Assembly: GCA_020631855.1 (NCBI GenBank)
Contig: JACKGU010000001.1
Coordinates: 39,601 to 103,600, forward strand
Direction of reading: 5' to 3'
From: Candidatus Nomurabacteria bacterium
Lineage (GTDB): Bacteria; Patescibacteriota; WWE3; UBA101185; UBA10185
Length of the DNA: 64,000 nucleotides
In this document: piece after piece, positions 1 to 64,000 of the stretch
How positions within the stretch are numbered: the stretch's first letter is position 1
Layout: each line of letters opens with the position of its first letter
Notes under the pieces: model-generated
Told to the model about the DNA's origin: nothing
Database searches by the model: none
What the model saw: only the letters and a program-made list of their open reading frames with translations
Made by a program: the position numbers and the translations under genes

Positions 1-4
1 TTAT

Positions 5-259
5 TTACAAAGTTGCCACTGAAAGAATGAGAAGTGCCGCTGTTCCAAGAAAGTTTATGTATCCGGCAATTGTAAAAAGCAGGGCAGCCTCCGTTTTGAA
101 ACTCTTGTTCATTAAGCTTATTTGTCTTGTTATTAAGAAGGCAATAAGTAAATAAACAAATTCTAAAAATAATACTAACATTTGTAGAAGATTAACAAAA
201 CCTTCAGGTGTAAAAAAGCTACTTATGATATTCGCAGTTGAGGCGCTGTCAATGAACAT
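5..259 (-). CDS. hypothetical small membrane protein (84 aa, about 2 TM)
   Basis: ORF track; hydrophobic segments; overlaps the next ORF by 11 nt, so probably an operon. Confidence 0.3.
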   Translation of the reverse strand: MFIDSASTANIISSFFTPEGFVNLLQMLVLFLEFVYLLIAFLITRQISLMNKSFKTEAALLFTIAGYINFLGTAALLILSVATL

Positions 260-821
260 CTTTAGCCTCCTTTTTTTCAGTAACCAAGTCTGATATAAGG
301 TCTCTAACCTTTGCGGGATCTGCTACGTCTATGAACTCAAATTCTCTTCGTTCTGCTGCGGTTTGAATATACACTGAGCCTATGTTAAATACAGTACGCA
401 AAGCACCTGAAACATTTGAGGTGGTATCTTCGACGCTTGTTAAAGGTGCTTCTGAGATATTTTTATGTAAAATGCCAACGAAATCCATATCTACCATCCT
501 CTTATTGCTTATTAAGTAGATATTGAAGAACCAGTTGACAAAGCTTGTTAGTGCAAAACCAAATGTAAAAAGAAACCAGAAAATATTTAGTACTAAAATA
601 AACTGCACAGGTATTAATCCGGCGTTTTTTGAGTTCAATGATATTAGCACGCTGTTTGCCAAGAACGGGACCGTAAGCATTATTATTGTCGCGGTAATCC
701 AGCCTGCGTTAGTTAAAAAGCTTTTTCTAAACAAGTATAGTATGTGTTCGTCTCGATCTTCTCCCTCGAAACCCATGTTTTTTGGTTTTTCTAAGAACGA
801 GCAATATAAAGTTTTTAGCAT
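249..821 (-). CDS. hypothetical membrane protein (190 aa; N-terminal TM helices plus a soluble C-terminal domain)
   Basis: ORF track; hydrophobic N-terminal half; no family motif recognised. Confidence 0.35.
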   Translation of the reverse strand: MLKTLYCSFLEKPKNMGFEGEDRDEHILYLFRKSFLTNAGWITATIIMLTVPFLANSVLISLNSKNAGLIPVQFILVLNIFWFLFTFGFALTSFVNWFFNIYLISNKRMVDMDFVGILHKNISEAPLTSVEDTTSNVSGALRTVFNIGSVYIQTAAERREFEFIDVADPAKVRDLISDLVTEKKEAKDVH

Positions 822-965
822 GGGTACATTATAACATCATTCAAAGAGGTGGTGGTCTTTTTCATGAATCAAATTTATTACCCCCAAAAGACTTTATCAA
901 TAATAGTGTTTATTTGTTATAATTTAGCAATCCCACCCGTTTAGTTGAACAGTAAATAAACAAGC

Positions 966-1898
966 ATGCATAGTAATAGATCAGATCCCTCAAGCCCAGA
1001 ACAGGGGTTCTCAGGAGGCCGAAAACGTTTAATAGAAGTAGGCCCTGGTCTGGACCTAGTATTGGTTAAGCCCGAAAAGGCAGGGGCAAGGTATGCCGCA
1101 GATCTAAGCGCTGAATTCTGGCTAATAGACGACATTCATTCCAGGTGGAGTAGCGGCCTGCATAATTTGGCAGTACCCCCTGTCCCATGGATCTCACCCA
1201 TTGCAAGATACGGAGTCCCAAAACCACCAAATAAATATGCTGAGGGACTTGCTTTTCTTGAAAGATGCGTTCCTATTCCGCCGAGCCTTGCTGTGCGCGA
1301 AGTAATAACTCTCGTAGCAGAATTGTTAAAAGGCCTTGCTGCTGTTTATGCTGTTTGCGGGGTAATAAACACGGATATAAAACCGGGTAACGTTATGTTA
1401 GGTGCTACGGGGCCTAGAAGTAGATTACCGAAGCGCCTTGTGGTAGTAGACTGGGGTCTGGGGACAGTATTGAGGCGCGATTCCGGGGTTGGAGGGATGG
1501 GGGCGGACAAGTTTGTACCACTTTCTCCTGGGCTTGGGGTGGGGGTTAACGCTTTCATAGCCCCTCCAGAACTATTAAAGTATAGTGCAGGTGGAGAAAG
1601 GTCTTTGGAAGCCTGCCCCATTTTAACCTACCAAATGGCAGCTTTGTTGCTCTGTTTAATTGTTCCGCATGCAACTATAAAAGAAGCTCTTGATAATAAA
1701 CATGGTCACAGTGCAGTTGATGCTCGGGGGCAGGAGCGCTTTTTTATTGGTCAGGATACTGTGAGGGTTCTTGGCGATGGCTTTCCGCTACCTTTCAAAG
1801 ATCTCTTGGTGCAGGCCTTGGGCCCCGATCCTGCTAATAGGCTTTCTAGTGAGTTATTCGGCAAGGCTCTTTTGGGCTTTGTTGGAAAGGTAACATAA
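966..1898 (+). CDS. divergent eukaryotic-like protein-kinase domain protein
   Basis: Catalytic-loop-like INTDIKPGNVML (HRDLKPxN with the D, K and N kept), VVVDWGLG (DFG-like), APPELL (APE-like), and VLVK as a candidate beta3 lysine. GC content is visibly higher (about 48-50%) than the flanks. Confidence 0.5.
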   Translation: MHSNRSDPSSPEQGFSGGRKRLIEVGPGLDLVLVKPEKAGARYAADLSAEFWLIDDIHSRWSSGLHNLAVPPVPWISPIARYGVPKPPNKYAEGLAFLERCVPIPPSLAVREVITLVAELLKGLAAVYAVCGVINTDIKPGNVMLGATGPRSRLPKRLVVVDWGLGTVLRRDSGVGGMGADKFVPLSPGLGVGVNAFIAPPELLKYSAGGERSLEACPILTYQMAALLLCLIVPHATIKEALDNKHGHSAVDARGQERFFIGQDTVRVLGDGFPLPFKDLLVQALGPDPANRLSSELFGKALLGFVGKVT

Positions 1899-1942
1899 GC
1901 ACAAAGCAGTAGCAAATAGGGCTCTTGCTTAGGAGCATCTAG

Positions 1943-2794
1943 CTACAAGTTTAAACACCCCTTCAGATATTGAAAGCCGCCTATTATCCCGGCATCGTCT
2001 AAAAGCTCTGCTTGTTTGATGTCGGGCATTGAAAAAGGTTGCATTTCGGCTAAATATTCTTGAAGAGGTTTGTGAAAGTGCTTGAACATTTTAGAAACCC
2101 CGCCCCCAAGTATTATTGCTTCAGGTGCCCAAAAACACAGAATGTTGTAGAGGCCTATGCTTAGATGACGGGCATAGCTACTCCAGATTTTTGGGTCGGC
2201 GCATTTTTCTGGAGAAATGCCAAAGCTTTGTTTAAAGGCCGTGCCCGAAGCATAGGCCGCAAAGCAGCCTTTTTCGGTACAGTAAATCAGGGAATTTCCG
2301 TTTGGGTTTATGATATGCTGGCCGGGCTCGAAATACAGTTGAGAATTGTCTATTTTTTTGTGTGCAATTCTTGCTCCTCCAACGCTAGTGCTTAGTGTTA
2401 TGTAGGCAATTGTTTCGTAGGCTTTGCCTGCTCCCGCGTAGGCTTCGCCTAAACCTGCTAATGCAGCATCATTCATGGCGAATATTTTTTTCTGGTCAGC
2501 AACAAACCTTTCGTCTATAAGGTCGTCGAAATGCCTTCCCGACAGCGGGGGGAAATTCATGATTTTGCCGAATTTTCTTTTTTTAAGATCCAGCGTTCCG
2601 GGTACACCAATTGCAACACCTTCAACCTTTTTGTTTATAGATTTTACGAATTGCTCGATCGTGTCGTTTATCTGATATTTTTGACGTAAAAAATTATCCT
2701 CTGTTTTGAACTTGTGCACCTCTTTTATATCAGTTAGGTTTAAGGAGGTTGCTATTCTAGTATTTGTGCCGCCAAGATCGATAGAAATATACAT
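1943..2794 (-). CDS. ROK-family glucokinase / sugar kinase
   Basis: N-terminal ISIDLGGTNTRIA phosphate-1 motif and the ROK architecture. Confidence 0.75.
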   Translation of the reverse strand: MYISIDLGGTNTRIATSLNLTDIKEVHKFKTEDNFLRQKYQINDTIEQFVKSINKKVEGVAIGVPGTLDLKKRKFGKIMNFPPLSGRHFDDLIDERFVADQKKIFAMNDAALAGLGEAYAGAGKAYETIAYITLSTSVGGARIAHKKIDNSQLYFEPGQHIINPNGNSLIYCTEKGCFAAYASGTAFKQSFGISPEKCADPKIWSSYARHLSIGLYNILCFWAPEAIILGGGVSKMFKHFHKPLQEYLAEMQPFSMPDIKQAELLDDAGIIGGFQYLKGCLNL

Positions 2795-2800
2795 ATATAA

Positions 2801-3724
2801 TTATTCTAACTTATTATTTTCTTGAAAAACAGGGTGCTGGCCAAACTCTCCACGCATGGCTGAAATTAATTTACCTTGATAGCTAGGATTAGATTGGCTC
2901 TTTTCTCTTACTTTAATTGCTTCCTGCAAAGCCGGGGTCGATAGACCCATGTCTTTGGCTGTTTCGGCTGTCCATTTACCTTCTCCTGAATGTGAGGCGG
3001 AGCCGGTTATTGCGTCGAGATTTTCGCCGTATTTTCTGAAAGCCTCGTCCAGCCAATCCATAAGCCTAGATGAAATTACCGAGCCGTTTTTATAAGCCAA
3101 CATTACCTCACGCAGTTGTAAGGTATAAGGTGCGTGTTTAAGTACATCAAAGCCTTCAGCTATGGCCTGCATCATGCCATACTCAATGCCGTTATGTACC
3201 ATTTTAACAAAATGCCCAGCTCCGGAGTTTCCTAAATATACGTACCCATCTCTTACACTTAGGTCTTTGAATAGCCTTTCGAGTTTTTTTACAACCTTTG
3301 CGTCGCCACCAACCATAATTGAGGTTCCGTTTCTAGCTCCGGAGGGGCCGCCGCTTACCCCTGCGTCAATATAAGCAATGCCGCGTTCTTTTAGATTCTC
3401 GTATCTTTTTACAGTGTTTTTATAAAAAGAATTACCGCCATCTATCACAACATCTTTTTTAGAAAGAAGGGGTGCCAGCTCGTTCAGGACCTCGTCTACG
3501 GCAGTATAGGGAACCATTAACCAAATGGTTCTAGGGGGCTTAAGTCTGCCTACCATTTCGGTAATCGAAAGCGAGGGCAGGGCCCCGGCCTCGGTGGCTT
3601 TTAGAGTTTTATCCGAGGTTTTATTGTAGACTACAACTTCGTATTTTTTCTCAAGTAGTCTAAGCACCATGTTATAGCCCATTCTACCCAGACCTATATA
3701 TCCTATACGTGTCTTTCTAAACAT
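2801..3724 (-). CDS. gnd: 6-phosphogluconate dehydrogenase (decarboxylating), short roughly 300-aa form
   Basis: IGYIGLGRMGYNMVLRL Rossmann motif and a GVSGGPSGARNG 6PGDH-like signature; sits beside tal. Confidence 0.7.
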   Translation of the reverse strand: MFRKTRIGYIGLGRMGYNMVLRLLEKKYEVVVYNKTSDKTLKATEAGALPSLSITEMVGRLKPPRTIWLMVPYTAVDEVLNELAPLLSKKDVVIDGGNSFYKNTVKRYENLKERGIAYIDAGVSGGPSGARNGTSIMVGGDAKVVKKLERLFKDLSVRDGYVYLGNSGAGHFVKMVHNGIEYGMMQAIAEGFDVLKHAPYTLQLREVMLAYKNGSVISSRLMDWLDEAFRKYGENLDAITGSASHSGEGKWTAETAKDMGLSTPALQEAIKVREKSQSNPSYQGKLISAMRGEFGQHPVFQENNKLE

Positions 3725-3725
3725 G

Positions 3726-4385
3726 TTATACGGGCAGTGAGAGCCCAGATCCTTTCCAATCCGTTAAAAATTTATCGAGGCCTTTTTTTGTTAAAGGGTG
3801 CGCACTTAGTCCTATAAGTATGTTGTATGGAACGGTGCATATATCGGCCCCTATAAGGGCTGCGGTTTCTATATCTTCTGCCTGCCGTATGCTTGCTGCT
3901 AATATTTTTGTTTTTATGTTGTAGTTAGAGTAAGCCTGTTTAATTTTCTTCAGTAGCTCAAAACCGGAGTTTCTTTCTATTTCATTTAATCGTCCGAGAA
4001 AAGGAGAAACGAATAAGACCCCGGCGTTTGCCGCCAGAAGAGCTTGATTTAAGGTAAAACAGAGGGTCATGTTTACGGCTATATTGTGAGAGCTTAGCTT
4101 TTTTGCTGCCATAAAACCTTCTGATACGCAAGGAATTTTTACTACTACGTGCTTGTTAAGTCTTGAGAGTGCTGTTCCTTCAGCAACCATGCCTTCATAG
4201 GTAGTTGCTACTGTCTCTATGCTTACTGGTCCGTGTATTAGTCTAAGTATTTTTTCAATATCTTTAGGGTAGTCTTGCGATGATTTAGCCGCAAGAGAAG
4301 GGTTTGTTGTAACTCCGGAAATTAGCCCTAATCTATAAGCATTTTCTATTTCTATAGGGTCGGCAGAATCAATAAATAGTTGCAT
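3726..4385 (-). CDS. tal: transaldolase (short / FSA-type)
   Basis: GVTTNPSL motif, 219 aa, TIM-barrel transaldolase family. Confidence 0.8.
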   Translation of the reverse strand: MQLFIDSADPIEIENAYRLGLISGVTTNPSLAAKSSQDYPKDIEKILRLIHGPVSIETVATTYEGMVAEGTALSRLNKHVVVKIPCVSEGFMAAKKLSSHNIAVNMTLCFTLNQALLAANAGVLFVSPFLGRLNEIERNSGFELLKKIKQAYSNYNIKTKILAASIRQAEDIETAALIGADICTVPYNILIGLSAHPLTKKGLDKFLTDWKGSGLSLPV

Positions 4386-4499
4386 ATACTAACTATACAA
4401 TAAGAGACTTCCAAGATGAACCCATATGAGTTGTATTGAATGGCTTGTTTCGTGGGTTCAGATTGACAACCAGGCCACAATTATTTAAACTTTATTTAT

Positions 4500-5252
4500 A
4501 TGAATAAGAAATTTACTGCTCCCCTCATAGTTTCTAGTTTATTTGTTTTATCACTCTTGGCTCTATCTCCGGCACTTTCTGTTTCAGCTCAATTGGTGAG
4601 TTACAATTCCTCAAATGAAAAAGATGACAGCATGTATGGCGGAGAGAGAAAAGAAAAATCTTATGAAGGCTATCTAGGTGAGGTAGGCGGCAAAGACAAC
4701 GAGATGAATGAAGACGCTATTAAAGACAGGATACAGCAGGAAAGAGAGGACAAAATGATGCTGGGTGAAGAAGATAGAGACTCAAAGCAGGAGAACAGAG
4801 AAGAAAAACTTTCCAGTATGTGCGAGGAAGCAACTGCGCGAGTTGATAGAAAACTTAAAGCTTTCGACGAAAATCCAACAGCACACATGATGAAGTATAA
4901 AAATATGAAAGAGCGTCTTGATAAGATGGCCTCTGTTATAGAGTCTTACGGTATAGACGTTACTGAGCTTAGAGTTATGATAAAAACTTGGGACGGCATG
5001 GTTCTCCAATACAGCAATGCTTACGTTGATGGAATGGAAGCTCTTCGTATGACCAAAAAATATGAGTGTGGGAATTCAGACGGCATGTTCAGAGAATATT
5101 TGACCAAGGCACAGGAGCAGTTTAGAGTCGCTCGAGAAGAGAGAGCAAGAATAAGGGCTTATTATGCCGATGAACTCAGGCCTTTGCTTCTTAAACTTAG
5201 GGCTCAGATAACTAAGGAAATAAGACAATCAAGTTCAATGGAGGAAGAATAA
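4500..5252 (+). CDS. hypothetical secreted, highly charged (E/K/R-rich) coiled-coil protein
   Basis: N-terminal signal-peptide-like segment (LIVSSLFVLSLLALSPALSVSA); no family motif. Confidence 0.4.
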   Translation: MNKKFTAPLIVSSLFVLSLLALSPALSVSAQLVSYNSSNEKDDSMYGGERKEKSYEGYLGEVGGKDNEMNEDAIKDRIQQEREDKMMLGEEDRDSKQENREEKLSSMCEEATARVDRKLKAFDENPTAHMMKYKNMKERLDKMASVIESYGIDVTELRVMIKTWDGMVLQYSNAYVDGMEALRMTKKYECGNSDGMFREYLTKAQEQFRVAREERARIRAYYADELRPLLLKLRAQITKEIRQSSSMEEE

Positions 5253-5254
5253 GC

Positions 5255-5563
5255 ATGAATTTAGACAAAAAAGGTAACGCATTGATAATATTATTAGCTG
5301 CGGTAGCAGTACTTGCAGTAGCTGTTTTGGGCTTTGTTATAATGAAACGCACCGATGTTGACGATGGGTCCTCAATGGTTGTAGTCGAAGATAAAGCTGA
5401 TGTCATGGTAGAGGATACTAAACCACTAGCCCCTCTTCCGCAGGAAGAAGAAGGAACTCCTGAGGGGGTTAAAAACGAAGATCTTGAAGGTCTAGATTCT
5501 TTAATGAAAGAGATTGACGCGGATCAAAATGCTGACGACGCGCTACAAGACCTTAAGCTTTAA
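5255..5563 (+). CDS. small membrane-anchored acidic protein (102 aa)
   Basis: One N-terminal TM helix and an acidic tail; 3-nt gap from the upstream ORF. Confidence 0.35.
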   Translation: MNLDKKGNALIILLAAVAVLAVAVLGFVIMKRTDVDDGSSMVVVEDKADVMVEDTKPLAPLPQEEEGTPEGVKNEDLEGLDSLMKEIDADQNADDALQDLKL

Positions 5564-5594
5564 TTGACTTGAGGATTTTTATTTGGTAAAAGTA

Positions 5595-5628
5595 GAGGCG
5601 AAGGCCGAGGCCTTCGCCTCTTTCGGTT
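5595..5628 (+). terminator. intrinsic terminator after the 5255..5563 gene
   Basis: Hairpin GAGGCGAAGGC-cgag-GCCTTCGCCTC followed by TTTCGGTT. Confidence 0.6.
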
Positions 5629-5895
5629 CCCTTAGTATAGTGCGAGCTGAAAGTTAGAAACAACATAAAAAGCGTTATAAGTTTGGATTAATGTCACCAA
5701 ACAAGCTGTGGAAAGAAATCATTTAGTAGTAGGCACTGGCCTTTGCAAGACGAAAATAGAATCCGCCGGGCACGCCCGTTATAGCTGTAGCAAGTATTAT
5801 AAGGCTGGTACCTTCCTTTATGGAGCCTCTGGAGAAATCCGGAGGTTTTTTTGTTTGTGAAAGGCAGGTAAGTATATAATTAGAAAACACGAAAT
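5629..5895 (+). promoter_or_regulatory. putative T-box riboswitch leader (probably Val-specific) upstream of valS
   Basis: T-box-like AAGGCUGGUACC (5801-5812): helix A1 AGG(5802-04)/CCU(5826-28), a 7-nt bulge UGGUACC whose UGGU is complementary to a tRNA 3' ACCA with discriminator A as in tRNA-Val, and helix A2 UUCC/GGAG. The A1 helix shares CCUCU (5826-5830) with the terminator hairpin CCTCTGGA-GAAA-TCCGGAGG (5826-5845), which is followed by T7 (5846-5852) 44 nt before the valS start. A hairpin TTTGG-attaatGTCA-CCAAA near 5693-5712 displays GUC+A. Confidence 0.5.
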
Positions 5896-8175
5896 ATGGA
5901 AAAAAAATATAATCACAAAGATGTAGAAGCAAAAATTTATCGGATGTGGGAGGAAAAAGAACTTTTTAAGGCAAAAGTTGATCCTAAAAAGAAACCTTAC
6001 TGCATAATTTTACCTCCGCCCAACGCAAGTGGAGAAATGCATACCGGTAACGTTCTGATGATAGCGATAGAGGATTTGCTAATTCGTTGGAAAAGGCTTA
6101 TGGGCTACGAAGTGCTTTGGTTGCCGGGAACCGATCACGCAGGATTTGAGACTCAAACTACTTACGAGCGTAAGTTGGCAAAACAGGGCAAATCCAGGCT
6201 GGATTTTGACAGGCAGACTCTCTACAACAATATTTGGGACTTTGTACACGAAAACAAATCTCTTATTGAGAATCAAATCAGGCAAATGGGGGCGAGTGTT
6301 GACTGGAGTCGATATACCTTTACTTTAGATCCGTTCTCGTTAAAGTTGGTTTGTGACACTTTTGAAAAGATGCACGCTGATGGCCTCATATATCGGGGAG
6401 ACTATGTTGTTAACTACTCTTTTAAGTGGGGGACTACTTTTTCGGACGCGGAAACCAGTTATAAAGAAGTGTCCGACCCACTGTACTATATAAGATATAG
6501 GCTATCTGATAATTCGCCTTCTCCAAAAGGTGAGCAGGAAATCGTGATTGCTACTGTAAGACCCGAAACAATCTTTATTGACACCCATATAGCCGTTAAT
6601 CCCAAGGATGAAAATCACAGCCATTTAATCGGCTGTAAGGCTTTAAACCCTATAACCGGACATGAAATGGAAATTATTGAGGGTTCTTTTGTTGATCCCG
6701 CTTTTGGTACGGGTATTGTTAAGCTTACTCCCGCACACGATAAAGATGATTTTCAGGTCGCGCTGGCTCAAGATCTGCCAATTATTAATATCATCGATCT
6801 TCAGGGATTAATAACCCAGGGGCCGCAAAAAGGAATGACTATTAAAAAGGCACGAAAGTCGGCCGTAGAGCAGCTTAAAGACTTAGAAAGAATCGAAAAA
6901 ATCGACGAGTCGTATAAACATATGGTTCCTGTAGATTATCGAAGTGGAGATTATATAGAGAATCTGGTTTTACCCAACTGGTTTGTAAAGGTTGATGGGC
7001 TGCGAAATGCAGCTTTAGAGTCGATTAAAAATGGTGAAATGAAGATTTATCCAAAATGGCGCCAGCTCACTTATGTGCGCTGGTTAGAAAATATGCACGA
7101 TTGGGCAATATCCAGGCAGGTTGTGTGGGGCATAAGAGTGCCTGTATGGTACGACAGTTCCAAAAACCCCAATATTTCAGTAACTTTTTTGGATTCAGGC
7201 GGGCAGGCTGTGTCGGGGACTTTGAGTGAAATTCTAGGGTCATACACTTTGAAGGAAGTATTGTCGGGTTTACAAACCCTAAGGGCCCCAAAGAACTCTG
7301 AGTATGTAATTTCCCAAGAGAGTCCGGGTGAGAACTATGTTCCGGAAACCGATACGTTTGATACCTGGTTTAGTAGTGGTCAGTGGCCGTTAATAACCTT
7401 AAAATACCCTGATTCCGAGGATTTCAAATATTTTTACCCCACAAGTGTCCTTGAGACAGGCTGGGAAATTGTGACGCGCTGGATTTCTAGAATGGTAATG
7501 TTTGGTATATATTTAACCGGCAAACCGCCTTTTGCTGATGTGTATTTACATGGACATGTTCGTGCTATAGATGGTAGAAAAATGAGCAAAAGCTTAGGCA
7601 ACCATATAATACCAAGCGACTACATTGAACAATACGGAGCGGATGCTTTGAGAATGGGTTTAATTTTAGGTACCGCTATGGGGCGTGATTTTAATTTTCC
7701 TCAAGATAAAATACTAGCCTTTAGAAACTTTGCAAATAAAATTTGGAATATGGCAAGATTCATGGGAGTGCTCGAGGACAACTATAATCAGGAAGAAGGT
7801 AAAGAACTAACCATTTACTCAATAGACGAACTTAAATCGCTTTTACAGCCTAAAGACATAGAGATACTTGTTGGGTTCGATGCTATGTTGAAGTATGTAG
7901 ACTCCAGTCTCAAGAAGTATAGATTTGCGGATGCGGCCAACTCTATTTATCAGTTTATGTGGAAAGATCTCGCTTCGGACTATTTGGAAGACGCTAAAGG
8001 AAGGCTTGACAAAGATGTGGCGTTAAGTGTTTTGCGAAGCGTTTATTTAGAGTGCCTGAAAGTCTTACACCCTTTTATGCCTTTTGTAACAGAAGAAATC
8101 TGGCAAAATCTTACTGCTGAGAAAGAGAGGCCTTTAGCCGTTCAGTCTTGGCCAAAACCTTATAAAATGTCCTAA
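5896..8175 (+). CDS. valS: valine--tRNA ligase (short form without the C-terminal coiled coil)
   Basis: LPPPNASGEMHTGN (ValRS PPPN-type HIGH region, here HTGN), GTDHAGFETQ and KMSKS (RKMSKSLGN). Confidence 0.85.
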   Translation: MEKKYNHKDVEAKIYRMWEEKELFKAKVDPKKKPYCIILPPPNASGEMHTGNVLMIAIEDLLIRWKRLMGYEVLWLPGTDHAGFETQTTYERKLAKQGKSRLDFDRQTLYNNIWDFVHENKSLIENQIRQMGASVDWSRYTFTLDPFSLKLVCDTFEKMHADGLIYRGDYVVNYSFKWGTTFSDAETSYKEVSDPLYYIRYRLSDNSPSPKGEQEIVIATVRPETIFIDTHIAVNPKDENHSHLIGCKALNPITGHEMEIIEGSFVDPAFGTGIVKLTPAHDKDDFQVALAQDLPIINIIDLQGLITQGPQKGMTIKKARKSAVEQLKDLERIEKIDESYKHMVPVDYRSGDYIENLVLPNWFVKVDGLRNAALESIKNGEMKIYPKWRQLTYVRWLENMHDWAISRQVVWGIRVPVWYDSSKNPNISVTFLDSGGQAVSGTLSEILGSYTLKEVLSGLQTLRAPKNSEYVISQESPGENYVPETDTFDTWFSSGQWPLITLKYPDSEDFKYFYPTSVLETGWEIVTRWISRMVMFGIYLTGKPPFADVYLHGHVRAIDGRKMSKSLGNHIIPSDYIEQYGADALRMGLILGTAMGRDFNFPQDKILAFRNFANKIWNMARFMGVLEDNYNQEEGKELTIYSIDELKSLLQPKDIEILVGFDAMLKYVDSSLKKYRFADAANSIYQFMWKDLASDYLEDAKGRLDKDVALSVLRSVYLECLKVLHPFMPFVTEEIWQNLTAEKERPLAVQSWPKPYKMS

Positions 8176-8185
8176 ATTTTTTTGA

Positions 8186-9028
8186 TTAGGTTTTTATGTT
8201 TGTGGAAGATTTGAAGTTGTAATTTGTAATTTTGTCGCCGAACAGGTCGCTTAGAGTGTAAGAGTTGTTTTTGGTGTACTTGCCGTTGTGAGTTCTTACT
8301 ATCGACAGTGTTAGGCCTGGAGTCCCTAAATATCGACAAATATCTTGCGCTAGAGACCTGACATATAGGCCTTTTGTCATTTCTACCTGGAATTCTGCGA
8401 TTGCGGTTTTCTTTAGGCCGTCTCTTATAGAAAAAAATTTTTGCCAGTTTTGTATTATTTTTTCTTGTCTAAAATCGCCCGAAACGTTTGAGATCCTTGC
8501 TTCTATGTTTTGTTGCAGCGCTTCAATATTTTTAAGCTCGGTTCTAATGTGTTTTAAGGCGAGGATCTCTCCCGATCTTTTAGGCAGAGTGGTAGGTTGT
8601 GTTCGAAGTTTTGCGTGTTGATGCAGGGGCCTGCCTTTATGCTTAATTGCGCTGTATATTGGCACTTCTTGTATATATTTTCCTATAAAACTCTCAAGCG
8701 TGGTGCTGCCAAAGGCAGGCCCCTCCTCACAAACCTCCGCACTCTGAGAATCAAAAAGCCCTAACGCGTCCCCGGTATCTGTTTCTATGCCGAAAAGTAT
8801 TTGAAACGTGTATTTTTTTGTCCACTTGGCATGCTCGTATTTTTTTAGCCTCTCTTTGTCGGCTAGTACAATAATCACCCCTTCTGCCATTGGATCCAGG
8901 GTTCCGGTATGAGATGTTTTAACTCCAAGCATGTCAGAGACGTGCTTAGCTATTATATGGGTTGAGTTGCCTTGGGGCTGCCAAATAGGATATATGTTAC
9001 TTGTTGCTGGCATTTTTGCCTGATTCAT
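8186..9028 (-). CDS. truB: tRNA pseudouridine(55) synthase
   Basis: GTLDPMAEGV catalytic-Asp motif of the TruB family. Confidence 0.85.
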   Translation of the reverse strand: MNQAKMPATSNIYPIWQPQGNSTHIIAKHVSDMLGVKTSHTGTLDPMAEGVIIVLADKERLKKYEHAKWTKKYTFQILFGIETDTGDALGLFDSQSAEVCEEGPAFGSTTLESFIGKYIQEVPIYSAIKHKGRPLHQHAKLRTQPTTLPKRSGEILALKHIRTELKNIEALQQNIEARISNVSGDFRQEKIIQNWQKFFSIRDGLKKTAIAEFQVEMTKGLYVRSLAQDICRYLGTPGLTLSIVRTHNGKYTKNNSYTLSDLFGDKITNYNFKSSTNIKT

Positions 9029-9051
9029 GTGCTTAATCTATAATCTTTTTA

Positions 9052-9717
9052 GTGAAAGTTGTCAAAGGAAATAAAATAGAAGAATTTACCGTCGAACAAT
9101 CCCTGACTTACATAGAAGGTTTTTCGCGTGTGCATTTGGATATTGGAGCCGGGGATGGAAGGTATGTTTATAAAGAGGCTATGTTATCGGTAGCCGAAGA
9201 AAAAAAGAGCAACACTTTGTTTATTGCTCTTGAGCCTGTTTCAAAACAGCTTGAGGAGTATTCGAAAAAATCCAAAAAAGCCAAGCTAAGCAACTGCCTT
9301 TTTGTTGTAGGTTCTTTAGATAACATTCCGGTAGAACTCGAACACAGGATTAACTCAATATCTATACTATTCCCGTGGGGAAGCCTTCTTCAAAATGTGG
9401 TTTTTCCAGAGGAATTGTTGATTCCTGTTATTTCAAATGTTGCCCGAAATGGTCGATTGTTCCTTACGATTGTTTTTGGGTATGCCCCTGAGGCCGAACC
9501 TTCAGAAATGCGTCGTTTAGGCCTTGAAGATATCAGTTTAAACTCTTTATACGAAAAAATTATTCCGAGATATATTAAAAACGGTTTTAAGGTTGAATGT
9601 GTAAGGCAGAACTCTAGAGAAGATCTAAAGAAATACGAGTCTACATGGAGTAAAAGACTGGCTTTTGGCCAAAGTCGTCCTGTTTTTACACTTGATCTTT
9701 TGTTACAATTACCATAA
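9052..9717 (+). CDS. class I SAM-dependent methyltransferase, possibly a Kam/NpmA-family 16S rRNA (A1408-N1) methyltransferase
   Basis: HLDIGAGDGRY motif I; ISILFPWGSLL and WSKRLAFGQSRPVF resemble what I recall of the Kam/NpmA family (about 220 aa); GTG start; stop overlaps the next gene (ATAATG). Confidence 0.45.
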   Translation: MKVVKGNKIEEFTVEQSLTYIEGFSRVHLDIGAGDGRYVYKEAMLSVAEEKKSNTLFIALEPVSKQLEEYSKKSKKAKLSNCLFVVGSLDNIPVELEHRINSISILFPWGSLLQNVVFPEELLIPVISNVARNGRLFLTIVFGYAPEAEPSEMRRLGLEDISLNSLYEKIIPRYIKNGFKVECVRQNSREDLKKYESTWSKRLAFGQSRPVFTLDLLLQLP

Positions 9718-11117
9718 TGCCTTTGAAAAAAATAAAAACTAATACACTGCCAAAAGCCCCTCCTCTAAAGTCATTGATAGGCCCTAGCTTTATAATTCTT
9801 GGTTTAGGTTTGGGCAGTGGGGAAATTATACTCTGGCCTTTTTTAAGCTCGAAATACGGCCTTGGGATTATTTGGGGCGCTTTGGTTGGAATTACTCTTC
9901 AATTTTTTATGAATATGGAGATTGAACGTTATGCTCTTGTTCGCGGGGAGAGCGTTTTTGTTGGCTTTGCTCGAAAAATGAAGCTCCTGCCTTATTGGTT
10001 TTTGATTTCCACCTTTTTGCCTTGGATTTGGCCGGGAATAGCCGCGTCTTCTGCAAAGCTTTTTGGTCATTTGCTTGGTGTGGAGCAAACTCAGTATTTG
10101 GCAATAGCTTTTTTGCTTTTAATGGGGCTAATATTGTCTTTTGGTTCTGTGCTTTATAAAACTGTTGAGAGAATGCAGAAAGTTCTTATTGCGGTCGGGG
10201 TGCCTTCTATATTTCTTTTGTCTATTGTTCTGGCTCAGAGGTCCGATTTTATAAGCCTAGCAAAGGGCATGGTCGGAATAGGCATTGGGTATTCTTTTTT
10301 ACCTATTGGGATACCTATAGCATCTTTTTTGGCCGCATTGGCTTATGCAGGTGCTGGAGGGAACTTGAATCTTGCGCAATCTTTTTATGTTAAGGATAAA
10401 GGCTATGGTATGGGGCGCTATGCCGGCAAAATAAGAAATCTACTCTCAGGATCAAGCGAGAAAATCGATCTAACGGGCTCTACTTTTATTGTAGATGATA
10501 CAAGTCTGCCTAATTTTAAAAAATGGTGGCGTTCTGTAAATATTGAGCACCTTGTTGTTTTTTGGCTAACAGGATCGGTCACAATACTTTTATTGGCCCT
10601 TTTGTCCTATGTGACAACCCATTCTCTAGGCCTTCGGGCGAGCGACATTAGCTTTGTAATTTATGAGAGTGCTGAGATAGGTAGAAGGTTGTTCCCGTTT
10701 GCAGGTACGTTCTTTTTAATAGTTGCAGGGGCTACATTATTTGGAACCCAGTTGACGGTTTTGGACGCTACAAGCAGGATTTTGACTGAAAATCTATCAA
10801 TTATTAAAGACGAGAAGTCTGGTATTTCAAGCCGTTTTGTAACAAAAACTTATTACTCGGTGTTGTGGTTGCAAATAGGCGCGGGTATTATAATTTTCTT
10901 GTTAGGCTTCACTGAGCCGTTACAGCTTCTTATTACGGCGGCAGTTCTAAACGCTTTTGCGATGTTTGTGCATGTAGGTTTAACTTTATGGTTAAATATT
11001 ACTTTGCTTGAAAAGGAGCTAAAACCCTCTGCTTTAAGAGTTGCTGCAATGATCGTAGCTTTTTTGTTCTACGGCGGTTTTAGTGCTTACACCATTATAA
11101 ATGCACTTTTGTCTTAG
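9717..11117 (+). CDS. NRAMP-family-like membrane transporter with non-canonical metal-site motifs
   Basis: About 11 TM helices; GPSFIILGLGLGSGEIILW aligns to the NRAMP TM1 GPAFIAAIGYIDPGNFAT with DPGN replaced by GSGE; the TM6 MPH region is replaced by AGAGGN. Confidence 0.5.
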   Translation: MPLKKIKTNTLPKAPPLKSLIGPSFIILGLGLGSGEIILWPFLSSKYGLGIIWGALVGITLQFFMNMEIERYALVRGESVFVGFARKMKLLPYWFLISTFLPWIWPGIAASSAKLFGHLLGVEQTQYLAIAFLLLMGLILSFGSVLYKTVERMQKVLIAVGVPSIFLLSIVLAQRSDFISLAKGMVGIGIGYSFLPIGIPIASFLAALAYAGAGGNLNLAQSFYVKDKGYGMGRYAGKIRNLLSGSSEKIDLTGSTFIVDDTSLPNFKKWWRSVNIEHLVVFWLTGSVTILLLALLSYVTTHSLGLRASDISFVIYESAEIGRRLFPFAGTFFLIVAGATLFGTQLTVLDATSRILTENLSIIKDEKSGISSRFVTKTYYSVLWLQIGAGIIIFLLGFTEPLQLLITAAVLNAFAMFVHVGLTLWLNITLLEKELKPSALRVAAMIVAFLFYGGFSAYTIINALLS

Positions 11118-11170
11118 TTTTTTGCCTATTTTTGCTTAAGTAGGGCTTTTAGTGCTATAACTCTCTGAAA

Positions 11171-11296
11171 GGTTTATAATTTCGTTACTTAAAACTATTT
11201 GCGTTAGCTAGTAGATGCAGTTTACCCACCATGTTGGGCTTTGCAACTTAAAGAAATTATAGCAAATCACCTGCGTAAGCTGATGGTGGTTGATTC
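11171..11296 (+). repeat. dispersed intergenic repeat, copy A (about 125 bp, 3 hairpins)
   Basis: Near-identical copies at 21078, 36311, 39658, 51984 and 53979 (partial); consensus ttataatttcgttacttaaaactacttgcgtaagctagtagatgtagtttacccaacatgttgggctttgcaacgtaaagaaattacagcaaaccacctgcgtaagctggtggtggttgat. Confidence 0.85.
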
Positions 11297-11326
11297 CATA
11301 AAGTGGTAAAATGTACGTACATTTGT

Positions 11327-11403
11327 CGGGGTATAGCGCAGCTTGGTAGCGCGTTCGCATGGGGTGCGAGAGGCCGCAGGTTCGAATCCTGCTACCCCGA
11401 CCA
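11327..11403 (+). tRNA. tRNA-Pro (anticodon GGG), CCA encoded
   Basis: Manual fold: acceptor CGGGGTA/TACCCCG with C1:G72, D stem GCGC/GCGC, anticodon stem TTCGC/GCGAG, loop ATGGGGT, T loop TTCGAAT. Confidence 0.8.
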
Positions 11404-11469
11404 TTACCCCTTTGTTATAATAGTTCTGTGGAAGCATCAAATATCACAACCGAGCTCTTGGTAGAGGAC

Positions 11470-11805
11470 ATGAAAAAAACGCTAGATTTCTATAAAGATG
11501 TTCTTGATTTCGAAGTCAAAATGTCTTTTCCTGAAGAAGATCCGTTTTTCGCTATTATTAGAAACAACAAAGCAGAGTTAATGCTTTATACTAGAGAAAA
11601 ATTCTTGCAGGATATACCCGACTTCGCAAAAGAAAAAATGGGTGGAACTTTTGCTCTATACATACGCGTCAAAGATATAGTCGAACTATTTGATGACCTT
11701 AAAAACAAAGTAAAAATCATCCAAGAGCTCTACAGCACAAGCTATGGCAAGCTAGAATTTTCTTTTTACGACTGCAATGGGTACGTACTTATGTTGCATG
11801 AGTAG
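11470..11805 (+). CDS. VOC-family (glyoxalase / bleomycin-resistance fold) protein
   Basis: ORF 11359..11805 overlaps tRNA-Pro, so the start is moved to the in-frame ATG at 11470 (MKKTLDFYKDVLDFEV...); the size and beta-alpha-beta-beta-beta pattern are typical of small VOC proteins. Confidence 0.5.
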   Translation: MKKTLDFYKDVLDFEVKMSFPEEDPFFAIIRNNKAELMLYTREKFLQDIPDFAKEKMGGTFALYIRVKDIVELFDDLKNKVKIIQELYSTSYGKLEFSFYDCNGYVLMLHE

Positions 11806-11922
11806 TGTTTTCAAAAAACTCCCCTTTTACCGCATTTCGACCTGGGCATTATAGCCTAATCTTTCTCTTTATTTCAGGGCCAATATTTCCTAAACCTCTT
11901 TTACGGTCTATAATTAGACCAC

Positions 11923-13029
11923 ATGAGGCAATTTTCACTAAAATTTCTGCTTTTCATTTTTGTGCTCTTAGGATCAGTCGCTTCGGGCATGTTTGCTGTT
12001 GGGGCTAGCTATAGTGGGGATAAAATCTATTTTTTCTACGGTCAGGGGTGTCCTCATTGCGAAGTTGTTGAAGAATACTTTACGGACAACAACATTTATT
12101 CAAAATACCAAATAGACAAAAAGGAAATTTATGGAAATAAAGAAAATGCTCGTTTGTTAATCTCAGTTCTAAGCGAGCTCGGGTATCCTACTGATCAGAT
12201 AGGTGTGCCTACTGTGGTTGTAGGTTCTGAGGTGCTGGTAGGAGACAAGATTATAATCGAGAGTTTTGAAAGTGCTGCTGAGAACTTAAAAAATAGCCAA
12301 AATAACTTAAATAAAGAAATCGAGAATATAAAAAAGACTGAAAATACAGCTGCTCTCCCTAATCTTACTGTTATAGCTGTCGCAGGTGCCGCCATTGTTG
12401 ACGCCATAAATCCTTGTGCCTTTGCAGTCTTGCTCATACTGATGACGACGGTATTAGCGAGAGGATCTGCAAAAGAAGCCTTAAAATCGGGCCTAGCTTT
12501 CTCTTTAGCCATTTTCGTGTCTTACCTTTTGATGGGGATTGGAGCTTACACTGCTCTAAGTTATGGCAACATTGGGAAGCTTCTGGTTAGGGTAATTGGT
12601 ATAGTCGCCATTGTCTTGGGTTTATTTAACATTAAAGACTTTTTTTGGTACGGAAAGGTGTTTTTAATTGAGGTTCCTTTGTCTTGGAGACCTCGAATGA
12701 AAAAACTCATAAATTCTGTAACAAGCCCGGTGGGCGCCCTTTTTACCGGTTTTATAGTTAGTCTTTTTTTGCTGCCTTGCACTAGCGGCCCGTACATTGT
12801 AATTTTAGGTTTATTGGCTAATTCTTCGGCTAAGCCGCAGGCCTTGGCCTACCTGGCTTTATACAACATAATTTTTGTTTCGCCTATGATTCTTATAACC
12901 TTGGCTGTCTATAGAGGTATGGATCCTGCCAAACTAGAGACGTTACGGCAGAAAAATTTACGAATTCTGCATCTTTTTGCGGGTATAATACTGCTTGTTT
13001 TAGGATTCTTTACAATAACCTCATTTTGA
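11923..13029 (+). CDS. thioredoxin-like domain fused to a CcdA/DsbD-type transmembrane disulfide-transfer domain
   Basis: Signal/TM segment, then a CxxC motif GCPHC, then a TM domain with CcdA-type cysteines (INPCAFAV and LPCTSGPY). Confidence 0.65.
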   Translation: MRQFSLKFLLFIFVLLGSVASGMFAVGASYSGDKIYFFYGQGCPHCEVVEEYFTDNNIYSKYQIDKKEIYGNKENARLLISVLSELGYPTDQIGVPTVVVGSEVLVGDKIIIESFESAAENLKNSQNNLNKEIENIKKTENTAALPNLTVIAVAGAAIVDAINPCAFAVLLILMTTVLARGSAKEALKSGLAFSLAIFVSYLLMGIGAYTALSYGNIGKLLVRVIGIVAIVLGLFNIKDFFWYGKVFLIEVPLSWRPRMKKLINSVTSPVGALFTGFIVSLFLLPCTSGPYIVILGLLANSSAKPQALAYLALYNIIFVSPMILITLAVYRGMDPAKLETLRQKNLRILHLFAGIILLVLGFFTITSF

Positions 13030-13039
13030 CGGATGACTT

Positions 13040-13546
13040 TTGGATCTGGCAATATTAAATTATAATAACGATATTGTGGAACATTTAGCGATCCTTCGTA
13101 AGTCCAATATTAAAAAAGGCGATAATCTCCTGGGCGAAATTTTATCAGGAAAAAAAACAATCGAATCTCGATGGTATGTTCATAAATCAGTGCCTTGGGG
13201 AAAAGTTAAACCCGGAGAGACAATTTATTTTAAGGAATCTGGATATCCGGTTTCGGCTCGAGGTAAAATAAGCAACGTTTTGTTTTTTGAAAATCTTGGA
13301 CCCGATTTAATAAAGGAAATCATAATTAAATACGGCCATAAGATTGCGCCGAGTTTTGCCCAAGAGGCTTTGTTTGAATGGGGAAGAGGTTTAGTAAAGA
13401 AACGTTACTGTATTATAATTTTTTTGACCGATGTTGTTCCGATAAAGCCTTTTAAAATTAATAAAAAAGGCTTTGGAATGTCATCTGCTTGGATTGTCAC
13501 CCCTAAGATTGAGGAATTAAGGTTGTCTGCTCCCGCGCGGTCTTAA
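13040..13546 (+). CDS. ASCH (PUA-like) domain protein
   Basis: GxKxxExR ASCH signature (SGKKTIESR) near the N-terminus. Confidence 0.45.
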   Translation: MDLAILNYNNDIVEHLAILRKSNIKKGDNLLGEILSGKKTIESRWYVHKSVPWGKVKPGETIYFKESGYPVSARGKISNVLFFENLGPDLIKEIIIKYGHKIAPSFAQEALFEWGRGLVKKRYCIIIFLTDVVPIKPFKINKKGFGMSSAWIVTPKIEELRLSAPARS

Positions 13547-13813
13547 ACATAGATACCGTCCCTCCCCCTACCACTATGGCTATAGGTTGGGGGTAGCTTG
13601 GGTCCCTTGACACCTCCTCCATCTATTATATAATCTAGGAAAGATTAGTTAGCCCCGTTTTTTTTATGCACAAAATACTATAGGGCCCGATTAATTGTTA
13701 GATATTTCTTTTATATAATATAGTAATTATTCCTGCTGCTAAGTATAAAAATTAAGGCGGCTTTAAAATCTATAAAGCCCTTACCATTTTTAACTGCTCC
13801 ACTTAGGTATTTT

Positions 13814-14533
13814 ATGACAAGTGAGGTCCTAAAAAAAGAACTTTTTACGACGAGACGTTTTATCACGATTCATGAGGCTCTTAATGCTCTAATAAAGGTT
13901 GTTTCGGATGCGGGCTGCGCGCAAGGTTTTGCTGTGGGATTTGATTTGGATGAAACTCTAAGGCAATCTTTTGAGGATGGCCTATCAGGGCATCCAGGCC
14001 GTATACGGCCCGAGGTCTATTATCTTCTCAAGCAACTTACGCGCCGTGAAGTTCCTATAGCTGTAGTAACTAATCAACCTTCTACCGGTCACCAAGTGTC
14101 GCACGTTGTAGCGGGACTAAGAGGTTACACACTAGCTCTTCCGGCCCTTAGGTTTTTGGGCATTGAGGTTTTCGGTTACGAAAGTAGGCCTTGGAGCTTT
14201 CTAACATTCCCGGCCTCTATTGCTACTAGTGTGCTTGGTTTGGGAGGACTTTATAAAGAGTCTCCCGAGGCTGTTTCTAATTTTGTTTCTTGGGCAGAAA
14301 CATCATGCCAAGGAGACTTAAAGCACCTTATATATGTTGGTAACAACAATAGAGATAAAGATTTTACAAGACTGGTCGCTTTGGAGTTAGCAGAGAGTGG
14401 GGCAGGCTGTGCTGTTGAATTTTATCAATTGCCCAACTTTTCATCGTTTCGGTCAGGTGACGGGAGAAGTAGGTCTGGGGGATTCTTACGCGGATCTCGG
14501 GGCGGGCAAGCAGCCCAGGAAATAGAAAGATAA
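13814..14533 (+). CDS. HAD-superfamily hydrolase with a C-terminal Gly/Arg/Ser-rich tail
   Basis: Motif I FDLDETL (DxDxT), motif II VVTNQP, motif IV YVGNNNRDKD; tail RSGDGRSRSGGFLRGSRGGQ; GC content visibly above the genome background. Confidence 0.55.
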   Translation: MTSEVLKKELFTTRRFITIHEALNALIKVVSDAGCAQGFAVGFDLDETLRQSFEDGLSGHPGRIRPEVYYLLKQLTRREVPIAVVTNQPSTGHQVSHVVAGLRGYTLALPALRFLGIEVFGYESRPWSFLTFPASIATSVLGLGGLYKESPEAVSNFVSWAETSCQGDLKHLIYVGNNNRDKDFTRLVALELAESGAGCAVEFYQLPNFSSFRSGDGRSRSGGFLRGSRGGQAAQEIER

Positions 14534-14593
14534 AACCACCCCCCCCCTTATAAAAAATAGTTTCTAAAGTTGGGGTTTTATAGTCGAGCCGGA

Positions 14594-15091
14594 TTAGTTT
14601 CGCCACGTTCTCAAAGAGTTGATTTTAACAGCAGCCCCTCCCGGAGTTGCTTGTCTGTTATTTAATGCTTTCACGGGATCTTCTCTTTTTTCTAGAGCAT
14701 GTTTAGCTATTAGGAATTCGTTATAAGCCTTTTGGAGGAGATTCTGGTCATCTGTGATTTCTACCCTAAAATCATGGCCCTGCTCTAGAATATTCGCAAG
14801 CCTATATAGGGAGGCAAAGGGAGGAATTACCAGTATCTCTGCGGCTGTGCGTCCATCGTTTTCGGTATGAGCTGCCAGCGTACGTGCAATAACAACTTCT
14901 AACGCATCTAGAAAAAAGAGTTCCTCTTCCTCCGCACCAGCTTTAGGATTTCTTGCGTCGCTTTTTGCTTCCTTGCGTTTCCGCATTTCATTTTCAATAC
15001 CCAAGATTGTTTTCGAAAAGGGCCTGCCCATCAAAAGTTCTACAGCACTACCCACCTCAGCATCCCTACCACGAAAAACACTTCCAAACAT
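14594..15091 (-). CDS. hypothetical protein (165 aa), GC-rich, directly downstream of the recombinase gene
   Basis: ORF track; no recognised motif; 22-nt gap from the recombinase on the same strand. Confidence 0.3.
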   Translation of the reverse strand: MFGSVFRGRDAEVGSAVELLMGRPFSKTILGIENEMRKRKEAKSDARNPKAGAEEEELFFLDALEVVIARTLAAHTENDGRTAAEILVIPPFASLYRLANILEQGHDFRVEITDDQNLLQKAYNEFLIAKHALEKREDPVKALNNRQATPGGAAVKINSLRTWRN

Positions 15092-15113
15092 ACTGCACGC
15101 CCTCCCTTATTTA

Positions 15114-15986
15114 CTACAGTACACCTAATTCAGCTTTTTCTTTCTCTGTTTCTTTTTCTATGTAGTCAAGATATTTTTCAGTTGTTGATATTCTTTTATG
15201 TCCTACTATTTTAGAGACTGTTTGTAGGCTAACGCCTTGAGAAAGATGGTGGGCAATAAAGGTGTGCCTCAAATTATTTACTCGTGCATCTATAATACCA
15301 GACAAATCAAAATAACGGTCAATAGTTGAGCGAATATTTCTTACAAGTATTTTGTTGCCTGTTTTTGTTATAAATACATGCGGGGCATCGGCTTTGATTG
15401 TTTTCCTATGTTTTTCGATGTAGGTTTTTAAAGCTTCTATGACAGCTGAATTAAGCGGTATGGTTCGGCCGCCCTTGCTCTCTCGAGCCGGCACGTATAG
15501 TTCTTGTTTATCAAAATTGATGTGGTCTATTTTCATGAGCGAAATTTCAGATATCGATATTCCTGTTTGTAATAGAACTTCTATCATTGTAAATGTTCGC
15601 ACGTCTTTACGTGCTGTATCCCTAAGAGCCCTGTACTCCATTTTTGAGAGAATTCTCGGCGGTTTAGTTTCAATTTTTGGGTGTTTTAGGCCTTCTGAAA
15701 CATCTGCGGGTATGTGGCCTTTCTCTGTTAGGTACTTAAAGAAAGTTTTGGTAGCATTTATTTTTCGTGAGATGGTTTTAGGTGTAAGTCCTATATCGGA
15801 TAGGCCGGATACAAACTGCACAAGATGCTGTAGTTCGGCTTTTTCCGGAGAGTTTACGCCCAGGCCCGTAAAACTTTCTACTAACTGCTCAATGTCTTTG
15901 TTATAGGCGATTATAGTGGATGAGGCTTTGCCGTCTTCTTTGAGTTTATTTATGAATTCTGCATGCACCTCTTTTAGTTTAGTCAT
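15114..15986 (-). CDS. tyrosine site-specific recombinase, XerC/XerD-like
   Basis: C-terminal catalytic motifs LRHTFIAHHL...GHKRISTTEKYLDY (R-H-R-Y); 290 aa; host-like GC content. Confidence 0.75.
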   Translation of the reverse strand: MTKLKEVHAEFINKLKEDGKASSTIIAYNKDIEQLVESFTGLGVNSPEKAELQHLVQFVSGLSDIGLTPKTISRKINATKTFFKYLTEKGHIPADVSEGLKHPKIETKPPRILSKMEYRALRDTARKDVRTFTMIEVLLQTGISISEISLMKIDHINFDKQELYVPARESKGGRTIPLNSAVIEALKTYIEKHRKTIKADAPHVFITKTGNKILVRNIRSTIDRYFDLSGIIDARVNNLRHTFIAHHLSQGVSLQTVSKIVGHKRISTTEKYLDYIEKETEKEKAELGVL

Positions 15987-16093
15987 TTTTTATTCGTCTT
16001 CTGAGCAGCAATTTCATAATACCTATAGGGCATTTTACATACAACTGTGCATAATGTCAATTGTAGCTTTTTTGGCATTTAGGTATAATACCT

Positions 16094-16516
16094 TTGCCCA
16101 TGATAAATAAGATTAAGTACATTTTTACCTCGATCCTACTGTTAATACTGTCGGTAGGCTTTCTTAAATCCGGCCTAGAGTCTTCAAAAGGCTCTTCCAG
16201 GTCCCAAAATCTTGAAAATGAGGTTATAGGCCTGAGGGACGAAAGAGACTCTCTGAAGAAACTATTAGAGTACCAGAAAACGGACTCCTACATTGAGGAG
16301 GAGGCCCGTAACAAATTAAACATGTTACGCCCCGGAGAGAGGGTTTATGTGTACACGGAGAATGTAAATTCTTCGGAGCCGGGAGATCTTCCGCTATCAC
16401 AAGGTACAGATAGAGGAGGATCGCAACGTCGGGTTTTTCGCCAGAATAGGGCCGTCGATAACGAGCTTGTTGGTTCAAAAGGTAATTTTGAACAATGGGT
16501 GGATCTTTTAAAATAA
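16094..16516 (+). CDS. FtsB/DivIC-like septum-formation initiator
   Basis: N-terminal TM helix, coiled coil, and EEARNKLNMLRPGERVY resembling the FtsB/DivIC conserved region. Confidence 0.5.
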   Translation: MPMINKIKYIFTSILLLILSVGFLKSGLESSKGSSRSQNLENEVIGLRDERDSLKKLLEYQKTDSYIEEEARNKLNMLRPGERVYVYTENVNSSEPGDLPLSQGTDRGGSQRRVFRQNRAVDNELVGSKGNFEQWVDLLK

Positions 16517-16576
16517 TTCTATTTGCATTGTCTTTTTGACATTAGTTTGTGTGTTTGATAATATACTCCCGTACGT

Positions 16577-16650
16577 AGCGGGGTGGAGGAATAGTACCTC
16601 GTCAGGCTCATAATCTGAAGGTCCCGGTGCAAATCCGGGCCCCGCCACCA
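16577..16650 (+). tRNA. tRNA with CAT anticodon, initiator-like (tRNA-fMet candidate), CCA encoded
   Basis: Manual fold: acceptor AGCGGGG/CCCCGCC with an unpaired A1.C72, D stem GAGG/CCTC with A11:T24 (an initiator hallmark), anticodon loop CTCATAA, T stem CCCGG/CCGGG with loop TGCAAAT; 74 nt. Confidence 0.55.
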
Positions 16651-16828
16651 AAGTACACTCTTAGACCTTTTATGCCCGACGGCTCTATAGTCCCACAGTC
16701 CGACTTTTAAAAATATTCCTGATTTGCTATACTCATTGACGTTGCCCACGCTCATGCTTAATTTGTTTGCACGGGACTTTATTTAAGGCCTTACCGCAGC
16801 ATAGAGGTGAGCACGGTAAAATAGTTTC

Positions 16829-16905
16829 GCCAACGTAGCTCAGTCGGTTAGAGCGGGCGTTTCATACGCGCCAGGTCGCTGGTTCGATTCCAGCCGTTGG
16901 CACCA
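16829..16905 (+). tRNA. elongator tRNA-Met (CAT), or tRNA-Ile2 (lysidine) if the C34 is modified
   Basis: Manual fold: acceptor GCCAACG/CGTTGGC with G1:C72, D stem GCTC/GAGC (C11:G24), anticodon loop TTCATAC, T loop TTCGATT, CCA; 77 nt. Confidence 0.75.
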
Positions 16906-16973
16906 ACTTTTTATGTCGCGAGCATTTTTCGTTCTTTCCCATTCCATTTCTGTGTTGGCCGTAAGAAAGATTT

Positions 16974-18023
16974 TTGCTGTATAATAACCTTATGTCAGGA
17001 GTTTTTGATACGAAGAAGCACAAGAAAAGAATTTTAACCGGAGATACGCCGACCGGGAGGCTTCATCTCGGGCATTATATAGGCACTTTAGAGAACCGAG
17101 TTAAATTACAGCACGAATATGAGACTTTTATCATTTTGGCTGATACTCATGCGTTTGCATACCCAAAATATATAGACGATCCTGTTTATATCGCTAAAGC
17201 TACGATCGACATCACTATTGCTAACCTTGCTGTTGGTTTAAATCCCGAAAGCACAACCTTTTTTGTTGAATCGGGGATACCCGAGATATACGAGCTCGCA
17301 ACTTTTTTCTCGATGCTAGTGAGCCATAACAGGGCCTTGCGTAACCCGACAATAAAGGACGAAATCAAGATGAAAAGTCTTGGCGACAGTTATTCTCTTG
17401 GCTTTATTTTTTTCCCACTGCTTCAGGTGGCAGACATAATAGGTGTAAAAGCCGATTTGGTTCCCGTGGGCATTGACCAGAAACCCCACGTAGAGCAGGC
17501 GCTCGAAGTTGTTAGCAGATTTAACTCGATGTATGGAGAAGTTTTCCCGGTGCCCAAGGCATTAATCGGTAGGGTCGGCAAGCTTGTTGGTACTGATGGT
17601 AATCCTAAGATGGGAAAATCTCTTAATAATTGTGTATTTTTAAACGATTCCGAAGAAGATTTGAAGAGTAAAATAATGAACATGTTCACTGACCCTGCAC
17701 GCATTCATGCAAGCGATCCGGGAAGGGTAGAAGGAAATCCAGTTTTTATTTACCACGATGCTTTTAACCCCAATAAAGACGAAATTCTAGATCTTAAAGA
17801 TAGATATGTAAAAGGTCAGGTTGGTGACGTTGAGGTGAAAACTAAACTTTTTAATGCACTTAACACTTTTTTGGGGCCAATTCGCGACAGGTATAAATAT
17901 TACGATGAGCGGAGAGAAGATGTTAAGGATATATTGATTCAAGGAACTGCACGAACCAGAGAGGTAGTTAGAGAGACTTTAGAAGAGACTAAAGATAAAA
18001 TGCATCTGCTAAATTCGCTGTGA
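16974..18023 (+). CDS. trpS: tryptophan--tRNA ligase
   Basis: TGDTPTGRLHLGHYIG (HIGH region, TrpRS type), VPVGIDQKPHVE, KMGKS (KMSKS-like). Confidence 0.8.
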   Translation: MLYNNLMSGVFDTKKHKKRILTGDTPTGRLHLGHYIGTLENRVKLQHEYETFIILADTHAFAYPKYIDDPVYIAKATIDITIANLAVGLNPESTTFFVESGIPEIYELATFFSMLVSHNRALRNPTIKDEIKMKSLGDSYSLGFIFFPLLQVADIIGVKADLVPVGIDQKPHVEQALEVVSRFNSMYGEVFPVPKALIGRVGKLVGTDGNPKMGKSLNNCVFLNDSEEDLKSKIMNMFTDPARIHASDPGRVEGNPVFIYHDAFNPNKDEILDLKDRYVKGQVGDVEVKTKLFNALNTFLGPIRDRYKYYDERREDVKDILIQGTARTREVVRETLEETKDKMHLLNSL

Positions 18024-18120
18024 TATAATCACCTAGCTGCTTATTTAAACCAGTATTATTGGGAGACCCAAAATAATTTTATAGTAGATATAAGACTGGT
18101 TTAGAGTAGATCGAAAAACT

Positions 18121-20049
18121 ATGTTAATAACAAAAAAGAAAAGCCAAAATAGCTCCAGCAAGGGGCAGAAAATTCAACCAGGAAAGAACATTAAAGGGCG
18201 GATCAAAAGCGGCAAATCCGGGCCTGTAAAAAAGCAGGCCCCGAAAGACCTAAGAAGCCTTCTAAGTAACATTTATTTGTATCTTTTTGTCTTTATTATT
18301 GGGGTTTTTATTTTAGACGGACTTGGTTTAATTGGCCCTGCCCCGGAATCGATACCTTTTAACGAAGTGCTGCGCCTTGTTAATGAAGATCAAGTTCAAG
18401 ATATTACGGTAAAAGACAGCGACCTAACAATATTGTTAAAGGACGGTACCACAGTAACCTCAAAGAAAGAAGCAGGAACTAGCATTTTCGAGGTATTAAG
18501 CTCTGAGAGCATTCCTGCTTCAAAAGTCGCTGGCTCGATCAATATTGAGCAGAAGTTTCCCTTGGAAAGCGTGCTATCTTTGCTTTTATCTATAGGAATC
18601 CCGTTGGTTATTTTGTATATCATATTTAGATCTATGCGCGGGGCAAGTAGCGACATGTTTTCGTTTGGAAGGTCCAAGGCTAAGCTTTTTGTTAAAGAAA
18701 GCTCAAAGATAACCTTTAATGATGTTGCAGGCATAGACGAGGCAAAAAGCGAAATGGTCGAGATTGTAGATTTTTTGAAAAATCCAAAAAAATACTCCCA
18801 GCTTGGTGCCAGGATTCCCAGAGGAGTTTTGTTAGTAGGTCCTGCCGGAGTAGGAAAGACTTTGCTCGCAAAGGCTATAGCCGGAGAAGCCAACGTGCCA
18901 TTTTTCAGTGTTGCGGGAAGCGAATTTATGGAAATGTTGGTTGGGGTAGGTTCGTCAAGGGTTAGAGATCTATTTGCCATGGCAAAGGAATCTCAACCCA
19001 GCCTTATTTTTATTGACGAAATTGATGCAATAGGTCGTCAGCGCGGCATGGGCATTGGAGGCGGGCACGATGAAAGAGAGCAGACGTTAAACCAGATATT
19101 AATAGAGATGGACGGGTTTGATCCGAGAGTTAATGTGATAGTTTTAGCTGCGACAAACAGACCGGATATGCTAGATCCGGCATTGATTCGAGCCGGCCGT
19201 TTTGATAGGCGCATTAGCTTGAATTTGCCCGACTTAAAAGATCGTGAGGCTATACTTAAAATACACGCTGCAGGAAAGCCCCTTAACAGCGATGTCGATT
19301 TTGCCAAAATAGCCAAAAAAACAGTTGGTTTTAGTGGTGCCGATTTAGAAAACATGCTAAACGAGGCCGCTATACTTGCTGCTCGTGATTCTGCTGTAGA
19401 TATTACAATGAACCATATCGATGAGGCATCTTTGAAGGTCACAATGGGTCCTGAAAGAAGGAGGTTGCAAGACGAGAATGAAAAAAGGCTCACGGCTTAC
19501 CATGAAGCCGGGCACGCTGTTGTGGCATATCATGCGGGTCAGCTAGATTCTGTTGAGCGCGTCACTATAGTTCCTAGAGGCGGTTCTCTTGGGCATACTT
19601 CGTTGCCGCCGGAAAAGGATCGCACCAACGAGACACAGACTCGTTTGCTGTCGATGTTGCAGATGATGATGGGCGGGCGAGCTGCAGAAGAATATATTTT
19701 TTCAGAGATTTCCACAGGAGCTGCAAGCGACATAGAGCGAGCGACTGAGCTCGCCCGCCGCATGGTTACCGAATTTGGCATGAGCGATCTGGGCCCTGTT
19801 TCCTTTGATGGTGCAGGCGGGAAATTTTGGCTTGCGAAACAAATGGGCGAGATGCCACACTACAGTGACAGTACAGCTACTAAAATCGATGATGAGATTA
19901 GAAGAATTATTGATTCTTCCTACACCAAGGCTTTAAGCATACTAAAACAAAACGCAAAAGGTCTTGAAACTGTCGCCCAAGCCTTGCTTGAAAAGGAAAC
20001 TCTTGATGGCGAAGAGTTCAGGGCTTTAATGGAGAAAGCACAGGGATAG
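18121..20049 (+). CDS. ftsH: ATP-dependent zinc metalloprotease FtsH
   Basis: TM region, AAA+ Walker [14 protein letters not shown], and HEAGHAVV zinc-binding motif. Confidence 0.9.
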
Positions 20050-20135
20050 GAATCTTACACACTGTATAAGGTTGCATAAGGAAAAGATTTTTTATTTATC
20101 TTTTTTTATGTTCTGTTTTAAGGCTTGGTATAAAT

Positions 20136-21065
20136 ATGAAAAAGATATTGTTGATTGACACGTTTAATTTTATTCATAGGGCATATCACGCACTTCCAAA
20201 AACCCTAACATCTCAAGACGGGCACCCAATAAACGCAGTTTATGGCGTTACTTCGATGTTACTTAACATTTTTGATGCCGTAACTCCTGATTATGTTGTT
20301 GCTGCGGTTGATAGCCGCAAGCCGACATTTAGACTAGAGGAATTCAGTGGCTACAAAGCGCATAGAAGGCCTATAGATGACGAGCTGTCTGAACAAATAC
20401 CTTTGGTTTTTGATGTACTATCAAGCTTCGGTATTTCCCAAATATCTGCCGATGGCTATGAGGCAGATGATGTTATAGGCACTATTTCTACGAAAATGTC
20501 GGCGGACTCTAATTCGGAAACTATAATCGCTTCAAATGATAGGGATTTATGGCAGCTGGTTAGGAAAAATGTGTTAGTAGTTCTTCCCGCCACTAAGGGG
20601 GTTCCGGAATGGTTAGGGCCTAAAGAGGTGACCGCGCGGTTAGGTTTTGAGCCAAGCCTCTTAGTCGATTTTAAGGGTTTAAGAGGTGACCCAAGCGACA
20701 ATATCCCAGGAGTTTATGGGGTTGGAGAAAAAACCGCAAAAACTCTTATTGAGAAATACAAATCTGTAGAGGAGCTGTACAAAAACATTGATTTTGTAAC
20801 TCCTGAATCACTAAGAAATAAGCTACTGGAGTCTTACGAACAAGCGATTATGAGTAAAAGATTAGCTCGTATTATTACGGATGCTCCTATAGAATTTAAT
20901 TTGAAAGAGACAATTTACCAGGGATATGACAAGCAAACTTTAACGCAACTTTTACAAAAATATAATTTCAAAAGTTTACTAAAGAGAATCGGGCACGAAG
21001 GAAGTCGAGATTTTAATGATGGGTTGGGGAGTTCTTCTAGAATTATGCAGAAAAGCTTATTTTAG
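20136..21065 (+). CDS. 5'-3' exonuclease / flap endonuclease (Pol I 5'-nuclease-like, stand-alone)
   Basis: N-terminal LLIDTFNFIHRAYHALP, Asp-rich 5'-nuclease motifs, and a helix-3-turn-helix region (GIPGVYGVGEKTA). Confidence 0.75.
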   Translation: MKKILLIDTFNFIHRAYHALPKTLTSQDGHPINAVYGVTSMLLNIFDAVTPDYVVAAVDSRKPTFRLEEFSGYKAHRRPIDDELSEQIPLVFDVLSSFGISQISADGYEADDVIGTISTKMSADSNSETIIASNDRDLWQLVRKNVLVVLPATKGVPEWLGPKEVTARLGFEPSLLVDFKGLRGDPSDNIPGVYGVGEKTAKTLIEKYKSVEELYKNIDFVTPESLRNKLLESYEQAIMSKRLARIITDAPIEFNLKETIYQGYDKQTLTQLLQKYNFKSLLKRIGHEGSRDFNDGLGSSSRIMQKSLF

Positions 21066-21077
21066 TCGGGAATTCGA

Positions 21078-21203
21078 AAATTTACAATTTCGTTACTTGA
21101 AACTACTTGTCTAAGCTAGTAGATGTAGTTTACCCAGCATGTTGGGCTTTGCAACGTAAAGAAATTACAGCAAATCATTTGCTTGAGCAGGTGATGGTTG
21201 ATA
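21078..21203 (+). repeat. dispersed intergenic repeat, copy B
   Basis: Aligns over its full length to copy A with about 85% identity. Confidence 0.85.
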
Positions 21204-21226
21204 AAGTTTTTATAGAAAGTGCGAAT

Positions 21227-21892
21227 ATGAAAAATATTAACAAAGGAATAAAGAAGGACCTACGTCAGCACGCGGCCGAAGTTGCGGAGGCGATGAAAAA
21301 GCTATACCCCAAGCCAAAAACCGAGCTAGTGTATGCAAATGAGATGCAGCTTGCGATTGCTGTTATGCTGTCGGCCCAAACAACTGACAAAAAAGTAAAC
21401 GAGATCACCGCAGCCTTATTTAAAAAATATCTCACTTGGGATGATTTTGCTATAGCCAGTTTGCCGACATTACAGAGAGATATACGAGGAGTAAATTTTC
21501 ATTTGGGAAAGGCCAGCCGTATTATAAAGGCTTCCGTTATTGTACGAGACAAGTTTGGGGGCCATTTACCGCGGACTATGGACGAGTTGTTACTTCTTCC
21601 CGGTGTAGCAAGAAAAACCGCAAACGTGATCTTACAGGAGCTTTGGGATATTACTGAGGGAATTGTTGTAGATACTCATGTGACAAGAATATCTTCGAGA
21701 TTGGGGCTTTCCAATGAAAAAAACGCAGTTAAAATTGAGCAGGAACTTATGTCTTTATTCGATAAAAAATATTGGCGAGGTATATCTGGAGCGTTTGTAT
21801 TACACGGAAGGCATGTCTGTAAGGCGAGAAAGCCCGAGTGCGAAAAATGCGTATTAAAAGATATTTGCCCGTCAGCTTTTTTGGAAAACTAA
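21227..21892 (+). CDS. nth: endonuclease III (DNA glycosylase/AP lyase with a 4Fe-4S cluster)
   Basis: HhH-GPD core (LPGVARKTANVIL), C-terminal cluster loop CKARKPECEKCVLKDICP; the ORF-track start at 21107 lies inside repeat copy B, so the start is moved to the ATG at 21227. Confidence 0.8.
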   Translation: MKNINKGIKKDLRQHAAEVAEAMKKLYPKPKTELVYANEMQLAIAVMLSAQTTDKKVNEITAALFKKYLTWDDFAIASLPTLQRDIRGVNFHLGKASRIIKASVIVRDKFGGHLPRTMDELLLLPGVARKTANVILQELWDITEGIVVDTHVTRISSRLGLSNEKNAVKIEQELMSLFDKKYWRGISGAFVLHGRHVCKARKPECEKCVLKDICPSAFLEN

Positions 21893-21911
21893 TTTCGCCA
21901 CTGAACCGTAC

Positions 21912-22568
21912 CTAATTAATAAAAATGGCGTTTTGTACCATAATAATGCCTCCTAAATTGGTGGCATCTTCTATATATGCCCAAGGGCCTGTGTTTGTTA
22001 GACGCATTTCAAACCTTCCTCCGACCGGTATAATTACCGGTTCATTAAAGGCCTCCATAGAGGGGGTTATCTGCCGTATAATAACCGGTTTGTTGCTATC
22101 GTTGTTCCAAATAACTAGCTGGTTTATGTATCCGTTGGTTTGTTTTGGTGTAAAGCCCTCTTGCGTGTATGTTATTATTAATGCCCCGTATTTTGCATCC
22201 ACTTGTGCCGGGGTCATTTGAGATGTTTCCTCAAATTTTTTAAGTCTTTCCATTTCGGCCGCCTCTTGCTCCAGGGCTAAGTCTGTTAGCCTTTTAGCTT
22301 CGTTTTTAGACTCTACGTACGTGGTTGATTCTCTTGTGGAGGTGTTTTGCTGGTAGTTTTGGTCTTGCGGATTTGCCCCGTTTGTACTGTCAAGCTTGTC
22401 GGATATTGATTCCGTAACTTTTTTTAATATTGGAAGTTGTGAAGGGGAGCTGTTTTGTTCTTCTCCAACGGCGATAATTAATAAGAAAACAAGTGCTGTA
22501 ATTGCGCCTATTGCAAAAATCGGCTTGTTTCTAACTATGAAGTCTTTTAATATACCCATCTTAAACAT
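21912..22568 (-). CDS. hypothetical membrane-anchored protein
   Basis: N-terminal TM helix; no family motif. Confidence 0.3.
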   Translation of the reverse strand: MFKMGILKDFIVRNKPIFAIGAITALVFLLIIAVGEEQNSSPSQLPILKKVTESISDKLDSTNGANPQDQNYQQNTSTRESTTYVESKNEAKRLTDLALEQEAAEMERLKKFEETSQMTPAQVDAKYGALIITYTQEGFTPKQTNGYINQLVIWNNDSNKPVIIRQITPSMEAFNEPVIIPVGGRFEMRLTNTGPWAYIEDATNLGGIIMVQNAIFIN

Positions 22569-22621
22569 TATACAGGTTCGCTGAGGCTTAAAAAAGTAGA
22601 TTTGGTTTTGTATTTTGTTAT

Positions 22622-22659
22622 GGAAAAAGTGAGGGGCGGGCTTTTAAAGCCCGCCCCTC
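22622..22659 (-). terminator. intrinsic terminator after the DsbA-like gene
   Basis: Perfect hairpin GAGGGGCGGGC-ttttaaa-GCCCGCCCCTC with a T-run on the minus strand. Confidence 0.7.
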
Positions 22660-22682
22660 AATAAAACTCAACTAAAATGAAA

Positions 22683-23402
22683 TTATCGAACCTTCTCAAT
22701 AGCTTGCAGAACAGTTTCGGTCGAAGCTGCGCCACCTATTTGCTCGAAGTCTCCCGTTTTTGTATTAATTACAAAAGAAGAAGGAGTTCCCCTGATACCG
22801 ATTTTTAGACCGTTTTCTTGATCGCTGCTAACTTTTTTTGCAGTTTCCCCTGAAGTTAGGCAGGATGTGAAAGATCCTTCATCTAAGCCTTGTTCTAAAG
22901 CTAAAGTGATGAGCTGCTCTTGAGTTCCTGATTTTGTACTAAATATAGCGTCGGCATATTTCCAGAACGCTTCGTTCCCCCCAATTTTGGCTGCGCATTC
23001 AGAAGCTTCGGCTTGTTTTTGCGCATTAGGATGGATTGAAGGTAAAGGGAAGTGCCTGTATACATAAGCCACGTCCCCTGCCTGCTCTATTGCAGCCTTT
23101 ACGTTTGGATGGTATGACTGGCAGTAGGGACAAGAGAAATCGGAATACTCTATTAAAACTAAATCACTATCTGCTTTTCCCCTTACGTGATCAGAATCAT
23201 TTAATTCCAAAACACTTCGAATCGTTTTGTCGTCAACAGCGGCCGCTTGCTGGCCTTGTGGTGCGCTAGGGGTTTTTGTTTTTGTCCAAAGCATCCCTAT
23301 TACAAAAGAGGCTATAACAAGAAGGCCCATTAATGTCATTACTAAATAATTGTTTGGGGTACCGGCCGAACTTGCCTGGTACGAATTTTTGCTGTCTGTC
23401 AT
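22683..23402 (-). CDS. DsbA-like thiol:disulfide oxidoreductase (membrane-anchored)
   Basis: N-terminal TM helix and thioredoxin-fold CxxC (FSCPYCQ). Confidence 0.7.
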   Translation of the reverse strand: MTDSKNSYQASSAGTPNNYLVMTLMGLLVIASFVIGMLWTKTKTPSAPQGQQAAAVDDKTIRSVLELNDSDHVRGKADSDLVLIEYSDFSCPYCQSYHPNVKAAIEQAGDVAYVYRHFPLPSIHPNAQKQAEASECAAKIGGNEAFWKYADAIFSTKSGTQEQLITLALEQGLDEGSFTSCLTSGETAKKVSSDQENGLKIGIRGTPSSFVINTKTGDFEQIGGAASTETVLQAIEKVR

Positions 23403-23562
23403 AAGAAACTCTCCTAAACTTTTAACTAACTTTTTCTGTTTAGTAATAATAGCGACATTCGATCTTTATTACAAGGGCTATTTATGTTGCAGAAGAGGTT
23501 TATCTTAATGAGCGTAGCTCTTGCTTCTTTGTATTTAATACTGTGGTAAGTCTTTATGCTTT

Positions 23563-24171
23563 TCAATGTTGAGGCGTACCCCGTAAAACATCTATAGCAA
23601 TTTGTACCCCCTCTTCCGTCAGTACTAATTTGCTTCCTCTAAACTTTGCTCTGGCACAAACCTCCCTATCTAGGGCATTAGAAGTATTATTAACTTGCTC
23701 GGGAAATAGCCCATAAATTGGTAGTGGCGTTTCGTGGTCGCCACGGACTATTGCGATACTTAGATCTGGTTGAAGTTCGGCTTGTCTTCCTAAACCTGTG
23801 TTTGTAGGAGTTTTAACATATCCTACGGCCGTGATTTCCCTCCCATCACCTATTGTATGTTTGACCAAAACTATTGTTATGGGCAATGTGCCGATCTCGT
23901 CTGCAGGTTTTAAGTATTGTATCCTTTCTGACTCAGACATTTTAGCGGCTCCTGTTTGTGAAGCTATAGCAGAGAAGAGCTCTGACGAGAGCTCCGCTAA
24001 CACCTTTCGTTGTTCTTCTCCTGCAAGTTTTGCAGTATGCATCTCTTCTTGTGCAGCACCTGCAAGGTTGCTGCCTCCTCTAGCTCTCTCCCACCTTTTG
24101 CGGCCCTCCTGGCCATATGTTCCCGTATTAGGCATATAACTCTTTATACTATTTTTTTGGATATTTGGCAA
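23563..24171 (-). CDS. hypothetical protein (202 aa)
   Basis: ORF track; moderately elevated GC content; no motif recognised. Confidence 0.3.
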   Translation of the reverse strand: MPNIQKNSIKSYMPNTGTYGQEGRKRWERARGGSNLAGAAQEEMHTAKLAGEEQRKVLAELSSELFSAIASQTGAAKMSESERIQYLKPADEIGTLPITIVLVKHTIGDGREITAVGYVKTPTNTGLGRQAELQPDLSIAIVRGDHETPLPIYGLFPEQVNNTSNALDREVCARAKFRGSKLVLTEEGVQIAIDVLRGTPQH

Positions 24172-24195
24172 AATCCTTTAATTTTTTACATAAAT

Positions 24196-25191
24196 TCAAG
24201 CTATCTTGCCGATTTTGTCTGCGAGTTCCATGTTAACTAGGTTGGTGGGGGCAGTTCCTTTTATTAGTACGTCTATTATGTTTTGTGCAGCCATTCTGGC
24301 CATCTGAATTCTTGCTTCTCTTGTTGCGCTTGCTATGTGTGGGGTTAGAATTATGTTATTGAGGCTGGTTAGTCCGTTATAAAGACTTGGTTCGTCTTCA
24401 AAGACATCTAGAGCCGCACCTTCTATTGTATTATTTTTTAGAGCCTCGTATAAGGCGGCCTCATTTACTATCGGTCCTCTCGCAGTATTTATTAAATAGG
24501 CGGTGGGTTTCATGAGCTCAAGCTCCTTCTGATTTATTAAGTGGCGCGTGCTTTCTATAAGGGGGCAGTTTAATGAAACAAAATCAGAGTTCGTTAATAA
24601 TTCCTCAAGCTCAACTTTTTTTGCGTCACATTCTTTTTCTATATCAATGTGTTCTTTTGGATCGGAGTACAAGATCTTCATTTTTAGACCGCCGTGGGCG
24701 AGCCTCGCCAGGTGTTGGCCGATTCTTCCCATGCCTATAATCCCCAAAACCTTATTTCTTAATGTAGGGCCTAGGAAAAGCATTGGGTCCCAGAATTGGT
24801 AGTTACCGTTTCGTACAAATTTATCGGCCGTTACAATGTTTTTGCTTAGAGCATAGATTAGCCCTAGTGTAAACTCGGCCACTGATTCAGTTAGATCGCC
24901 CGGAGTGTTTGATACATAAACTTTGTTTTTTGTTGCAGTTTCAATGTCTATGTTGTCATAACCCACGGCATAGTGCGCGATTATTTTTAAGTTTTGTCCG
25001 GCCGCCTCAATAATTTTTTGTGTTATCTTATCGGGAATTACTGGTAGTATTGCGTCGACCCCTACAACCGCCTTAAGCAACGCCTCTTCTGAAAGAGGGG
25101 GGCCTTTCCTGTAGTCTATCTCTATAGAAGGGTATTGTTCTAAAATTTTAATTCCGGCATCGGGGATTTCTCTTGTGATGAGCAGTTTCAT
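24196..25191 (-). CDS. D-isomer-specific 2-hydroxyacid dehydrogenase (glycerate / hydroxypyruvate reductase-like)
   Basis: NAD-binding GIIGMGRIGQHLARLA and the catalytic-domain layout of the D-2-hydroxyacid dehydrogenase family. Confidence 0.75.
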   Translation of the reverse strand: MKLLITREIPDAGIKILEQYPSIEIDYRKGPPLSEEALLKAVVGVDAILPVIPDKITQKIIEAAGQNLKIIAHYAVGYDNIDIETATKNKVYVSNTPGDLTESVAEFTLGLIYALSKNIVTADKFVRNGNYQFWDPMLFLGPTLRNKVLGIIGMGRIGQHLARLAHGGLKMKILYSDPKEHIDIEKECDAKKVELEELLTNSDFVSLNCPLIESTRHLINQKELELMKPTAYLINTARGPIVNEAALYEALKNNTIEGAALDVFEDEPSLYNGLTSLNNIILTPHIASATREARIQMARMAAQNIIDVLIKGTAPTNLVNMELADKIGKIA

Positions 25192-25249
25192 ACTTTAAGT
25201 GTAGCATTATTAATTTTTTTCATAAATATTCTATTTGTGAGGGCGCTGT

Positions 25250-26206
25250 TTATGAGGTTATCTCTTTTTTAGTCAGGAGGCCGTCGATACATCCTACACA
25301 TTTTACTATGCTGGCAGAATTTTTAGTTCCCCAAAGTAAAGCTTCCTTAAGACTTTTTTTATAGTATATCGCCGCCATAAAAGCCGCCGCAAAGGCGTCC
25401 CCGGCACCTGTTTTGTCTACAATAGGTTCTGCAACCTTAATTATGGGCATTTCCTCGTAAGATTCTCCATCAGAAGCGCTGGAGCCGTGTTTTCCGTTAG
25501 TAATAACTGTTTTTTTGGGCCCCAGTTTTTGCAATTTTTCGTGTAGTTCTGTTTGTGCCGCTGAAAGCCCGGTTGGGAGACCGATTATTGCATACGCTTC
25601 CTCTCTATTTACAAACAATATATCTGTGCGTTTTAAGACGTTTAGCAATTTTCCTGTTCCTGCGCGCATGTGATACGTGCCGGGATTAAAGGCAAGTCCT
25701 ATGGAAGGGTTTGCGTTTAGGTATTTCACCAAGTCAGCTTGAAATGTCTCAAACCCGTCAGCTAAAGATGTATAAAAAACCCAAGATATTTGTGGCAATT
25801 TTGTAAATTCGACCTCGTATTTATATGGGTAGTGGTATGAAAATATCGTGCGGTCGCCTTTGCCCCAAATAATCGTATGCACGTTAGTGTCTACCCCTTT
25901 GTTTTGTCTGCAAAGGTGTGTGTTTATACCGTAACTTTTGTATTTTTCTATGAACCTAGAACCGTTTTGATCCTCGCCAAGTTCAGTATAAATGGCGGTA
26001 TTAATATTTAGCCTTTGGAGACCTACGGCAACGTGGCATGCGTTTCCTGCAAGAGTAGAGGCAAAAGTTTTGACCGGAACTTTGCTACCATGAACAAAAC
26101 ATATTTCAGGCTGTTTCATCTTCAGATCTTCATGTATTTCAACTGATTCAAGTTCAAGATATTGATCGATAGAGCTGTCTCCGATTACTAATACATCGTA
26201 AGCCAT
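25250..26206 (-). CDS. PfkB-family carbohydrate kinase (ribokinase-like)
   Basis: PfkB C-terminal signature DKTGAGDAFAAAF. Confidence 0.75.
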   Translation of the reverse strand: MAYDVLVIGDSSIDQYLELESVEIHEDLKMKQPEICFVHGSKVPVKTFASTLAGNACHVAVGLQRLNINTAIYTELGEDQNGSRFIEKYKSYGINTHLCRQNKGVDTNVHTIIWGKGDRTIFSYHYPYKYEVEFTKLPQISWVFYTSLADGFETFQADLVKYLNANPSIGLAFNPGTYHMRAGTGKLLNVLKRTDILFVNREEAYAIIGLPTGLSAAQTELHEKLQKLGPKKTVITNGKHGSSASDGESYEEMPIIKVAEPIVDKTGAGDAFAAAFMAAIYYKKSLKEALLWGTKNSASIVKCVGCIDGLLTKKEITS

Positions 26207-26209
26207 AGA

Positions 26210-26428
26210 TTAATATGTTCCAAAAAAAAGCCCGATAATAATTTTTGCAATTCCGTAGGCAACTGTACCAAAAAACATAGAGATCAGTGCTTTAGTGGGA
26301 GGCTTTATTGTGCCTTTTATATTATGTATTGCGTGGTAGGTTATCGAAAAAACAAACAAAAGTGAAAAAAATTCCGCAGTATGCATTATGCCTTGCTCTG
26401 TGGTTAGGTTATTGAAGACATTAAACAT
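26210..26428 (-). CDS. small hydrophobic protein (72 aa)
   Basis: ORF track only; two hydrophobic helices. Confidence 0.25.
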   Translation of the reverse strand: MFNVFNNLTTEQGIMHTAEFFSLLFVFSITYHAIHNIKGTIKPPTKALISMFFGTVAYGIAKIIIGLFFGTY

Positions 26429-26558
26429 TGAGATAATAATATCATAAACACTAATACGCTCAATATTTATTGCGGTAAGACTGCTAGCCTCATTTCGCAG
26501 ATGAAGGTGCGGGTTTGCGACAGTAGAGAAGAGAATACAGACTTACGTATGTAGTATT

Positions 26559-27563
26559 TTATTTTTTATTTATATTATTTACTGCCAGGCTGTATATAGC
26601 TTCACTATCAACTCCGTATTTATTTTTCAGCTGTGCGTAAGTTCCTGATTCTCCAAATGTGTCCCTTGTTCCTATGCGTAAGACTTTCGTGGGCATTTCC
26701 TCGCTAAGAATTTCAGCCACCGCACCGCCAAGGCCGCCTGATTGTTGGTGTTCTTCTACAGTTATGACTAGTCTTGTTTTTGTTGCAGATTGCAGAAGCA
26801 GAGTTTTGTCAAAAGGTTTTATTGTGTGCACATTTATAACTTCGGGTTTTATGCCGTTTTCGGTAAGTTTTTTTGTAGCAATTATTGCTTCGTGGCATAT
26901 TGGTCCGGTGCATACTATTGTCAGATCGTCGCCTTCAATAAGGGTTTGTGCCTTTTTTACGTCAAAAGGAGTTGAGGCTGTTGTTATTTCAGGAGTATCT
27001 TCTCTGCAAAGTCTCATGTACACTGGCTTGCTCAAGGTCACGCTGGCTTCTGTAGCTTTTTTTGTTTGTTCATAGTCTACAGGACTAAGCACTACGGTAT
27101 TAGGAAGGGTTCTCATAATAGCTATGTCCTCAAGTTCTTGGGCTGTAGCTCCGTCGGCGGAGGGGGACAGCCCCGCATAAGCACCTACCATTATTACAGG
27201 AAGATCAGAGAAGCAAATTGAAACTCTAATTTGATCCAAGTTTCTCATGGGCGAAAAGGCGGCAAAGGAGGTTATAAAAACTTTCTTTCCGCATGCCGCA
27301 AGTCCGGCCGCAATACCTGCCATGTTCTGTTCTGCTATTCCGACCTGAAAAAATCTGTCTGGAAAATTTTTCGCGAAGTCGTCGGTTTTCGTAGAACTAT
27401 TAAGGTCCGCACATAGCACCACAACATTTTCGTCTTCTTTTCCTAATGCAAGAAGGCTTTCTCCGAAAGCCTTCTTCGTGGATTTTAGGCTCGGGTTAAG
27501 TCCGTGCATCCGATCGTTTAGAAGCAAGTTTGTGTTTACAGCAAGGGCAGGCTTTAGTTGCAT
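26559..27563 (-). CDS. transketolase, C-terminal (pyrimidine-binding) subunit of a split enzyme
   Basis: About 330 aa; pyrimidine-binding and C-terminal domain motifs; paired with the N-terminal subunit gene upstream. Confidence 0.8.
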   Translation of the reverse strand: MQLKPALAVNTNLLLNDRMHGLNPSLKSTKKAFGESLLALGKEDENVVVLCADLNSSTKTDDFAKNFPDRFFQVGIAEQNMAGIAAGLAACGKKVFITSFAAFSPMRNLDQIRVSICFSDLPVIMVGAYAGLSPSADGATAQELEDIAIMRTLPNTVVLSPVDYEQTKKATEASVTLSKPVYMRLCREDTPEITTASTPFDVKKAQTLIEGDDLTIVCTGPICHEAIIATKKLTENGIKPEVINVHTIKPFDKTLLLQSATKTRLVITVEEHQQSGGLGGAVAEILSEEMPTKVLRIGTRDTFGESGTYAQLKNKYGVDSEAIYSLAVNNINKK

Positions 27564-28090
27564 TCCTTTGTTTCCTTGGCTCTTTCGAACTCAATATCTT
27601 TATCGGTTTTTGTTATTCTAACAATATCAACCGCAATGTTTTTTTCGGGCTCTTCGTTGCAGCTTTCGCCGGGCTCGGTTTCAATTATTGAAACTGTATA
27701 TACGCCTTTTTCTTGATCTTCGATAACTTTTTTAATTTTTATTTTATAGCCTAAAGTGGGGTTCGTTGAACTTGCTACAGCAATAACCATTTCTTTATCG
27801 AAGTCGATCTCTTCTTTAATCGTTAGCAGTCCCGTTGAGTCTATAGTATTGAGAAACTCGTTCAATTGTTCTCTGGAGTTTATAACAAGTCGCTGTTTTT
27901 CCATGTCTTCTTGGTTGTATATAAATGTCGGGTAGCCTTCCAACCTAGTAACTTCAGTTGGGTCTTTTCGAAGTTTAGGTAATTTTATTTCATCCCCTAA
28001 AAGAAAATATCCGGCACCTAAGATTAATACTAGAATTAAGAACAGGGGAAGTAAGTTTATATTTAATTTTGTTTGATTGTTTTTATTCAT
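27554..28090 (-). CDS. hypothetical membrane-anchored protein encoded between the two transketolase subunit genes
   Basis: N-terminal TM helix; 4-8 nt overlaps with both flanking genes suggest translational coupling. Confidence 0.4.
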   Translation of the reverse strand: MNKNNQTKLNINLLPLFLILVLILGAGYFLLGDEIKLPKLRKDPTEVTRLEGYPTFIYNQEDMEKQRLVINSREQLNEFLNTIDSTGLLTIKEEIDFDKEMVIAVASSTNPTLGYKIKIKKVIEDQEKGVYTVSIIETEPGESCNEEPEKNIAVDIVRITKTDKDIEFERAKETKECN

Positions 28091-28976
28091 CGTCGTAACA
28101 CTTTATGCGGCCTTCCAAGGATCTAAGGGCGTTAAGAGCTTTTTTTGCCTCTTTTGCGCTAGGTACTTTTCCGTGCCATTCAAATTTATACTCCATAAAA
28201 TCGGCCCCTTTGCCGGGGATTGTATGCGCAACAATAGCGGTCGGCCTTTCAAAGACTGCCTTAGCCATATTAAAGGAGTTTACTAGTTCCTCTACGTTAT
28301 GTCCGTCTACCTCTAGGACGTGCCAATTGAAGGCTTCCAACTTTTCCCTCAAAGATTCTAGCGGCATAACATTCTCCGTGTAACCGCTGATTTGAATATT
28401 GTTTCTATCTATTATACACGTAAGGTTATTCAACCTCTTATTTCCGGCGTACATCAGGGCTTCCCAGACTTGCCCTTCCTGCATTTCGCCATCTCCTAGC
28501 ATGCAGTACACTCTGTATGATAGTTCTGAGAGTTTCGCGCCAAGGGCAAGTCCTATAGCTTGGGATAGTCCTTGCCCTAGAGAACCGCTCGAGTTTTCAA
28601 TGCCCGGTACAGAGTTTTTGCGCGGATGGCCTTGAAGACCCGAATCAAGCTTCCTTAGTGTTTTTAGTTTGTTTTTGTGAAAAAATCCTACTTGAGCTAA
28701 AACCGCATACCAGACAGGGCATATGTGCCCGTTTGAAAGAATGAACCTGTCTCTGTTTTCATGGTGAGGGTCTTTAGGATCAATGTTAAGTATTTTATGG
28801 TACAGCACTGCGAAAATGTCTGCAGTTCCAAGAGCTCCGGCTATGTGTCCCGAACCTGCCTCTACTAGCATTTCTACAACTGATTCCCTAAGCTCCACGG
28901 CTTTTTTTTCAATTGTGCATATTTCTTTATCGGTACAGTATTGAAACTTGTTGTTTGCAGGCGAGTATTGGGGCAT
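28083..28976 (-). CDS. transketolase, N-terminal (thiamine-diphosphate-binding) subunit
   Basis: GHIAGALGTADIFAVLY and the ThDP motif GDGEMQEGQVWEA. Confidence 0.8.
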   Translation of the reverse strand: MPQYSPANNKFQYCTDKEICTIEKKAVELRESVVEMLVEAGSGHIAGALGTADIFAVLYHKILNIDPKDPHHENRDRFILSNGHICPVWYAVLAQVGFFHKNKLKTLRKLDSGLQGHPRKNSVPGIENSSGSLGQGLSQAIGLALGAKLSELSYRVYCMLGDGEMQEGQVWEALMYAGNKRLNNLTCIIDRNNIQISGYTENVMPLESLREKLEAFNWHVLEVDGHNVEELVNSFNMAKAVFERPTAIVAHTIPGKGADFMEYKFEWHGKVPSAKEAKKALNALRSLEGRIKCYDDE

Positions 28977-29003
28977 TAAGTATAGTATCTAATTTATTAC
29001 GGT

Positions 29004-30287
29004 TTAATTCAAGTGTTCGTTGTTATATTTTTTTATAAAATCAAGAACTTCTTCAGGGCTCGTGCAAATTTTCACAAGGTCGGCCTCACCTTCGCGCAAA
29101 AGAAGGTATTTTTCAAGAGCGGCAATTATTTCTTCCCAGAAATTTCCATATAAGATTATTGGTTTATGGTGCCCCTCGTGTATTCGAGAGTTGGCCCAAC
29201 TCATGCCGAGTTCGCTCAGTGTTCCTGTCCCTCCAATGAATACGATGTGCAGGTCTGTGTTTTGCAACATTATTTTTGTACGATCGAAATAATCCTTCGT
29301 TGTAATTTCGAAATCAAAGTCGTTTTCGGGATCGGTGCCTTCATAGTTTTTATGCTTGTAGCTTGGGCTGTAGGTAACCACCAGTACTTCTTTGCCCCCT
29401 GCGTGTGTTCCTTTGGTGGCCGCCTTCATAATACCGGGTCCGCCCCCGTTTATAACCGCAATGCCGTTTTCTGCTAGAAGTTTAGCCACGGCAAAAGCCT
29501 CTTTATAGGCTTGATCTTTCTCAGTTAGTGCTGCTCCGCCAAAGAACCCCGCAGATTTTATTACTCCGGAATATTCTATAGGTACTAGTTTTTCGGAGCT
29601 TTTTTTCTGTTGAACTTTTTTTTCACTCATTATGTTTTTTATAACTTTTTGTAATTCTAAGTATGCCTCATCGGGTCTATTTTTTGCAAATATTGCGGAA
29701 CCGGCAACGACCGAGTTTATCGATCTGATAACAGAGTAACTAAAGTACTCCTTTAAAGTTTTTGTGTTTATACCCCCGTCTAGTTGAAGTAGGTGGTCTG
29801 GGTTTTTTTTAGCAAATTTCAGAGCATTTTTAAAAGCTTCCGGCTCAAATTTTCTGCCTTGTCCTCCCGGCACTACGGTTAAAAACTGTACGTTGTTTGT
29901 ATAGGAAGAAAAGACAGCCATTTCTCTATCTGATGTGTCTAGGGAAAATGAGATTCCGAGATCGATTCTATTTTCTGCACATAGTTGCTCGAGCATTTTG
30001 AAGTGGGCCTTACTTTTTATTGCTTTTGACAAAACGTATATTTTTGAGATGTGGCCGTTCTGAAAAATATATTTTTCAGGAACGGCCACCATTAAATCTA
30101 GTTCTAAAGTTAAGTTTTGTTCAAAATTTAAATCAAAGAGGGGACTCGGGTCTACAAAAGTTTTACCTTCTACTAAAGTCCCGTCGCACATATCGATCTG
30201 AATATGCTTAGCAGTGCCCCCAAGCCCTTCAATGTTATTCAGAACTTTTTCTATCGACTGTTCTAAGATAGTTGGGTAGATTTTCAT
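29004..30287 (-). CDS. fusion of a ribulose-phosphate 3-epimerase-like TIM barrel (N-terminal) with a LOG/TIGR00730-family nucleotide phosphoribohydrolase domain (C-terminal)
   Basis: N-terminal: IYPTIL...HIQIDMCDG, LDLMV, LTVVPGGQGRKF, LDGGIN...VAGSAIF, matching RPE blocks. C-terminal: GGGPGIMKA and IGGTGTLSE, the LOG-family motifs. Confidence 0.55.
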   Translation of the reverse strand: MKIYPTILEQSIEKVLNNIEGLGGTAKHIQIDMCDGTLVEGKTFVDPSPLFDLNFEQNLTLELDLMVAVPEKYIFQNGHISKIYVLSKAIKSKAHFKMLEQLCAENRIDLGISFSLDTSDREMAVFSSYTNNVQFLTVVPGGQGRKFEPEAFKNALKFAKKNPDHLLQLDGGINTKTLKEYFSYSVIRSINSVVAGSAIFAKNRPDEAYLELQKVIKNIMSEKKVQQKKSSEKLVPIEYSGVIKSAGFFGGAALTEKDQAYKEAFAVAKLLAENGIAVINGGGPGIMKAATKGTHAGGKEVLVVTYSPSYKHKNYEGTDPENDFDFEITTKDYFDRTKIMLQNTDLHIVFIGGTGTLSELGMSWANSRIHEGHHKPIILYGNFWEEIIAALEKYLLLREGEADLVKICTSPEEVLDFIKKYNNEHLN

Positions 30288-30727
30288 TTTAGTATATCCT
30301 CCAGTTCTGAAAGCCTTCTAACGTGGCGCTCTTGTTTTGAAAAAGAAGTGTTCAGCCATGCCCCTATTATGTTTTTTGCTTCGCTGTAGGATACGTAGTC
30401 GGCAGGCAAAGCTAAGACATTTGTATTGTCATCTTTTCTGGAGCTTTTAGCGTGTTTTGGTGACCACGATAAGGCGCATCGAATATGCTCGAATCTGTTC
30501 ATGGCCATGCTGACTCCGACCCCGTTTCTGCACAAAATGATGCCTCGAGAGTACTCGGTGTTTTGACTCATTTTTTCGGCAAGCTTTTTTGCATATTTTG
30601 GATAGTCATCGTCTTCTAAAAACTCAGACGGCCCTAAGTCAGTAATTTTAACACCGGCTTTTTTAAAAAGATTTATTAGTTTTGTTTTAAGTTCGTAACC
30701 GCCATGGTCAGAGGTTATATAGAGCAT
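30284..30727 (-). CDS. rpiB: ribose-5-phosphate isomerase B
   Basis: RpiB/LacAB family: MLYITSDHGGYELK, CRNGVGVSMAMN; 147 aa; 4-nt overlap with the downstream gene. Confidence 0.8.
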   Translation of the reverse strand: MLYITSDHGGYELKTKLINLFKKAGVKITDLGPSEFLEDDDYPKYAKKLAEKMSQNTEYSRGIILCRNGVGVSMAMNRFEHIRCALSWSPKHAKSSRKDDNTNVLALPADYVSYSEAKNIIGAWLNTSFSKQERHVRRLSELEDILK

Positions 30728-30739
30728 TGTTTAAGTATA

Positions 30740-31399
30740 CTATATTTTAATTCCGGGTTTTTTATATAAAAAAACAATGGTAATAAGTGAAACCATTGCA
30801 AGTAAAAAGCTTACAGCTACGCCTACATTAAGGCCCCATTCTACCCAATGAACACTCCTTGTACTCTCTAATACCAGCCTTTGCGTTGAGTACATAAAAA
30901 TGTATATTAAAAAAATGGCCCCACTTTTATAGTGTGTTGTTTTTTTATCAAATAAATTGTTTATTGCTAAAATAAATAGCCAAATTATGATATTTCCCGC
31001 AATTTCAAAATAGGCATATGGTAGAAGTTCTTGATTATAAACATTTCCGAGCCTGCCTATGGCTTGTCCTAAGGGGGCATTTATGGCGCATGCGTCAAGC
31101 CAAAGACGAACGGGCTGTTTTTTAATTGCTAAGTACGCTGTCGTGCTCAAAAGAGTACCTAATATCGCGCCATAAATGCCCATTCCTCCTTTCCAAATCT
31201 CCAAAGCCTGGGTCGGGTTAGAGTAGTAATACGATCGGAAATCAAGTACATGGTAAAGTCTTGCGCCTACAATTCCCCACACAATAGCATAAAATAAACC
31301 TCCCCAAAATATGTTTACATCAAGTTTTTTCTTACCAAGTGCACGCTCCGTAAGTAGAGCGTATATTAAAATGGCACCGGTTATGAAAAAACCGTACAT
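30740..31399 (-). CDS. lgt: prolipoprotein diacylglyceryl transferase-like membrane protein (short)
   Basis: GGMGIYGAILG and GRLGNVYNQEL resemble the Lgt signature regions; only 219 aa. Confidence 0.45.
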   Translation of the reverse strand: MYGFFITGAILIYALLTERALGKKKLDVNIFWGGLFYAIVWGIVGARLYHVLDFRSYYYSNPTQALEIWKGGMGIYGAILGTLLSTTAYLAIKKQPVRLWLDACAINAPLGQAIGRLGNVYNQELLPYAYFEIAGNIIIWLFILAINNLFDKKTTHYKSGAIFLIYIFMYSTQRLVLESTRSVHWVEWGLNVGVAVSFLLAMVSLITIVFLYKKPGIKI

Positions 31400-31402
31400 G
31401 AT

Positions 31403-31948
31403 TTAGATTAGGTATAAGAAATAAACTAGCAAAATAGTAAGAGTTCCAATATAAATAAAAAACCCATTTCTTTTTGGTTGCTCCTTGAGTATCCAGAACC
31501 AGCTGGAAAGGTTGTTGTCGAAGTAAATCTGTATAGCCTTATAAATACTTACGGCAAGGGCCGAAAAGACTAGAGCTTTAACAAAAAGCAATGAGGATGA
31601 AAATGCAATAAGGCCGCCTAACACAGTAAGCGCGAACTGGAAAAGGGCACTGTTTAAAGGTTTATCGGTAACCTCGTTTTTGTGAAATTGAGTGTAGGTT
31701 AAGGCGTTTTTGAAATCTTTATCTTTGAGATAGCCCCGTAAGGTTTGAGAGAAAATTGACTCTTTATCTAAAAAGTATGCAAAGGCCAGGTAGTCCGCTT
31801 CAAAAATTATTCCGCCCATTATGCTTGAGGCTATAACTGCCACAAAGGCTAGGGGATTTGCGACAGAGGATTTTGTAATTATTATTATTGCTATTGTGAG
31901 AGAGATCAAAAAATGTATTTTATAGAAATTAAAAATGTGCCTTATCAT
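31403..31948 (-). CDS. hypothetical polytopic membrane protein
   Basis: ORF track; about 5 TM helices. Confidence 0.3.
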   Translation of the reverse strand: MIRHIFNFYKIHFLISLTIAIIIITKSSVANPLAFVAVIASSIMGGIIFEADYLAFAYFLDKESIFSQTLRGYLKDKDFKNALTYTQFHKNEVTDKPLNSALFQFALTVLGGLIAFSSSLLFVKALVFSALAVSIYKAIQIYFDNNLSSWFWILKEQPKRNGFFIYIGTLTILLVYFLYLI

Positions 31949-32017
31949 TAATTTTTATTTTAGTAGTTGTGCGTGGTATTTGCAACGAACTTAACAAAAA
32001 AGAGAACTTGCGCGGCT

Positions 32018-32374
32018 TTAGTTTGTTTCTTTTTCATTCTTCTTTGGATGCGGCTTTTTTTCTGTGGCTTGCTCTTTCTCGGCCGAGGCTGCTTTTAACT
32101 GTTTCACCTTCCACATAAATAGGCGGCCTTTTGTTGTAGCGTTGGGCGAGGCCTTTATGTGATCCAGAGCTTGTAATAGCAGGTTGCGATCTTCTGTTTT
32201 TGCTAATTTTATATACAACGCCCGATGTTTTATGTCTCCCAACTCTTCAGCAAGCCTGTTGCCGAAAGCCTGAAATTCATATGAGTTTCTGTGATCTCGG
32301 TTGGCTTTTTTATTTTTTAATATGTCTGCTAGTGTTTGCATTGTATTTCTAGGCACGAACTGCACTGTTTTCAA
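32018..32374 (-). CDS. hypothetical basic protein (118 aa)
   Basis: ORF track; lysine-rich tail; overlaps the upstream ORF, so in an operon with the ligase gene. Confidence 0.3.
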   Translation of the reverse strand: MKTVQFVPRNTMQTLADILKNKKANRDHRNSYEFQAFGNRLAEELGDIKHRALYIKLAKTEDRNLLLQALDHIKASPNATTKGRLFMWKVKQLKAASAEKEQATEKKPHPKKNEKETN

Positions 32375-33416
32375 GAGATATCGCCTCCAGGGAATAGGCG
32401 AGCGCCGAAAGAATAGTCACTAGGGGATCATCGTTTGTTTTTACCCTGGTTGCGTAGGCCAGGCCTGCACGTAAAGCCCATATTGTGGTGCTGACGTTGT
32501 AAAGTGCTAGTATTTGAACAGCTTCTTCCAGCCGCCCTTGTTGCAAAGGCCCTTTCGGGTCTTGTGCTTTCCTGCGCATCCGCGGTTCTGCGAGCAGTGC
32601 CCACATGAGATTTATTAATATGTTAATATCTTGAACATCGATCTCTTTCCCCGTGCTTATTTGGTGAGTCTCGGGCGCAGGTGGAAATCCAAGAGAAGGA
32701 TTTCTGGGCATTAAACCTTCGATTATATTAGTTGCAAGAGGCCCTAACTCCTCTCTTAATATTGAGATTTCACCCTGTACAGCCCCTCTAGTGATGCCGA
32801 TGGCGGGTAGCCAGTTAGGTGGAAACATGGGTGGTTTAATCCCCCCATTCAACCCGTTGCTGCGATCCCCCCTTTTGAGAACAGGCAGTATCACTCCTTC
32901 AAGGCCGTGCCTCCCTAGCATATTAGCTCCTGTGAGGTCATACAAGGTTTTACTGGGAGCTTTGTAAAGTATTTCGTGGGTGGCCGCCCCTATAGTTAAA
33001 ATTGCGGTTAGTATAGGGTCTCCGAAACTTCCCACTTCATATACTGCTTCTTTAACAACAGCTTTCGGAACAAATCCAAGTATAGCTGACGCCCAGGGCA
33101 CATAGAGAGGTGGAAGTATGCTGCAGGTTTTTTCCACTACTCTATCGTGCAACATTCCTGTAAGCGTGTCCTTATGAGCATCTTCCGGCCCATCTCTTTT
33201 AGGGTAACTATTGCCAAGGATCTCGATGTCTGTTCTGATAGGTTCTAGTGTAGGCTCGTCCCTTGTGATAGGAAAATGAAGAAGACCGTCCCTTTTTTTC
33301 CTAAGATCAAAAAAAGTAGCAGCGAGGGAAGCTCCGAGTCTGGGAATAAACTCTCTCCTAGTAATTATTTCTTCATTTGGGGTCCTAGAGATAGTTATTG
33401 CTTCATTGTCTGGCAT
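32349..33416 (-). CDS. hypothetical protein with a possible twin-arginine signal
   Basis: TRREFIPRLGASLAATFF near the N-terminus; 14-nt overlap with the ligase gene. Confidence 0.35.
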   Translation of the reverse strand: MPDNEAITISRTPNEEIITRREFIPRLGASLAATFFDLRKKRDGLLHFPITRDEPTLEPIRTDIEILGNSYPKRDGPEDAHKDTLTGMLHDRVVEKTCSILPPLYVPWASAILGFVPKAVVKEAVYEVGSFGDPILTAILTIGAATHEILYKAPSKTLYDLTGANMLGRHGLEGVILPVLKRGDRSNGLNGGIKPPMFPPNWLPAIGITRGAVQGEISILREELGPLATNIIEGLMPRNPSLGFPPAPETHQISTGKEIDVQDINILINLMWALLAEPRMRRKAQDPKGPLQQGRLEEAVQILALYNVSTTIWALRAGLAYATRVKTNDDPLVTILSALAYSLEAISLENSAVRA

Positions 33417-35214
33417 CTTTCTCCGGCCTCCTTCCCGTTGTTAGTTTGTATAAATCTTCTATTTCTTTTAGTGTTGTGATGTCCCTAACATTCTTATCCA
33501 CCCTAAAACCTATTAGTCTGGGAAATCTCATAGCGAAGCCTGAAGAGTGAGAAGGGGATTTTGTTATTTCATCTCCTGATATTTCAACTACAAGCTGTGG
33601 TTTTGTCCAGACATCCGGCGCTAAGCCTTTTGGAACTTCAACTTCTTTCGGCGCGCCTTTCACCATAATTTTGTCTGCTTGGGATTTTAAAAACTTTAAT
33701 TCTTCATCTTTTAGACCTGTACCAACTTTTGTAATTGATTTATATGTTTGGGTCGCGCTATCGAAGATTCCTGCTAAAAAACCTCCTATGCCAAACTCGT
33801 TGCGTATTCCTCTGCCGAGGTAATAGCCAAGAATAACTACATCTATAGTGTCGTCCAGTAGCGTATCGTCTGCAACCTTAAATTTCACCCATGTATAAGA
33901 TCTTGCCCCTGCTTGATAAGGGGCCATAGGATTTTTTGCAATTATGCCCTCAAGCTTCTTCTCCCTTACTTTTTCAAAAAAGGCACTTAGTTTTTTGGCC
34001 TCAGAAAATGTTTGGTAGTTGACAACTACAATTGTATCTGTTGTGTTGTCGTTGCTTTTTATTACACCGCCTAAAATTTTTTTGCGCTCAGCTAGAGTTT
34101 TGTTAAGTAAAGACTCGCCGTTTAGATATAAGATGTCAAACACAAAGTATTTTAAAGGTATTTCTTGAGCAAGTTCACTTATATTGTGCTTTCTTTTTCT
34201 TTGAATTGTTTGTTGAAAGGGTAGGAACTCGCCGGTTTCTCTGTCATACCCTATCGCTTCACCATCCAATATAGCACTTTCGGCTTTTATTTGTTTGTTT
34301 GCCGCAGTTACGATCTCCGGATATTGGTGTGTTGTTTCTTCTAAGTTCCGTGTGTACGTTTTAATTAAAAAACCTTTGTCCTCTTTAAGTTCTTCAAACA
34401 AGCTTTTTCGAGCTGTATTAAGGACGCTTCTGTCCATATGAAGCTGTACTCTGGTCCCGTCAAACTTGTACTCTGCGTATACCTCTCCCATTTTTTCCAA
34501 TATCTCTTCGACGCCCGAAAGTCTCTGGCATTTTTGTGCCAGTATCGGGATGCCGATTTCAATATCCAGTTCTCTTAGACCTTTCTCGCCCTTTGTTTTT
34601 ATGAGGTAGGTTACATATCCTATATCGGGGTGTGTGTTATATTTTTCTTCTATACTTTTTCCAAATTTTTTGTTTTTGCCAAGAACTTTTGCTAACGCGT
34701 CCAGAATAGTTAGTTCAGTAAAACCTAGCCTGTTAGTACCAAGAATGATTCTTATTATAAATTTTGCGGAAACCGAGTCTGTCGATTTTAGCAATTCTGC
34801 TGTTGTAATAATTTTTTTGTCCTGAGAGCCTGTTCCTGAGGCATTGGCAATTTTAAGCAAAGCGTTGTAAACCTCAACTACCGTCTGTTTTTTGATAGGC
34901 TCTTGTCCCTGGTGTTTTAGTGACAGTTTTTCTGCAGCCAGACCAAGGTCCCCCAAATCGTTATAGAGATTTTCTACATCTGTTTCAGCTATGTTGTAGG
35001 CTATAGAGATTGCTCTTAGCGCCAGTTTTTCGGCCATGTTAAATTTTATGCTTTTAAACGGCGCATCAAGGTAGCCAAGTGAAAGGTAAACTGCTTGTTT
35101 TATTTCTTCAGGTTCAAGAATCTCGATCATTTCGGCCAGGATGCTTGTAATTTCCAGTCTAGCCGAGGTGTTTTCGAGCCTTTGTAGATACTTAGAATAG
35201 TCTCCAAACTGCAT
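33403..35214 (-). CDS. ATP-dependent DNA ligase
   Basis: Motif I EYKFDGTRVQLH (KxDGxR), an N-terminal DNA-binding domain and a C-terminal OB domain; 603 aa. Confidence 0.8.
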   Translation of the reverse strand: MQFGDYSKYLQRLENTSARLEITSILAEMIEILEPEEIKQAVYLSLGYLDAPFKSIKFNMAEKLALRAISIAYNIAETDVENLYNDLGDLGLAAEKLSLKHQGQEPIKKQTVVEVYNALLKIANASGTGSQDKKIITTAELLKSTDSVSAKFIIRIILGTNRLGFTELTILDALAKVLGKNKKFGKSIEEKYNTHPDIGYVTYLIKTKGEKGLRELDIEIGIPILAQKCQRLSGVEEILEKMGEVYAEYKFDGTRVQLHMDRSVLNTARKSLFEELKEDKGFLIKTYTRNLEETTHQYPEIVTAANKQIKAESAILDGEAIGYDRETGEFLPFQQTIQRKRKHNISELAQEIPLKYFVFDILYLNGESLLNKTLAERKKILGGVIKSNDNTTDTIVVVNYQTFSEAKKLSAFFEKVREKKLEGIIAKNPMAPYQAGARSYTWVKFKVADDTLLDDTIDVVILGYYLGRGIRNEFGIGGFLAGIFDSATQTYKSITKVGTGLKDEELKFLKSQADKIMVKGAPKEVEVPKGLAPDVWTKPQLVVEISGDEITKSPSHSSGFAMRFPRLIGFRVDKNVRDITTLKEIEDLYKLTTGRRPEKDARQ

Positions 35215-35252
35215 CTTCCTATTATACTATAGAAATCGGACTTATCCTATAG

Positions 35253-36224
35253 TTAATTTGAGAGTTCGTAGCGCGAAGATTTTGTACTGCCTAATTTAAC
35301 TACAATGCCCATATCTATTAACTTTTTCAAATCTCTTAAAATCGTATCTTCCGACAGATCAGGAAAAAGGGCAGGAAAGTCCTTGTTCTGAATTAATACG
35401 TAGTCCTGAAGATAGCTGATTATACGTTCGTGTCGCTGTGACAACTTTGCTCTTCCGGCCGCTTTCGCGATTTTAGCATCTTTTGCAAGCATTTTAATTT
35501 TATCCGCCACTGTAGAAAGCTCTCGATGAGCAATATCGGTTGTATATTCAAGCCACTGTGTTAAGTCATAAGACTTGCGGGCATCATCAATAAGCTCTTG
35601 ATAATCGAGATATGTTTTGTATTCATACTCTTGTGGGCAGAAATATCCTTTAATGTTGTACCCGTGAGATTCCAGCAGTACGTCTGAAATTAGATCGGCA
35701 AGTAGAGAATTATGTTTTTCAAAAGGTTGTATTATTTCAATGTTTAGTTTAACTATGTAAGCCAGCAACATAGGGTGTGTTTGCAGGGCTTCTACACTTT
35801 GCAGCCAGTCTACCAGCTCAACCATTTGAGCTAAAATTTCATCTGCAGGCACTCCTTTTTGAGATGGGGTATTTCTATATTTTGATGTTCCGGTTAAGGC
35901 CTTGTATAAGTCAGCAATATCCTCCTCAGTTAGTTCTTTTGTTGATGCATAGTCGTGAGATAATTCCAAGGTTGAGAGGTATCTCTCGGCTATGTGCGGA
36001 ACCTTAGTAGGTAAGTTTGTTATTAGTTTTTTTATGTCTTCCGGATTGATGTTTGTTCCGTCCTTTTGTATTGCGTAGGATATAGTTCTTGTTTTTGCGT
36101 CTACGATCAGCTGATTCTCCCAGTTGCTTAGCAAAGGTGTGTTTTCAATAATAGCCTTCGCATACTCTATTCCCGAGACGTTTTTTAGTATATCCGATGT
36201 AATTGTATATTCAGGAGAGAACAC
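35253..36224 (-). CDS. hypothetical protein, possibly Fic-like with a degenerate motif and a C-terminal winged-helix domain
   Basis: Weak: QPFEKHNS lies where Fic HPFxDGNGR would be; a helix-turn-helix-like C-terminus. Confidence 0.25.
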   Translation of the reverse strand: MFSPEYTITSDILKNVSGIEYAKAIIENTPLLSNWENQLIVDAKTRTISYAIQKDGTNINPEDIKKLITNLPTKVPHIAERYLSTLELSHDYASTKELTEEDIADLYKALTGTSKYRNTPSQKGVPADEILAQMVELVDWLQSVEALQTHPMLLAYIVKLNIEIIQPFEKHNSLLADLISDVLLESHGYNIKGYFCPQEYEYKTYLDYQELIDDARKSYDLTQWLEYTTDIAHRELSTVADKIKMLAKDAKIAKAAGRAKLSQRHERIISYLQDYVLIQNKDFPALFPDLSEDTILRDLKKLIDMGIVVKLGSTKSSRYELSN

Positions 36225-36310
36225 TAAATAATTCTCGCATATTTACCGCAAAGTTAAAATAACATATATTTTACATCTCTGTAGAGGCATCTTCAGTGGG
36301 TTAGGCAAGG

Positions 36311-36427
36311 GCTTTATAATTCAAAACTACTTGCGTAAGCTAGTCGGTGTAGTTTACTCGACATGTTGGGCTTTGTAGCTTAAAGAAATTACAGTAAAAC
36401 ACTTGCGTAAGCCGGTGGCGGTTGGTT
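36311..36427 (+). repeat. dispersed intergenic repeat, copy C (8-nt deletion near the 5' end)
   Basis: Aligns to copies A and B; abuts the recF stop codon. Confidence 0.8.
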
Positions 36428-37492
36428 TTAAAGGGCCCCTATCTCTAGTCCGTTTTTCGAATCTATTGCAGTAGTAATTATTGTCTGTTGAAGATTGGTA
36501 ATGTTCATTACTGCCTCTTTGTGTTTAGGATCAAGTTCCGAAAATATATCGTCTAATAGCAGTATTGGTCTAATTCCTGTAGCTTGTGCTATGTGGTCCA
36601 TTTCAGCCATTTTTATGGCTAGCATTATTGTTCTTTGTTGTCCTCGGGAGCTAAAAAAAGCGCTGTTGTAGTTGTTATAATCAACCTCGAAGTCGTCTCG
36701 GTGGGGCCCTACAAGTGTTGATCGAGTGTATATCTCTTTTTGTGAATATTCTTCAAGCCGTTTCTCAGATATGTGATTTTCCAGATAGTTGATTTTTAAT
36801 CTTGAGTTTTGAGGGTCAAGTTCTTCTAGGTAGACTTGGGCTTTTTTTCCAAGAATTTCAAATAGTTCTCTGCGATTTTTTTGTATTATTTCTCCGTTTA
36901 GCAAAATAATTTCGTTCCAAACGGGAAGCAAGTTATGTCCATGCCCTGTTTTGGCTATTTTTTCTAGGATCTTATTTCTATGCCTGATGGCCTTTGTATA
37001 TTTTAAATGGGCGGACTTATAGGATTCATTAGATTGAAACATTATGGCGTCTATGTATTTTCTTCTATCTGACGGAGGCCCGGAAAGTATGTCGAGATCA
37101 TCTGGTGTGAAAAGCACGCTTTTTATTTTTCCGGAGAAGTCTCTTAGTGCTTTTGGTACTTTATTTATTTTAACAACTTTTTTTGATGCGTTTGGGTAGG
37201 TCTGGCTTTTTTGAATAGAAAGCATAAGTTCCTCCTCAAAGGCAAGTTGTGGTTTGCTGCCCTGATCTTTTACTACTATTTCTATGTGTGCTACGTCAGC
37301 ATTATGATTAATGAGGTCTCTGTCGTATTTAGTTCTTAATGATTTAGTTGTTGAAACAAGGTGTATTGCCTCGAGAATATTGCTTTTACCTATTCCGTTT
37401 GGTCCTTTTATAATAAATGACTGGCCGTTGAATTTAAGTTCTAGCAATTCGTGGTTTCTGTAGTTAGTAAGCTTTATTTTTGTAATTAACAT
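36428..37492 (-). CDS. recF: DNA replication and repair protein RecF
   Basis: Walker A GPNGIGKSNILEAI and the SMC-like signature and Walker B regions. Confidence 0.8.
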   Translation of the reverse strand: MLITKIKLTNYRNHELLELKFNGQSFIIKGPNGIGKSNILEAIHLVSTTKSLRTKYDRDLINHNADVAHIEIVVKDQGSKPQLAFEEELMLSIQKSQTYPNASKKVVKINKVPKALRDFSGKIKSVLFTPDDLDILSGPPSDRRKYIDAIMFQSNESYKSAHLKYTKAIRHRNKILEKIAKTGHGHNLLPVWNEIILLNGEIIQKNRRELFEILGKKAQVYLEELDPQNSRLKINYLENHISEKRLEEYSQKEIYTRSTLVGPHRDDFEVDYNNYNSAFFSSRGQQRTIMLAIKMAEMDHIAQATGIRPILLLDDIFSELDPKHKEAVMNITNLQQTIITTAIDSKNGLEIGAL

Positions 37493-37507
37493 TGTGTGTT
37501 TTATAAA

Positions 37508-38365
37508 TTAGTTTACCGAAATTTTTTTGTTCAGCGTTTTGTCTTTGTGGGGCTGGCATAAAGGGCAAAAATACGTAGCCCGGCCGTTTATTCTTACCGT
37601 TTGTATCTCGCACTGGCACCTACTGCAGTGCGATTGCTGGTATACCTTAAAGTGGTTCTGATGGGAGCCTTTTTCACCATACAGGTCTACATAGTCTCTC
37701 ATAGATATGCCTCTGTGGGCGATGCCCTCATTTAAAACGCTGATAACGCTGTCTAGTAGTTTCGAGGCCTGTTCTTTGGTTATTTGCGATGTGTGAGTTG
37801 TGGGGTTTATGTTTGCCAACCATAAAGCGTCTGTGGCATATATATTCCCGAGTCCTGCAATTTTTCTCTGATCCATAAGCAGATTTTTTATACTTGTATT
37901 TTTTGATTTAATGACGTTGTAAAAATTTTTACTGTTAAATTCTTTTGTTGTGGGATCGAGCCCGAAATTATTTTTACTTTTTTCTATCTCTTGGCTATGG
38001 AGTATTTTTACTTTCCCGAACAACCGTGTGTCGCAGAATCTGAGCTCGCGGGCCCCATTTTGATATATGAGGTTGAGAACGAGCCTTTCCGCTTTGTCTT
38101 GGGGGTGCCCGGGCTCTCTGAGTAGTAGTTTTCCTGTCATCGCAAGATGGAAGCTCAGGCTATGTTGATTATCAAGGTTTAGAACAATTTGTTTTGCAAG
38201 TCTTTCCGCAGATACTATAGTTGCATTTATTACTTTTGAGTCAATGTCTTCCTGAGATAGGAGGTTGTACTTTTTCTTAATGTCTCTTACTTCGAGTATT
38301 TTATAGCCAAGTAAACTTTTATTGATTCCTTGAACTATGGTGTGAACTTCTGGTAGCTCCGGCAT
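37508..38365 (-). CDS. mutM: formamidopyrimidine-DNA glycosylase
   Basis: N-terminal MPELPEVHT with the catalytic Pro2; C-terminal zinc finger CSRCQCEIQ...CPLCQ. Confidence 0.85.
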   Translation of the reverse strand: MPELPEVHTIVQGINKSLLGYKILEVRDIKKKYNLLSQEDIDSKVINATIVSAERLAKQIVLNLDNQHSLSFHLAMTGKLLLREPGHPQDKAERLVLNLIYQNGARELRFCDTRLFGKVKILHSQEIEKSKNNFGLDPTTKEFNSKNFYNVIKSKNTSIKNLLMDQRKIAGLGNIYATDALWLANINPTTHTSQITKEQASKLLDSVISVLNEGIAHRGISMRDYVDLYGEKGSHQNHFKVYQQSHCSRCQCEIQTVRINGRATYFCPLCQPHKDKTLNKKISVN

Positions 38366-39578
38366 TTAGTTTTTCCTCCCATTTAGAAAGAACAAAGTCT
38401 TTTAGGTCTTTCTTGAATATTTCTTTGTCGAACTTCTGTACACTTTTTTTAATTGAACCGGCGTCAAAAAGTCCCTCTTCTATGCTTTTATCAAAACTCT
38501 CTATCGACTTTATTAGGTCTCCTACTTCAAGTGATTCAAAAAACATGCCAGATAGGCCTTCCACGATTGTTTCAAGGTGCCCGCCCGACCTATGTGCAAG
38601 AACGGGCTTTCCGTAAGCCATTGCCTCTATTGGAACGATGCCGAAGTCTTCGTCCTGGACAGCGTTTATAAGGCCCTTACAGTTTTCAAGATAATAAGAT
38701 TTTTGCTTGTCTGTGGCCCGCCCGATGAATGTTATATTTGTTTTTGCGATGCTTCTAAGATAGTTTTCTTCGTAGCCTGTGCCCAGTATTACAAGGTTTT
38801 TACCGTTTTTGTTGAAAGCTTTTATGACAACATCAAAATTCTTGTATGCAGACAAGCGGCCCAGCATAATGTAATAGTTCTTTGAGGTATTTTGTTCCTG
38901 CTCTTCTGCTATAATTTTTTCTTCCGAACTTGTTTCGGGGTTGTTATAGGACAGCTCCACTGGAGGGTAAATAACCTTAGCCTCTCGTCCATAAAATTTT
39001 TTTATTCTCGCTAAAGTTTCAAATGAATTTGTTAGTAAAAAGTCGGGTCTTTGGGCCGCATTGTAATCCCAGACCCTTAGAATGTTATCGACAACTTTAA
39101 GTATTGGTTTAAAGTACCATTTATCTCTTTTTTGGCTTTCAACCGAGTATCCATAAAGAAATCTCGGCGGCGTGTGAATATAACTTATGTGAAGCTGGTG
39201 TGTGTTAGTTAGAACTCCTTTAGGCCAAGCTGTCCCGTCTGAAATTATTATGTCGAAATCTTGTAAATCCATCCCCTCAAATACAAGCGGCATCAGAAAG
39301 GTAAGATATTTTTGAAATTTAGACAAAAGTTTATTTTGTGTACTGTGAATTGTTTGGTTGTTCAAAAAAGATGACATGCTTTTTTTGTCGTAAAGGCCTG
39401 TATAGATAGGGGAGTTGGGAAATACTTCGAGCATAGCCTCTAGAGTCTTTTGAGCTCCGCCATACTGCACTAAATATTCATGAACAAAAGCAATTTTTGG
39501 GGCCTTTGCTGCCTGTGTTTTTTGTGATGGGGTGCCTTCAACATTGCTGAATTTTTCATCTTTTTGTCCGATCTGCAT
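38319..39578 (-). CDS. family 4 (GT-B fold) glycosyltransferase
   Basis: C-terminal Glycos_transf_1-type region (EAMAYGKPVLAH, E...E motif); 3' end overlaps the mutM start by 47 nt. Confidence 0.7.
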   Translation of the reverse strand: MQIGQKDEKFSNVEGTPSQKTQAAKAPKIAFVHEYLVQYGGAQKTLEAMLEVFPNSPIYTGLYDKKSMSSFLNNQTIHSTQNKLLSKFQKYLTFLMPLVFEGMDLQDFDIIISDGTAWPKGVLTNTHQLHISYIHTPPRFLYGYSVESQKRDKWYFKPILKVVDNILRVWDYNAAQRPDFLLTNSFETLARIKKFYGREAKVIYPPVELSYNNPETSSEEKIIAEEQEQNTSKNYYIMLGRLSAYKNFDVVIKAFNKNGKNLVILGTGYEENYLRSIAKTNITFIGRATDKQKSYYLENCKGLINAVQDEDFGIVPIEAMAYGKPVLAHRSGGHLETIVEGLSGMFFESLEVGDLIKSIESFDKSIEEGLFDAGSIKKSVQKFDKEIFKKDLKDFVLSKWEEKLNAGATRSSHHSSRNQ

Positions 39579-39657
39579 ATGTAGATATTACAATTTATTT
39601 ATTGATCGCGCCACATAAAGGTTGTCTTAAAATTACCAAGCTTTTGAGGGATCCGTT

Positions 39658-39783
39658 TGAATTTATAATTTCGTTACTTAAAACTACTTAATTAAGCTAG
39701 TAGCTGTAGTTTACCCAATATGTTGATCTTTGCAGCGCAAAGAAATTACAGTTTGCCACCTGCATGGGCTGGTGGTGGTTGAT
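39658..39783 (+). repeat. dispersed intergenic repeat, copy D
   Basis: Aligns to copy A; lies in a divergent promoter region. Confidence 0.85.
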
Positions 39784-39843
39784 TTGCATAAAATATTCAA
39801 CAAGTTGTTGCATGTTTGTGTTTTATTAGGTTAATATAATTCT

Positions 39844-40365
39844 ATGAATTCACAAAAGGGTTATTCTGTCCCTCTGATCTTAATTTTTGTTTTTTCACTG
39901 GTTTCAATACCCGTTTACTATTTTTTTATTAATCAGCAAGCCGCAGAAACAGTTAAAGGAGCTAATACCAAAGCAACAACAGAACCCGGTTTTGGCGTTC
40001 AGATAAGTTCAAAGTCTGGCACATGGGATTTGGTTGAATACCTTTGTAAGGATTATGATTCATGCGTTTCAAATTTAACTGCCGGAACAAGAATGGGCTT
40101 GGTAAGTGGGGGTGTCAGCGATTTGCACGAAGTAGTTGTATCCGCCCAAGATGATTGGAGCAACTATTCTTACATCAAGTTTTATGTTCGACCGTCTTGG
40201 CATTCTGATCCGATAAATTATAGAGTTGTAAGTCTTGGCAGTATTCCTTTTTCAAAAGCAGTTGAAATAAGCGACGGAACAAGGAACGTAGAAGTAGTTG
40301 TTGCTCCGTTAGAAAATATTTCAAGTACCTATATTCAGTCAGCCCATTTCTCCGATTCAAATTAA
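39844..40365 (+). CDS. hypothetical secreted protein
   Basis: N-terminal signal peptide or TM helix (PLILIFVFSLVSIPVYYFFI). Confidence 0.35.
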   Translation: MNSQKGYSVPLILIFVFSLVSIPVYYFFINQQAAETVKGANTKATTEPGFGVQISSKSGTWDLVEYLCKDYDSCVSNLTAGTRMGLVSGGVSDLHEVVVSAQDDWSNYSYIKFYVRPSWHSDPINYRVVSLGSIPFSKAVEISDGTRNVEVVVAPLENISSTYIQSAHFSDSN

Positions 40366-40424
40366 AAAATCAAATTTTTCTGCGTATTTTAATGTTTTTT
40401 GGTTTTTTACGGATCCGGCGTTGA

Positions 40425-41405
40425 TTAAAGTCTTATAATTAATTCACTAAAAATAAATGTTGTGTAAATTCCCAGAAGAACTATAGCCTCTTTTTTTGTC
40501 ACTTTTTGTTGAGTACGTGCCAGCCTCATAAACATCAAAAAGGAAAGAACAACAAAAAAGGTTGTTATTGCTCCCATGTTTATCCCGTCGATTTTAATAG
40601 GATAGAAGATTGCAGCAAGTCCTAAGACTAAGGTAGAGTTTGCAACTACGCTTCCTATAATATCTCCCATTATTTCTTCCGTCTGACCTTTTTTTACAGC
40701 TGCGATGGTAAAAGATATTTCTGGTAAAGATGTTCCAAGTGCTGTAATTGTTAATCCTACAAAGCCAAGGCTTATGTTTAGAGTTTCGCTTATGTTTATT
40801 GCGCTTATAACAATAATATTGCTGGCCGCGAGCAGTAGCGCGAGAGAAAAAATAAATAAGAAAGCCTCTTTTAATAGATTTATTTCTTCGATTTTATCTA
40901 TTAAACTCTCGACCCCTCTCGCTCGTTTTAGAATAGCTATAGAGTAGAGTAGGTATCCTGCAAATAAGGTTATGGCGTCGTATCTTCCGATAACGCCGTC
41001 AAGAGATAAAATAAAAGGTAATAGTGCCAAAAACGACGCAATGTACATATCTCTGGAAGCAATAATATAACGAGTGCTTATTGATCCTGTTAATAATACC
41101 GGCAAAGCTATTACTAGCGTCACCAGGGCTATATTTGATCCCATTGAGGTTCCAAATGATAAAATTGAATCTTGTGCTAGGCCTGATCTAATTGCTACAA
41201 ATGCTTCAGGTAAAGAGGTTCCTATTGCTATCAAGAAAAAGCTTATGGTGTATTCGGAAATTTTTAAGTGGTGTGCTATTTTGGCTGAAGATTCCGTAAA
41301 CCACGACACTGATTTTATTAGCATTACCGATGCGCCTAAGACTAGAGAGAGGAAGAAAAATAAATCCATTACTAGATTGTATCTGAATATTGGTGTGAGA
41401 ATCAA
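40425..41405 (-). CDS. Ca2+/Na+ antiporter of the CaCA (YrbG-like) family
   Basis: Two alpha-repeat motifs GTSLPE (GTSLPEAFVAI and GTSLPEISFTI). Confidence 0.75.
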   Translation of the reverse strand: MILTPIFRYNLVMDLFFFLSLVLGASVMLIKSVSWFTESSAKIAHHLKISEYTISFFLIAIGTSLPEAFVAIRSGLAQDSILSFGTSMGSNIALVTLVIALPVLLTGSISTRYIIASRDMYIASFLALLPFILSLDGVIGRYDAITLFAGYLLYSIAILKRARGVESLIDKIEEINLLKEAFLFIFSLALLLAASNIIVISAINISETLNISLGFVGLTITALGTSLPEISFTIAAVKKGQTEEIMGDIIGSVVANSTLVLGLAAIFYPIKIDGINMGAITTFFVVLSFLMFMRLARTQQKVTKKEAIVLLGIYTTFIFSELIIRL

Positions 41406-41451
41406 ACTTGTTTATTTTACAGCCCGATTTCTATGCCTTAGTTTTTTGTGT

Positions 41452-44118
41452 TTAGGCCTTTGCTCTATTTTGTAATAGTTTATAAATCTCTGTTACGACT
41501 ACCGGTATGGTCGCCGATAGCAATGCTAGTATAAATAAACTTATAGGTATTGGGGTTGTCTTTAGGTAAGTGTTGCCCAGCCAGGAATATAGCGTCATTA
41601 ATTGCAAAAAAACCGATAAAACAAAGGTGGCGATTAAAAAGTTGTTTCTGGGAACAGTTCTGGAAAATATAGAATGGTGCTCAGATCTGCTGTTGAATGC
41701 GTGAAAAAGTTGAGACATTGCAAGTGCCGTGAAGGCTGCGCTTTGCGCAGCCTCGGGAGAAATTCTTAACGCAAATAGAAATACTCCGAATACGCCGACA
41801 GTCATTGAAGCTCCTTGTATAGTCATCCGAACCCATCTTTTTTTAGTCAGTAGGTTGCCTTGTTTTCTAGGCTGTCTTAGCATAATATCTTTTTCTCCCG
41901 GTTCCATGCCTAGCGCAAGTGCCGGCAGGCCGTCCGTTATTAAATTAATCCAGAGAATCTGAATCGGCAGCATAGGTAGTGGAAGTTTAGCTACCATCGC
42001 AAGACCCACAACAAATATCTCGGACATGTTGCAAGAGATCAAATAAGATATAAATTTAATTAAGTTGTCGTATATAACCCTGCCTTCTTTTATTGCTTTA
42101 ACTATTGTTGCGTAATTGTCGTCTTGCAATACCATATCAGAGACTTCTTTCGACACATCCGTGCCGGAGATACCCATTGAAATTCCTATGTCGGCAGCCT
42201 TTATGGCTGGCGCGTCGTTAACCCCGTCTCCTGTAACCGCAGTAATGTTTCCCATGCCCTTTATTACTTGAACTATTCGTAGTTTTTGTTCCGGGGAAAC
42301 CCTGGAGAAAACTTTAACTGTTTTCAATGCGTTGATTATTTCTTGATCGTCAAGTTTTGCGAGATCGGGGCCGTCCATCACTTCGTCATCGTTTCTGATA
42401 AGGCCGAGTTCTTTGGCTATTGTTGTAGCGGTTAGCTTGTGGTCTCCTGTCAGAACTATTGTTTTTATACCTGCGGCCAAAGCCATGTTCAATGCGTCTT
42501 TAACTTCAGGACGTAGGGGATCTTTTTGTGCAACAATGCCGATGAACTCTAGGTCGTCTATGAGCGAAAGGTCATCTTTGTTTCCTTCCAAAACTTGCGC
42601 CAGGTCGTGCCTGCTTATTTTTTTGTAAGCCAGTCCAAGGCTTCTTAGGCCCTTTGCGGCATAATTATTATTTATATTTTCTATAATTTCGTTTTCTGTG
42701 GGCACCATTTCTTGTATTATTTCCGGCGCGCCTTTAGCGAAGACATATGCCTCGTCGCTGTTTTCTGGATCCGAAGTTACGACCACCATTCTTTTTGTTT
42801 CTGAAGAAAAAGGAATTTCATACAACCTGTTATAGGATTTTCTGGTTTCTTTAATGTTCAATCCGGCTCGGATCCCAAGTTCTATAAGAGCGGTTTCGGT
42901 AGGATCTCCAATGTATGAATTGCTGTCGTTGCTAGTGCCCGAAGAAGCTTCAGCGTCATTACACAGAATTGAATTTAATAGAATTAGCTTAAGATCTTCT
43001 TGCTGGTTAGGGGATACCGGATCTTTTTTGCTGTCTAAAAAGGTGAAACCGTCGTTTCTTATTTGCGTTATTGTATAGTTTTCGTTAAGTGTTGCAACAT
43101 TTGTTGCTGACATTTTGTTTTGGGTTAGAGTTCCTGTTTTGTCAGTAAGAATGTAGCTTGTGGATCCTAGAGTTTCAACAGCTTGAAGCCTTCTAACTAT
43201 TGCTTTGCTTTTTGCTAATTGTGAAACTCCTGTAGCCAAGATTACGGTTACAATTGCCGGCAATCCCTCCGGGATTGCCGCAACAGCCAAGCTTATTGCA
43301 GTTAAAAAAGAATCTTTAATGTCCAGTTCGTGTGATAAAAAAGCAAAAGTAAAAATAACTAATATGATTAGGCCTGCAAGAGAGCTTAACCTTTTTCCTA
43401 CCACGGCAAGCTCTTTGCTAAGAGGGGTATCTTCTTTGTCGCTTTCACTCAACAGCATTGATATTTTTCCTATCTCAGTATCTTTGCCCGTTCCTGTAAC
43501 CACGGCCTTTCCACGGCCAAAAACGACAGTTGTGTTTTTATATACCATGTTTTTTCTGTCACCAAGGGCGAGGTCTTCCTGGAGAATTGGGTTTATATGT
43601 TTGTTTACTGGGTTAGATTCTCCTGTTAGAACCGCCTCGGAAATTTGTAAGTTTGCGACTTCTATTAGTCTTGCGTCTGCAGGAACCCTGTCGCCGCTTT
43701 CCAGGATTATTATGTCTCCGGGAACAAGCCTTTCCACCAATACGCTTGTAAGTTCACCGTTGATTATGACTTTAGCGTAGTCCGTAGTCATTTTTTTCAA
43801 GGCCTCTATAGCTTTTTCAGCCCGCGCTTCTTGAATGTATCCCATAAAAGCATTAATGAGTACGATAGTTGTGATAACTACGGCATCAATATGTTCGCCG
43901 ATTGCAAATGAGACTATGGCGGCGGCTATTAAAACCAACACTAGTACGTCAGAAAATTGAGATAGAATTTTTTGGAAAGTCGAGATTTTTTTAGGTTCCG
44001 GTAATGAGTTGGGACCAAATTCAGCAAGCCTCTTTTCTATCTCTTCGGGCCTTAAGCCGCTTTCTATAGAAGTGTTTAATTTTTGTAGTAATTCTTGAAG
44101 CGTGAGTGTGTGAAACAT
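41452..44118 (-). CDS. cation-transporting P-type ATPase (Ca2+-ATPase-like, type IIA/IIB)
   Basis: DKTGTLT phosphorylation motif, TGDGVNDAPA, and 10 TM helices. Confidence 0.9.
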   Translation of the reverse strand: MFHTLTLQELLQKLNTSIESGLRPEEIEKRLAEFGPNSLPEPKKISTFQKILSQFSDVLVLVLIAAAIVSFAIGEHIDAVVITTIVLINAFMGYIQEARAEKAIEALKKMTTDYAKVIINGELTSVLVERLVPGDIIILESGDRVPADARLIEVANLQISEAVLTGESNPVNKHINPILQEDLALGDRKNMVYKNTTVVFGRGKAVVTGTGKDTEIGKISMLLSESDKEDTPLSKELAVVGKRLSSLAGLIILVIFTFAFLSHELDIKDSFLTAISLAVAAIPEGLPAIVTVILATGVSQLAKSKAIVRRLQAVETLGSTSYILTDKTGTLTQNKMSATNVATLNENYTITQIRNDGFTFLDSKKDPVSPNQQEDLKLILLNSILCNDAEASSGTSNDSNSYIGDPTETALIELGIRAGLNIKETRKSYNRLYEIPFSSETKRMVVVTSDPENSDEAYVFAKGAPEIIQEMVPTENEIIENINNNYAAKGLRSLGLAYKKISRHDLAQVLEGNKDDLSLIDDLEFIGIVAQKDPLRPEVKDALNMALAAGIKTIVLTGDHKLTATTIAKELGLIRNDDEVMDGPDLAKLDDQEIINALKTVKVFSRVSPEQKLRIVQVIKGMGNITAVTGDGVNDAPAIKAADIGISMGISGTDVSKEVSDMVLQDDNYATIVKAIKEGRVIYDNLIKFISYLISCNMSEIFVVGLAMVAKLPLPMLPIQILWINLITDGLPALALGMEPGEKDIMLRQPRKQGNLLTKKRWVRMTIQGASMTVGVFGVFLFALRISPEAAQSAAFTALAMSQLFHAFNSRSEHHSIFSRTVPRNNFLIATFVLSVFLQLMTLYSWLGNTYLKTTPIPISLFILALLSATIPVVVTEIYKLLQNRAKA

Positions 44119-44174
44119 GGCCTAATAATTATACATCATGATATTCAAAAAAATTTCTGATACACTATTAATGT

Positions 44175-44654
44175 ATGGATCTAGTGAATCGCAAATCTGC
44201 CCTTTGGCAATATCTGCCAAGCGAAATAAAAGGTCTCATTGAAGACGGGGAAAAAATCTTGGCTCATGCTCAAGAGCATCAAGAGAACCTTTCGGACTTT
44301 TCCTACTTAGTGTTTCCGTTCTCAAAAGCATACGAAGGATTTTTAAAGAGGTTATTTCTTGATTTAGATCTAATTCGTGAAGATGAGTATTACGGGGATG
44401 AGATACGAATTGGGCGTATTTTAAACCCCCATTTTATGAAAGAAAAAGGAAATGTTTTTAATAAGCTGTGTTCTAAAACAGGTAATGGAAACGATATAGT
44501 GCAGCAACTTTGGGAAACATGGCGTGAAGGACGTAATGAGGTTTTTCACTATTTTCCCCATAACTTCAGGCGCCTGTCTTACAAAGAAGCGTCTAAAATT
44601 ATTCAAGACATTTTACGTGCCATGGAGTCGGCAGTTGGAAGCTGCTACTTGTAG
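44175..44654 (+). CDS. hypothetical protein with a possible HEPN-type Rx4H motif
   Basis: RNEVFH near the C-terminus is consistent with HEPN Rx4-6H; otherwise unrecognised. Confidence 0.25.
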   Translation: MDLVNRKSALWQYLPSEIKGLIEDGEKILAHAQEHQENLSDFSYLVFPFSKAYEGFLKRLFLDLDLIREDEYYGDEIRIGRILNPHFMKEKGNVFNKLCSKTGNGNDIVQQLWETWREGRNEVFHYFPHNFRRLSYKEASKIIQDILRAMESAVGSCYL

Positions 44655-44760
44655 AATATAAGAGATTTTTACACTCTCAGTAATTTTTAGACTACAGAGT
44701 CAACTTTTCCTAAATTGTTTTTTCTACGTAAATACGTTTTTATTTGGTATTATTTCGATC

Positions 44761-45930
44761 ATGAGTGTTTTGAGAACAAACCCTACTGGAAAAAAATATA
44801 AAGTGGCTGTTGGCATGAGCGGAGGCGTAGACTCTTCAGTAGCCGCGCATTTGCTGGTAGAACAAGGTTTTGATGTCACCGGAGTTTTTATACGCTGTTG
44901 GGAGGCCAAGGCTGACGGCTGTCGTGCTGACGAGGACCGTGCAGATGCTGTTGCTGTTGCAACCAAGCTTGGAATTCCTTTTGTTACTCTAGATTTTATC
45001 TCAGACTACAAAAATAAGGTTATTGAAAACTTTTATCAAGAATATTCAAAAGGCCGTACACCGAACCCTGATGTTATGTGTAATAAAGAAATAAAATTCG
45101 GCATGTTTTTGGATTGGGCGTTGGCTGAAGGATTCGATTTCATTGCAACCGGTCACTACGCCGGAGTGAGTTCGGTGCCCGAGGTTGCCAAAGCAACTTC
45201 AACAACCTCTACTGGCAGTGCAGAGTTGTATCTGCTACAGGGATCAGACGCTTCTAAAGATCAATCATATTTTTTGTATACCTTAAAACAAGAGCATTTG
45301 AAAAAAGTTATGTTTCCTTTGGAAAATTTAAAAAAAGAACAAGTTAGGTCAATTGCAAAAAAACTTAATTTGCAAACCTACGACAAGCCCGATAGCATGG
45401 GAATTTGTTTTATCGGTGAGGTAGATATTAAAGAGTTTTTACACAAAAGAATTAGTTTTCATAAAGGCTTGGTAGTAGATGAACAGGGGGAAATAATAGG
45501 GGAGCATGACGGAATTGAATTTTACACCGTTGGACAACGCCACGGTTTTAGGATAAACAGGTATGTTGGGCTGCCCTTGTATGTAGTTGGAAAAAATGTT
45601 GAAAAAAACGAGTTGATAGTGGGCTACGCCGCACAAGCAAACGTTTCTATATTTAGTGTGGAAGATTTGTCTTGGGTTGGAAGCGTGCCGGCCTTTCCCT
45701 TAAAATGTGATGTTAGGGTGCGCCATCTTGGAGAGATGCACGATTGCCGGGTTATAAGTTCCTCCTCGAAATCCGGTGCTTCGGGCACAACCACAGAGCA
45801 TAAAATGGAAAATTCACTTCTTGTAACATTAGAGGACCCTATTTTTGGTGTGGCTCCGGGACAAAGCGCCGTTTTTTATTCAGGTAACAAGGTTTTGGGC
45901 GGCGGTATTATTGGTTTTACTCAAAGATAA
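44761..45930 (+). CDS. mnmA: tRNA-specific 2-thiouridylase
   Basis: PP-loop VGMSGGVDSSV plus conserved cysteines. Confidence 0.85.
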   Translation: MSVLRTNPTGKKYKVAVGMSGGVDSSVAAHLLVEQGFDVTGVFIRCWEAKADGCRADEDRADAVAVATKLGIPFVTLDFISDYKNKVIENFYQEYSKGRTPNPDVMCNKEIKFGMFLDWALAEGFDFIATGHYAGVSSVPEVAKATSTTSTGSAELYLLQGSDASKDQSYFLYTLKQEHLKKVMFPLENLKKEQVRSIAKKLNLQTYDKPDSMGICFIGEVDIKEFLHKRISFHKGLVVDEQGEIIGEHDGIEFYTVGQRHGFRINRYVGLPLYVVGKNVEKNELIVGYAAQANVSIFSVEDLSWVGSVPAFPLKCDVRVRHLGEMHDCRVISSSSKSGASGTTTEHKMENSLLVTLEDPIFGVAPGQSAVFYSGNKVLGGGIIGFTQR

Positions 45931-45959
45931 TCGCCCCCTGGGTTTTATGCCGGCTTGTT

Positions 45960-48305
45960 TTAGTAGTTTGCGATGCTAAAACTTGTTCCCAAAGCCTTGT
46001 TTGTGTGTGTGGGTTTTCTATTTGGGTTGTATCTTATATACACTTCTTGTGGCGTTTCGTAATTACCTTCAAAGTCTACGGCCATTGTTTGTATTGCATA
46101 AGAACCGGGTACCTCAAGACTCACAGAAGACCCTGTATACTCTTTCCATTCCACCTCGCCTCCAATTTTATAATATATTTTATCGGCAACTTCATTTGTT
46201 GTGACAGTAAAGTTTGTCGGTCCAACAAACCAGCCATTAAGTGGGTTTGTGCTAAGCATTGCAATCGATCTTGGGGCTTGTATGTCATATTTTTCGGCAA
46301 GAACAGAAAAAGCCGAAAACGAAGAAGTATGTGCTGTGATGATTTTGTTTATAGGATCAAAGACCGAATCTAATATTTCCCATATCTGTTCTTCGGCGTT
46401 GAAGTGGTAGATAGCCATTGTGTCAGCATTATAGTTAGCTAAATCCACACCGTTTAGCTGAATGGTAATGGTTGCGGGCGCAGTAATCTCGTAAATTTTT
46501 TTACCTAAGGTATCAATAATATCAATAACTGTTCCGGTTTTAGGTACGGGATAAAGGTTTTCCGGAGTTCTGCCTACAGGCCCTAGAGGGCTTAGCCGAA
46601 TTGTTACTCCGGACTTTGTAGCGTTTTGGGGCAGTTCTAATGATCGGTTATAGTAGCTTACTTGTACTTCGGCGTTGTTTGTAAATTTTGTGCTGGGAGA
46701 GAAATCTTCCTTCCATAGATACGGACTCACAGTTCCTTTATGTGCTCCCAGTACGTCTTGCCAAGAAAAATTAGGCCACGGATCTTGTATGTAATCCGCC
46801 CACCAAGAAAAAGGATCAATAAAGCCGTCGGGAATATCGTCTGCAAAACTGTTGTTATTATTTTTATCTTTGAGTACGGCTAAATGCAAATGTGGGCCGG
46901 TGGTTTTTCCGCTCAGCCCTACGTAACCAATAACTTCGCCCTCATTTACATGGATAGGGGAGCTGGAACTTGTAAACAGACCCTCGCCTTGTAAGTGCAT
47001 GAAGATCGTTTGATATCCGTTTAAGTGGTCTATTTTTATTGTGTGCCCACAGCTGTTGCAGAAATAGTAGGTCGCATTACCTTCAGCAGGTGCTTTAATC
47101 GGTGTTCCAAAAGCAAGTTTAAAATCAATGCCGTTGTGCCCGGAGTAGTACTCAAAGGGCTGCTTGTCCCTTATACCCATAAAGTTCAGAATCGTATCTT
47201 GTCTGGATAACGGCTCCTCGTAGAAACCATACCCCAGAAAAGGGTATTCATGATCAAAATACGATGTTATAAGATCAAGAGGAATATCTTCGGTATTTTG
47301 TATTTCGAAAGGCAGGGATAGAAATTTACTATTATAGTCGTTCTGCTCTATTTTATATTTTTTTAAGCCCTGTTGGTAGTGTGTCCCTAGCAGGAGCTGT
47401 GGCGCTGAGTACACGTGCGTTAGTTTATCAACCTTTGTTATAGTATTCCCTGAAGTGCTCTCCCAGCCTTCGTCAACACCACTTTTCTTAAAGACAAACG
47501 CGTTTCCGTAGATATCGTTTACAGCAACGTAGAGATTCTCATTTATTACAATCATGTCTTTGACCGCATATCCGTCAAAAAAGCTGTCGTAGCTCCACAC
47601 GTCTGTGCCTGATACTAAGTATCGTAGCCCCAAATAGTCATCACCAGCATAAGTCCTGTTTTCATATTCTGCGAAACTCGATATTCTTCTATTCCTAAGG
47701 CCAATTATCTCTTCCCATGTATGGCCGTTGTCGGCTGAAAAATAATTATTGCTGGCCATAGAAATATAGATTTTTTCTCCTATCATGCTGATGGAGAAAA
47801 TTGTCTTTGTGTTAGTTTCGTCCGGCATTGGTCGTTCCCAGTTTTGCCCTTTATCAAAAGAAAAATATGCCCCGTTGTACCTCTTGCCCACAATAATTAG
47901 ATTTTCTTTTGCCTTTATAATCCCGCCTGAAAAAGGAAAAACGTCTGATAGATGTTGCCACGTGTACCCGCCGTCAGAAGATGCAAAGATCCCGCCGGTT
48001 CCGTCAATTTCGAACGCGGTAGTGGCGTAAATTGTGTTTATTCCATCGAAAGACATTGTGGTAACCCCTCTCCCTTCAAGTCCGTTTGTTTTTATCCATG
48101 TGTTTCCTAGGTCGTGACTTACGTAAATTCCATTATATGGATTAAGCCATATTCTATCGTCGAACTCTCCCGCTATTAATCCGTAGGGGGTGTTGATAAT
48201 GTTTTTGATTTTGGGATCCAGCTGTTCCCAACTTTCAGACGCAAGCAAATTATTATTAAGGCTAAGTAGCATAAAGGCTATAACACAGATTGCTATATTT
48301 TTCAT
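45960..48305 (-). CDS. large secreted protein with BNR/Asp-box repeats and an M23 (LytM-type) metallopeptidase domain
   Basis: Signal peptide; repeated SxDxGxTW (SHDLGNTW, SSDGGYTW, SFDKGQNW, SADNGHTW); M23 motifs HNGIDF...HLHL. Confidence 0.6.
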   Translation of the reverse strand: MKNIAICVIAFMLLSLNNNLLASESWEQLDPKIKNIINTPYGLIAGEFDDRIWLNPYNGIYVSHDLGNTWIKTNGLEGRGVTTMSFDGINTIYATTAFEIDGTGGIFASSDGGYTWQHLSDVFPFSGGIIKAKENLIIVGKRYNGAYFSFDKGQNWERPMPDETNTKTIFSISMIGEKIYISMASNNYFSADNGHTWEEIIGLRNRRISSFAEYENRTYAGDDYLGLRYLVSGTDVWSYDSFFDGYAVKDMIVINENLYVAVNDIYGNAFVFKKSGVDEGWESTSGNTITKVDKLTHVYSAPQLLLGTHYQQGLKKYKIEQNDYNSKFLSLPFEIQNTEDIPLDLITSYFDHEYPFLGYGFYEEPLSRQDTILNFMGIRDKQPFEYYSGHNGIDFKLAFGTPIKAPAEGNATYYFCNSCGHTIKIDHLNGYQTIFMHLQGEGLFTSSSSPIHVNEGEVIGYVGLSGKTTGPHLHLAVLKDKNNNNSFADDIPDGFIDPFSWWADYIQDPWPNFSWQDVLGAHKGTVSPYLWKEDFSPSTKFTNNAEVQVSYYNRSLELPQNATKSGVTIRLSPLGPVGRTPENLYPVPKTGTVIDIIDTLGKKIYEITAPATITIQLNGVDLANYNADTMAIYHFNAEEQIWEILDSVFDPINKIITAHTSSFSAFSVLAEKYDIQAPRSIAMLSTNPLNGWFVGPTNFTVTTNEVADKIYYKIGGEVEWKEYTGSSVSLEVPGSYAIQTMAVDFEGNYETPQEVYIRYNPNRKPTHTNKALGTSFSIANY

Positions 48306-48615
48306 TCTATTATAGTAAGAAAATATTCGGAAATACCAACTTGCATTGTATATTATAAGTAGATTTTATTTTAAAAGTAATTTACCACAATAGTTGCTAA
48401 TATTGATAAAAAGAGGGGCACTATTTGATTTCTATAATAAAAGATTGATGCCGTCTAGGATAGGCCAGTATTACTTGGGAGTAATAAATTTACTCACAAT
48501 GAATAGTTTTAGACATTTGGGCCTATAGATAAGAGGGATATTTAACTTTTTTTCCTCGGTGCCGTTCGTATCATTTTTGCTTTTACTTGTTATAAAGTTT
48601 ATAATTCAAGGCAAC

Positions 48616-49947
48616 ATGTTAAGTCTATCCAAAATTTACTCTAGCAACCCCGATCTAAGAAAAGCTCAAGTCAAAGGACTTCTTTTTTTATTAAACTCCG
48701 AAGACTCTATTTCTAATAATGAGCTGGTTCAACGAACCGGTCTTTCCAAAGAAGTTTTAAAAACATTTAAAGAATCAATTTCTTCAATATTAATAAAAAC
48801 AACTGCTGATGAGCTAGCATTGACGAAAGTCGGCAGGGAGGCTGTTGGGGAGATGAATCCGGAACCCTATTCTTGGACCTACTTAAGCTTTAGCTTTGAT
48901 GCTCTAATGTTGCAGGCGCTTGAAGCTATAAAAGCTATACGGGAAGGGCAGCAGCAATTTGTGGCAAAGAGAGAGTTTGACCAGTTTTTTTGTACTCCTG
49001 AAACTTCGATACTTAAGGCAAAAGCGATTCTAAATAAAGTCGGTGGGTCTGAAGGTGTTAGCATTGCTTTGATGGGGGATGATGATTTGGTTTCAATATC
49101 ATTGGGATTGTTGGACCGGGCTGTAGAAGAAATAATCGTTTTTGATGTAGATAAAGATGTTCTGTCTCTAATAAAGGAAAAGGCTGAGGAATTAAAAATT
49201 ACCTCCATAAAAACCGTTTTATACGACGCAAGAGATGATCTTCCAAAAGACATGGTCGCACGATTTGACGCAGTGCTGACTGATCCGCCGTATACAAGAC
49301 CAGGAGTAGCCGTGTTCCTAGATAAGTGCATTACATTATGCAAAAAAGCTACTACATATGCGGGGCCATATATATTTTTTTGTTATGGTAACGGCCTGCG
49401 CGACCCTTTAAAAGGGCTTAAAGTTCAAGATATTATTCTTAGCAGAAACTTGTTGATAGAGGAAAAAATATCAACATTTAACAGATATGACGGGGCGGAA
49501 ATAATTGGAAGCTCCAGCGATTTGTTTGTATTGAAGGTTTTAGAAACAACGGAAGTTCTGGAGGATTACACCGGTACAGAGATTTACACTTATGAGAATA
49601 CCGAGATAGAGGATTTCCCATACGTAGATCATTATGTTTTTAAGTTATATAAGGTTCCTTCGCACGTTGTTACCTCTAAAAAAACATTGCAGAAGAATAT
49701 AGGCGTTTTTTGTAAATGGCATGGCTTAAACGTTGTTGACACTAAACTAACGAGATTTAAGGGAGGGGGATTCAGCTTCACGTACATACTTTCAACTTCA
49801 AATCTTCTTGTCCATACGTGGCCTGAAAAAAGGGCCCTCCATATAGATCTCATAACCTGCTCTCCCATTAAGAAGAAGCACCTGCTCTTAAAGAATTTAT
49901 CTGATCTGTTTAGTACTATGTCCGTAGAAATCAGAAAAATTGAATAG
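48616..49947 (+). CDS. fusion of a BpsA/DUF43-like aminopropyltransferase-fold domain with an AdoMet decarboxylase (SpeH-like) domain
   Basis: LMGDDDLVSISLG and LTDPPYT (DUF43/BpsA-like); C-terminal FKGGGFSFTYILSTSNLLVHTWPE...IDLITCS matches the pyruvoyl AdoMetDC core; the start is moved to the ATG at 48616 because the upstream 19 codons are hydrophobic and unsupported. Confidence 0.45.
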   Translation: MLSLSKIYSSNPDLRKAQVKGLLFLLNSEDSISNNELVQRTGLSKEVLKTFKESISSILIKTTADELALTKVGREAVGEMNPEPYSWTYLSFSFDALMLQALEAIKAIREGQQQFVAKREFDQFFCTPETSILKAKAILNKVGGSEGVSIALMGDDDLVSISLGLLDRAVEEIIVFDVDKDVLSLIKEKAEELKITSIKTVLYDARDDLPKDMVARFDAVLTDPPYTRPGVAVFLDKCITLCKKATTYAGPYIFFCYGNGLRDPLKGLKVQDIILSRNLLIEEKISTFNRYDGAEIIGSSSDLFVLKVLETTEVLEDYTGTEIYTYENTEIEDFPYVDHYVFKLYKVPSHVVTSKKTLQKNIGVFCKWHGLNVVDTKLTRFKGGGFSFTYILSTSNLLVHTWPEKRALHIDLITCSPIKKKHLLLKNLSDLFSTMSVEIRKIE

Positions 49948-50202
49948 AGGTGTCTCAAGGAGCTCGAAAACAACCAGCATTACTATAGCTTTATTCACAG
50001 TAAAAAATACTCAAAAAAACAGCGCGAACTATTTGACTTTATAATGGTTAGTTGGTATGTTTGGTTCTGCACATATTGCTTTAGGGTAATTATGTGGTGG
50101 TTTAAGTAGACTCATGTTAGCATAAGCCACACAAATCCAACCCGCACTTTAAAAAACAAATAGTTAAAGTTCGATGAATTTAAGGTGAAAAGAATGATTT
50201 CT

Positions 50203-51678
<1,476 letters not shown>

Positions 51679-51983
51679 TAAAGGAAACAAAACGTGACGA
51701 TAGAAAGCGTAAACTTGTCAAAGATACATGAATTTGTGTTTGCGAAAGTCCGCTGTAATATCGCACCTTCTACATCTGATTAGTTCTAGGATGTAGACAG
51801 TAAAAGTTTGCACGTACCTCGCAGCAAACGAGAACAGGTTTGAAGATGAGCCTAAATCTTCGAGTGAATCATTCTTTTTACCTTATAGATATCGAACTTT
51901 AAAGACCATACTACTTTTATTTACAGAGATAGCGGTGCGAACCTTTTTGTAAAAGCATCGAAAGAAGCGATTTAAAGGAACAT

Positions 51984-52107
51984 GCTTTTATAATCTCGTT
52001 ACTTAAAACTACTTGTGTAATCTGGTAAATGTAATTTACCCAACATTTTGGGATTTGCAGTGCAAAGAAATTAAAGTAAACCACCTGCGTAAGCTGGCGG
52101 TGGTTGA
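51984..52107 (+). repeat. dispersed intergenic repeat, copy E (inside the 16S-23S spacer)
   Basis: Aligns to copy A. Confidence 0.85.
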
Positions 52108-52271
52108 TAATTAACAAAGTTTTTTTATGGTGTATACTTGAAGCATGCAAGGTGGTTTTAGAGAAGGTGGTCGGAACCTAATAACAGACAAAGCTGTTGA
52201 AGAAGCTAGTGTTATTGTCGGTTCTCTAGAGATGAAATTAAGCAATCTTCACGTAAAGGCTGAAGTTGAAG

Positions 52272-52733
52272 ATGGGGGGGGATATTAATGCCCATGCAGC
52301 CGTTCTCGACCAACTTGGCCAATCGGCGGTAGCGGAAAATCCAACAGCCTTGGAAGAAGCTGCAGAAGGTGAGGCAGCAGGTCTTGTAGGTCAAGCGCTT
52401 GATGGTATCGGTGTACATGAAATTATTGTTAATCTCGAAGAAATAGCCGTCCCAACAACCCCTGACACGTATATGTCAGATGCTGTTAGAGAGCAAAGAA
52501 TGAATGCGGCGGCGGGCCTAGTCGTTTCTGCTCTGACTGAACAAGGCTGGCTTGTACACCCTAATAACCCCTTGGGCGTGTCTCAGTCCGGTCTTCGAGC
52601 AAATGAAGCTTTATCAGCTGAGCTGGGTCTTCGGCCAAGGGCTCCGGATGCGGCTCCTGATTCCCTAAAAAGATTTGTGGTCTTTTTCAAGGTAAGCCTA
52701 ATTTATGCGGAGCCAGATGCTCCTAGTGCTTGA
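52272..52733 (+). CDS. GC-rich ORF of uncertain coding status (Ala/Gly/Glu-rich, 153 aa) inside the rRNA spacer
   Basis: ORF track; GC content around 55-57% against a genome near 38-40%; no homology recognised; a G8 run at 52274-52281. Confidence 0.2.
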   Translation: MGGDINAHAAVLDQLGQSAVAENPTALEEAAEGEAAGLVGQALDGIGVHEIIVNLEEIAVPTTPDTYMSDAVREQRMNAAAGLVVSALTEQGWLVHPNNPLGVSQSGLRANEALSAELGLRPRAPDAAPDSLKRFVVFFKVSLIYAEPDAPSA

Positions 52734-52814
52734 TTATCTTAATTGAATACCACAAAGTCTTTCTTGTTTACTTATGGCTGCATACTTTGTAATGTTTTTC
52801 GTAGGCAAAGCTAT

Positions 52815-53705
52815 TTAGTTTTTTGTTTTGAAAAAATACTCCCTCATTTTTATTGTTTTTCTAAGACCTTCGTCAAGAGTTGTTAGTGGTGACCATCCTA
52901 GATTTTTTGAAGCTTTTTCATACCTAACGCTCAGAAAGCATTCCTGTTTCGGTCTATCATTTGAAGTTGGCTTTTGCTTTTGAAGCCGCTGTCCGGGTTT
53001 TTTATTGTCGATTTTCATTAGCTTCGATATAGTTTCTTGTAACTGCCCGTTGTTTAATTGCAGGCCTGCCCCGATGTTAAAAATTCCTTCGCAGTCTTTT
53101 TCTATAGCTTTTACGTATGCGTCAATGTGATCATCGATAAAAATAAAATCTCTCACATCTAGAGGCTGTTTAATTTTAGGATCATTTTTATTTAGTAATG
53201 AGTCGATGATGTATTCTATTAGGTAAAATCCGGCCCCTTCTCGTCCATAGGTATTGGCAGTTCTCATTATAACCATTTTGACGTCAGGCATCGCTTGTGC
53301 AAAATATTCAATTACTCTTTCTGCGTTTTGTTTGCTTAGCCCATATGGTGATGATGCTGGTCCTAGCTCTAGTGTTTCTGAAAAAGGTTCATTTGAGTTC
53401 TGATAGCCGTATACCTCCATCGAGCCCGCAAAAACGAGCTTTGCTGTATTTATGTCTTGAGAGCCCTTTAGGTTTTTTATTGCTGATAGGAGTTTGAATG
53501 TTCCTATCTCATTAGTTTGTAAGTATTCCTCAGGAAAATTGAACGAAAGCCCTCCTGACGATAGCGCTGCTAAATGAACTATAACTTCTGGATTCGCTTC
53601 TTTTATGGCGTTTTCCATGGATCTTTGATTATTGAGATCTGCGACAAAAAGCTTTGCCTGGGCCGGGACTTTAAGGAGGTCAATATTGCTATTGATCCTA
53701 TGCAT
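52815..53705 (-). CDS. NAD-dependent epimerase/dehydratase (extended SDR) with an interrupted N-terminus
   Basis: YxxxK-type SDR core. In frame and directly upstream (53706-53798) lies KKIFITGITGFIGKRLAQRLIEQGYEVSG, the Rossmann motif, but with no start codon. An ATG at 53795-53797 is out of frame by one, next to an A7 homopolymer. Confidence 0.65.
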   Translation of the reverse strand: MHRINSNIDLLKVPAQAKLFVADLNNQRSMENAIKEANPEVIVHLAALSSGGLSFNFPEEYLQTNEIGTFKLLSAIKNLKGSQDINTAKLVFAGSMEVYGYQNSNEPFSETLELGPASSPYGLSKQNAERVIEYFAQAMPDVKMVIMRTANTYGREGAGFYLIEYIIDSLLNKNDPKIKQPLDVRDFIFIDDHIDAYVKAIEKDCEGIFNIGAGLQLNNGQLQETISKLMKIDNKKPGQRLQKQKPTSNDRPKQECFLSVRYEKASKNLGWSPLTTLDEGLRKTIKMREYFFKTKN

Positions 53706-53818
53706 GCCGCTTACTTCATACCCTTGTTCTATTAATCTTTGTGCTAATCTTTTACCTATGAAGCCGGTAATGCCGGTTATAAAAATCTTTTTTTCATATT
53801 TTGCTGATGTTTAACGGA

Positions 53819-53895
53819 TGGTGGGTCTGGATGGACTCGAACCATCGACCTTTCCCTTATCAGAGGAACGCTCTAACCGCCTGAGCTACAGACCC
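53819..53895 (-). tRNA. tRNA-Ile (GAT), CCA encoded, on the strand opposite the rRNA genes
   Basis: Reverse complement GGGTCTGTAGCTCAGGCGGTTAGAGCGTTCCTCTGATAAGGGAAAGGTCGATGGTTCGAGTCCATCCAGACCCACCA; anticodon loop CTGATAA. Confidence 0.85.
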
Positions 53896-53978
53896 CCAAA
53901 CCTTTCATGATTTGAAAGTATTGGCCTATCATAGCAAGGTTTAAAATATTTTTCAAACTTGAGGTTTTTAATTTTTTT

Positions 53979-54034
53979 CCTTTGCAACGTAAAGAAATTA
54001 CAGCAAACCGCCTGCGTAGGCTGGTGGCGGTTCA
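53979..54034 (+). repeat. dispersed intergenic repeat, copy F (3' half only)
   Basis: Aligns to the 3' two hairpins of copy A; the CCGCC/GGCGG stem shows compensatory change relative to CCACC/GGTGG in other copies. Confidence 0.75.
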
Positions 54035-54241
54035 TAGTTGACACGCCTCAGCCAACGTGTTAACTTACTCTCACCAAATACTCCAACTTCTACCTTAGGG
54101 TTTAAAGTTTGGTAGGTTACAGTTTTTGTAATCTCCGACGGAAGCTCTGATTCCAAATAATATTAATAGTTTATGTGTATGGATCTGAAACGGGTTCATA
54201 TGATAATATGTTTTTGCTTTCGCACAAACGTGTTTGCGTAT

Positions 54242-54317
54242 GGGCCTGTAGCTTAGTTGGCAGAGCGCTACATTTGCAATGTAGAGGTCACGGGTTCGAC
54301 TCCCGTCAGGTCCACCA
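54242..54317 (+). tRNA. tRNA-Ala (TGC), CCA encoded
   Basis: GGGCCTGTAGCTTAGTTGGCAGAGCGCTACATTTGCAATGTAGAGGTCACGGGTTCGACTCCCGTCAGGTCCACCA; G3:U70 identity pair present. Confidence 0.9.
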
Positions 54318-54484
54318 AACTATATAGATAATCTTTATCTAGGTACTTTGAAAACTGAACGAAAAACAATGTTAGTTCAACATGAGAATCAAGTACTTTG
54401 TTGTCGCAAGACAGCAGGGTAGTTTAATTCTTGAAGTTCCGTGTTTACACGGAACACAACGTCTTAGTATTAGAAATATAAAAA

Positions 54485-57505
<3,021 letters not shown>

Positions 57506-57605
57506 TATATTTCTTATAAGATGTTGCGTTGTCTACATTTGTTTTTTGTTCAGTTTTTAGAGTACCTACTGTTAGGTAGGTATTCTAAATTTAGTTTGTG
57601 GTCAG

Positions 57606-57721
<116 letters not shown>

Positions 57722-57815
57722 GCCCGCAAACTTTTATCCTTCTGGATAAATTTCACGTTTTTATGCGTTTTAGTGAGCTAAAGTATTAAGTTAAAATGCA
57801 AACCCATTTATTTTT

Positions 57816-58925
57816 ATGCCACAAGCAAGAAAAATTTCAAACCCAAGCCCTGTAATGGACTCATTACTTGGAAAAGCTGGAGCAAATTTAAAACAATACG
57901 CTTACGGAGAGTTAGTTGAAGGCGTTGTTGTAAGTGTAACTCACAGCGAAGTATTATTAGACCTTGGAGCAAAATCCGAAGGTATTATTACAGGAGAAGA
58001 ATTACAAGACTCTGATAGATCCTACAAAAGCCTTAAAGTAGGGGATACCGTTTTGGCCATGGTTGTTCAGGCTGAAAACGATCAAGGTTACATTGTGCTC
58101 TCGTTAAAAAGAGCAGAAAAAGATAAAAAATGGAAAACAATTGAAGACGCTTTTGATACCGAATCTGTACTTGAGGTACAGGTTCTGGAGTATACAAAAG
58201 GCGGATTGCTTGTTGACTGTTTAGGCTTAAGAGGTTTCGTGCCTCTATCTCATCTTGATCGCGTGCATTTTGCAAACGACCTTGCTAAAACAGCAGGCGG
58301 GAGCGAGACTGAGCTCAAAGAATCACTAAAAGTTTTAGCTGGAAAAACATTAAAGGCTAAAGTTATTGAGCAGGACAGATTAAAAAATAGGCTCGTATTA
58401 TCTGAAAAAGACGCAACCGCAGCTTACAGCGACGAGGCCAAAAAAGAACGGCTCGACAACATTAAAGAGGGTGATGAGCTGGATGGTATCGTTACCGGAG
58501 TTATGCCTTTTGGCTTATTTGTAGACCTAGAAGGCGTAGAGGGCCTGGTTCATATAAGCGAAATTGCCTGGGAAAAAGTTAGCAGCCCGGCCATGTATTA
58601 TAAAGTAGGTTCTCCGATTCATGTAAAAGTGTTAGGTATAGATGAAGAATCTCAAAAATTAGCTCTAAGCGTTAAGAGATTAATTAAAAACCCATGGGAT
58701 GGTGTAGAAGACAGATATCCTATTGGATCAAGGATAACAGGCGTAGTTAGCAAAATAGTACCCTTTGGTGCTTTCGTCACTTTAGAGAAAGGTTTGGATG
58801 GTTTAATTCATGTTTCCGAGGCCGCTGGGCCACTAAATGTGGGCGATGAGGTAGAGGCAGTAATTACAAATGTTGATGGTGAAAAGCAAAAGCTTGCATT
58901 AAGCACCAGGCTCATCTCTAATTAG
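57816..58925 (+). CDS. rpsA: 30S ribosomal protein S1 (short, 4 S1-domain form)
   Basis: Repeated S1 OB-fold motifs (GxVxG...G.F) four times; 369 aa. Confidence 0.75.
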   Translation: MPQARKISNPSPVMDSLLGKAGANLKQYAYGELVEGVVVSVTHSEVLLDLGAKSEGIITGEELQDSDRSYKSLKVGDTVLAMVVQAENDQGYIVLSLKRAEKDKKWKTIEDAFDTESVLEVQVLEYTKGGLLVDCLGLRGFVPLSHLDRVHFANDLAKTAGGSETELKESLKVLAGKTLKAKVIEQDRLKNRLVLSEKDATAAYSDEAKKERLDNIKEGDELDGIVTGVMPFGLFVDLEGVEGLVHISEIAWEKVSSPAMYYKVGSPIHVKVLGIDEESQKLALSVKRLIKNPWDGVEDRYPIGSRITGVVSKIVPFGAFVTLEKGLDGLIHVSEAAGPLNVGDEVEAVITNVDGEKQKLALSTRLISN

Positions 58926-58930
58926 TAACT

Positions 58931-61255
58931 ATGTCATTAGATAGGCTAACAAACAGAGCAAAAGCTTTGATTACAGAATTGTCTGAAGGCGGGGACTACG
59001 TCCCCGCCTTAGAAATATACAAAGCAATCTACAGCTCATCTGGCTTGGGTGGTATCATTGCCCGCCAGTTTCCAAAAATTAAAATCGATAAAGATTTATC
59101 AATTAACCTAAACTCTCTACTCAAAGAAGCTTACTACCAGGCCTCAAAAATGGAGCATTTGTATGTAGGTACTGAGCACTTACTTCTAGCATTATTAAAG
59201 ATAGCCAAACATAAAGATTTCAAAACAGTTGCAAATCATCTTCAGAGCTCAAATATTTTTCCTAAAGCCATGAAAATGCTTTCCGATAAAAAGGAGAATG
59301 TCATTCTTAATTCCTTTGGGTCTAACTTAAACAGAACCGCCGTGAAAAAATCTTCCAAACAGGTGGTTAGAAAAGCTGAGCTCGATAAACTTATTGCCAT
59401 TTTACTCAAAAAGAGCAATGCAAACCCCTTAATTGTCGGAGAGTATGGGGTGGGGAAGCAGTCTCTTGTCGACTCTTTGGTCGAGAGTATCAACTCTCTT
59501 GAAGTACCGACATTTTTAGCGGGCTATCAAATATATGAATTTGATCTTATGGCTTTTGCTTCAAGCATATTAAATAAGGGAGGTCTTGAGCTAAGCCTCT
59601 CTGCGTTACAAGAAGAACTTAAAGGTTTAAATAGGGCTATTATTTATATAAAAAATTTCCAAAATCTCTTTATTTCAACAAGCTCAGGCATGGGCGTGCC
59701 TTTAATTTACCCTATGTTTAAAGACCTGTTGCAAAATTCAGGCATCAATTTTATTGCAACTTTGCACTCCTCGTTGTACGAAAAACTAGCCGTAGACAAC
59801 TCCTTTATTTTAGATAGTTTTACCGTTTTGGATGTTAATGAGCCGTCAGAGGAAGAAACAATTCAAATATTAACCCATGAAGCCAGAATGCTGGAAACTT
59901 TTCACGGTGTAAGGATATCCTCAGAAGTCATAAAATATATTTATGACAGTGCAAAAAGCCTGCAGATGGACACCTTCTTCCCGCAAAAAGGCGTTGATCT
60001 TTTAGACGCGTCGTGCGCGTATGTTTTGGTTTCCGAAAACAGAGTCCCAAAAGATTACAAAGATCTTGTAGATCAGACCGTTATTTTATATGGGAAAATG
60101 GATAAAGCTGTTAGTGCCGGTACCTATGAGCAGGCTCTCAAAATTCAGACCAAGCTGGACTCTCTTGAAAAAAGACTTTTAAAATATGAAAAATCAATGA
60201 TTTCTTCGCAAGAGGTCGAGGTAACAAATGTTGCAGTTGACGAGACTCTGCGATCACTGAATTTAAAGAAAAAAGAACACGAGTTATTAGATAAAGATAA
60301 ATTATCAAACCTTTATGAGCAAGTGAGAAAAGAAATTATTGGTCAGGATCAGGCGGTCGAAAGCGTAGTTAAGGCCCTAATAAGATCGGGTTTAGGTCTT
60401 AGGCCCGGAAACAGGCCGATTGGAAACTTCTTTTTTCTTGGTCCGACCGGTGTAGGTAAAACAGAACTCGCAAAAGTTTTGGCGAGGGAAGCTTTCGAAG
60501 ATGACGGTAAGAGCCACCTGATAAGGTTGGATATGAGTGATTTTAGCGAAAAGCACACGGTAGCAAGGCTGGTTGGAGCACCCCCGGGGTACGTAGGATA
60601 CAGTGACGGTGGAGAGCTTACATCAAAAATAGAATCCCAGCCCGACAGCGTTGTTTTGTTTGATGAGATTGAAAAGGCCCACCCTGATGTTTTAAATATT
60701 CTGCTACAGATCATGGAGGAGGGGGAGTTGGTTGATGCAAAAGGAAACACTTTTGAGTTTGATAAGGCCGTAATAATTTTAACAAGCAATCTTGGCACAG
60801 AGATACTTCATGGTCGTGAAATAGGCTTTAAAGATTCAGGAAGTACAGCAAGCGACAGTGATGTTGAAAAAAACTTAAAACAAAACCTCAAAAAAATACT
60901 AAAGCCCGAGTTAATTAACAGGTTTGATGAGATCGTGGTTTTTAAACGACTGAGTAAAGATGATCAAATGAAGATACTTAATTTGCTACTTACTAAGGTT
61001 AATGAGCAGGTAAGGGAGCAAGATGTTACTTTGCATGTTTATCGCTCTGCAAAGAAGCATTTGCTTGAGCTAGGATACTCTCAAGAATATGGGGCACGTT
61101 CCCTAAGACGTGTTGTAGAAAAAGAATTACTTGATAGAGTAGCGGAGATATTACTTGCCACTAAAAAAAGGCCGATCAAAATATCTATCCGCGCTCATAA
61201 AGGAAAGTTAACCGCTACCTCGACTTTTCAGAGAAAAAGCACCCGTAAAAATTAG
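58931..61255 (+). CDS. clpC: ClpC-like AAA+ chaperone ATPase with a degenerate first nucleotide-binding domain
   Basis: Clp N-domain (HLYVGTEHLLLALL); D1 Walker A reads GEYGVGKQS with Q in place of T/S; D2 is intact (GPTGVGKTELAK, sensor VLFDEIEKAHPDV); synteny with radA and the yacL-like gene. Confidence 0.7.
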   Translation: MSLDRLTNRAKALITELSEGGDYVPALEIYKAIYSSSGLGGIIARQFPKIKIDKDLSINLNSLLKEAYYQASKMEHLYVGTEHLLLALLKIAKHKDFKTVANHLQSSNIFPKAMKMLSDKKENVILNSFGSNLNRTAVKKSSKQVVRKAELDKLIAILLKKSNANPLIVGEYGVGKQSLVDSLVESINSLEVPTFLAGYQIYEFDLMAFASSILNKGGLELSLSALQEELKGLNRAIIYIKNFQNLFISTSSGMGVPLIYPMFKDLLQNSGINFIATLHSSLYEKLAVDNSFILDSFTVLDVNEPSEEETIQILTHEARMLETFHGVRISSEVIKYIYDSAKSLQMDTFFPQKGVDLLDASCAYVLVSENRVPKDYKDLVDQTVILYGKMDKAVSAGTYEQALKIQTKLDSLEKRLLKYEKSMISSQEVEVTNVAVDETLRSLNLKKKEHELLDKDKLSNLYEQVRKEIIGQDQAVESVVKALIRSGLGLRPGNRPIGNFFFLGPTGVGKTELAKVLAREAFEDDGKSHLIRLDMSDFSEKHTVARLVGAPPGYVGYSDGGELTSKIESQPDSVVLFDEIEKAHPDVLNILLQIMEEGELVDAKGNTFEFDKAVIILTSNLGTEILHGREIGFKDSGSTASDSDVEKNLKQNLKKILKPELINRFDEIVVFKRLSKDDQMKILNLLLTKVNEQVREQDVTLHVYRSAKKHLLELGYSQEYGARSLRRVVEKELLDRVAEILLATKKRPIKISIRAHKGKLTATSTFQRKSTRKN

Positions 61256-61413
61256 CAGCTAGCTGGGGTTTTTTTTCGTCATTACAGTCCAAAATTATTT
61301 TTTTGCTCCATTATCTGATCTATAACGGTATTGTAGCCTTCGTCTGGAGCACGATAACTTATTTAACTAGACGCTTTTACTTAATAGTTTTCTTAGTATA
61401 GTACAATTAATTT

Positions 61414-62751
61414 ATGGCAAAACAGAAATCAGTTTACATCTGTCAAAGCTGTTCATATCAGAGTCCAAAATGGATGGGACAATGCACCGAGTGTGGTGAA
61501 TGGAATACCTTTGAAGAAAGTCTTGTTGCACAAAACAATCCTCGCGGTTCGAAAATGAACTCAGGTGGGGTTGTTAAGCCTTTCTACCTTTCTCAAGTAA
61601 AGGCCTCTCAACTAAACAGATACAAGATAGGAATATTAGAATTTGATAGGGTTTTAGGTGGGGGTTTTGTTCCAGGCCAGGTGATTTTATTAGCCGGAGA
61701 GCCCGGTATTGGTAAAAGCACTCTGCTCACACAGCTGGCTAAAACACTCCAACAGGACAAGTCGGAGGTTATTTATGTGTGTGGGGAGGAAAGCCCCTCT
61801 CAGGTCAAAATAAGAGCCGAGAGAATGGACTATTCGGCCGATAACTTATTAGTGATGACCGAAACCAACACTGATACGATAGTTGAGTCAGTTCGTGGCG
61901 CGTGCCTTGGTAACAAATCTGTAAAGCTGATCATAGTCGACTCTATACAAACTCTTTCTAGCTCCCAGTTGATGGGGGTTTCGGGGTCTGTGGGGCAGGT
62001 TAGGTTATCCGCCGGCATGCTGTCCTCTTTGTCTAAGGAGCTTGGTATTCCGTTAATTATTGTAGGCCATGTTACAAAAGAAGGTACGGTTGCAGGCCCT
62101 AAGGTTCTGGAGCACATGGTTGACACCGTGTTGTATCTCGAAGGCGATAACCAGCATATGTTTAGAGTATTAAAGACTACAAAAAACAGGTTCGGCCCTG
62201 TTTCTGAGGTCGGTTTATTTGAGATGCGTGAGGGCGGTCTTATGGAAGTATTAAATCCCTCTGAGCTTTTTTTGAGTAACGTGGGGAATAGCATACCGGG
62301 CTCTTGTGTAACCGTAGTAATGGAGGGCTACCGCCCCTTGCTTTTTGAGGTGCAGGCGTTAACTTCTAAAACGTCTTTCGGCTATCCTAGAAGAACTTCA
62401 AGTGGTTATAGCAATAATAGGTTGCAAGTGTTAATCGCAGTGTTGGAGAATAGATGCGGGATAAATCTTTCTAATCACGATGTATACGTAAATGTTGTGG
62501 GCGGGTTGAAAATTGACGATTACGGAGCTGATTTAGCAGTGTGTTTGGCTATTGTGTCTGCAGTAAAAGGCCTTGCTTTATCTAAATCTACGGCCGCTTT
62601 TGGCGAGATCGGGCTGCTTGGTGAAATAAGAGCAGTATCTAACGAAGGGAAAAGACTTTCGGAAGCAAAAAAGCTGGGCTATACTAATGCACTGTCTTCG
62701 AGTTCCGAGAAACAGCTGAAAGTTTTAATTTCGAAACAGTTTAAAAAATGA
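61414..62751 (+). CDS. radA: DNA repair protein RadA/Sms
   Basis: N-terminal zinc finger CQSCSYQSPKWMGQCTECGEW, Walker A AGEPGIGKSTLL, and a Lon-like C-terminal domain. Confidence 0.9.
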   Translation: MAKQKSVYICQSCSYQSPKWMGQCTECGEWNTFEESLVAQNNPRGSKMNSGGVVKPFYLSQVKASQLNRYKIGILEFDRVLGGGFVPGQVILLAGEPGIGKSTLLTQLAKTLQQDKSEVIYVCGEESPSQVKIRAERMDYSADNLLVMTETNTDTIVESVRGACLGNKSVKLIIVDSIQTLSSSQLMGVSGSVGQVRLSAGMLSSLSKELGIPLIIVGHVTKEGTVAGPKVLEHMVDTVLYLEGDNQHMFRVLKTTKNRFGPVSEVGLFEMREGGLMEVLNPSELFLSNVGNSIPGSCVTVVMEGYRPLLFEVQALTSKTSFGYPRRTSSGYSNNRLQVLIAVLENRCGINLSNHDVYVNVVGGLKIDDYGADLAVCLAIVSAVKGLALSKSTAAFGEIGLLGEIRAVSNEGKRLSEAKKLGYTNALSSSSEKQLKVLISKQFKK

Positions 62752-63731
62752 GCCCGCTAATAAAGTTAAGTGAAATTACAAAAAGAAGAGGCAAAAGAGG
62801 ACTTAAGTTTATTGTAAGATTTACAATAGGTTCGGCGTTTTTTATTGTCTGCTTGAATTTTTCCAATTCGGTCTTTTTTAATGAGAACCCTTTATTTGGG
62901 GTTAATTTCTTAGCAGAAGTTGTAATATCGAGCGTAGGTGCTCTCATTGGCTTTTTTTTAATTCCTGATTACTTTTTTAAGCTTCGGCGTTGGATTGAGC
63001 AACTAGTTTCAAAAATAGTATTCGAGTTAGTATCTGATTTTTGGAATCAATATAACCAAAAAATGGAAATGACAAGAAAAAATCGGGCCATGAATGCCAA
63101 GAAAAAAAAGAATAAGCAAAGTAACCAAAAAGAGGCCGATAAAGTTAGAGGAGGTACCTTATTAGATACTTCGGTTTTGATAGATGGGCGTATTTTGAAC
63201 ATAGCGAAGAGCGGTTTTATAACCGGTCTTCTAGTTGTTCATAAAAGCGTCATATCTGAGCTACAATTGTTGGCTGACAGCGAAGATGTAATGAAAAGAA
63301 AAAAGGGAAGGCGGGGGCTGGACGCGCTGAACGAACTTAAAAAATATACCAAAGTTGCTGTTATAAGACAAAATTATAAGACAAATAAGGTAGATGACGT
63401 GCTAGTTGCTGCTGCCAGCGAGTGCAGACTAAAGATAATGACGCTGGACTTTAATCTTAAAAAGATCGCTGAAGTACAAAATATAAAAGTTTTAAACATT
63501 AATGAGCTGGTCGAGGCTGTTAAACCGGACTATATTCCGGGCGATACCTTAAGCATAAAAATTGTTCAGGAAGGTAAAGAGAAGGATCAAGGGGTAGGTT
63601 ACTTAGATGACGGCACTATGGTGGTTGTTTCAAATAGTTCAGATATGGTCGGCTCAGTTGTTGAGGTCGAGGTTTCAAAGCTCATTCAAACTGCCGCAGG
63701 AAAAATGGTTTTTTGTGACAAAATAAAATAG
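62748..63731 (+). CDS. YacL-like membrane protein with PIN and TRAM domains
   Basis: N-terminal TM helices, a PIN domain (LLDTSVLIDGRI), a C-terminal TRAM-like beta barrel; conserved position after radA as in Firmicutes. Confidence 0.65.
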   Translation: MSPLIKLSEITKRRGKRGLKFIVRFTIGSAFFIVCLNFSNSVFFNENPLFGVNFLAEVVISSVGALIGFFLIPDYFFKLRRWIEQLVSKIVFELVSDFWNQYNQKMEMTRKNRAMNAKKKKNKQSNQKEADKVRGGTLLDTSVLIDGRILNIAKSGFITGLLVVHKSVISELQLLADSEDVMKRKKGRRGLDALNELKKYTKVAVIRQNYKTNKVDDVLVAAASECRLKIMTLDFNLKKIAEVQNIKVLNINELVEAVKPDYIPGDTLSIKIVQEGKEKDQGVGYLDDGTMVVVSNSSDMVGSVVEVEVSKLIQTAAGKMVFCDKIK

Positions 63732-63785
63732 CATTATCGCGGATTTCAAGCAAAAATATCGGCTTTTTGGTATATAATACACGCA

Positions 63786-64000
63786 TGTTTATATCTAGTC
63801 TTCAAAATAAGACTATAAAAGAGGTTTCAAAACTCAAAAATAAAAAATATAGAGACAAGGCGTTGCTAGTACCTGTGGAAGAATTGCAATCAATTGCTTT
63901 TGCTATGCAGAACGGCTTCACTATAGCAAAGGTTTTTTATTGCCGGAGCATTTTAAACATAAAGTTTGGAGATCTTCAGGCCTTGGATATGTTTGTAAAG
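63786..64000 (+). CDS. TrmH/SpoU-family RNA 2'-O-methyltransferase, N-terminal fragment (truncated by the window end)
   Basis: MFISSLQNKTIKEVSKLKNKKYRDKALLVPVEE resembles the substrate-binding N-terminal domain of RlmB/TrmH proteins; no stop codon within the window. Confidence 0.4.

Follow-up and report, generated by a model that had tools for sequence, protein, structure and literature searches.

The window (the whole 64,000-nt stretch of DNA analysed here) belongs to a Patescibacteria genome and carries valS on the forward strand. The ORF upstream of the valS leader ends at 5563 and a strong hairpin then follows at ~5594-5621, the feature described here being located between this hairpin and the valS start codon (Table 1). 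The valS product reaches 777 bits against NCBIfam NF004349 (cut-off 704) and, among species-representative genomes, its nearest ValRS relatives belong to WWE3, Woesebacteria, Levybacteria and other Microgenomates-type MAGs, with no more than 61% identity, the Chloroflexi enzymes coming next at 37-41%. As the earlier note on this DNA had pointed out, the HIGH motif of the protein reads HTGN (PPPNASGEMHTGN); however, this is not peculiar to the gene, being typical of its ValRS clade (22 relatives). Four independent assemblies, including GCA_020631805.1 (contig JACKGT010000005.1), contain the same ValRS protein and the same 332-nt upstream region, and the leader sequence is therefore not an assembly artefact.

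Based on its anatomy and conservation, the region 5668-5852 very probably corresponds to a T-box riboswitch, with valS as its target and transcription attenuation as its mode of control. No other T-box was found in the 64 kb window, where trpS (at 16974) is without a leader element, and a search for tRNA-Val genes over the window, 60 related loci and extensions of ±10 kb along the same contig gave none. Upstream of the element, a weak candidate -10 box for the leader promoter can be read at a place where the promoter scan reported no site; in relatives, TATAAT occurs 10-25 nt ahead of the conserved AAAAGCG start.

Table 1. Features of the valS leader and of the gene that follows it (window coordinates).
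Feature	Position	Strand	Evidence
Candidate -10 box TATAGT (putative leader promoter)	5636-5641	+	read from sequence
Ultrashort Stem I	5671-5707	+	covariation, RNAalifold, MFE fold
Stem I lower helix AGC/GCU (3 bp)	5671-5673/5705-5707	+	
Stem I asymmetric internal loop (K-turn position)	5674-5680/5703-5704	+	
K-turn site AA/AA	5679-5680/5703-5704	+	
Stem I upper helix GUUUGG/CCAAAC (6 bp)	5681-5686/5697-5702	+	
Stem I apical loop AUUAAUGUCA (10 nt)	5687-5696	+	
Specifier GUC (Val; codon itself 5693-5695) and purine A, within the apical loop	5693-5696	+	invariant in core alignment
Stem II	5708-5766	+	base helix covariation
Stem II base helix GUGGA/UCCGC (5 bp)	5708-5712/5762-5766	+	
Stem II purine-rich internal loop AAGAAA/UAGAA	5713-5718/5757-5761	+	
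Stem II distal hairpin	5719-5756	+	
Stem IIA hairpin, F-box and candidate IIB	5767-5787	+	match to L079, covariation
Stem IIA hairpin CGGG-CACG-CCCG	5767-5778	+	
F-box CCGUUA (exact)	5776-5781	+	
Candidate IIB pseudoknot GC/GC (2 bp)	5774-5775/5784-5785	+	
Linker AAGUA	5792-5796	+	AGUA invariant, preceding base always purine (core alignment)
Antiterminator (discriminator)	5798-5831	+	core alignment covariation
A1 strands UAUAAGG/CCUCUG	5798-5804/5826-5831	+	
T-box bulge UGGUACC (UGGU 5806-5809)	5806-5812	+	
A2 UUCC/GGAG, loop UUUAU	5813-5816/5822-5825	+	
Intrinsic terminator CCUCUGGA-GAAA-UCCGGAGG + U7	5826-5852	+	terminator scan
Terminator hairpin	5826-5845	+	
Terminator U7	5846-5852	+	
valS (valine-tRNA ligase, 759 aa; regulated gene; ATG at 5896)	5896-8175	+	NCBIfam NF004349; Pfam tRNA-synt_1 and Anticodon_1

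Leader anatomy and its conservation

Conservation of the leader was evaluated on a core alignment of 13 leaders that were parsed by hand, each parse being mapped back to the real sequence and the variable inserts excised, so that the result depends on the manual structural parse. This alignment replaced a MAFFT alignment of the native leaders, which had put the Stem I 5' strand out of register because the Stem I loops differ in length (8-11 nt). In the core alignment, 97.1% of the cells are paired and 16/29 pairs show compensatory changes, a result as high being reached by none of 500 shuffled controls, and sliding the partners by 1-3 columns leaves 31-46% paired. The best supported part corresponds to Stem I together with the Stem II base, where compensatory changes occur in 11/14 pairs. 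Alignment of the native sequences by covariance model gave 97.2% pairing with compensatory changes in 23/28 pairs, although this alignment leans toward the structure since it is fitted to it, with some split hits. Moreover, RNAalifold predicts Stem I, Stem II and IIA de novo. When the nascent leader of the window is folded by itself, its MFE structure contains Stem II, IIA and, of Stem I, the upper helix. The z-score of the whole-leader MFE fold is weak (-1.57).

Stem I terminates after its upper helix in an apical loop that contains the Val specifier. Both helices are 100% paired in the core alignment, with compensatory changes in 7/9 pairs, and the GUC codon is present in 13/13 sequences, being also found in the valS leaders L004, L035 and L038. 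The window shows no long Stem I, the AG bulge, the distal loop and the tRNA-elbow platform all being absent, and the RF00230 alignments of related leaders jump over ~75 Stem I model positions. With regard to the Stem I foreseen in the earlier note, with a GA-type K-turn and a Val specifier, the GUC-A specifier does exist, but at 5693-5696 instead of 5703-5706 and in the terminal loop of an ultrashort stem instead of an internal loop; the K-turn site, on the other hand, reads AA/AA and not GA/GA, the latter being the case for L018, L033, L085 and L035.

The Stem II base is also 100% paired in the core alignment, with compensatory changes in 4/5 pairs, and it is followed by a conserved purine-rich internal loop at the expected position of the S-turn. 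This loop stands where GAA/AGUA normally sits, and its sequence would support the S-turn geometry only in part. The distal hairpin is variable, ranging from 4 to 47 nt across relatives. The IIA/F-box segment of the window (CCGGGCACGCCCGUUA) differs by one base from that of L079 (CCGGGUACGCCCGUUA), 15/16 positions being identical. For the candidate IIB pseudoknot, the GC/GC pairs of the window become AU/AU in L017, a double-compensatory case that gives a mere hint of covariation because it is a single event. A third IIB base pair (columns 59-72) was rejected, since the sequences give no support to it. Further downstream, the AAG of the linker (5792-5794) would fit the RAG purines normally located just 5' of Stem III, a motif described in PMC11297988. 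No Stem III hairpin was found in the window, where just 17 unpaired nucleotides (5788-5804) lie between IIB and the bulge; L017 keeps a hairpin at the Stem III position.

The antiterminator contains the three elements noticed in the earlier note, i.e. AGG (within AAGG, 5801-5804), the UGGUACC bulge and the UUCC/GGAG helix, and the UGGU of the bulge is complementary to the 3'-ACCA of the tRNA. An extra pyrimidine (C5805) is located between A1 and the T-box bulge, resulting in a bulge of 8 nt. In the core alignment, A2 is 100% paired, with compensatory changes in 2/4 pairs, and the inner three A1 pairs are invariant; the outer A1 of the window has a U-C mismatch. The pair at the A2 base is U.G or U-A, not G.U, the window having U.G at 5813/5825. 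If 5805 were paired with 5825 and A2 displaced by one position, A2 would be broken in L006 and other leaders; this register was rejected, the compensatory changes favouring the one used here.

The terminator scan finds an intrinsic terminator whose 5' strand is the A1 3' strand (5826-5831), and formation of the terminator thus excludes the antiterminator, in agreement with the alternation of both structures put forward in the earlier note. The computed energies are -17.2 kcal/mol for the terminator hairpin with its U7 and -3.1 kcal/mol for the antiterminator. This difference suggests that the OFF state is the default and that a stabilizing ligand would be needed. A hairpin plus U-run occupies the same place in 10/13 leaders of the core set and also in L026 and L097. 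The expression platform of the window shows no Shine-Dalgarno pairing, and the spacer between the terminator and the AUG measures 43 nt, one less than the 44 nt given previously. A TATAAT at 5875-5880 could give basal expression independent of the terminator.

Covariance models and related leaders

RF00230 gave no match in the leader at any threshold used, neither at its gathering score of 93 bits, nor at E<=10 on 5540-5960, nor at E<=1 across the whole window, and no other Rfam family matches the leader. With the same model, 103-115 bits were obtained for the positive controls, namely L061 and L079, which are valS leaders of Chloroflexi type. However, no more than 18-39 bits are reached even by related leaders whose T-box sequence is canonical, and for this reason we read the miss as a limit of the model. 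The failure can be attributed to the ultrashort Stem I, the lack of Stem III, the AA/AA loop, the 8-nt bulge and the U.G at the A2 base. The T-box reading of the leader, first made in the earlier note, is instead borne out by comparative evidence. For example, a covariance model built from 12 related leaders with the window left out (R2) scores the window at 63.9 bits over 5668-5831 (E ~1e-15), this being its sole match on both strands of the 64 kb. Also, model R1 finds members outside its seed, i.e. L097 (55 bits), L026 (54 bits) and L035 (24 bits). TGGTACC by itself carries no significance, as it occurs twice where 4 occurrences would be expected.

The comparison set consisted of 80 valS loci from species-representative genomes. 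Altogether, 15 distinct related leaders from Microgenomates/WWE3-type genomes have the same architecture, and two or three more valS leaders are more divergent. The architecture precedes valS in L001, L002, L006, L013, L017, L018, L026, L030, L033, L035, L081, L085, L091 and L098, with a more divergent version in L004 and L038. GAAGGYUGGUACCUUY ... GGARCCUCUC, with a hairpin and a U-run after it, is the motif observed before valS in L001, L002, L006, L013, L017, L018, L026, L030 and L033, the motif of L017 being without the U-run, and a more canonical AAGGUGGUACC context is observed before valS in L004, L035 and L038. A composite-pattern scan of metagenomes (20 loci) added L081, L085, L091, L097 and L098; nine of its matches were discarded as unrelated coding sequence. 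About one quarter of the related Patescibacteria valS loci carry the element and about three quarters do not. We place the valS leader, with a high degree of confidence, in a Patescibacteria (Microgenomates/WWE3) family of minimal T-boxes, characterized by the absence of the Stem I distal platform, usually also of Stem III, and by an 8-nt bulge.

Within this family, the loop triplet and the N of UGGN vary with the downstream synthetase, as is the case for the two gene-specific contacts by which a T-box is defined. In all valS leaders but L026, GUC occurs with a purine on its 3' side, replaced by C in L013, and the bulge reads UGGU; L026 has no Val codon at the expected loop position and has lost the Stem II internal loop. 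In L097, where the downstream gene encodes a non-discriminating aspS (NF003483, 487 bits), the scaffold is the same, but its loop reads GAC-A and its bulge UGGC. Also, the proS leaders of L002 and L035 carry CCC-A or CCU-A in 7-nt apical loops and UGGU in the bulge. Bacterial tRNA-Val and tRNA-Pro have A73, and tRNA-Asp has G73. The U found in valS and proS leaders and the C found in the aspS leader are consistent with these discriminators. Since triplet and UGGN base change with the amino acid (Val, Asp, Pro), only recognition of the tRNA accounts for the pattern. Moreover, the specifier codons ending in C agree with the known preference of T-boxes for such codons, for which a structural explanation is available (PMC7583486).

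The expression platforms of the relatives are diverse. In L017, the CCUCUC strand is complementary to the Shine-Dalgarno sequence GAGAGG, located 6 nt before the AUG, which corresponds to the translational mode already known for T-boxes, and in L004 a sequestrator-type pairing is observed. In L033 and L085, the terminator 3' strand is also the Shine-Dalgarno sequence. The arrangements of L017, L033 and L085 suggest that the outputs of the family span transcriptional, dual and translational control, the copy of the window being purely transcriptional.

Proposed mechanism and alternative explanations

According to the mechanism that we propose, the nascent leader would fold the short Stem I with GUC displayed in the apical loop, and the purine-rich loop of Stem II together with the IIA/B pseudoknot would pack against Stem I, the anticodon of tRNA-Val(GAC) pairing with the GUC specifier. 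If the tRNA-Val is uncharged, its 3'-ACCA would pair with UGGU and stabilize the weak A1/A2 antiterminator, and the RNA polymerase would proceed into valS. With charged tRNA, or with none, the far more stable terminator would form and transcription would halt 43 nt before the start codon.

An alternative is that the element descends from a T-box and no longer senses tRNA, corresponding to a decaying relic or to a constitutive attenuator set by the polymerase speed or by a protein. The degenerate AA/AA K-turn, the outer A1 mismatch and the missing Stem III of the window would be expected in such a case, as would the state of L026, with neither the Val codon nor the Stem II internal loop, and the large fraction (~3/4) of related Patescibacteria valS loci without this kind of leader. 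Nonetheless, across very divergent genomes, with ValRS only 45-61% identical, either invariance or covariation is observed for the codon, the F-box, UGGUACC, A2 and the inner A1 pairs, which makes a loss of sensing unlikely. Also, the essential valS sits behind a terminator of -17 kcal/mol, which calls for some antitermination, except if TATAAT (5875-5880) serves as a functional promoter.

Recognition of another ligand is very unlikely, be it by an autoregulatory operator that binds ValRS as a tRNA mimic, like that of E. coli thrS, or by a small-molecule riboswitch sharing the terminator. The absence of an RF00230 match leaves room for such an explanation and the hairpin loop could in principle bind a protein; however, a mimic of tRNA-Val should show an anticodon (GAC or UAC) where the loop has the codon GUC, triplet and UGGN base both track the downstream synthetase (Val, Asp, Pro), and the leader is not matched by any other Rfam family. 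It is even harder to believe that the resemblance is fortuitous, TGGTACC being present by accident in an ordinary terminator or at the 3' end of a short ORF (5708-5860) or of some unrelated small RNA. That TGGTACC is no commoner than chance, that the whole-leader z-score is only -1.57 and that a 50-aa ORF overlaps the region would all be compatible with such a coincidence, which is contradicted by the E-value of ~1e-15 from the leave-one-out model and by the conservation of the element with compensatory changes. Moreover, the inserts between the conserved blocks (4-47 nt and up to ~90 nt) are not multiples of three, no reading frame is thus kept across relatives, and a leader peptide or small ORF at 5708-5860 is ruled out on this basis.

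Comparison with known T-boxes

The canonical transcriptional T-box (RF00230; B. subtilis tyrS, L061 and L079) has the same order of parts as the tRNA-sensing T-box proposed for the window: a Stem I with codon and 3' purine, Stem II, IIA/B with CCGUUA, UGGNACC between A1 and A2, and the terminator, which in both cases shares the A1/A2 3' strands. For example, L079, an RF00230 valS leader from a Chloroflexi-type genome, also has a GUC specifier and a near-identical IIA/F-box. However, the window differs from the canonical T-box in having the specifier in the apical loop and in lacking the AG bulge, the distal loop, the elbow platform and Stem III. Differences are also observed around the bulge, where the window family reads AAGGYUGGUACCUUC instead of AGGGUGGNACCGCG, with one extra pyrimidine, and where the flanks in the window are other than AGGG...GCG. 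In addition, the A2 base of the window family is U.G or U-A, with the U on the other strand, instead of G.U.

These departures concern parts to which important roles are ascribed. As a rule, transcriptional T-boxes depend on a long Stem I that bears the elbow platform, whereas a short Stem I with an apical specifier corresponds to translational T-boxes; Stem III is considered indispensable, since an antiterminator without it does not bind tRNA appreciably, and the aminoacyl group is sensed sterically, mainly by the G.U pair at the A2 base (PMC7583486). In reviews, the elbow platform of Stem I, Stem III and the K-turn are held to be required for fast tRNA capture, binding of the 3' end and docking between Stem I and Stem II, respectively. 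Because of its departures from known T-boxes, we class the element as a new T-box variant, beyond a new member of the known ones. With about equal weight on either side, the leaders from Microgenomates/WWE3 could make up an undescribed minimal T-box class, which would terminate transcription without elbow platform and Stem III and, in some members, among them that of the window, without a canonical K-turn. A literature search, of incomplete coverage, found no work linking T-boxes with Patescibacteria, the candidate phyla radiation, Saccharibacteria or Microgenomates, and a prior description is possible. The 8-nt bulge, the flipped A2 base pair and the palindromic AAGGY-UGGU-ACCUU may compensate for the missing parts.

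A close structural parallel in Stem I is given by the actinobacterial ileS T-boxes (M. tuberculosis, N. farcinica), which, as in the window, have a short or ultrashort Stem I with an apical specifier and no elbow platform, and rely on Stem II and the IIA/B pseudoknot. According to the summary in PMC7583486 of the work by Sherwood et al. 2015, these are translational T-boxes in which the Shine-Dalgarno sequence is sequestered, Stem III is kept and the K-turn is described as essential. In contrast, the element of the window carries an intrinsic terminator, is devoid of Stem III and reads AA/AA in its internal loop, and the gene (valS; aspS and proS in relatives) and the phylum are others; L017 resembles the translational ileS type in its expression platform. 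On the other hand, the glyQS T-boxes represent a natural reduction of the scaffold that still works by transcription antitermination, as proposed for the window (PMC7583486). In this case the reduction is the opposite, because what glyQS has lost is the Stem II domain, Stem III and the long Stem I platform being retained.

With this element, T-box control would reach into the candidate phyla radiation, whose members have tiny genomes and in which few regulators are known. Judging from sequence, it would be a natural minimal T-box that seemingly acts co-transcriptionally without elbow platform and Stem III, and as such it bears on how little RNA is enough to read the identity and the charging of a tRNA, and on the speed of tRNA capture that a one-shot transcriptional decision demands. 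Moreover, T-box function without a K-turn is a question raised in a 2020 review (PMC7583486), which the element of the window makes testable. In practical terms, standard annotation is blind to these minimal T-boxes, this being the case for Rfam and also for TBDB, for which the Rfam model was used together with a class II model that was run on Actinobacteria and on those Rfam hits in which Stem I is truncated; the covariance model obtained here can be used to annotate the family across metagenomes.

Finally, proS and valS T-boxes from Patescibacteria are also found below the RF00230 gathering score of 93, with 27-39 bits, at L002 (609-820), L035 (2307-2539), L004 (2780-2971) and L038 (2850-2974). 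They share with the window the host group, an ultrashort Stem I and the same IIA/F-box, the codon being located in an apical loop of 7-9 nt. However, the bulge of these four T-boxes has 7 nt in its canonical context, AAGGUGGUACCACG, and a hairpin resembling Stem III is still present, whereas the subfamily of the window has the extra pyrimidine and UUCC in A2.

Leaders without a U-run and leaders of other genes

In two leaders of the family, at the comparison loci L017 and L004, the terminator U-run is missing, and the Shine-Dalgarno/start region directly 5' of the AUG is complementary to the 3' strand of antiterminator helix A1 (CCUCUC in L017, UUCAGUU in L004). With this complementarity in place of a U-run, both look from their sequences like translational versions of the element. 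Also, one member, which has GAC as its loop codon and UGGC in its bulge, precedes an aspS gene of the non-discriminating type.

For the two Patescibacteria proS leaders in the table, K-turns and the canonical AAGGUGGUACCACG are present, the apical specifier loops have 7 nt (AUCCCAU in L002, CAUCCUA in L035), and the Rfam T-box model RF00230 gives them just 34-35 bits, well short of its gathering score (93). Moreover, in the Woesebacteria valS leader, the Stem I loop (UUAUUCC) has no Val codon where the family normally carries one, and Stem II forms a plain hairpin; this leader may reflect an altered specificity, or decay.

Alternative fold and signals around valS

The variant T-box sequence, with its extra pyrimidine beside the bulge, forms an extended palindrome (AAGGY-UGGU-ACCUU, window 5801-5815), and RNAalifold on the family leaders favours a local hairpin with a UGGU loop over the antiterminator. 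This hairpin may be a third, tRNA-free conformer, beyond the reach of a covariation test because the palindrome is nearly invariant across all variant members.

On either side of the T-box element, two further signals are observed. The 12-bp hairpin (AGAGGCGAAGGC-CGAG-GCCUUCGCCUCU), which gives weak matches to unrelated sRNA models, is probably the terminator of the upstream ORF, and the perfect TATAAT could be a basal promoter bypassing the riboswitch.

Regarding the encoded enzyme, the earlier note described the HIGH motif of valS as unusual. The HTGN reading holds (PPPNASGEMHTGN, window 6013-6051, ValRS residues 40-52), but it is not peculiar to this gene, since 22 related Patescibacteria ValRS also carry HTGN; Chloroflexi relatives have HMGH or HLGH. 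HTGN is thus, as judged by sequence comparison, a clade trait and not a single-gene oddity. The protein is also short (759 aa), and its C-terminal part is absent, given that only the first 697 of the 860 positions in the valS model are aligned.

Features in the window and at comparison loci (L-numbers)
Feature	Location	Strand	Remarks
Leader without U-run	L017 2754-2995
Leader without U-run	L004 2780-3004
aspS leader	L097 4077-4204	-	minimal T-box; gene 2673-3962 (-)
proS leader	L002 609-820	-
proS leader	L035 2307-2539	-
valS leader, Woesebacteria	L026 2768-2909		scaffold as in window family; terminator intact
Strong hairpin	window 5594-5621		poor U-tract; directly after ORF 5255-5563
TATAAT	window 5875-5880		between terminator and valS ATG; poor -35 TTGTTT, spacer 18 nt
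Two tRNA-Met, then trpS	window 16577-18023		trpS ~70 nt later; TIGR00233, 269 bits
Interrupted rRNA operon	window 50200-57717		16S 50200-51677; 23S 54478-57510
ORF in 16S-23S gap	window 52266-52733	+
ORF in 16S-23S gap	window 52815-53705	-
tRNA-Ile(GAU) in gap	window 53819-53895	opposite
tRNA-Ala(UGC) in gap	window
tmRNA	L105 13575-13978		adjoins smpB

Other RNA and protein genes

At the trpS locus of the window, no T-box or other leader element was found, and therefore the synthetase genes of this genome are not all under T-box control.

The 16S and 23S genes are separated by 2.8 kb, and compared with the model the 23S carries insertions, among them one of about 95 nt near 54774. Immediately upstream of the 16S gene, a fusion protein (48559-49947) joins a branched-chain polyamine synthase domain (BpsA_C) to an S-adenosylmethionine decarboxylase domain. 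Also, the precomputed gene table lists Pfam PF24675 (NpmA) for the ORF at 9052-9717; this family of 16S rRNA methyltransferases has a link to aminoglycoside resistance. Finally, about 3 kb past the window's left edge, the same NCBI contig carries a tmRNA gene (tag AEDNSIAYAGVGAYAPAMALV).

Follow-up and report, generated by a model that had tools for sequence, protein, structure and literature searches.

An epimerase-like barrel fused to a LOG-like domain within a WWE3 pentose-phosphate gene cluster: a candidate route from nucleotide ribose to central metabolism

Introduction

[quoted passage not shown] Two elements of an answer are already known. [quoted passage not shown] Fusion of RPE to a pathway neighbour is also seen elsewhere, in the Rpe-Tkt(N) protein of Thaumarchaeota (PMC11237513). 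Neither PMC3812714 nor PMC11237513 mentions a LOG partner, an RPE-LOG or RpiB-RPE fusion, or altered metal ligands, and our literature search found no published description of an RPE-LOG fusion, in keeping with the preliminary description of this DNA, which knew of none.

Results and discussion

All genes of the cluster lie on the minus strand of the window, as we call the whole 64-kb stretch of DNA analysed, and matches to Pfam and NCBIfam profiles agree with the positions and families assigned in the preliminary description. The first of the block (30740-31399) encodes a 219 residue membrane protein, a short homologue of prolipoprotein diacylglyceryl transferase (PF01790, 126 bits; NCBIfam lgt, 89 bits, below the cut-off of 118.9), which is kept upstream of rpiB in 18 of 20 WWE3-like loci, probably as a syntenic more than a functional link. 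There follow rpiB (30284-30727), encoding a 147 residue ribose-5-phosphate isomerase B (PF02502, 143 bits; RpiB subfamily model NF004051, 150.9 bits, cut-off 135), and the 427 residue RPE-like/LOG fusion (29004-30287, stop codon 29004-29006), the junction sequence showing the rpiB TGA stop overlapping the fusion ATG as ATGA (30287-30284). Nine nucleotides upstream of this ATG, within the 3' end of rpiB, the minus strand reads GGAGGA (30297-30302), a Shine-Dalgarno-like sequence that would serve as ribosome-binding site. Transketolase is split into an N-terminal, thiamine-diphosphate-binding subunit (28083-28976; PF00456, 190 bits) and a C-terminal subunit with the pyrimidine-binding and C-terminal domains (26559-27563; PF02779, 128 bits; PF02780, 111 bits), which cover the N- and C-terminal halves of model NF004559, respectively (313 and 279.7 bits). 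Overlapping both transketolase genes is that of a 178 residue membrane-anchored protein (27554-28090) bearing a hydrophobic segment at its N-terminus and a weakly scoring PrcB_C-like domain (PF14343, 18.4 bits; NF033596, 29.8 bits; both below cut-off), kept in 14 of 20 WWE3-like loci and not found in the Microgenomates loci compared.

Further downstream are genes for a 318 residue PfkB-family kinase (25250-26206; PF00294, 123.5 bits) and a D-isomer-specific 2-hydroxyacid dehydrogenase, glyoxylate-reductase/PGDH-like (24196-25191; PF02826, 196.8 bits; NF009714, 348.9 bits, below the cut-off of 455), with which the conserved part of the cluster ends and which is kept downstream in related loci. 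The kinase scores below the cut-off of every NCBIfam equivalog and has YdjH, the M. jannaschii nucleoside kinase MJ0406 and ribokinases as nearest solved relatives; it may be a ribokinase or nucleoside kinase, and in many Microgenomates loci its gene directly follows LOG. In the same window, outside the cluster, a 219 residue transaldolase/FSA (3726-4385, minus strand; PF00923, 175 bits), with a short 6-phosphogluconate dehydrogenase (2801-3724; PF03446 and PF00393) and a ROK kinase (1943-2794; PF00480) as neighbours, is predicted to provide the remaining non-oxidative pentose-phosphate step.

The link of LOG to pentose-phosphate genes is much stronger than this single operon suggests. Among 86 related loci surveyed from WWE3 and Microgenomates, 61 have an RPE-like gene followed on the same strand by an adjacent LOG gene, 18 have LOG only and seven the fusion. 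Unfused pairs often overlap, the junctions being mostly of -32 to +16 nt with an ATGA overlap in eight; the usual state is two separate, translationally coupled genes, the fusion being a minority state limited to one WWE3-like clade that includes this genome. The fusion singled out in the preliminary description does recur in relatives of about 400 residues (at least 94 clusters, 35-45% identity), but in few of the surveyed loci. Directly upstream of the RPE-like gene lies rpiB in 49 of 68 loci, in two loci the genes are fused, and genuine RpiB-RPE-like fusions are present in L010, L015, P0132, P0177 and P0216. WWE3 and many Microgenomates lineages share the gene order rpiB, RPE-like, LOG, then tkt and/or PfkB, and Rosetta-stone fusions come in two combinations, RPE-LOG and RpiB-RPE, so that the proposed tie of LOG to the pathway is borne out by shared gene order and by both fusion types. 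A conserved module is formed by rpiB, RPE-like, LOG, split transketolase and/or PfkB kinase, and 2-hydroxyacid dehydrogenase genes.

As a whole we read the fusion, with a confidence somewhat above even, as a two-domain enzyme that would move the ribose of NMPs into the non-oxidative pentose-phosphate pathway, a reading to which comparative genomics lends good support. The LOG domain would hydrolyse scavenged or turnover-derived NMPs to R5P and base, the PfkB kinase possibly forming NMPs from nucleosides, or R5P from ribose; RpiB would turn part of the R5P into Ru5P and the RPE-like domain Ru5P into Xu5P; R5P and Xu5P would then give F6P and G3P via transketolase with transaldolase. If flux runs in the direction we infer, F6P and G3P would feed glycolysis and fermentation, and the freed bases would be retained for salvage. 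The preliminary description went further, taking the fusion to suggest channelling, which does not hold: the pathway does not pass straight from the LOG product to the RPE substrate, and because R5P needs isomerisation by RpiB before RPE can act, direct channelling between the fused domains is ruled out. Instead, joining the two domains probably secures their co-expression and stoichiometry.

The metabolic logic is that of E. coli PpnN (YgdH), but no genetic linkage or fusion of PpnN to rpiB, rpe or tkt is known, and the window LOG domain aligns to the PpnN-like structure 3bq9 at no better than E = 0.73. PpnN is about 450 residues long, carries additional domains on its flanks and is under allosteric control by ppGpp. 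The AMP phosphorylase/R15P isomerase/form II/III or III RuBisCO pathway of archaea and some CPR has the same proposed goal of bringing NMP ribose to central carbon metabolism in organisms whose metabolism is sparse (PMC6389311; PMC3812714), but proceeds by phosphorolysis to ribose-1,5-bisphosphate and then carboxylation, whereas the route proposed here would hydrolyse NMPs to R5P, which would then enter the non-oxidative pentose-phosphate pathway, and the two have no homologous enzymes in common.

The same chemistry could instead serve mainly to balance the nucleotide pool and recover bases, as in PpnN, whose established role is to drain excess nucleotides with re-use of the bases (PMC10311079). 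Bases would go to phosphoribosyltransferase salvage in a cell unable to synthesise them, with R5P as a by-product, and the pentose-phosphate neighbourhood would reflect by-product disposal or inherited synteny and not a catabolic energy route. CPR genomes are indeed generally without nucleotide biosynthesis (PMC3812714, Figure S6 legend), and members of the same LOG clade occur in Dojkabacteria and Doudnabacteria as fusions to SAM-methyltransferases, away from pentose-phosphate genes, indicating that the role of the clade is not bound to this pathway in every lineage. We nevertheless consider such a mainly homeostatic role unlikely: LOG remains next to rpiB and the RPE-like gene over phylum-level distances, with overlapping stop/start codons and independent fusions, a pattern difficult to account for had there been no selection for joint function with enzymes that process R5P, and no phosphoribosyltransferase gene was seen in the cluster or the 64-kb window.

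The proposed route depends on what each half of the protein is. The N-terminal (β/α)8 barrel (residues 1-225; 29613-30287, minus strand) is matched by PF00834 Ribul_P_3_epim at residues 3-200 (49.5 bits, cut-off 21.1), its PDB sequence matches are to RPE/AlsE only, and its best Foldseek matches are RPEs (TM 0.78-0.83); another TIM-barrel family, the outcome that the preliminary description had named as fatal to its assignment, appears neither by sequence nor by fold. Canonical RPEs (human 3ovp, rice 1h1y, S. pyogenes 2fli, Chlamydomonas 7b1w) have the same fold, and in common with the window barrel the catalytic, metal-binding Asp of strands 2 and 7, Met66 and Gly-rich phosphate loops, but identity is only 20-24% and NCBIfam RPE models score far below their cut-offs (48 against 212.6 for the equivalog). 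The metal/catalytic tetrad, His-Asp-His-Asp in the canonical enzymes (bioRxiv 10.1101/2022.09.29.510120), is Gln30-Asp32-Asp64-Asp170 in this LOG-fused barrel, and Gln-Asp-His-Asp in most of the subfamily, whose members are fused to or paired with LOG. Asp64, at the alignment position of the second metal-binding His in solved RPEs, is the Asp pointed out earlier in LDLMV; the change is real but marks a minority subtype (6 of 95 fused relatives, 19 of 149 representatives), and the family-wide replacement of the first metal-binding His by Gln30 had been missed. His28 was rejected as a metal ligand, Gln30 occupying the first-His position in the alignment.

The loss of both metal-binding His residues, together with that of the first conserved active-site Met (C34 here; A, C or L in the family), might suggest that the barrel is another sugar-phosphate epimerase/isomerase, or a LOG partner that binds phosphosugars without catalysis, the actual RPE being encoded elsewhere. 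In line with this, no other soluble enzyme of the cluster is as poorly conserved as the RPE half (median identity 30%; LOG 57%, RpiB and Tkt 48-61%), which could reflect relaxed or altered function, and the RPE-like domain is matched by 1,622 of 1.84 billion representatives at E <= 1e-3 and by none at 1e-30. That the barrel is no RPE seems to us rather improbable all the same. D32 and D170 are invariant among relatives, M66 and all the phosphate-binding loops (P140-G141-x-Q143-G144, G171-G172, G196-S197) are conserved, and orthologues in the same LOG-adjacent slot in some cases keep the canonical tetrad (8 of 69 loci, 27 of 149 representatives), which argues for a true RPE lineage. The gene also sits between rpiB and tkt, exactly where rpe is needed, and the 2013 WWE3 analysis counted the cluster as spanning Ru5P to G3P (PMC3812714). 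We take the N-terminal half to belong to the ribulose-phosphate 3-epimerase family as a fast-evolving member, and most likely to have kept the interconversion of ribulose-5-P and xylulose-5-P via the Asp32/Asp170 acid-base pair, at a remodelled metal site.

The C-terminal SLOG domain (residues 244-427; 29007-29558, minus strand) resembles type-II LOGs. It is matched by PF18306 SLOG cluster4 (residues 248-368, 60.4 bits) and PF03641 LOG/Lysine_decarbox (residues 287-416, 47.2 bits), and its best sequence matches in the PDB (E 1e-15 to 1e-9) are the type-II LOGs N. meningitidis YgdH (9us2, 1e-15), Thermus TT1465 (1wek, 4e-13), C. glutamicum 5wq3 and S. coelicolor 5zi9, with which it shares the Rossmann-like fold (TM 0.70-0.80); Foldseek adds 5zbl, and the nearest solved structures are type-I/II LOGs. 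In common with them it has the GGGxGxM phosphate loop, catalytic Arg and Glu of GTxxE, here N280-GGGPG-I-M287, R336 (in YFDRTK) and G352-G-T-G-T-L-S-E359, these motifs (N-GGGPG-x-M, R336, G-T-x-S-E359) being invariant in 94-95 of 95 sequences. These proteins, however, stand alone, neither fused nor clustered with pentose-phosphate enzymes, and the window domain scores 66.4 bits against TIGR00730 (cut-off 96.35), is likewise below cut-off for TIGR00725, and has I for P of PGGxGTxxE.

These departures could mean that the domain is not an NMP hydrolase at all, but a nucleotide sensor or oligomerisation scaffold regulating the pentose-phosphate enzymes, or that it cleaves another phosphoribosyl compound. 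Its top Pfam model is SLOG cluster4, a family without assigned activity, and not classical LOG; most members depart from PGGxGTxxE with the consensus K-G-S-I-G-T-L-S-E; and H347, W364, H370, E371, Y306 and E316 are invariant, family-specific residues without known LOG role. This we hold to be improbable, the catalytic and phosphate-binding residues being invariant, the closest sequences and folds of known function all being LOG phosphoribohydrolases, AMP complexes among them, and the defence-system SLOG models giving no matches to the domain. We infer that the C-terminal half is a type-II-LOG-like nucleoside-5'-monophosphate phosphoribohydrolase (NMP + H2O -> free base + ribose-5-P).

The fusion itself is genuine. 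The reading frame at 29004-30287 is a single uninterrupted ORF in which the expected Ribul_P_3_epim and LOG/Lysine_decarbox domains both score above cut-off, and PF00834, PF18306 and PF03641 all match 45 of 45 aligned relatives. In the AF2 model (mean pLDDT 88.9) two well-folded domains are joined by a disordered, Lys/Ser/Glu-rich linker (residues 226-243; 29559-29612, minus strand; pLDDT < 50 at residues 226-237), and the pTM of 0.57 gives no prediction of a fixed interface between them. An assembly, sequencing or gene-calling error merging two neighbouring genes might be suspected from the A8 (29616-29623) and A7 (29600-29606) runs in and just before the linker DNA, from the different frames of the RPE-like and LOG genes in close relatives, and from an RpiB-RPE-LOG 'triple fusion' in P0077 that proved artefactual, an in-frame TGA having been read as Trp, but is effectively refuted: both halves share one frame, without a stop or frame change near 29650, where the preliminary description had placed the risk, the linker DNA has no start codon with ribosome-binding site ahead of the LOG domain, the exact 427 residue protein occurs on 10 contigs and under four NCBI accessions, and the fused relatives noted above carry differing linkers.

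Conclusions

The conserved linkage and the fusions, together with the predicted functions of both domains, suggest a hydrolytic route from scavenged nucleotides to central metabolism in a small-genome CPR bacterium.

Results

All the genes that the preliminary description placed in the pentose-phosphate block are present on the minus strand of the window, and their families were confirmed by Pfam and NCBIfam. [quoted passage not shown] The stop codon of rpiB overlaps the start codon of the fusion in an ATGA, with GGAGGA 9 nt upstream of the fusion ATG. The 178-residue protein lying between the transketolase halves has an N-terminal hydrophobic segment and no evident function; its gene overlaps both transketolase genes by 8-10 nt, and is kept in 14 of the 20 WWE3-like loci but in none from Microgenomates. 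The PfkB kinase scores below the cut-off of every NCBIfam equivalog, giving no assignment of specificity, and the solved chains closest to it are a mix of YdjH, archaeal nucleoside kinase and ribokinases. A scan of 21500-36500 for sigma-70 promoters and terminators gave counts equal to those in shuffled controls and did not define the operon boundaries. The sole strong minus-strand hairpin resembling an intrinsic terminator (22660-22630; a 14-bp stem with 10 G-C pairs and a T-rich tail) lies after a DsbA-like gene (22683-23402), downstream of the whole co-directional block, which may therefore be read through to this point. Rfam identified no riboswitch or other regulatory RNA in the whole window.

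The fusion is genuine. Pfam analysis of 29004-30287 recovers both of the expected families, Ribul_P_3_epim over residues 3-200 (PF00834, 49.5 bits, cut-off 21.1) and, over residues 248-416, two models of the SLOG clan: LDcluster4 (PF18306, 60.4 bits, cut-off 26.3) and Lysine_decarbox/LOG (PF03641, 47.2 bits, cut-off 27). The frameshift artefact against which the preliminary description had cautioned is effectively excluded, as the ORF is uninterrupted, an identical protein is found on 10 contigs under four NCBI accessions, and at least 94 clusters of relatives of about 400 residues, 35-45% identical and matching the same three Pfam families, were recovered when 5.8 billion proteins were searched. 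Public databases already list the exact protein (HXK52764.1, MCA9301872.1) as a 'LOG family protein', from MAGs labelled WWE3 and Nomurabacteria. AlphaFold2, run on an alignment of 45 relatives (mean pLDDT 88.9), predicts a (beta/alpha)8 barrel, with high confidence over residues 1-225, followed by a disordered linker (residues 226-237, pLDDT below 50) and a Rossmann-like domain; the pTM of 0.57 indicates that no fixed inter-domain orientation is predicted. The linker DNA carries A8 and A7 runs, at which frame switching would be easy.

The N-terminal half is most similar to RPE and not, as the preliminary description had allowed, to a different TIM-barrel family. Its top 29 Foldseek matches are all RPE or AlsE (TM 0.73-0.83, target-normalised), the nearest in the PDB being genuine RPEs of rice, human and S. 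pyogenes (TM 0.78-0.83), and PDB sequence searches agree with Foldseek for both domains of the fusion. Its score lies far below the cut-off of the NCBIfam equivalog TIGR01163 (48.2 against 212.6 bits) and below that of NF004076 (66.3 against 165). Some fused relatives match PF00834 much better (best E 8e-42), which places the window protein at the divergent end of its family.

The canonical RPE metal tetrad consists of a His and an Asp on strand 2, a His on strand 3 and an Asp on strand 7, the two Asp exchanging protons with C3 while Gly/Ser loops hold the phosphate (bioRxiv 10.1101/2022.09.29.510120). When aligned to 1tqx, 1h1y and 3ct7, the window protein has Gln30-Asp32-Asp64-Asp170 in place of this His-Asp-His-Asp arrangement. 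The His-to-Asp change reported previously is thus real, but the first His is replaced too, by Gln30, which had been missed; H28, two residues upstream, is not the metal ligand. The first-ligand position is Gln in 88 of 95 fused relatives and His in only two, and position 64 is occupied by His in 86 and by Asp in six. For 149 representatives recovered by an exhaustive search whose only query was the RPE half, the tetrad signature is QDHD in 98, HDHD in 27, QDDD in 19, SDHD in three and SDDD in two. The missing histidines and the low conservation of this half are what would be seen had the barrel lost or changed its epimerase function, as it could have done. Set beside them, D32 occurs in each of the 92 ungapped sequences among the 95 aligned, D170 and G141 never vary (95/95), and G144, G171-G172 and G196-S197, in the phosphate loops P140-G-x-Q-G144, G171-G172 and G196-S197, are each kept in at least 89; Met66 is also conserved, and the first active-site Met of RPE is not conserved in the family. 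No second canonical RPE is encoded within the 64-kb window.

The LOG half is far more constrained than the RPE half in the same alignment. Its nearest structures by Foldseek are type-II and type-I LOGs and N. meningitidis YgdH (5zi9, 1wek, 9us2, 5wq3, 5zbl and 5zbk; TM 0.70-0.80), and its best phmmer matches are LOGs. The phosphate loop, N280-G-G-G-P-G-I-M287, conforms to GGGxGxMG, with G281-G285 and M287 invariant (95/95). The equivalent of PGGxGTxxE is I-G-G-T-G-T-L-S-E359, in which Pro is replaced by Ile (Lys in most relatives) and G355, T356 and E359 are kept in 94-95 of 95 sequences. R336 aligns with the Arg of 'AERK' in 9us2 and is invariant; this Arg and the Glu of PGGxGTxxE (E359) are established as the catalytic residues of LOGs. 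N-GGGPG-x-M (280-287), R336 within an invariant D-Y-F-D-R-T-K block and G-T-x-S-E359 are each found in 94-95 of the 95, and H347, W364, H370 and E371 are family-specific invariants. Beside this retention stand the SLOG cluster4 family as best Pfam model, a TIGR00730 score below the cut-off (66.4 against 96.35 bits) and the fusion of the same LOG clade to methyltransferases elsewhere, by which the SLOG domain could instead be a sensor or act on another substrate. The cytokinin-LOG equivalog NF058542 is matched far below its cut-off (31.4 against 300 bits). A role as an anti-phage SLOG effector is rejected, there being no PADLOC match and the neighbours being housekeeping sugar-phosphate enzymes.

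The preliminary description had suggested surveying related genomes for the same fusion, and it does recur. With each GTDB species represented by a single genome, a scan recovered relatives from WWE3 and from Davies-, Collier-, Chisholm-, Shapiro-, Curtiss-, Woese- and Amesbacteria, among others; many TPA_asm MAG records bear organism labels ('Saccharibacteria', 'Pseudomonadales', 'Gammaproteobacteria') that conflict with WWE3/Microgenomates placement, and these were excluded as taxonomic evidence. Classified with HMMs built from the two halves, seven of 86 fetched loci have the fused form, 61 have a separate RPE-like gene with LOG immediately after it on the same strand, and 18 have LOG alone, some of these at contig ends and two being LOG-methyltransferase fusions. 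Where the two genes are split they lie close together or overlap (mostly -32 to +16 nt), eight of the junctions being ATGA overlaps. In the exhaustive search, whose RPE-half query gives fused proteins no advantage, nearly all of the best 150 matches were stand-alone proteins of about 210 residues. On a neighbour-joining tree of the LOG domain the fused forms are confined to one WWE3-like clade, in which split forms are interspersed, and all Microgenomates relatives are split; parsimony requires at least nine changes of state.

Gene linkage extends beyond this pair. In 49 of 68 loci the gene immediately upstream of the RPE-like one is rpiB, and genuine RpiB-RPE-like fusions in a single ORF of about 365-410 residues occur at loci L010 (5398-6627) and L015 (3958-5058) and in the related proteins P0132, P0177 and P0216, with LOG as a separate overlapping gene downstream. 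The three genes thus fuse in differing combinations by lineage. An apparent RpiB-RPE-LOG triple fusion (P0077, 554 residues) proved to be a gene-calling artefact, since translation of its locus shows an in-frame TGA read as Trp and hence rpiB followed by an ordinary two-domain protein. Downstream of LOG come the genes for the two transketolase halves and then PfkB and the dehydrogenase, PfkB directly following LOG in many Microgenomates loci. The extended WWE3 synteny (ligase, several small proteins, LGT, rpiB, fusion, transketolase, PfkB, dehydrogenase) is also seen on independent metagenome contigs. Median identity to WWE3-like relatives is 61% for the transketolase N-terminal half, 59% for the dehydrogenase, 57% for the LOG half, 50% for the transketolase C-terminal half, 48% for RpiB, 46% for PfkB and only 30% for the RPE half, making the barrel the fastest-evolving soluble enzyme of the module.

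Members of the same LOG clade, with about 40% identity to the window LOG half, are fused to a SAM-dependent methyltransferase (P0096-P0120; locus L085, 6001-7290) in Dojkabacteria- and Doudnabacteria-labelled genomes, where they form their own clade and do not lie beside pentose-phosphate genes. Two loci labelled Bathyarchaeia archaeon, L056 (3447-4543, with an rpiB homologue directly after) and L027, also carry this LOG clade; either CPR DNA was mis-binned here or the module has been transferred to archaea.

Elsewhere in the window a second sugar-phosphate cluster (1943-4385, minus strand) encodes a ROK-family kinase (1943-2794), a short 6-phosphogluconate-dehydrogenase-like protein of 307 residues (2801-3724) and a transaldolase/FSA of 219 residues (3726-4385), and so provides a transaldolase as well as some of the oxidative branch. 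A 462-residue protein (48559-49947, plus strand) joins the C-terminal domain of the branched-chain polyamine synthase BpsA to an S-adenosylmethionine decarboxylase domain, and is a possible polyamine-pathway fusion. A 221-residue protein (9052-9717, plus strand) matches the NpmA-type 16S rRNA (adenine1408-N1) methyltransferase model (141 bits, cut-off 60); the family is usually discussed as an aminoglycoside-resistance determinant, and here sits in a CPR genome. The bacterial rRNA operon (50200-57717) is interrupted, its 16S (50200-51677) and 23S (54478-57510) genes lying about 2.8 kb apart around an unannotatable ORF (52266-52733), an NAD-dependent epimerase/dehydratase gene (52815-53705, minus strand), a minus-strand tRNA-Ile and a plus-strand tRNA-Ala. 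As the 23S match spans 3033 nt against a model of 2925 positions, this gene may contain an insertion. The region 9717-16905 may be an integrated element: a run of ORFs without Pfam match (9717-15091), with tRNA-Pro inside it (11327-11403), ends at a tyrosine recombinase/integrase (15114-15986, minus strand) adjoining two tRNA-Met genes (16577 and 16829).

Discussion

From the architecture, folds, motif conservation, gene linkage and fusions we infer both enzyme activities and a pathway, as the most economical reading. The LOG domain would hydrolyse nucleoside 5'-monophosphates to base and ribose 5-phosphate, part of which RpiB would turn into ribulose 5-phosphate, from which the RPE-like domain would make xylulose 5-phosphate; transketolase and the transaldolase (3726-4385) would then yield fructose 6-phosphate and glyceraldehyde 3-phosphate, and the PfkB kinase would supply ribose 5-phosphate from ribose, or nucleoside monophosphates from nucleosides. 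Gene linkage supports the feed of nucleotide ribose into the pentose-phosphate pathway that the preliminary description envisaged. Its further suggestion of channelling does not hold for the fusion itself, where direct channelling is impossible, since the RpiB step falls between those of the two domains; the fusion more plausibly serves to fix stoichiometry, secure co-expression or build a shared oligomer. RPE and type-II LOG are each typically hexamers, and a common assembly would account for the fusion. The LOG activity could alternatively serve mainly base recovery or control of the nucleotide pool, a role to be weighed against the linkage of LOG to rpiB, RPE-like and transketolase genes.

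PpnN has a LOG core with PpnN-specific N- and C-terminal flanking domains, about 450 residues in all, and is regulated by ppGpp. Unlike it, the window C-terminal domain is about 185 residues long and lacks flanking domains, matching the PpnN-like chain 3bq9 only at E = 0.73, and the fusion has no PpnN-specific Pfam or NCBIfam match. The E. coli enzyme is nonetheless a precedent for the logic of a LOG-superfamily nucleotidase feeding ribose 5-phosphate to the pathway, as it makes base and ribose 5-phosphate, and a rise in pentose-phosphate intermediates depends on the presence of ppnN (PMC10311079). In CPR, nucleotide ribose is known to be used through the AMP phosphorylase/RuBisCO pathway (PMC6389311; PMC3812714), to which the window module would be a hydrolytic alternative. 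A lower-pentose-phosphate gene cluster with dehydrogenase was described in a WWE3 genome in 2013, with no mention of LOG (PMC3812714), and fusion of RPE to a pathway neighbour is known in archaea as Rpe-Tkt (PMC11237513). Literature searches on the fusion or on LOG in CPR returned nothing specific, and no description was found of the deep, translationally coupled RPE-LOG pairing and its fusion variants or of the Gln/Asp-substituted metal site of this RPE subfamily. The fusion thus appears, as first supposed, to be undescribed, its protein being databased under automatic names.

Tentatively, and at rather less than an even chance, we suggest that rpiB, the RPE-like gene, LOG and PfkB, with or without transketolase, form an unrecognised hydrolytic module for nucleotide-ribose catabolism in WWE3 and Microgenomates, in which the committed step taking scavenged nucleotides into pentose-phosphate metabolism and fermentation would belong to LOG, in place of a phosphorylase or of the RuBisCO-based AMP pathway, and in which the epimerase would have a carboxylate/amide-rich site replacing His2Asp2. 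This substitution may shift which metal is preferred, for instance away from Fe2+, which is sensitive to oxidants. What the RPE-LOG module offers is a metabolic hypothesis that is clear and open to test, in a group that is poorly understood, rather than a surprise in kind.

CPR/Patescibacteria are unable to make nucleotides and are believed to subsist on host-scavenged material, and what is known of how they gain carbon and energy from nucleotides concerns mainly the RuBisCO-dependent AMP pathway, absent from many lineages. A LOG wired firmly to RpiB, RPE and transketolase, through fusion, gene overlap and deeply conserved synteny, would provide a simple alternative in which the nucleoside monophosphate is hydrolysed, the base retained and the ribose burned. 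The function of bacterial LOG proteins outside cytokinin producers is still debated, and such wiring would assign them a concrete housekeeping role, while an RPE subfamily with Gln and Asp in place of the metal-binding His is a natural experiment on metal selection in this enzyme class.

Follow-up and report, generated by a model that had tools for sequence, protein, structure and literature searches.

A gene in the 64-kb stretch of Patescibacteria DNA analyzed here (the window) encodes a single polypeptide that combines a BpsA-type aminopropyltransferase with a class 1b S-adenosylmethionine decarboxylase (AdoMetDC). The combination is a real, conserved, and apparently uncharacterized variant of the fusions that join a producer of decarboxylated S-adenosylmethionine (dcSAM) to its consumer. 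Judging from sequence and from a structural model, we consider it likely that the gene specifies a self-contained aminopropylation module, in which the C-terminal half would make dcSAM and the N-terminal half would transfer its aminopropyl group. The first-pass annotation had proposed one polypeptide with BpsA/DUF43-like and AdoMetDC domains, and Pfam, sequence matches to PDB entries, and fold comparison agree on this; the motifs it quoted (LMGDDDLVS, LTDPPYT, GGGFS...LLVHTWPE...IDLITC, and T-S) are all present where it had placed them.

The fused open reading frame (ORF) occupies positions 48616..49947 on the + strand, as do all features described below, and encodes 443 amino acids from an ATG start to a TAG-type stop, which is included. 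An alternative GTG start at 48559 would give 462 amino acids. Because homologues are 431 to 445 amino acids long and their alignments begin at residues 1 to 10, we take the ATG to be the start codon. The fusion is not an assembly artifact, since an identical protein is found in three independent assemblies and all 67 long ORFs from species-representative Patescibacteria genomes are single-ORF fusions. An AlphaFold model of the 443-residue protein (pLDDT 90.1, pTM 0.79) resembles both BpsA crystal structures and T. maritima AdoMetDC.

The N-terminal half is confirmed by sequence and model comparison as a member of the BpsA-type aminopropyltransferase family. Its Rossmann-fold catalytic domain (residues 117 to 310; 48964..49545) is recognized by structure matches and by Pfam BpsA_C (PF01861), with 110.1 bits against a cut-off of 27 (E 1.3e-31). 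As in BpsA, the N-terminal domain is helical and winged-helix-like (approximately residues 1 to 110, 48616..48945; helices H4-H110 of the model); HTH_24 matches weakly at residues 21 to 45, and the alignment of the family profile with 2qm3 starts at residue 27. Searched against solved structures, the sequence matches P. furiosus 2qm3 (E 8.5e-20) and T. kodakarensis BpsA (Tk-BpsA) 5xnc (E 1e-17), the family profile matches the same two entries at E 2e-36 and 4.9e-35, and Foldseek matches the model to BpsA structures at E 2e-20. The next-best structure matches are METTL5 and rRNA methyltransferases of the RsmD/GidB type, and the BpsA matches surpass that to METTL5 by ten orders of magnitude.

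Active-site residues extend this agreement. A GDDD motif (G154-D157, 49075..49086) corresponds to G157-D160 of Tk-BpsA and is kept in 66 to 67 of the 67 fused ORFs. According to a review of BpsA, this motif positions the aminopropyl group of dcSAM, is indispensable for catalysis, and is a BpsA-specific replacement of the usual glycine-rich SAM loop, in an enzyme with a ping-pong mechanism. The acceptor-activating residues of Tk-BpsA are Asp225, Glu259, Tyr290, and Tyr316. Asp225, within the DPPE motif of Tk-BpsA, is matched by D223 of a DPPY motif (D223-Y226, 49282..49293) present in 67/67, and Tyr290 is matched by Y291 (66 to 67 of 67). Glu259 falls in a two-residue insertion of Tk-BpsA without an aligned partner in the fused protein; near that site, position 265 is E in 64/67 relatives and L in the window protein. 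No alignment reaches Tyr316, for which Y304 (64/67; F in the window protein) is a candidate equivalent only. With GDDD, equivalents of Asp225 and Tyr290, and best matches to BpsA, the half is thus not a generic class I methyltransferase.

Compared with the T. kodakarensis and P. furiosus BpsA enzymes, then, the fused protein belongs to the same Pfam family, has the same layout of helical N-domain and Rossmann domain, followed by a possible counterpart of the acidic tail, and conserves GDDD and the Asp225 and Tyr290 equivalents, at approximately 20 to 23% identity in structural alignment. It differs in having DPPY rather than DPPE/DPVE, no clear Glu259 equivalent, a tail that runs on into an AdoMetDC domain, and a host that is an uncultured Patescibacteria metagenome-assembled genome with no sign of thermophily. 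Because DPPY replaces DPPE and the hosts are not known thermophiles, the family assignment does not fix the product as branched.

The acidic interdomain linker (residues 308 to 337, 49537..49626) contains 9 acidic and 0 basic residues and is modeled at pLDDT 75 to 79, lower than the rest of the protein. It includes a conserved IYT[YF]E motif at residues 323 to 327, whose E327 is kept in 56/67, and a family pair of glutamates at positions 331 and 332 (E in 50/67 and 58/67, respectively) that reads I331-E332 in the window protein. In Tk-BpsA, a flexible acidic C-terminal cluster (E339, D342-E345) is the aminopropyl carrier, according to the BpsA review. By analogy, the linker is possibly the counterpart of this cluster.

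Evidence for the C-terminal half (residues 338 to 443, 49627..49944) as a class 1b AdoMetDC (SpeD/SpeH) domain comes from Pfam, profile, and fold. Pfam AdoMet_dc (PF02675) matches residues 339 to 442 with 56.1 bits against a cut-off of 25 (E 5.4e-15), so that each half scores above its curated cut-off. The single sequence matches T. maritima AdoMetDC (1tlu) at E 1.9e-5, and the family profile aligns to it without gaps over 102 residues at E ~2e-11; comparison with T. kodakarensis BpsA and T. maritima AdoMetDC, which the first-pass annotation had recommended, thus returned matches for both halves. That the domain has the AdoMetDC fold is borne out by superposition of the modeled C-half on 1vr7 (TM 0.79 to 0.81, rmsd 2.1 A). 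TALE-repeat proteins, which appeared as the top PDB matches of the C-terminal 114 residues (E ~1e-7), were rejected as sums of subthreshold repeat matches containing no significant stretch; a family profile of the C-terminal region finds only AdoMetDCs in the PDB.

Alignment to T. maritima (Tm) AdoMetDC and conservation place the catalytic residues. The predicted self-cleavage site is T394/S395 (49795..49800), S395 being the pyruvoyl precursor (Tm S63), and cleavage is predicted to yield a 44.2-kDa beta chain and a 5.7-kDa alpha chain. An HTWPE motif (49813..49827) supplies H400 (Tm H68), P403 (Tm P71), and E404 (Tm E72), and C415 (Tm C83; 49858..49860) is the catalytic and processing cysteine. 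Residues S63, H68, and C83 are essential for AdoMetDC self-processing and catalysis, and their equivalents are retained almost without exception in the fused ORFs: S395 and C415 in 67/67 and H400 in 66/67, alongside T401, W402, E404, and H409 (each 66 to 67 of 67) and P403 (63/67). Since the motif residues of both halves are kept in 66 to 67 of 67 ORFs, and P403 in 63, we conclude that both active sites are under purifying selection. Equivalents of Tm F49 and S55 are also present.

The domain nevertheless departs from canonical AdoMetDC. The residue before the pyruvoyl serine is N, T, S, or Q across the family, mostly N and never E, and the window site reads S-T-S-N; the Tm E62 equivalent is replaced by T or N, Tm E11 by the invariant K343, and Tm A77 by H409. 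The score against the TIGR03330 equivalog is 45.1 bits, below its cut-off of 75.65. With this score and without the E-S-H site, but with the fold and catalytic triad in place, we regard the C-half as a divergent AdoMetDC member. The first-pass annotation had held that a T-S site makes pyruvoyl formation uncertain. The T-S reading stands, and the worry is largely answered: validated SpeD-type ornithine decarboxylases (ODCs) with an E-T-S site show full self-processing, the serine is invariant, and the preceding residue varies. Because validated SpeD homologues self-process at T-S, the site should be no obstacle to processing.

Prolines offer a further comparison. According to one report, a single proline is completely conserved in bona fide AdoMetDC and not in SpeD-derived arginine decarboxylases (ADCs). 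The proline of the canonical FxPxG motif is P in 11/67 ORFs and is G383 in the window protein. The crenarchaeal ADC reads HTWNE, which would favor the WPE proline as the diagnostic one. In a search for a validated SpeD-derived ADC, tblastn against a phage collection, with either T. maritima SpeD or a SpeDC domain as query, did not recover pelagiphage HTVC201P.

Set against known systems, the C-half shares with T. maritima TM0655 (1tlu, 1vr7) its fold, a gapless alignment, and equivalents of S63, H68, C83, E72, F49, and S55. It differs in its cleavage site, which is T-S here and N-S in the majority of the family where TM0655 has E-S, and in having an invariant K for E11 and an invariant H for A77; because it sits at the C-terminal end of a longer polypeptide, its beta chain would measure 44 kDa. 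Bacterial fusions of class 1b AdoMetDC with spermidine or spermine synthase, and the animal spermine synthase descended from them, likewise join dcSAM producer to consumer. They are the nearest analogue with experimental data, and both activities have been shown by experiment for AdoMetDC-SpeE-type fusions of delta-proteobacteria and Krumholzibacteria. In those proteins, however, AdoMetDC is N-terminal and the transferase is of the SpeE family with a direct SN2 mechanism; with the domain order reversed and a PF01861 transferase, the window protein falls outside the SpeD-SpeE type. The BpsA-AdoMetDC fusion is thus independent of, and convergent with, the AdoMetDC-SpeE-type fusion. The SpeD1-SpeDC fusions of Omnitrophota and Desulfotignum also join SpeD-fold pyruvoyl domains to another polyamine enzyme, and their second domain self-cleaves at E-T-S, as predicted at T-S here. 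Their ODC reads QLIETS...GHFAN...Y, whereas the window protein reads YILSTS...HTWPE...H and has a transferase as partner. The diagnostic Gln/Thr/Phe/Tyr of SpeDC correspond to Y390, T394, T401, and H409, so that Thr alone matches, and most relatives have N at that position.

Related genes occur in several arrangements. Shapirobacteria carry bpsA-like and speD-like sequences as separate overlapping genes, and in Streptosporangiaceae a canonical speD (AES|H...HTWPE) is divergent from a neighboring DPPY bpsA-like gene. Collinear fusions whose AdoMetDC half is canonical (Pfam E 1e-28 to 1e-37) are found in Xenorhabdus (WP_099140869), Vagococcus fluvialis, Lokiarchaeota (NHJ22539), and Odinarchaeota, annotated just as "adenosylmethionine decarboxylase." These proteins share domain order, GDDD, DPPY, and an [IL]YTxE junction motif with the window fusion, but are approximately 30% identical to it. 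Their cleavage site reads ES|H, or TS|H in the Lokiarchaeota protein, they retain FxPxG, and the position of Tm E11 is occupied by an acidic residue; some of them carry a zinc-ribbon insert. Split, divergent, and fused versions of both genes provide Rosetta-stone context that supports a pairing of donor producer and consumer. The distant fusions neighbor a polyketide synthase (PKS) cluster in Xenorhabdus and a GNAT gene in Vagococcus, and GNAT acetyltransferases are fused or adjacent to relatives, an association that fits free-amine products. The fusion-bearing Patescibacteria lineages show no sign of thermophily. We found no description or test of a fusion between a BpsA-type enzyme and AdoMetDC in the literature on BpsA and AdoMetDC, polyamines of the candidate phyla radiation (CPR), and Xenorhabdus, and a 2026 review of the branched-chain polyamine field does not mention such fusions.

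The genomic context of the fusion gene is conserved, although the neighboring gene is not part of the enzyme: a co-oriented 16S rRNA gene (50200..51677) begins 252 nt downstream, and in 42 of the 45 loci that were informative, 16S rRNA directly follows the fusion gene. This linkage is missing at the Shapirobacteria, Vagococcus, and Xenorhabdus loci. A scan of 48200-50300 for promoters and terminators gave no more sites than shuffled sequence; it placed one TTGACT-17-TATGTT site between the fusion gene and 16S and found no terminator. The scan therefore speaks neither for nor against cotranscription with rRNA. The first-pass annotation had suggested looking for further polyamine genes such as speE and agmatinase, and the search came up empty in the 64-kb window: Pfam analysis of 40 further ORFs, together with the annotated neighbors, detected no SpeE, ADC, ODC, agmatinase, Pot transporter, MetK, or methylthioadenosine (MTA) nucleosidase, a result that describes the window rather than the whole genome. 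Across the window, no other polyamine gene or polyamine transporter was seen that would point to a source of the acceptor. The "Lysine_decarbox" match at 29004-30287 is a LOG family protein, not a decarboxylase.

The domain identities, folds, conserved catalytic residues, and genomic associations described above led us to infer how the module would work. The AdoMetDC domain would process itself by cleavage at T394/S395, and S395 would become the pyruvoyl cofactor, while the 44-kDa chain, comprising the BpsA domain and the AdoMetDC beta part, would stay bound to the 5.7-kDa alpha chain. Decarboxylation of S-adenosylmethionine by this domain would yield dcSAM, which the N-terminal Rossmann domain would bind via GDDD. 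In the DPPY pocket, D223 and Y291 would activate an amine acceptor, which would receive the aminopropyl group as MTA is released. The acidic linker may serve as a transient aminopropyl carrier, as in Tk-BpsA. Fusion would set a 1:1 ratio of donor maker to donor user and prevent dcSAM from building up. A small diamine or polyamine would be the most likely acceptor, and the cell would probably scavenge it.

We considered whether the C-domain could instead be a neofunctionalized SpeD that supplies agmatine or putrescine as acceptor, with dcSAM coming from elsewhere. SpeD homologues have repeatedly become ADCs or ODCs, CPR included, and SpeD-derived ADCs diverge so little from AdoMetDC that the two are hard to tell apart by sequence. 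The divergence noted above (loss of the E62 and E11 equivalents, an FxPxG proline that is not conserved) could be read in the same way, as could T394, one of the four ODC-diagnostic residues. Three of the four are absent, however, with Y/F for Gln, T for Phe, and H for Tyr, and the domain keeps an E404-containing HTWPE where validated ODC domains have HFAN, its WPE proline included. In the collinear fusions of other phyla the AdoMetDC half is canonical throughout, and no second SpeD homologue that could make dcSAM was found in the window or at approximately 80 loci. This substitution of function thus appears unlikely. It is very unlikely that the domain has lost catalysis and acts as a structural or dimerization module: the AdoMetDC-derived N-terminal domain of human spermine synthase has lost activity and is needed for dimer formation, and the C-half does score below the NCBIfam equivalog cut-off, but degraded domains drop residues such as S395, H400, E404, and C415 (as in the Victivallis case), which are kept here.

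Other readings concern the transferase and the order of the steps. As motif IV, DPPY is a classic feature of amino-methyltransferases, and this, together with the second-tier matches to METTL5 and RsmD/GidB-type enzymes, the winged-helix-like N-domain, and the position upstream of 16S, could suggest a methyltransferase or aminopropyltransferase that acts on a macromolecule such as rRNA rather than on a free polyamine. We find this improbable, given the far stronger BpsA matches, the BpsA-specific GDDD, the occurrence of the same N-domain in true BpsA, and the loci that lack 16S linkage. Aminopropyl transfer is also the activity to expect of an enzyme fused to a decarboxylase that makes dcSAM from SAM, and the GNAT and PKS neighbors of relatives point to small-molecule amines. 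A fusion would equally fit any two consecutive steps, so that an intact 3-amino-3-carboxypropyl group might be moved to an amine, giving a carboxyspermidine-like product, before the pyruvoyl domain decarboxylates it; K343, H409, and the lost E62 could reflect such a different substrate. This reversed order is scarcely credible, because the GDDD aspartates, which salt-bridge the aminopropyl amine in BpsA, would repel a carboxylate, because the invariant ribose/adenine-site residues E404 and F381 fit a nucleoside substrate, and because relatives have canonical AdoMetDC domains. General reservations about the favored reading, in which the fusion makes and uses dcSAM, are the divergence of the AdoMetDC half, the L265 of the window protein, the lack of other polyamine genes or transporters in the window, and the description of BpsA products as mainly a thermophile trait.

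Branched-chain polyamine synthases are seen as a hallmark of (hyper)thermophiles, and here a BpsA-type enzyme appears to be physically tied to a dcSAM source of its own in bacteria that have minimal genomes and are not known to be thermophiles. Xenorhabdus and Vagococcus, both of which can be cultured, and Asgard archaea have the same architecture. The fusion could act as a one-gene aminopropylation module, because SAM and an amine would be all that it needs. These findings raise questions about the polyamines of CPR bacteria, the role of BpsA homologues outside hot sites, and the channeling of dcSAM by a second, convergent fusion. More tentatively, we speculate that the DPPY clade, whose members invariably come with AdoMetDC, as a partner or in a fusion, and frequently with a GNAT, might be a distinct aminopropyltransferase family rather than a branched-chain polyamine synthase, although we hold this to be doubtful. 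If true, the family would be widespread outside thermophiles, in CPR bacteria, Asgard archaea, Firmicutes, Xenorhabdus, and actinomycetes, and its acceptor would be a new one. Scavenged diamines are one candidate, and would be turned into unusual polyamines, linear or branched; a polyketide amine is another, and a macromolecule is conceivable too. The fusion may then be the sole polyamine-biosynthetic enzyme of WWE3-type bacteria, and with its gene heading the rRNA operon almost universally there, polycation supply would be linked to ribosome production.

The fusion is a single reading frame of 443 aa (48616-49947, + strand). Translation could also begin at a GTG 57 nt upstream, but the ATG is preferred because homologues of 431 to 445 aa align from their first residues and public annotation uses it. 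The motifs quoted in the first-pass annotation were all found in the ORF where it had placed them: GDDD (nt 49075-49086), DPPY (49282-49293), the T394-S395 junction (49795-49800), HTWPE (49813-49827), and C415 (49858-49860), all on the + strand. When both halves were run against Pfam, as had been proposed, residues 117-310 matched BpsA_C (E 1.3e-31, 110 bits versus a cut-off of 27) and residues 339-442 matched AdoMet_dc (E 5.4e-15, 56 bits versus a cut-off of 25). Among solved structures, the family profile matched P. furiosus 2qm3 (E 2e-36) and T. kodakarensis BpsA (Tk-BpsA; 4.9e-35) through the N-terminal half and T. maritima AdoMetDC (2e-11) through the C-terminal half. An AlphaFold2 model of the window protein, with 50 homologues as input, was confident (pLDDT 90.1, pTM 0.79). 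In a Foldseek search of the PDB, this model ranked BpsA structures first (E ~2e-20, ~350 columns) and also matched T. maritima AdoMetDC (TM 0.79-0.81, rmsd 2.1 Å, 109 columns). Both the observation of a BpsA/DUF43-like half joined to an AdoMetDC half and its interpretation stand.

The identical protein occurs in three independent assemblies, and each of the 120 top-ranked database homologues (38-51% identity) has both domains. When one genome per species was scanned, 263 held a relative. WWE3, 'Saccharibacteria', or Patescibacteria MAGs make up nearly all of the best 80, among which are two complete WWE3 genomes. Among 67 fused ORFs drawn from these genomes, GDDD, DPPY, Y291, S395, H400, T401, W402, E404, H409, and C415 are each retained in 66 or 67, and P403 in 63. 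Because active-site residues are conserved across these ORFs, we conclude that both halves are under purifying selection. The fusion is real and conserved, a predicted bifunctional enzyme that is apparently uncharacterised.

In Tk-BpsA, the GDDD motif (G157-D160) positions the aminopropyl group of decarboxylated SAM (dcSAM), Asp225, Glu259, Tyr290, and Tyr316 activate the acceptor amine, and a flexible acidic cluster at the C terminus acts as an aminopropyl carrier in a ping-pong mechanism (2026 branched-chain polyamine review). Alignment of the window protein to chain 5xnc_A (numbered native + 20) equates GDDD with G154-D157, Asp225 with D223, and Tyr290 with Y291. Glu259 falls in a two-residue Tk-BpsA insertion and is without a clear partner; the closest acid conserved in the family is E265. 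Position 265 (nt 49408-49410) is Leu in the window protein, whereas it is Glu in 64 of 67 fused ORFs (GNGLRDPLK versus GNSFKSPEK). An Asp stands two residues before L265 and may be a shifted acidic residue of the acceptor pocket. The inter-domain segment (aa 308-337) has nine acidic residues and no basic ones. A conserved IYT[YF]E lies in it together with an EE pair, and the segment is a possible equivalent of the acidic tail of BpsA. Several non-CPR relatives (proteins P0193, P0213, and P0198; locus L083, 5623-6783) have a four-cysteine zinc-ribbon insert (YxCxxC...CPxC) directly after the [IL]YTxE that closes the BpsA-like domain; the window protein has no such insert.

Alignment of the family profile to T. 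maritima AdoMetDC (Tm) is free of gaps, window-protein numbers being Tm numbers + 332. Self-processing and catalysis require S63 (the pyruvoyl residue), H68, and C83 (Li et al. 2023), which correspond to S395, H400, and C415, kept in 67, 66, and 67 of the 67 fused ORFs, respectively. E404 (Tm E72) and F381 (Tm F49) are invariant, and S387 (Tm S55) is S or T throughout. Tm E11 is replaced by K343 (K in 64/67) and Tm A77 by H409 (H in 67/67). The glutamate preceding the serine, Tm E62, is T394, a position occupied by N (38), T (13), S (12), Q (3), or A (1) and by E in none of the 67. The T-S junction in place of E-S had raised doubt about pyruvoyl formation. SpeD domains containing ETS process fully, and S229A abolishes that domain's activity (Li et al. 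2023); a T-S junction can therefore work as a self-cleavage site, which largely removes the doubt.

Running a C-terminal-domain HMM over every ORF of all fetched loci revealed other arrangements. Nine Shapirobacteria-type loci have the two as separate genes, a 316-aa bpsA-like gene with IYTND at its end and, after it, a 113-aa speD-like gene (LSQS-HLIIHSWPENNALHIDLMTC); in locus L078 they overlap by 8 nt. In Streptosporangiaceae loci, a canonical speD (LAES-HLSIHTWPE) adjoins a divergent DPPY bpsA-like gene. The same HMM found no second SpeD homologue near any fusion in the fetched loci or elsewhere in the window. In an exhaustive HMMER search, 1.84 billion representatives yielded 1459 matches (65 at E<=1e-30). 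The weaker matches include collinear BpsA_C-AdoMet_dc fusions from Xenorhabdus species, Vagococcus fluvialis, Lokiarchaeota, and Odinarchaeota, whose sole annotation is 'adenosylmethionine decarboxylase'; their decarboxylase half is fully canonical (ES-H, FxPxG, WPE, an acid at the position of Tm E11; AdoMet_dc E 1e-28 to 1e-37). Such repeated pairing of a GDDD transferase with SpeD, by fusion, overlap, or adjacency, is expected if SpeD supplies dcSAM.

GNAT acetyltransferases are fused to other relatives, follow the Vagococcus fusion by 24 nt, and adjoin the Shapirobacteria and Streptosporangiaceae pairs. Instances beside or fused with DPPY BpsA-like genes (L078 7345-7821, -; L083 6660-7295, +; L090 11362-11796, +; P0198 and P0262) span Shapirobacteria, Streptosporangiaceae, Vagococcus, and Streptomyces. 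Free-amine (polyamine) metabolism typically shows such an association, and its recurrence suggests that the aminopropylated product is N-acetylated. The Xenorhabdus fusion adjoins a PKS, AMP-binding, saccharopine-dehydrogenase-like, and desaturase gene cluster; in X. kozodoii (L089 11750-21235) a fatty-acid desaturase, a saccharopine-dehydrogenase-like enzyme, a 1481-aa PKS, and an AMP-binding/carrier protein lie by the fusion, a cluster that may make a lipid or polyketide bearing an amine.

The analyses above establish the domain identities, the folds, the conservation of catalytic residues, and the recurring partnership. For the chemistry, we propose that the window protein would cleave itself between T394 and S395 into chains of 44.2 and 5.7 kDa, that the C-terminal domain would next decarboxylate SAM, and that GDDD-dependent aminopropyl transfer to an amine would follow, releasing MTA. 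One protein probably both makes and uses dcSAM. It is doubtful that the product is N4-bis(aminopropyl)spermidine. Other polyamine genes, suggested as a target for a genome search, were sought across the 64 kb window, and neither a polyamine gene nor a transporter was found there, making a scavenged amine a plausible acceptor.

Alternatively, the C-terminal half could be an arginine- or ornithine-type decarboxylase that supplies the acceptor. This half is divergent (TIGR03330, 45 bits versus a cut-off of 75.65). SpeD-derived ornithine decarboxylases are marked by Gln, Thr, Phe, and Tyr, aligned as QLIETS-LxSGHFAN...Y (Li et al. 2023); the window protein reads YILSTS-NLLVHTWPE...H and shares only the Thr, where most of its relatives have Asn. 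Li et al. (2023) describe a proline conserved in all true AdoMetDCs and lost in arginine-decarboxylase derivatives; candidates for it are the WPE proline, present in 63/67 fused ORFs, and the FxPxG proline, present in 11/67. We consider such a decarboxylase unlikely. Less likely still is a transferase half that is a methyltransferase or has a macromolecular acceptor. The family systematically reads DPPY, whereas Tk-BpsA has DPPE and Tth BpsA DPVE. DPPY is classically motif IV of amino-methyltransferases, which explains secondary matches to RsmD, HemK, and METTL5; these are far weaker than the BpsA matches, arguing against the generic methyltransferase named at first pass as the refuting outcome. 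With its processing and catalytic residues near-invariant, the AdoMetDC-like half is very improbably a dead structural domain, and transfer of a carboxy-aminopropyl group before decarboxylation seems the most remote of these schemes.

The proposed coupling of dcSAM maker to user follows the working principle of bacterial AdoMetDC-SpdSyn/SpmSyn fusions, in which both halves are active and which are ancestral to animal spermine synthase. Those proteins carry an N-terminal AdoMetDC and a SpeE-family transferase, whereas the window protein has the reverse order and a BpsA-family transferase, whose mechanism differs (2026 branched-chain polyamine review); the fusion is therefore independent and convergent. 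Databases annotate both domains automatically, but we found no description of a BpsA-AdoMetDC fusion in the literature, and 'fusion' and 'fused' are absent from the 2026 BpsA review. Nor is polyamine synthesis mentioned for the organism in the paper on the complete WWE3 genome.

A co-oriented 16S rRNA gene (50200-51677) lies directly downstream of the fusion after 252 nt (49947-50200), a linkage seen in 42 of 66 related loci (L004-L074; median gap 265 nt) and absent from Shapirobacteria, Vagococcus, and Xenorhabdus. Among the remaining 24, 21 loci stop <1.5 kb after the fusion, as contigs do at rRNA operons, so only three informative ones lack the linkage. Gene order upstream (GT1, two small ORFs, MnmA, divergent M23-BNR peptidase) is kept too, despite 16S genes only 83-88% identical. 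Constant neighbours of the fusion are a conserved 159-aa hypothetical protein (44175-44654, +), whose homologue in L008 has weak HEPN_RnaseLS/RnlA matches, and a secreted-looking 781-aa M23 peptidase with BNR/sortilin repeats (45960-48305, -), whose divergent transcription starts from an AT-rich spacer of 310 nt. The window rRNA operon (50200-57717) is interrupted: over the 2.8 kb from 16S to 23S (54478-57510) lie an opposite-strand NAD-dependent epimerase/dehydratase gene (52815-53705) and tRNAs at 53822-53895 (-) and 54242-54314 (+), with 5S at 57609-57717. 16S matches spanning 2.3-3.6 kb in L006, L023, L033, L035, L042, L052, L060, L068, and L071 imply large insertions; the L006 23S has a group I intron, and in L004 the 23S extends over 4.7 kb and holds LAGLIDADG ORFs. 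Large rRNA-gene insertions are typical of CPR.

Elsewhere in the window, a 221-aa ORF (9052-9717, +) matches NpmA-type 16S rRNA (adenine1408-N1) methyltransferase along its whole length (E 3.7e-41, 141 bits versus a cut-off of 60), a family known for aminoglycoside resistance. A 427-aa ORF (29004-30287, -) joins ribulose-phosphate 3-epimerase (aa 2-199) to a LOG / 'possible lysine decarboxylase' SLOG domain (aa 247-415) within a pentose-phosphate gene run (transketolase halves, RpiB, transaldolase, 6PGDH); a lysine decarboxylase was rejected here, the domain being LOG / SLOG.

The DPPY clade may be a separate aminopropyltransferase family outside thermophiles, whose acceptor would be new. The fusion, heading the rRNA operon, might be the only polyamine enzyme of WWE3.

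Follow-up and report, generated by a model that had tools for sequence, protein, structure and literature searches.

An unlinked rRNA locus with an inverted spacer tRNA-Ile, probably inherited, in WWE3-like Patescibacteria

In the window, the whole 64-kb stretch of WWE3-like patescibacterial (CPR) DNA that was analysed, the 16S rRNA gene ends at 51677 and the 23S rRNA gene starts at 54478, leaving a gap of 2800 nt (51678-54477). We consider it probable that this is the clade-typical, inherited form of an unlinked rRNA locus and not the product of a recent repeat-driven insertion. An inverted tRNA-Ile(GAT) upstream of tRNA-Ala, 23S, 5S and rpsA is retained in all relatives that could be compared, together with a kilobase-scale 16S-23S gap wherever both genes are in view. 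By contrast, the protein-coding cargo of the gap differs between lineages, and the repeat that brackets part of it in the window is missing from the relatives.

Anatomy and conservation of the locus

Coordinates of rRNA and tRNA genes were obtained with Rfam and ARAGORN. The features of the locus are as follows:

50033-50061 (+), promoter-like site of 16S, TTGACT-17-TATGTT with TG before the -10 (consensus scan, predicted)
50164-50199 (+), 5' arm of the 16S processing stem, a 36-nt inverted repeat 86% complementary with 51867-51902
50200-51677 (+), 16S rRNA gene (Rfam RF00177, 1387.7 bits, full model)
51867-51902 (+), 3' arm of the 16S processing stem, closing ahead of repeat E and the cargo genes
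51987-52109 (+), repeat copy E, full ~122-nt unit (nhmmer score 120.8, model 2-123)
52104-52131 (+), promoter-like site TTGATA-16-TATGGT (consensus scan, predicted) where repeat E ends, shortly ahead of gene X
52145-52733 (+), gene X, orphan ORF of 195 codons with a +1 frameshift in a G8 run (52274-52281)
52815-53797 (-), extended-SDR NAD-dependent epimerase/dehydratase gene (PF01370, E=1.5e-47; PF16363, E=9.8e-50)
53819-53895 (-), tRNA-Ile(GAT), CCA encoded, antisense to the rRNA genes (ARAGORN; Rfam RF00005, 71.2 bits)
53956..53928 (-), promoter-like site of tRNA-Ile, TTGAAA-17-TGcTATGAT, 10/12 (consensus scan, predicted)
53980-54036 (+), repeat copy F, 3' module only (profile search, model positions 67-123)
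54142-54148 (+), AAGCTCT core of a conserved block upstream of tRNA-Ala (invariant alignment columns)
54242-54317 (+), tRNA-Ala(TGC) (Rfam, ARAGORN)
54340-54369 (+), 5' arm of the 23S processing stem, pairing with 57539-57568 (30 nt, 90% complementarity)
54468-54487 with 57499-57518, 23S inner helix (20 nt, 95% complementarity)
54478-57510 (+), 23S rRNA gene (Rfam RF02541, 2543 bits)
57609-57717 (+), 5S rRNA gene (Rfam)
57816-58925, ribosomal protein S1 gene (rpsA), after 5S

The three rRNA genes thus lie on one strand in canonical order according to their Rfam coordinates. The size and content of the spacer are as originally predicted: repeat E, a plus-strand ORF, a minus-strand protein gene, tRNA-Ile(GAT) on the minus strand according to both ARAGORN and Rfam, half-copy F and a forward tRNA-Ala. 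Sense tRNAs are therefore not its only content, since tRNA-Ile(-), the SDR gene (-) and gene X (+) are all present. The 3' arm of the 16S processing stem is 100% conserved in a sister contig (L041), and the AAGCTCT-containing block is conserved in 12 of 12 aligned WWE3-like loci. The 23S gene of the window is free of the large insertions that occur in relatives.

Ten relatives extend far enough upstream for comparison (L009, L011, L015, L024, L027, L030, L033, L036, L038 and L039, the last being the closed RAAC2_WWE3_1 genome, CP006914), and every one of them carries tRNA-Ile(GAT)(-) upstream of tRNA-Ala(+)-23S-5S-rpsA. Wherever 16S is in view, it is 80–92% identical to that of the window and the 16S-23S gap is on the kilobase scale (5/5, 1.9–3.7 kb); in the other five relatives 16S falls outside the 10 kb examined, and the distance there may be larger. 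In most relatives the space between tRNA-Ile and tRNA-Ala holds cofD (PF01933, E=6e-85 in L039; similar ~330-aa ORFs in most of the others), which is absent from the window locus and from L011. On the 16S side the occupants vary by genome and include NUDIX, His_Phos, Mur-ligase-like, TPR and unknown ORFs. Four genomes each have their own gene 21–43 nt behind tRNA-Ile(-) and co-oriented with it: in the window it is the SDR gene, in L024 a Mur-ligase-like gene, in L033 His_Phos and in L038 an unknown ORF. No homologue of the SDR gene or of gene X is found at any relative locus, and searching ~470 kb of relatives returned no copy of the repeat.

The split and the inverted tRNA-Ile are common to relatives none of which has the repeat, which argues that both are ancestral. 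A compact canonical spacer with only the two tRNAs, for which the original prediction had suggested looking, does not occur among these relatives; they keep the inverted tRNA-Ile and have other, differing protein genes instead. The prediction had also stated that an identical arrangement in relatives without repeats would point to an ancestral unlinked layout. This holds for the scaffold but not for the gene cargo. Gene X and the SDR gene are confined to the lineage of the window and its sister L041, so that some insertion or replacement has occurred at this site. The shared scaffold comprises 16S, a variable slot, tRNA-Ile(GAT)(-), usually cofD, tRNA-Ala, 23S, 5S and rpsA, and the slot, from 16S to the 3' side of tRNA-Ile(-), is occupied by a different gene in each lineage.

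Transcription signals

The best reading of the predicted signals is that the locus is composed of independent transcription units, the transcripts and ends of which we infer. The first would consist of 16S, served by a promoter of its own and by a separate processing stem that closes at 51902. The second would be the orphan gene X on the plus strand behind repeat E. The third, on the minus strand, would run from the sigma-70-type promoter (53956..53928) through tRNA-Ile into the solitary SDR gene, the ATG of which lies 21 nt downstream of the tRNA. The fourth would comprise tRNA-Ala, 23S and 5S with their own processing stems. As originally proposed, 16S and 23S are probably not parts of one uninterrupted precursor, judging by the predicted promoter, hairpins in relatives and the separate processing stems of 16S, 23S and 5S. 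Likewise, the strong promoter-like site upstream of tRNA-Ile(-) suggests that this tRNA and the SDR gene are transcribed in the direction opposite to the rRNA genes.

Alternatively, a single transcript could extend from the 16S promoter through the spacer to 23S and 5S, with the tRNA-Ile/SDR unit opposing it. The three rRNA genes and tRNA-Ala are indeed co-stranded, in canonical order and 2.8 kb apart, and the window has neither a clear plus-strand terminator between 51902 and 54242 nor a well-supported promoter directly upstream of tRNA-Ala. In the window, neither the stretch from 16S with its stem to the gene X/SDR pair nor that between the convergent gene X and SDR genes yielded a convincing intrinsic terminator, so that read-through from 16S may occur. 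However, the opposite-facing promoter-like site inside the spacer is recurrent: a TAGACT-17-TGnTAGAAT site upstream of tRNA-Ile(-) was found by the scan in L015 and L039 and read by eye in L024, L027, L036 and L038, although promoter-like sites in the window region as a whole (11) are not in excess of the 9.9 obtained by shuffling. Furthermore, L015 (2698-2727), L039 (442-481 and 1983-2018) and L011 (4642-4655) have terminator-like hairpins, accompanied by runs of A and T, in the interval from 16S to tRNA-Ile, and TTGAAA-17-TAAACT promoter-like sites are present upstream of tRNA-Ala in L015 and L039. Moreover, the 16S processing stem is closed 190 nt past 16S. We therefore regard a single operon as unlikely and favour independent units. 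The AAGCTCT block upstream of tRNA-Ala might, at a guess, be a boxA antiterminator; no similar motif is present in the 16S leader, and the block is followed by a promoter-like site in L015 and L039.

Cargo genes, the repeat and the assembly

The segment originally described as GC-rich, near 55%, measures ~50% GC. The weak ORF reported in it exists, but it has 195 codons and is split by the G8 run into pieces of 47 and 153/155 aa; removal of one G restores the 195-aa ORF. GC content at codon positions 1/2/3 of this gene X is 0.69/0.46/0.37. A foreign high-GC origin of the segment was rejected, since its GC3 (0.365) equals that of neighbouring native genes and the excess lies at codon position 1, in line with an Ala/Gly/Glu/Val-rich product. 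Sister contig L041 has an intact 198-aa homologue, 54% identical, with dN/dS of 1.55 between the two. Gene X has no Pfam match, a word-indexed search matched only itself and its sister, and HMMER, run in full over 1.84 billion representatives, gave no convincing homologue beyond these two; a match to a PKD-repeat protein (E=2.9e-5) was discarded as weak, its score being inflated by five repeat stretches. The mean pLDDT of the AlphaFold model is 35.6. A remnant of cofD or of the relatives' spacer ORFs was dismissed for want of a tblastn match, and the window repeat search yielded no template-like second copy of gene X of the kind that would mark it as the hypervariable target of a diversity-generating retroelement. 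Nor does the segment resemble a structured RNA: Rfam matches are at chance level, the folding z-score is -0.4 (single sequence) and compensatory pairs number 11 against 9.2 ± 2.5 in shuffled columns (two sequences).

The minus-strand gene, correctly predicted to encode an epimerase, is a full-length NAD-dependent epimerase/dehydratase according to Pfam (PF01370 positions 1–240 of 240, starting from KIFITG), and the Rossmann GxxGxxG (GITGFIG) and YxxxK (YGLSK) motifs are intact in the translation. However, an A7 run (53788-53794, gene strand) puts its ATG (53795-53797) out of frame by one base. Three-frame translation reveals an in-frame stop codon, after which ATG, GTG and TTG are all lacking up to the Rossmann motif, and the sole canonical in-frame start would give a truncated 296-aa product; database annotations start the gene at ATT or ATA. 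The A7 run is present in every assembly covering that position. The 3' end of the gene has a dN/dS of 0.115 versus the sister over 45 codons, and its nearest homologue is only 38% identical.

Both genes carry a homopolymer where phase-variable loci have one, within the frame (G8 in gene X) or at the start (A7 in the SDR gene). G8 is the only G run of at least eight in the 64 kb and was found in all eight contigs examined for the split form. An exact look-up retrieved the in-frame G7 gene X protein from two Logan contigs; both have indels in further homopolymers, among them GGGG to GGG at the conserved 3' end of 16S, so that the G7 calls are probably read errors and not signs of phase variation at G8. 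Being damaged at homopolymer runs in the population, both cargo genes look dispensable or decaying.

Copies E and F belong to a family with six copies in the window, where a 21-base invariant pattern has six matches against 0.00 expected. All six are on one strand, and the element usually lies just after a co-oriented gene. Most copies, both in the window and in ERZ795048 contigs, occupy unrelated intergenic loci. The repeat is exclusively intergenic and is built of hairpin-forming modules; a genome carries several copies, some in tandem and some only half a unit long. Its distribution is limited to the lineage of the window, its sister contig, where copy E is found at the same place with 91% identity, and three contigs of one other metagenome. 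A known or convincingly structured RNA was rejected: there is no Rfam family match, MFE z-scores range from -0.7 to -2.3, the RNAalifold covariation term is +0.74 and double changes affect only 2 of 31 pairs. ERIC, RUP, BOX and REP/BIME are short dispersed intergenic repeats. The window repeat may be likened to them in being short, dispersed, intergenic and hairpin-forming, but differs in having neither terminal inverted repeats nor an overall palindrome, in being one-stranded and in its narrow distribution.

The above observations could be joined into a more ambitious reading, in which the slot by the inverted tRNA-Ile would be a dedicated gene-capture site, where accessory genes 21–43 nt behind the tRNA come under a strong, conserved tRNA-Ile promoter. 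The cargo would be tuned by homopolymers, with A7 slippage restoring MKKKIFITG... and G8 switching a fast-evolving gene X, and the two-module ~122-nt repeat would be an undescribed structured RNA or mobile element. We find this combination rather improbable. Variable genes lodged at the 3' side of a tRNA are known as tRNA-associated genomic islets. The window and three relatives share with these a variable gene at the 3' side of tRNA-Ile(-), but there is no integrase, the 3' end of the tRNA is not duplicated as an attachment site and each islet holds only one or two genes.

It is very unlikely that recombination between ~122-nt repeats inserted or inverted the segment 52109-53979, flipping tRNA-Ile and bringing in the SDR gene. 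The original prediction rightly noted that two direct copies, one full and one half, bracket the segment. Copy F is cut exactly at the module boundary and a copy consisting of the 5' half only exists in L042, implying that the element breaks or recombines there; the gene X/SDR cargo is lineage-specific, and cofD is missing where most relatives have it and where F now sits. However, tRNA-Ile(-) is found in 10/10 relatives reaching it and the split in 5/5, none with the repeat, and L011 likewise lacks cofD yet has no repeat. Since the bracketed segment includes the ancestral tRNA-Ile, it is not a single inserted unit. Most copies sit at unrelated intergenic sites. Neither of the two cargo ORFs is a mobility gene: Pfam identifies one SDR and one orphan without a match, and no transposase, integrase or homing endonuclease, while Rfam gives no group I or group II intron in the insert. 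With six copies in 64 kb, ~0.8 adjacent pairs no more than ~1.9 kb apart are expected (Poisson estimate), so that the spacing of E and F is not beyond chance. Thus, the loci compared largely refute a repeat-driven inversion of tRNA-Ile, and E and F are members of a lineage-specific intergenic repeat, two of which happen to lie here.

Finally, a chimeric metagenome join across conserved rRNA sequence is effectively refuted, although several assemblies of the same population break within 23S (L003–L006 begin at window positions 55270-57639), because six or more assemblies, made independently in different projects, run through the entire gap at ≥99.9% identity, a sister lineage with 86% DNA identity has the same 16S-repeat-gene X-SDR order and the scaffold recurs in the closed RAAC2_WWE3_1 genome. 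Specifically, window positions 47816-64000 are 100% identical to a 520-kb NCBI contig (GCA_020631805.1) and a 175-kb ENA contig (ERZ27248703); four more assemblies cover 49272-55733 and another covers 51635-55119, all at 99.9–100%. Identity of 99.9–100% from 16S into 23S is found in JGI 3300010350, ENA ERZ27257475, NCBI GCA_035593565.1 and Logan SRR14234040.

Relation to known rRNA gene arrangements

Compared with a canonical rrn operon, the window retains the order 16S, tRNA-Ile(GAT), tRNA-Ala(TGC), 23S, 5S and separate stems for 16S and 23S, but its tRNA-Ile is inverted, its spacer is 2.8 kb long with two protein ORFs and it probably contains more than one transcription unit. According to Brewer et al. 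2020 (bioRxiv 10.1101/705046), linked 16S-23S pairs have an average spacer of ~0.42 kb and genes up to 1500 bp apart count as linked; the 2800 nt found here exceed that limit. Unlinked 16S and 23S genes with opposite-strand intervening genes are described as common and clade-specific in CPR in the same preprint and in Lui et al. 2021 (PMC8172020), the latter defining type D as genes on the same strand, >2 kb apart, with opposite-strand genes in between. The window locus corresponds to this definition, with co-stranded 16S and 23S 2800 nt apart and tRNA-Ile(-) and the SDR gene (-) between them. It also resembles the CPR cases in belonging to a small CPR genome and in a pattern conserved within its clade, ten relatives sharing the inverted tRNA-Ile and five the gap. 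Both papers classify loci by distance and strand, and the parts consulted make no mention of a scaffold in which an inverted tRNA-Ile(GAT) with a promoter of its own is followed by cofD and then tRNA-Ala-23S-5S-rpsA; the text and consulted supplements of Lui et al. 2021 (PMC8172020) include no WWE3 genome. 23S goes unmentioned in the original paper on the RAAC2 genome, and our literature search turned up no publication that describes the WWE3 arrangement.

That CPR bacteria can have unlinked rRNA genes has been published before, and general knowledge of such genes is unchanged by this locus. It does provide a concrete, well-assembled, clade-wide case of how a CPR rRNA operon is split. Nor is the break random: one of the spacer tRNAs is turned around, apparently has a promoter of its own and is kept so across WWE3-like genomes with only 80–87% 16S identity to the window. 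In practical terms, 16S-ITS-23S amplicon or long-read typing of this group will give a gene-containing ‘spacer’ of 2–4 kb, and annotation pipelines may mislabel the cargo genes, as with the ATT and ATA starts assigned to the SDR gene.

Architecture of the rRNA locus and its assembly support

The 16S–23S spacer is 2800 nt long and runs, from the 16S side, through the 3′ arm of the 16S stem, repeat copy E, a plus-strand ORF (gene X), a minus-strand SDR (epimerase/dehydratase) gene, the inverted tRNA-Ile, half repeat copy F and tRNA-Ala. Apart from small corrections, this is the spacer of the original prediction.

Features of the rRNA locus (rRNA and tRNA coordinates from Rfam/ARAGORN)
50200-51677, + strand, 16S
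51987-52109, + strand, repeat copy E
53819-53895, − strand, tRNA-Ile(GAT)
53980-54036, + strand, half repeat copy F
54242-54317, + strand, tRNA-Ala(TGC)
54478-57510, + strand, 23S
57609-57717, + strand, 5S

The 16S gene is bracketed by a 36-nt stem with 86% complementarity (50164-50199 with 51867-51902), 23S is flanked by stems of its own (54340-54369 with 57539-57568; 54468-54487 with 57499-57518), and 5S has one as well. Genes around the locus include rpsA, radA, rho and those for a Clp-type ATPase and a sortase. Immediately upstream of 16S (48559-49947), S-adenosylmethionine decarboxylase (PF02675) is fused to a BpsA-type branched-chain polyamine synthase C-terminal domain (PF01861). Elsewhere in the window, two plus-strand tRNA-Met(CAT) genes, 180 nt apart (16577-16650 and 16829-16905), presumably represent some mix of initiator, elongator or tRNA-Ile2(CAT) types.

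An assembly artefact is ruled out by identical contigs in several assemblies and by a sister lineage with matching order. Positions 47816-64000 match, at 100% identity, a contig of 520 kb in NCBI GCA_020631805.1 and one of 175 kb at ENA, and the spacer as assembled is also borne out at 99.9–100% identity by contigs of JGI 3300010350, ENA ERZ27257475 and NCBI GCA_035593565.1 (49272-55733) and of Logan SRR14234040 (51635-55119). The sister-lineage contig L041 (Logan ERR14173692), 86% identical to the window at the DNA level, has the same succession of 16S end, stem arm, repeat E, gene X and SDR 3′ end. The JGI 3300010350 contig (L049) carries six substitutions packed into 21 nt between gene X and SDR (equivalent to window 52793-52813), being 99.9% identical to the window outside this cluster.

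Age of the layout and the ~122-nt repeat

The genome is labelled ‘Candidatus Nomurabacteria’ at NCBI, but its closest relatives by S1, 16S and 23S carry the label WWE3. Relatives were gathered by an S1 protein scan, one genome per species, which gave 34 loci at 63–77% identity. Their labels are WWE3, Patescibacteria or, where third parties did the annotation, Saccharibacteria; the closed genome RAAC2_WWE3_1 (L039) is among them. In these loci, rRNAs were mapped by BLAST and tRNAs by ARAGORN. All ten relatives reaching far enough upstream (L009, L011, L015, L024, L027, L030, L033, L036, L038 and L039) have a minus-strand tRNA-Ile(GAT) followed by tRNA-Ala(+), 23S, 5S and rpsA, and in the five with 16S in view (L009, L011, L015, L036 and L039) the 16S–23S distance is 1.9–3.7 kb, so that a canonical spacer holding only the two tRNAs is not what the comparison returned. 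Since these features are common to relatives whose full-length 16S is only 80–87% identical to that of the window, both the inversion of tRNA-Ile and the gap of kilobase scale are long-standing traits of the clade. Insertions of 0.3–1.4 kb are also present in the relatives' 23S genes, at places corresponding to ~2074/2075 and ~2634/2635 of the window 23S (e.g. L015 6421-7215; L024 4993-6002 and 6560-7396; also L036, L038, L039 and others); the window gene has none.

The original prediction took the position of a segment between two repeat copies to suggest insertion or rearrangement associated with the repeat. This origin is not supported: the inverted tRNA-Ile is universal among the ten relatives, no copy of the repeat was found in ~470 kb of WWE3 relatives, two copies 1.9 kb apart are about what chance would give, and nothing connects the repeat with how the split locus arose. 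The unit of ~122 nt (TTTATAAT...GGTGGTTGAT) is built from a pair of similar modules, both carrying a hairpin ...CYTGCGTAAGCYRG... capped by GTAA (GNRA); either module also occurs by itself as a half copy. No Rfam family matches the unit, and its covariation is weak. The window holds five full copies and half copy F, all six on the plus strand; outside it, the repeat turned up in L041 and on three contigs from one other metagenome (L042–L044), which include a tandem pair and a 5′-half-only copy.

Copies of the ~122-nt repeat
11173-11295, 21081-21203, 36305-36427, 39662-39784, 51987-52109, 53980-54036, + strand, window
5140-5381 and 1578-1647, L042
4524-4648, L043
6186-6308, L044
337-459, L041

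Seven of the 11 copies lie 4–55 nt past the stop of a co-oriented gene. The repeat behaves like a dispersed intergenic element and is lineage-specific.

Variable gene content of the spacer

In most relatives, a plus-strand cofD/yvcK-family gene of ~330 aa (in L039, PF01933, E=6e-85) occupies the interval between tRNA-Ile(−) and tRNA-Ala(+). In the window this interval is only 346 nt and cofD is absent from the whole 64 kb; L011 likewise lacks it. The content between 16S and tRNA-Ile differs per genome (NUDIX, histidine phosphatase, Mur-ligase-like or TPR protein, or ORFs of no known function), and unrelated genes lie 21–43 nt downstream of tRNA-Ile on the same strand in L024, L033, L038 and the window. 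No homologue of SDR or gene X was found at any relative locus.

Gene X corresponds to what had been described as a GC-rich segment near 55% GC with a weak ORF. Its region measures ~50% GC, and GC at the three codon positions is 0.69/0.46/0.37, that is, the surplus falls on the first position and GC3 is as in native genes; such coding-type periodicity argues against foreign DNA. L041 has an intact, 54% identical 198-aa ORF; in the window the ORF is broken into pieces of 47 and 153 aa by a G8 run (52274-52281), the sole G run of at least 8 within the 64 kb. With one G removed, a frame of 195 codons is open from the ATG at 52145. The longest G/C run of the window is a C9 homopolymer at 14539-14547. 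An in-frame G7 product is found in two Logan contigs; however, both carry further homopolymer indels, including one in the conserved 16S 3′ end, which points to error-prone reads and leaves phase variation unsupported. Gene X is ~76% identical between the window and L041 (dN/dS 1.55), with both flanks at 95–100%. This sharp-edged divergence island (52145-52733 versus L041 475-1071), in which perfectly identical runs alternate with scrambled stretches, could possibly have arisen by allelic replacement or diversifying selection. Apart from the L041 counterpart, no homologue was detected among 1.84 billion representatives, and the segment showed no Pfam domain, confident predicted fold or sign of conserved RNA structure. 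Gene X is best described as a lineage-restricted ORF that evolves fast and is disrupted in this population.

The SDR gene, solitary in the window, aligns end to end with PF01370 and PF16363 from KIFITG onwards and retains both the GxxGxxG and YxxxK motifs. Its closest homologue, located in a glycan-biosynthesis cluster, is only 38% identical; dN/dS versus L041 is 0.115 over 45 comparable codons. On the gene strand the start (53788-53797, minus) reads ATG AAA AAA AGA TTT TTA TAA, so the ATG (53795-53797) is one base off frame because of an A7 run, seen in every assembly covering the site, where A8 would give MKKKIFITG. Annotators placed the start at ATT or ATA. Slippage by −1 within the A run would yield MKKKIFITG..., and the start could be slippage-dependent or carry a plain frameshift mutation. 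The gene may be expressed via slippage or a non-canonical start, or may be a young pseudogene.

Probable transcription units and known unlinked rRNA loci

A TG-extended promoter-like site (TTGAAA-17-TATGAT, 10/12, 53956..53928) is directed into tRNA-Ile(−). A similar site upstream of this tRNA, TAGACT-17-TGnTAGAAT, was called by scan in L015 and L039 and read by eye in L024, L027, L036 and L038, and TTGAAA-17-TAAACT lies upstream of tRNA-Ala in L015 and L039. In relatives, terminator-like hairpins bordered by runs of A and T follow 16S or sit immediately ahead of tRNA-Ile (L015 2698-2727; L039 442-481 and 1983-2018; L011 4642-4655). From these signals we infer that 16S, tRNA-Ile(−) and tRNA-Ala–23S would form separate transcription units, in line with the earlier proposal that 16S and 23S probably do not share one uninterrupted precursor. 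Neither a convincing terminator following 16S nor a well-supported promoter ahead of tRNA-Ala–23S was found in the window, which keeps co-transcription of 16S and 23S, with antisense interference, a live rival. An AAGCTCT core (window 54142-54148) is invariant 50–130 nt upstream of tRNA-Ala in 12/12 aligned WWE3-like loci (window, L009, L011, L015, L024, L027, L031, L033, L036, L038, L039 and L040), many of which share a further upstream block, TACGGAATGG...TACCTTCC; the core may serve as a leader or antitermination-type element.

We found no description in the literature of this specific WWE3 scaffold, and the RAAC2 genome paper nowhere mentions 23S. [quoted passage not shown] Overall, the split rRNA locus is real and well supported, a cleanly documented instance of the already reported unlinked arrangement.
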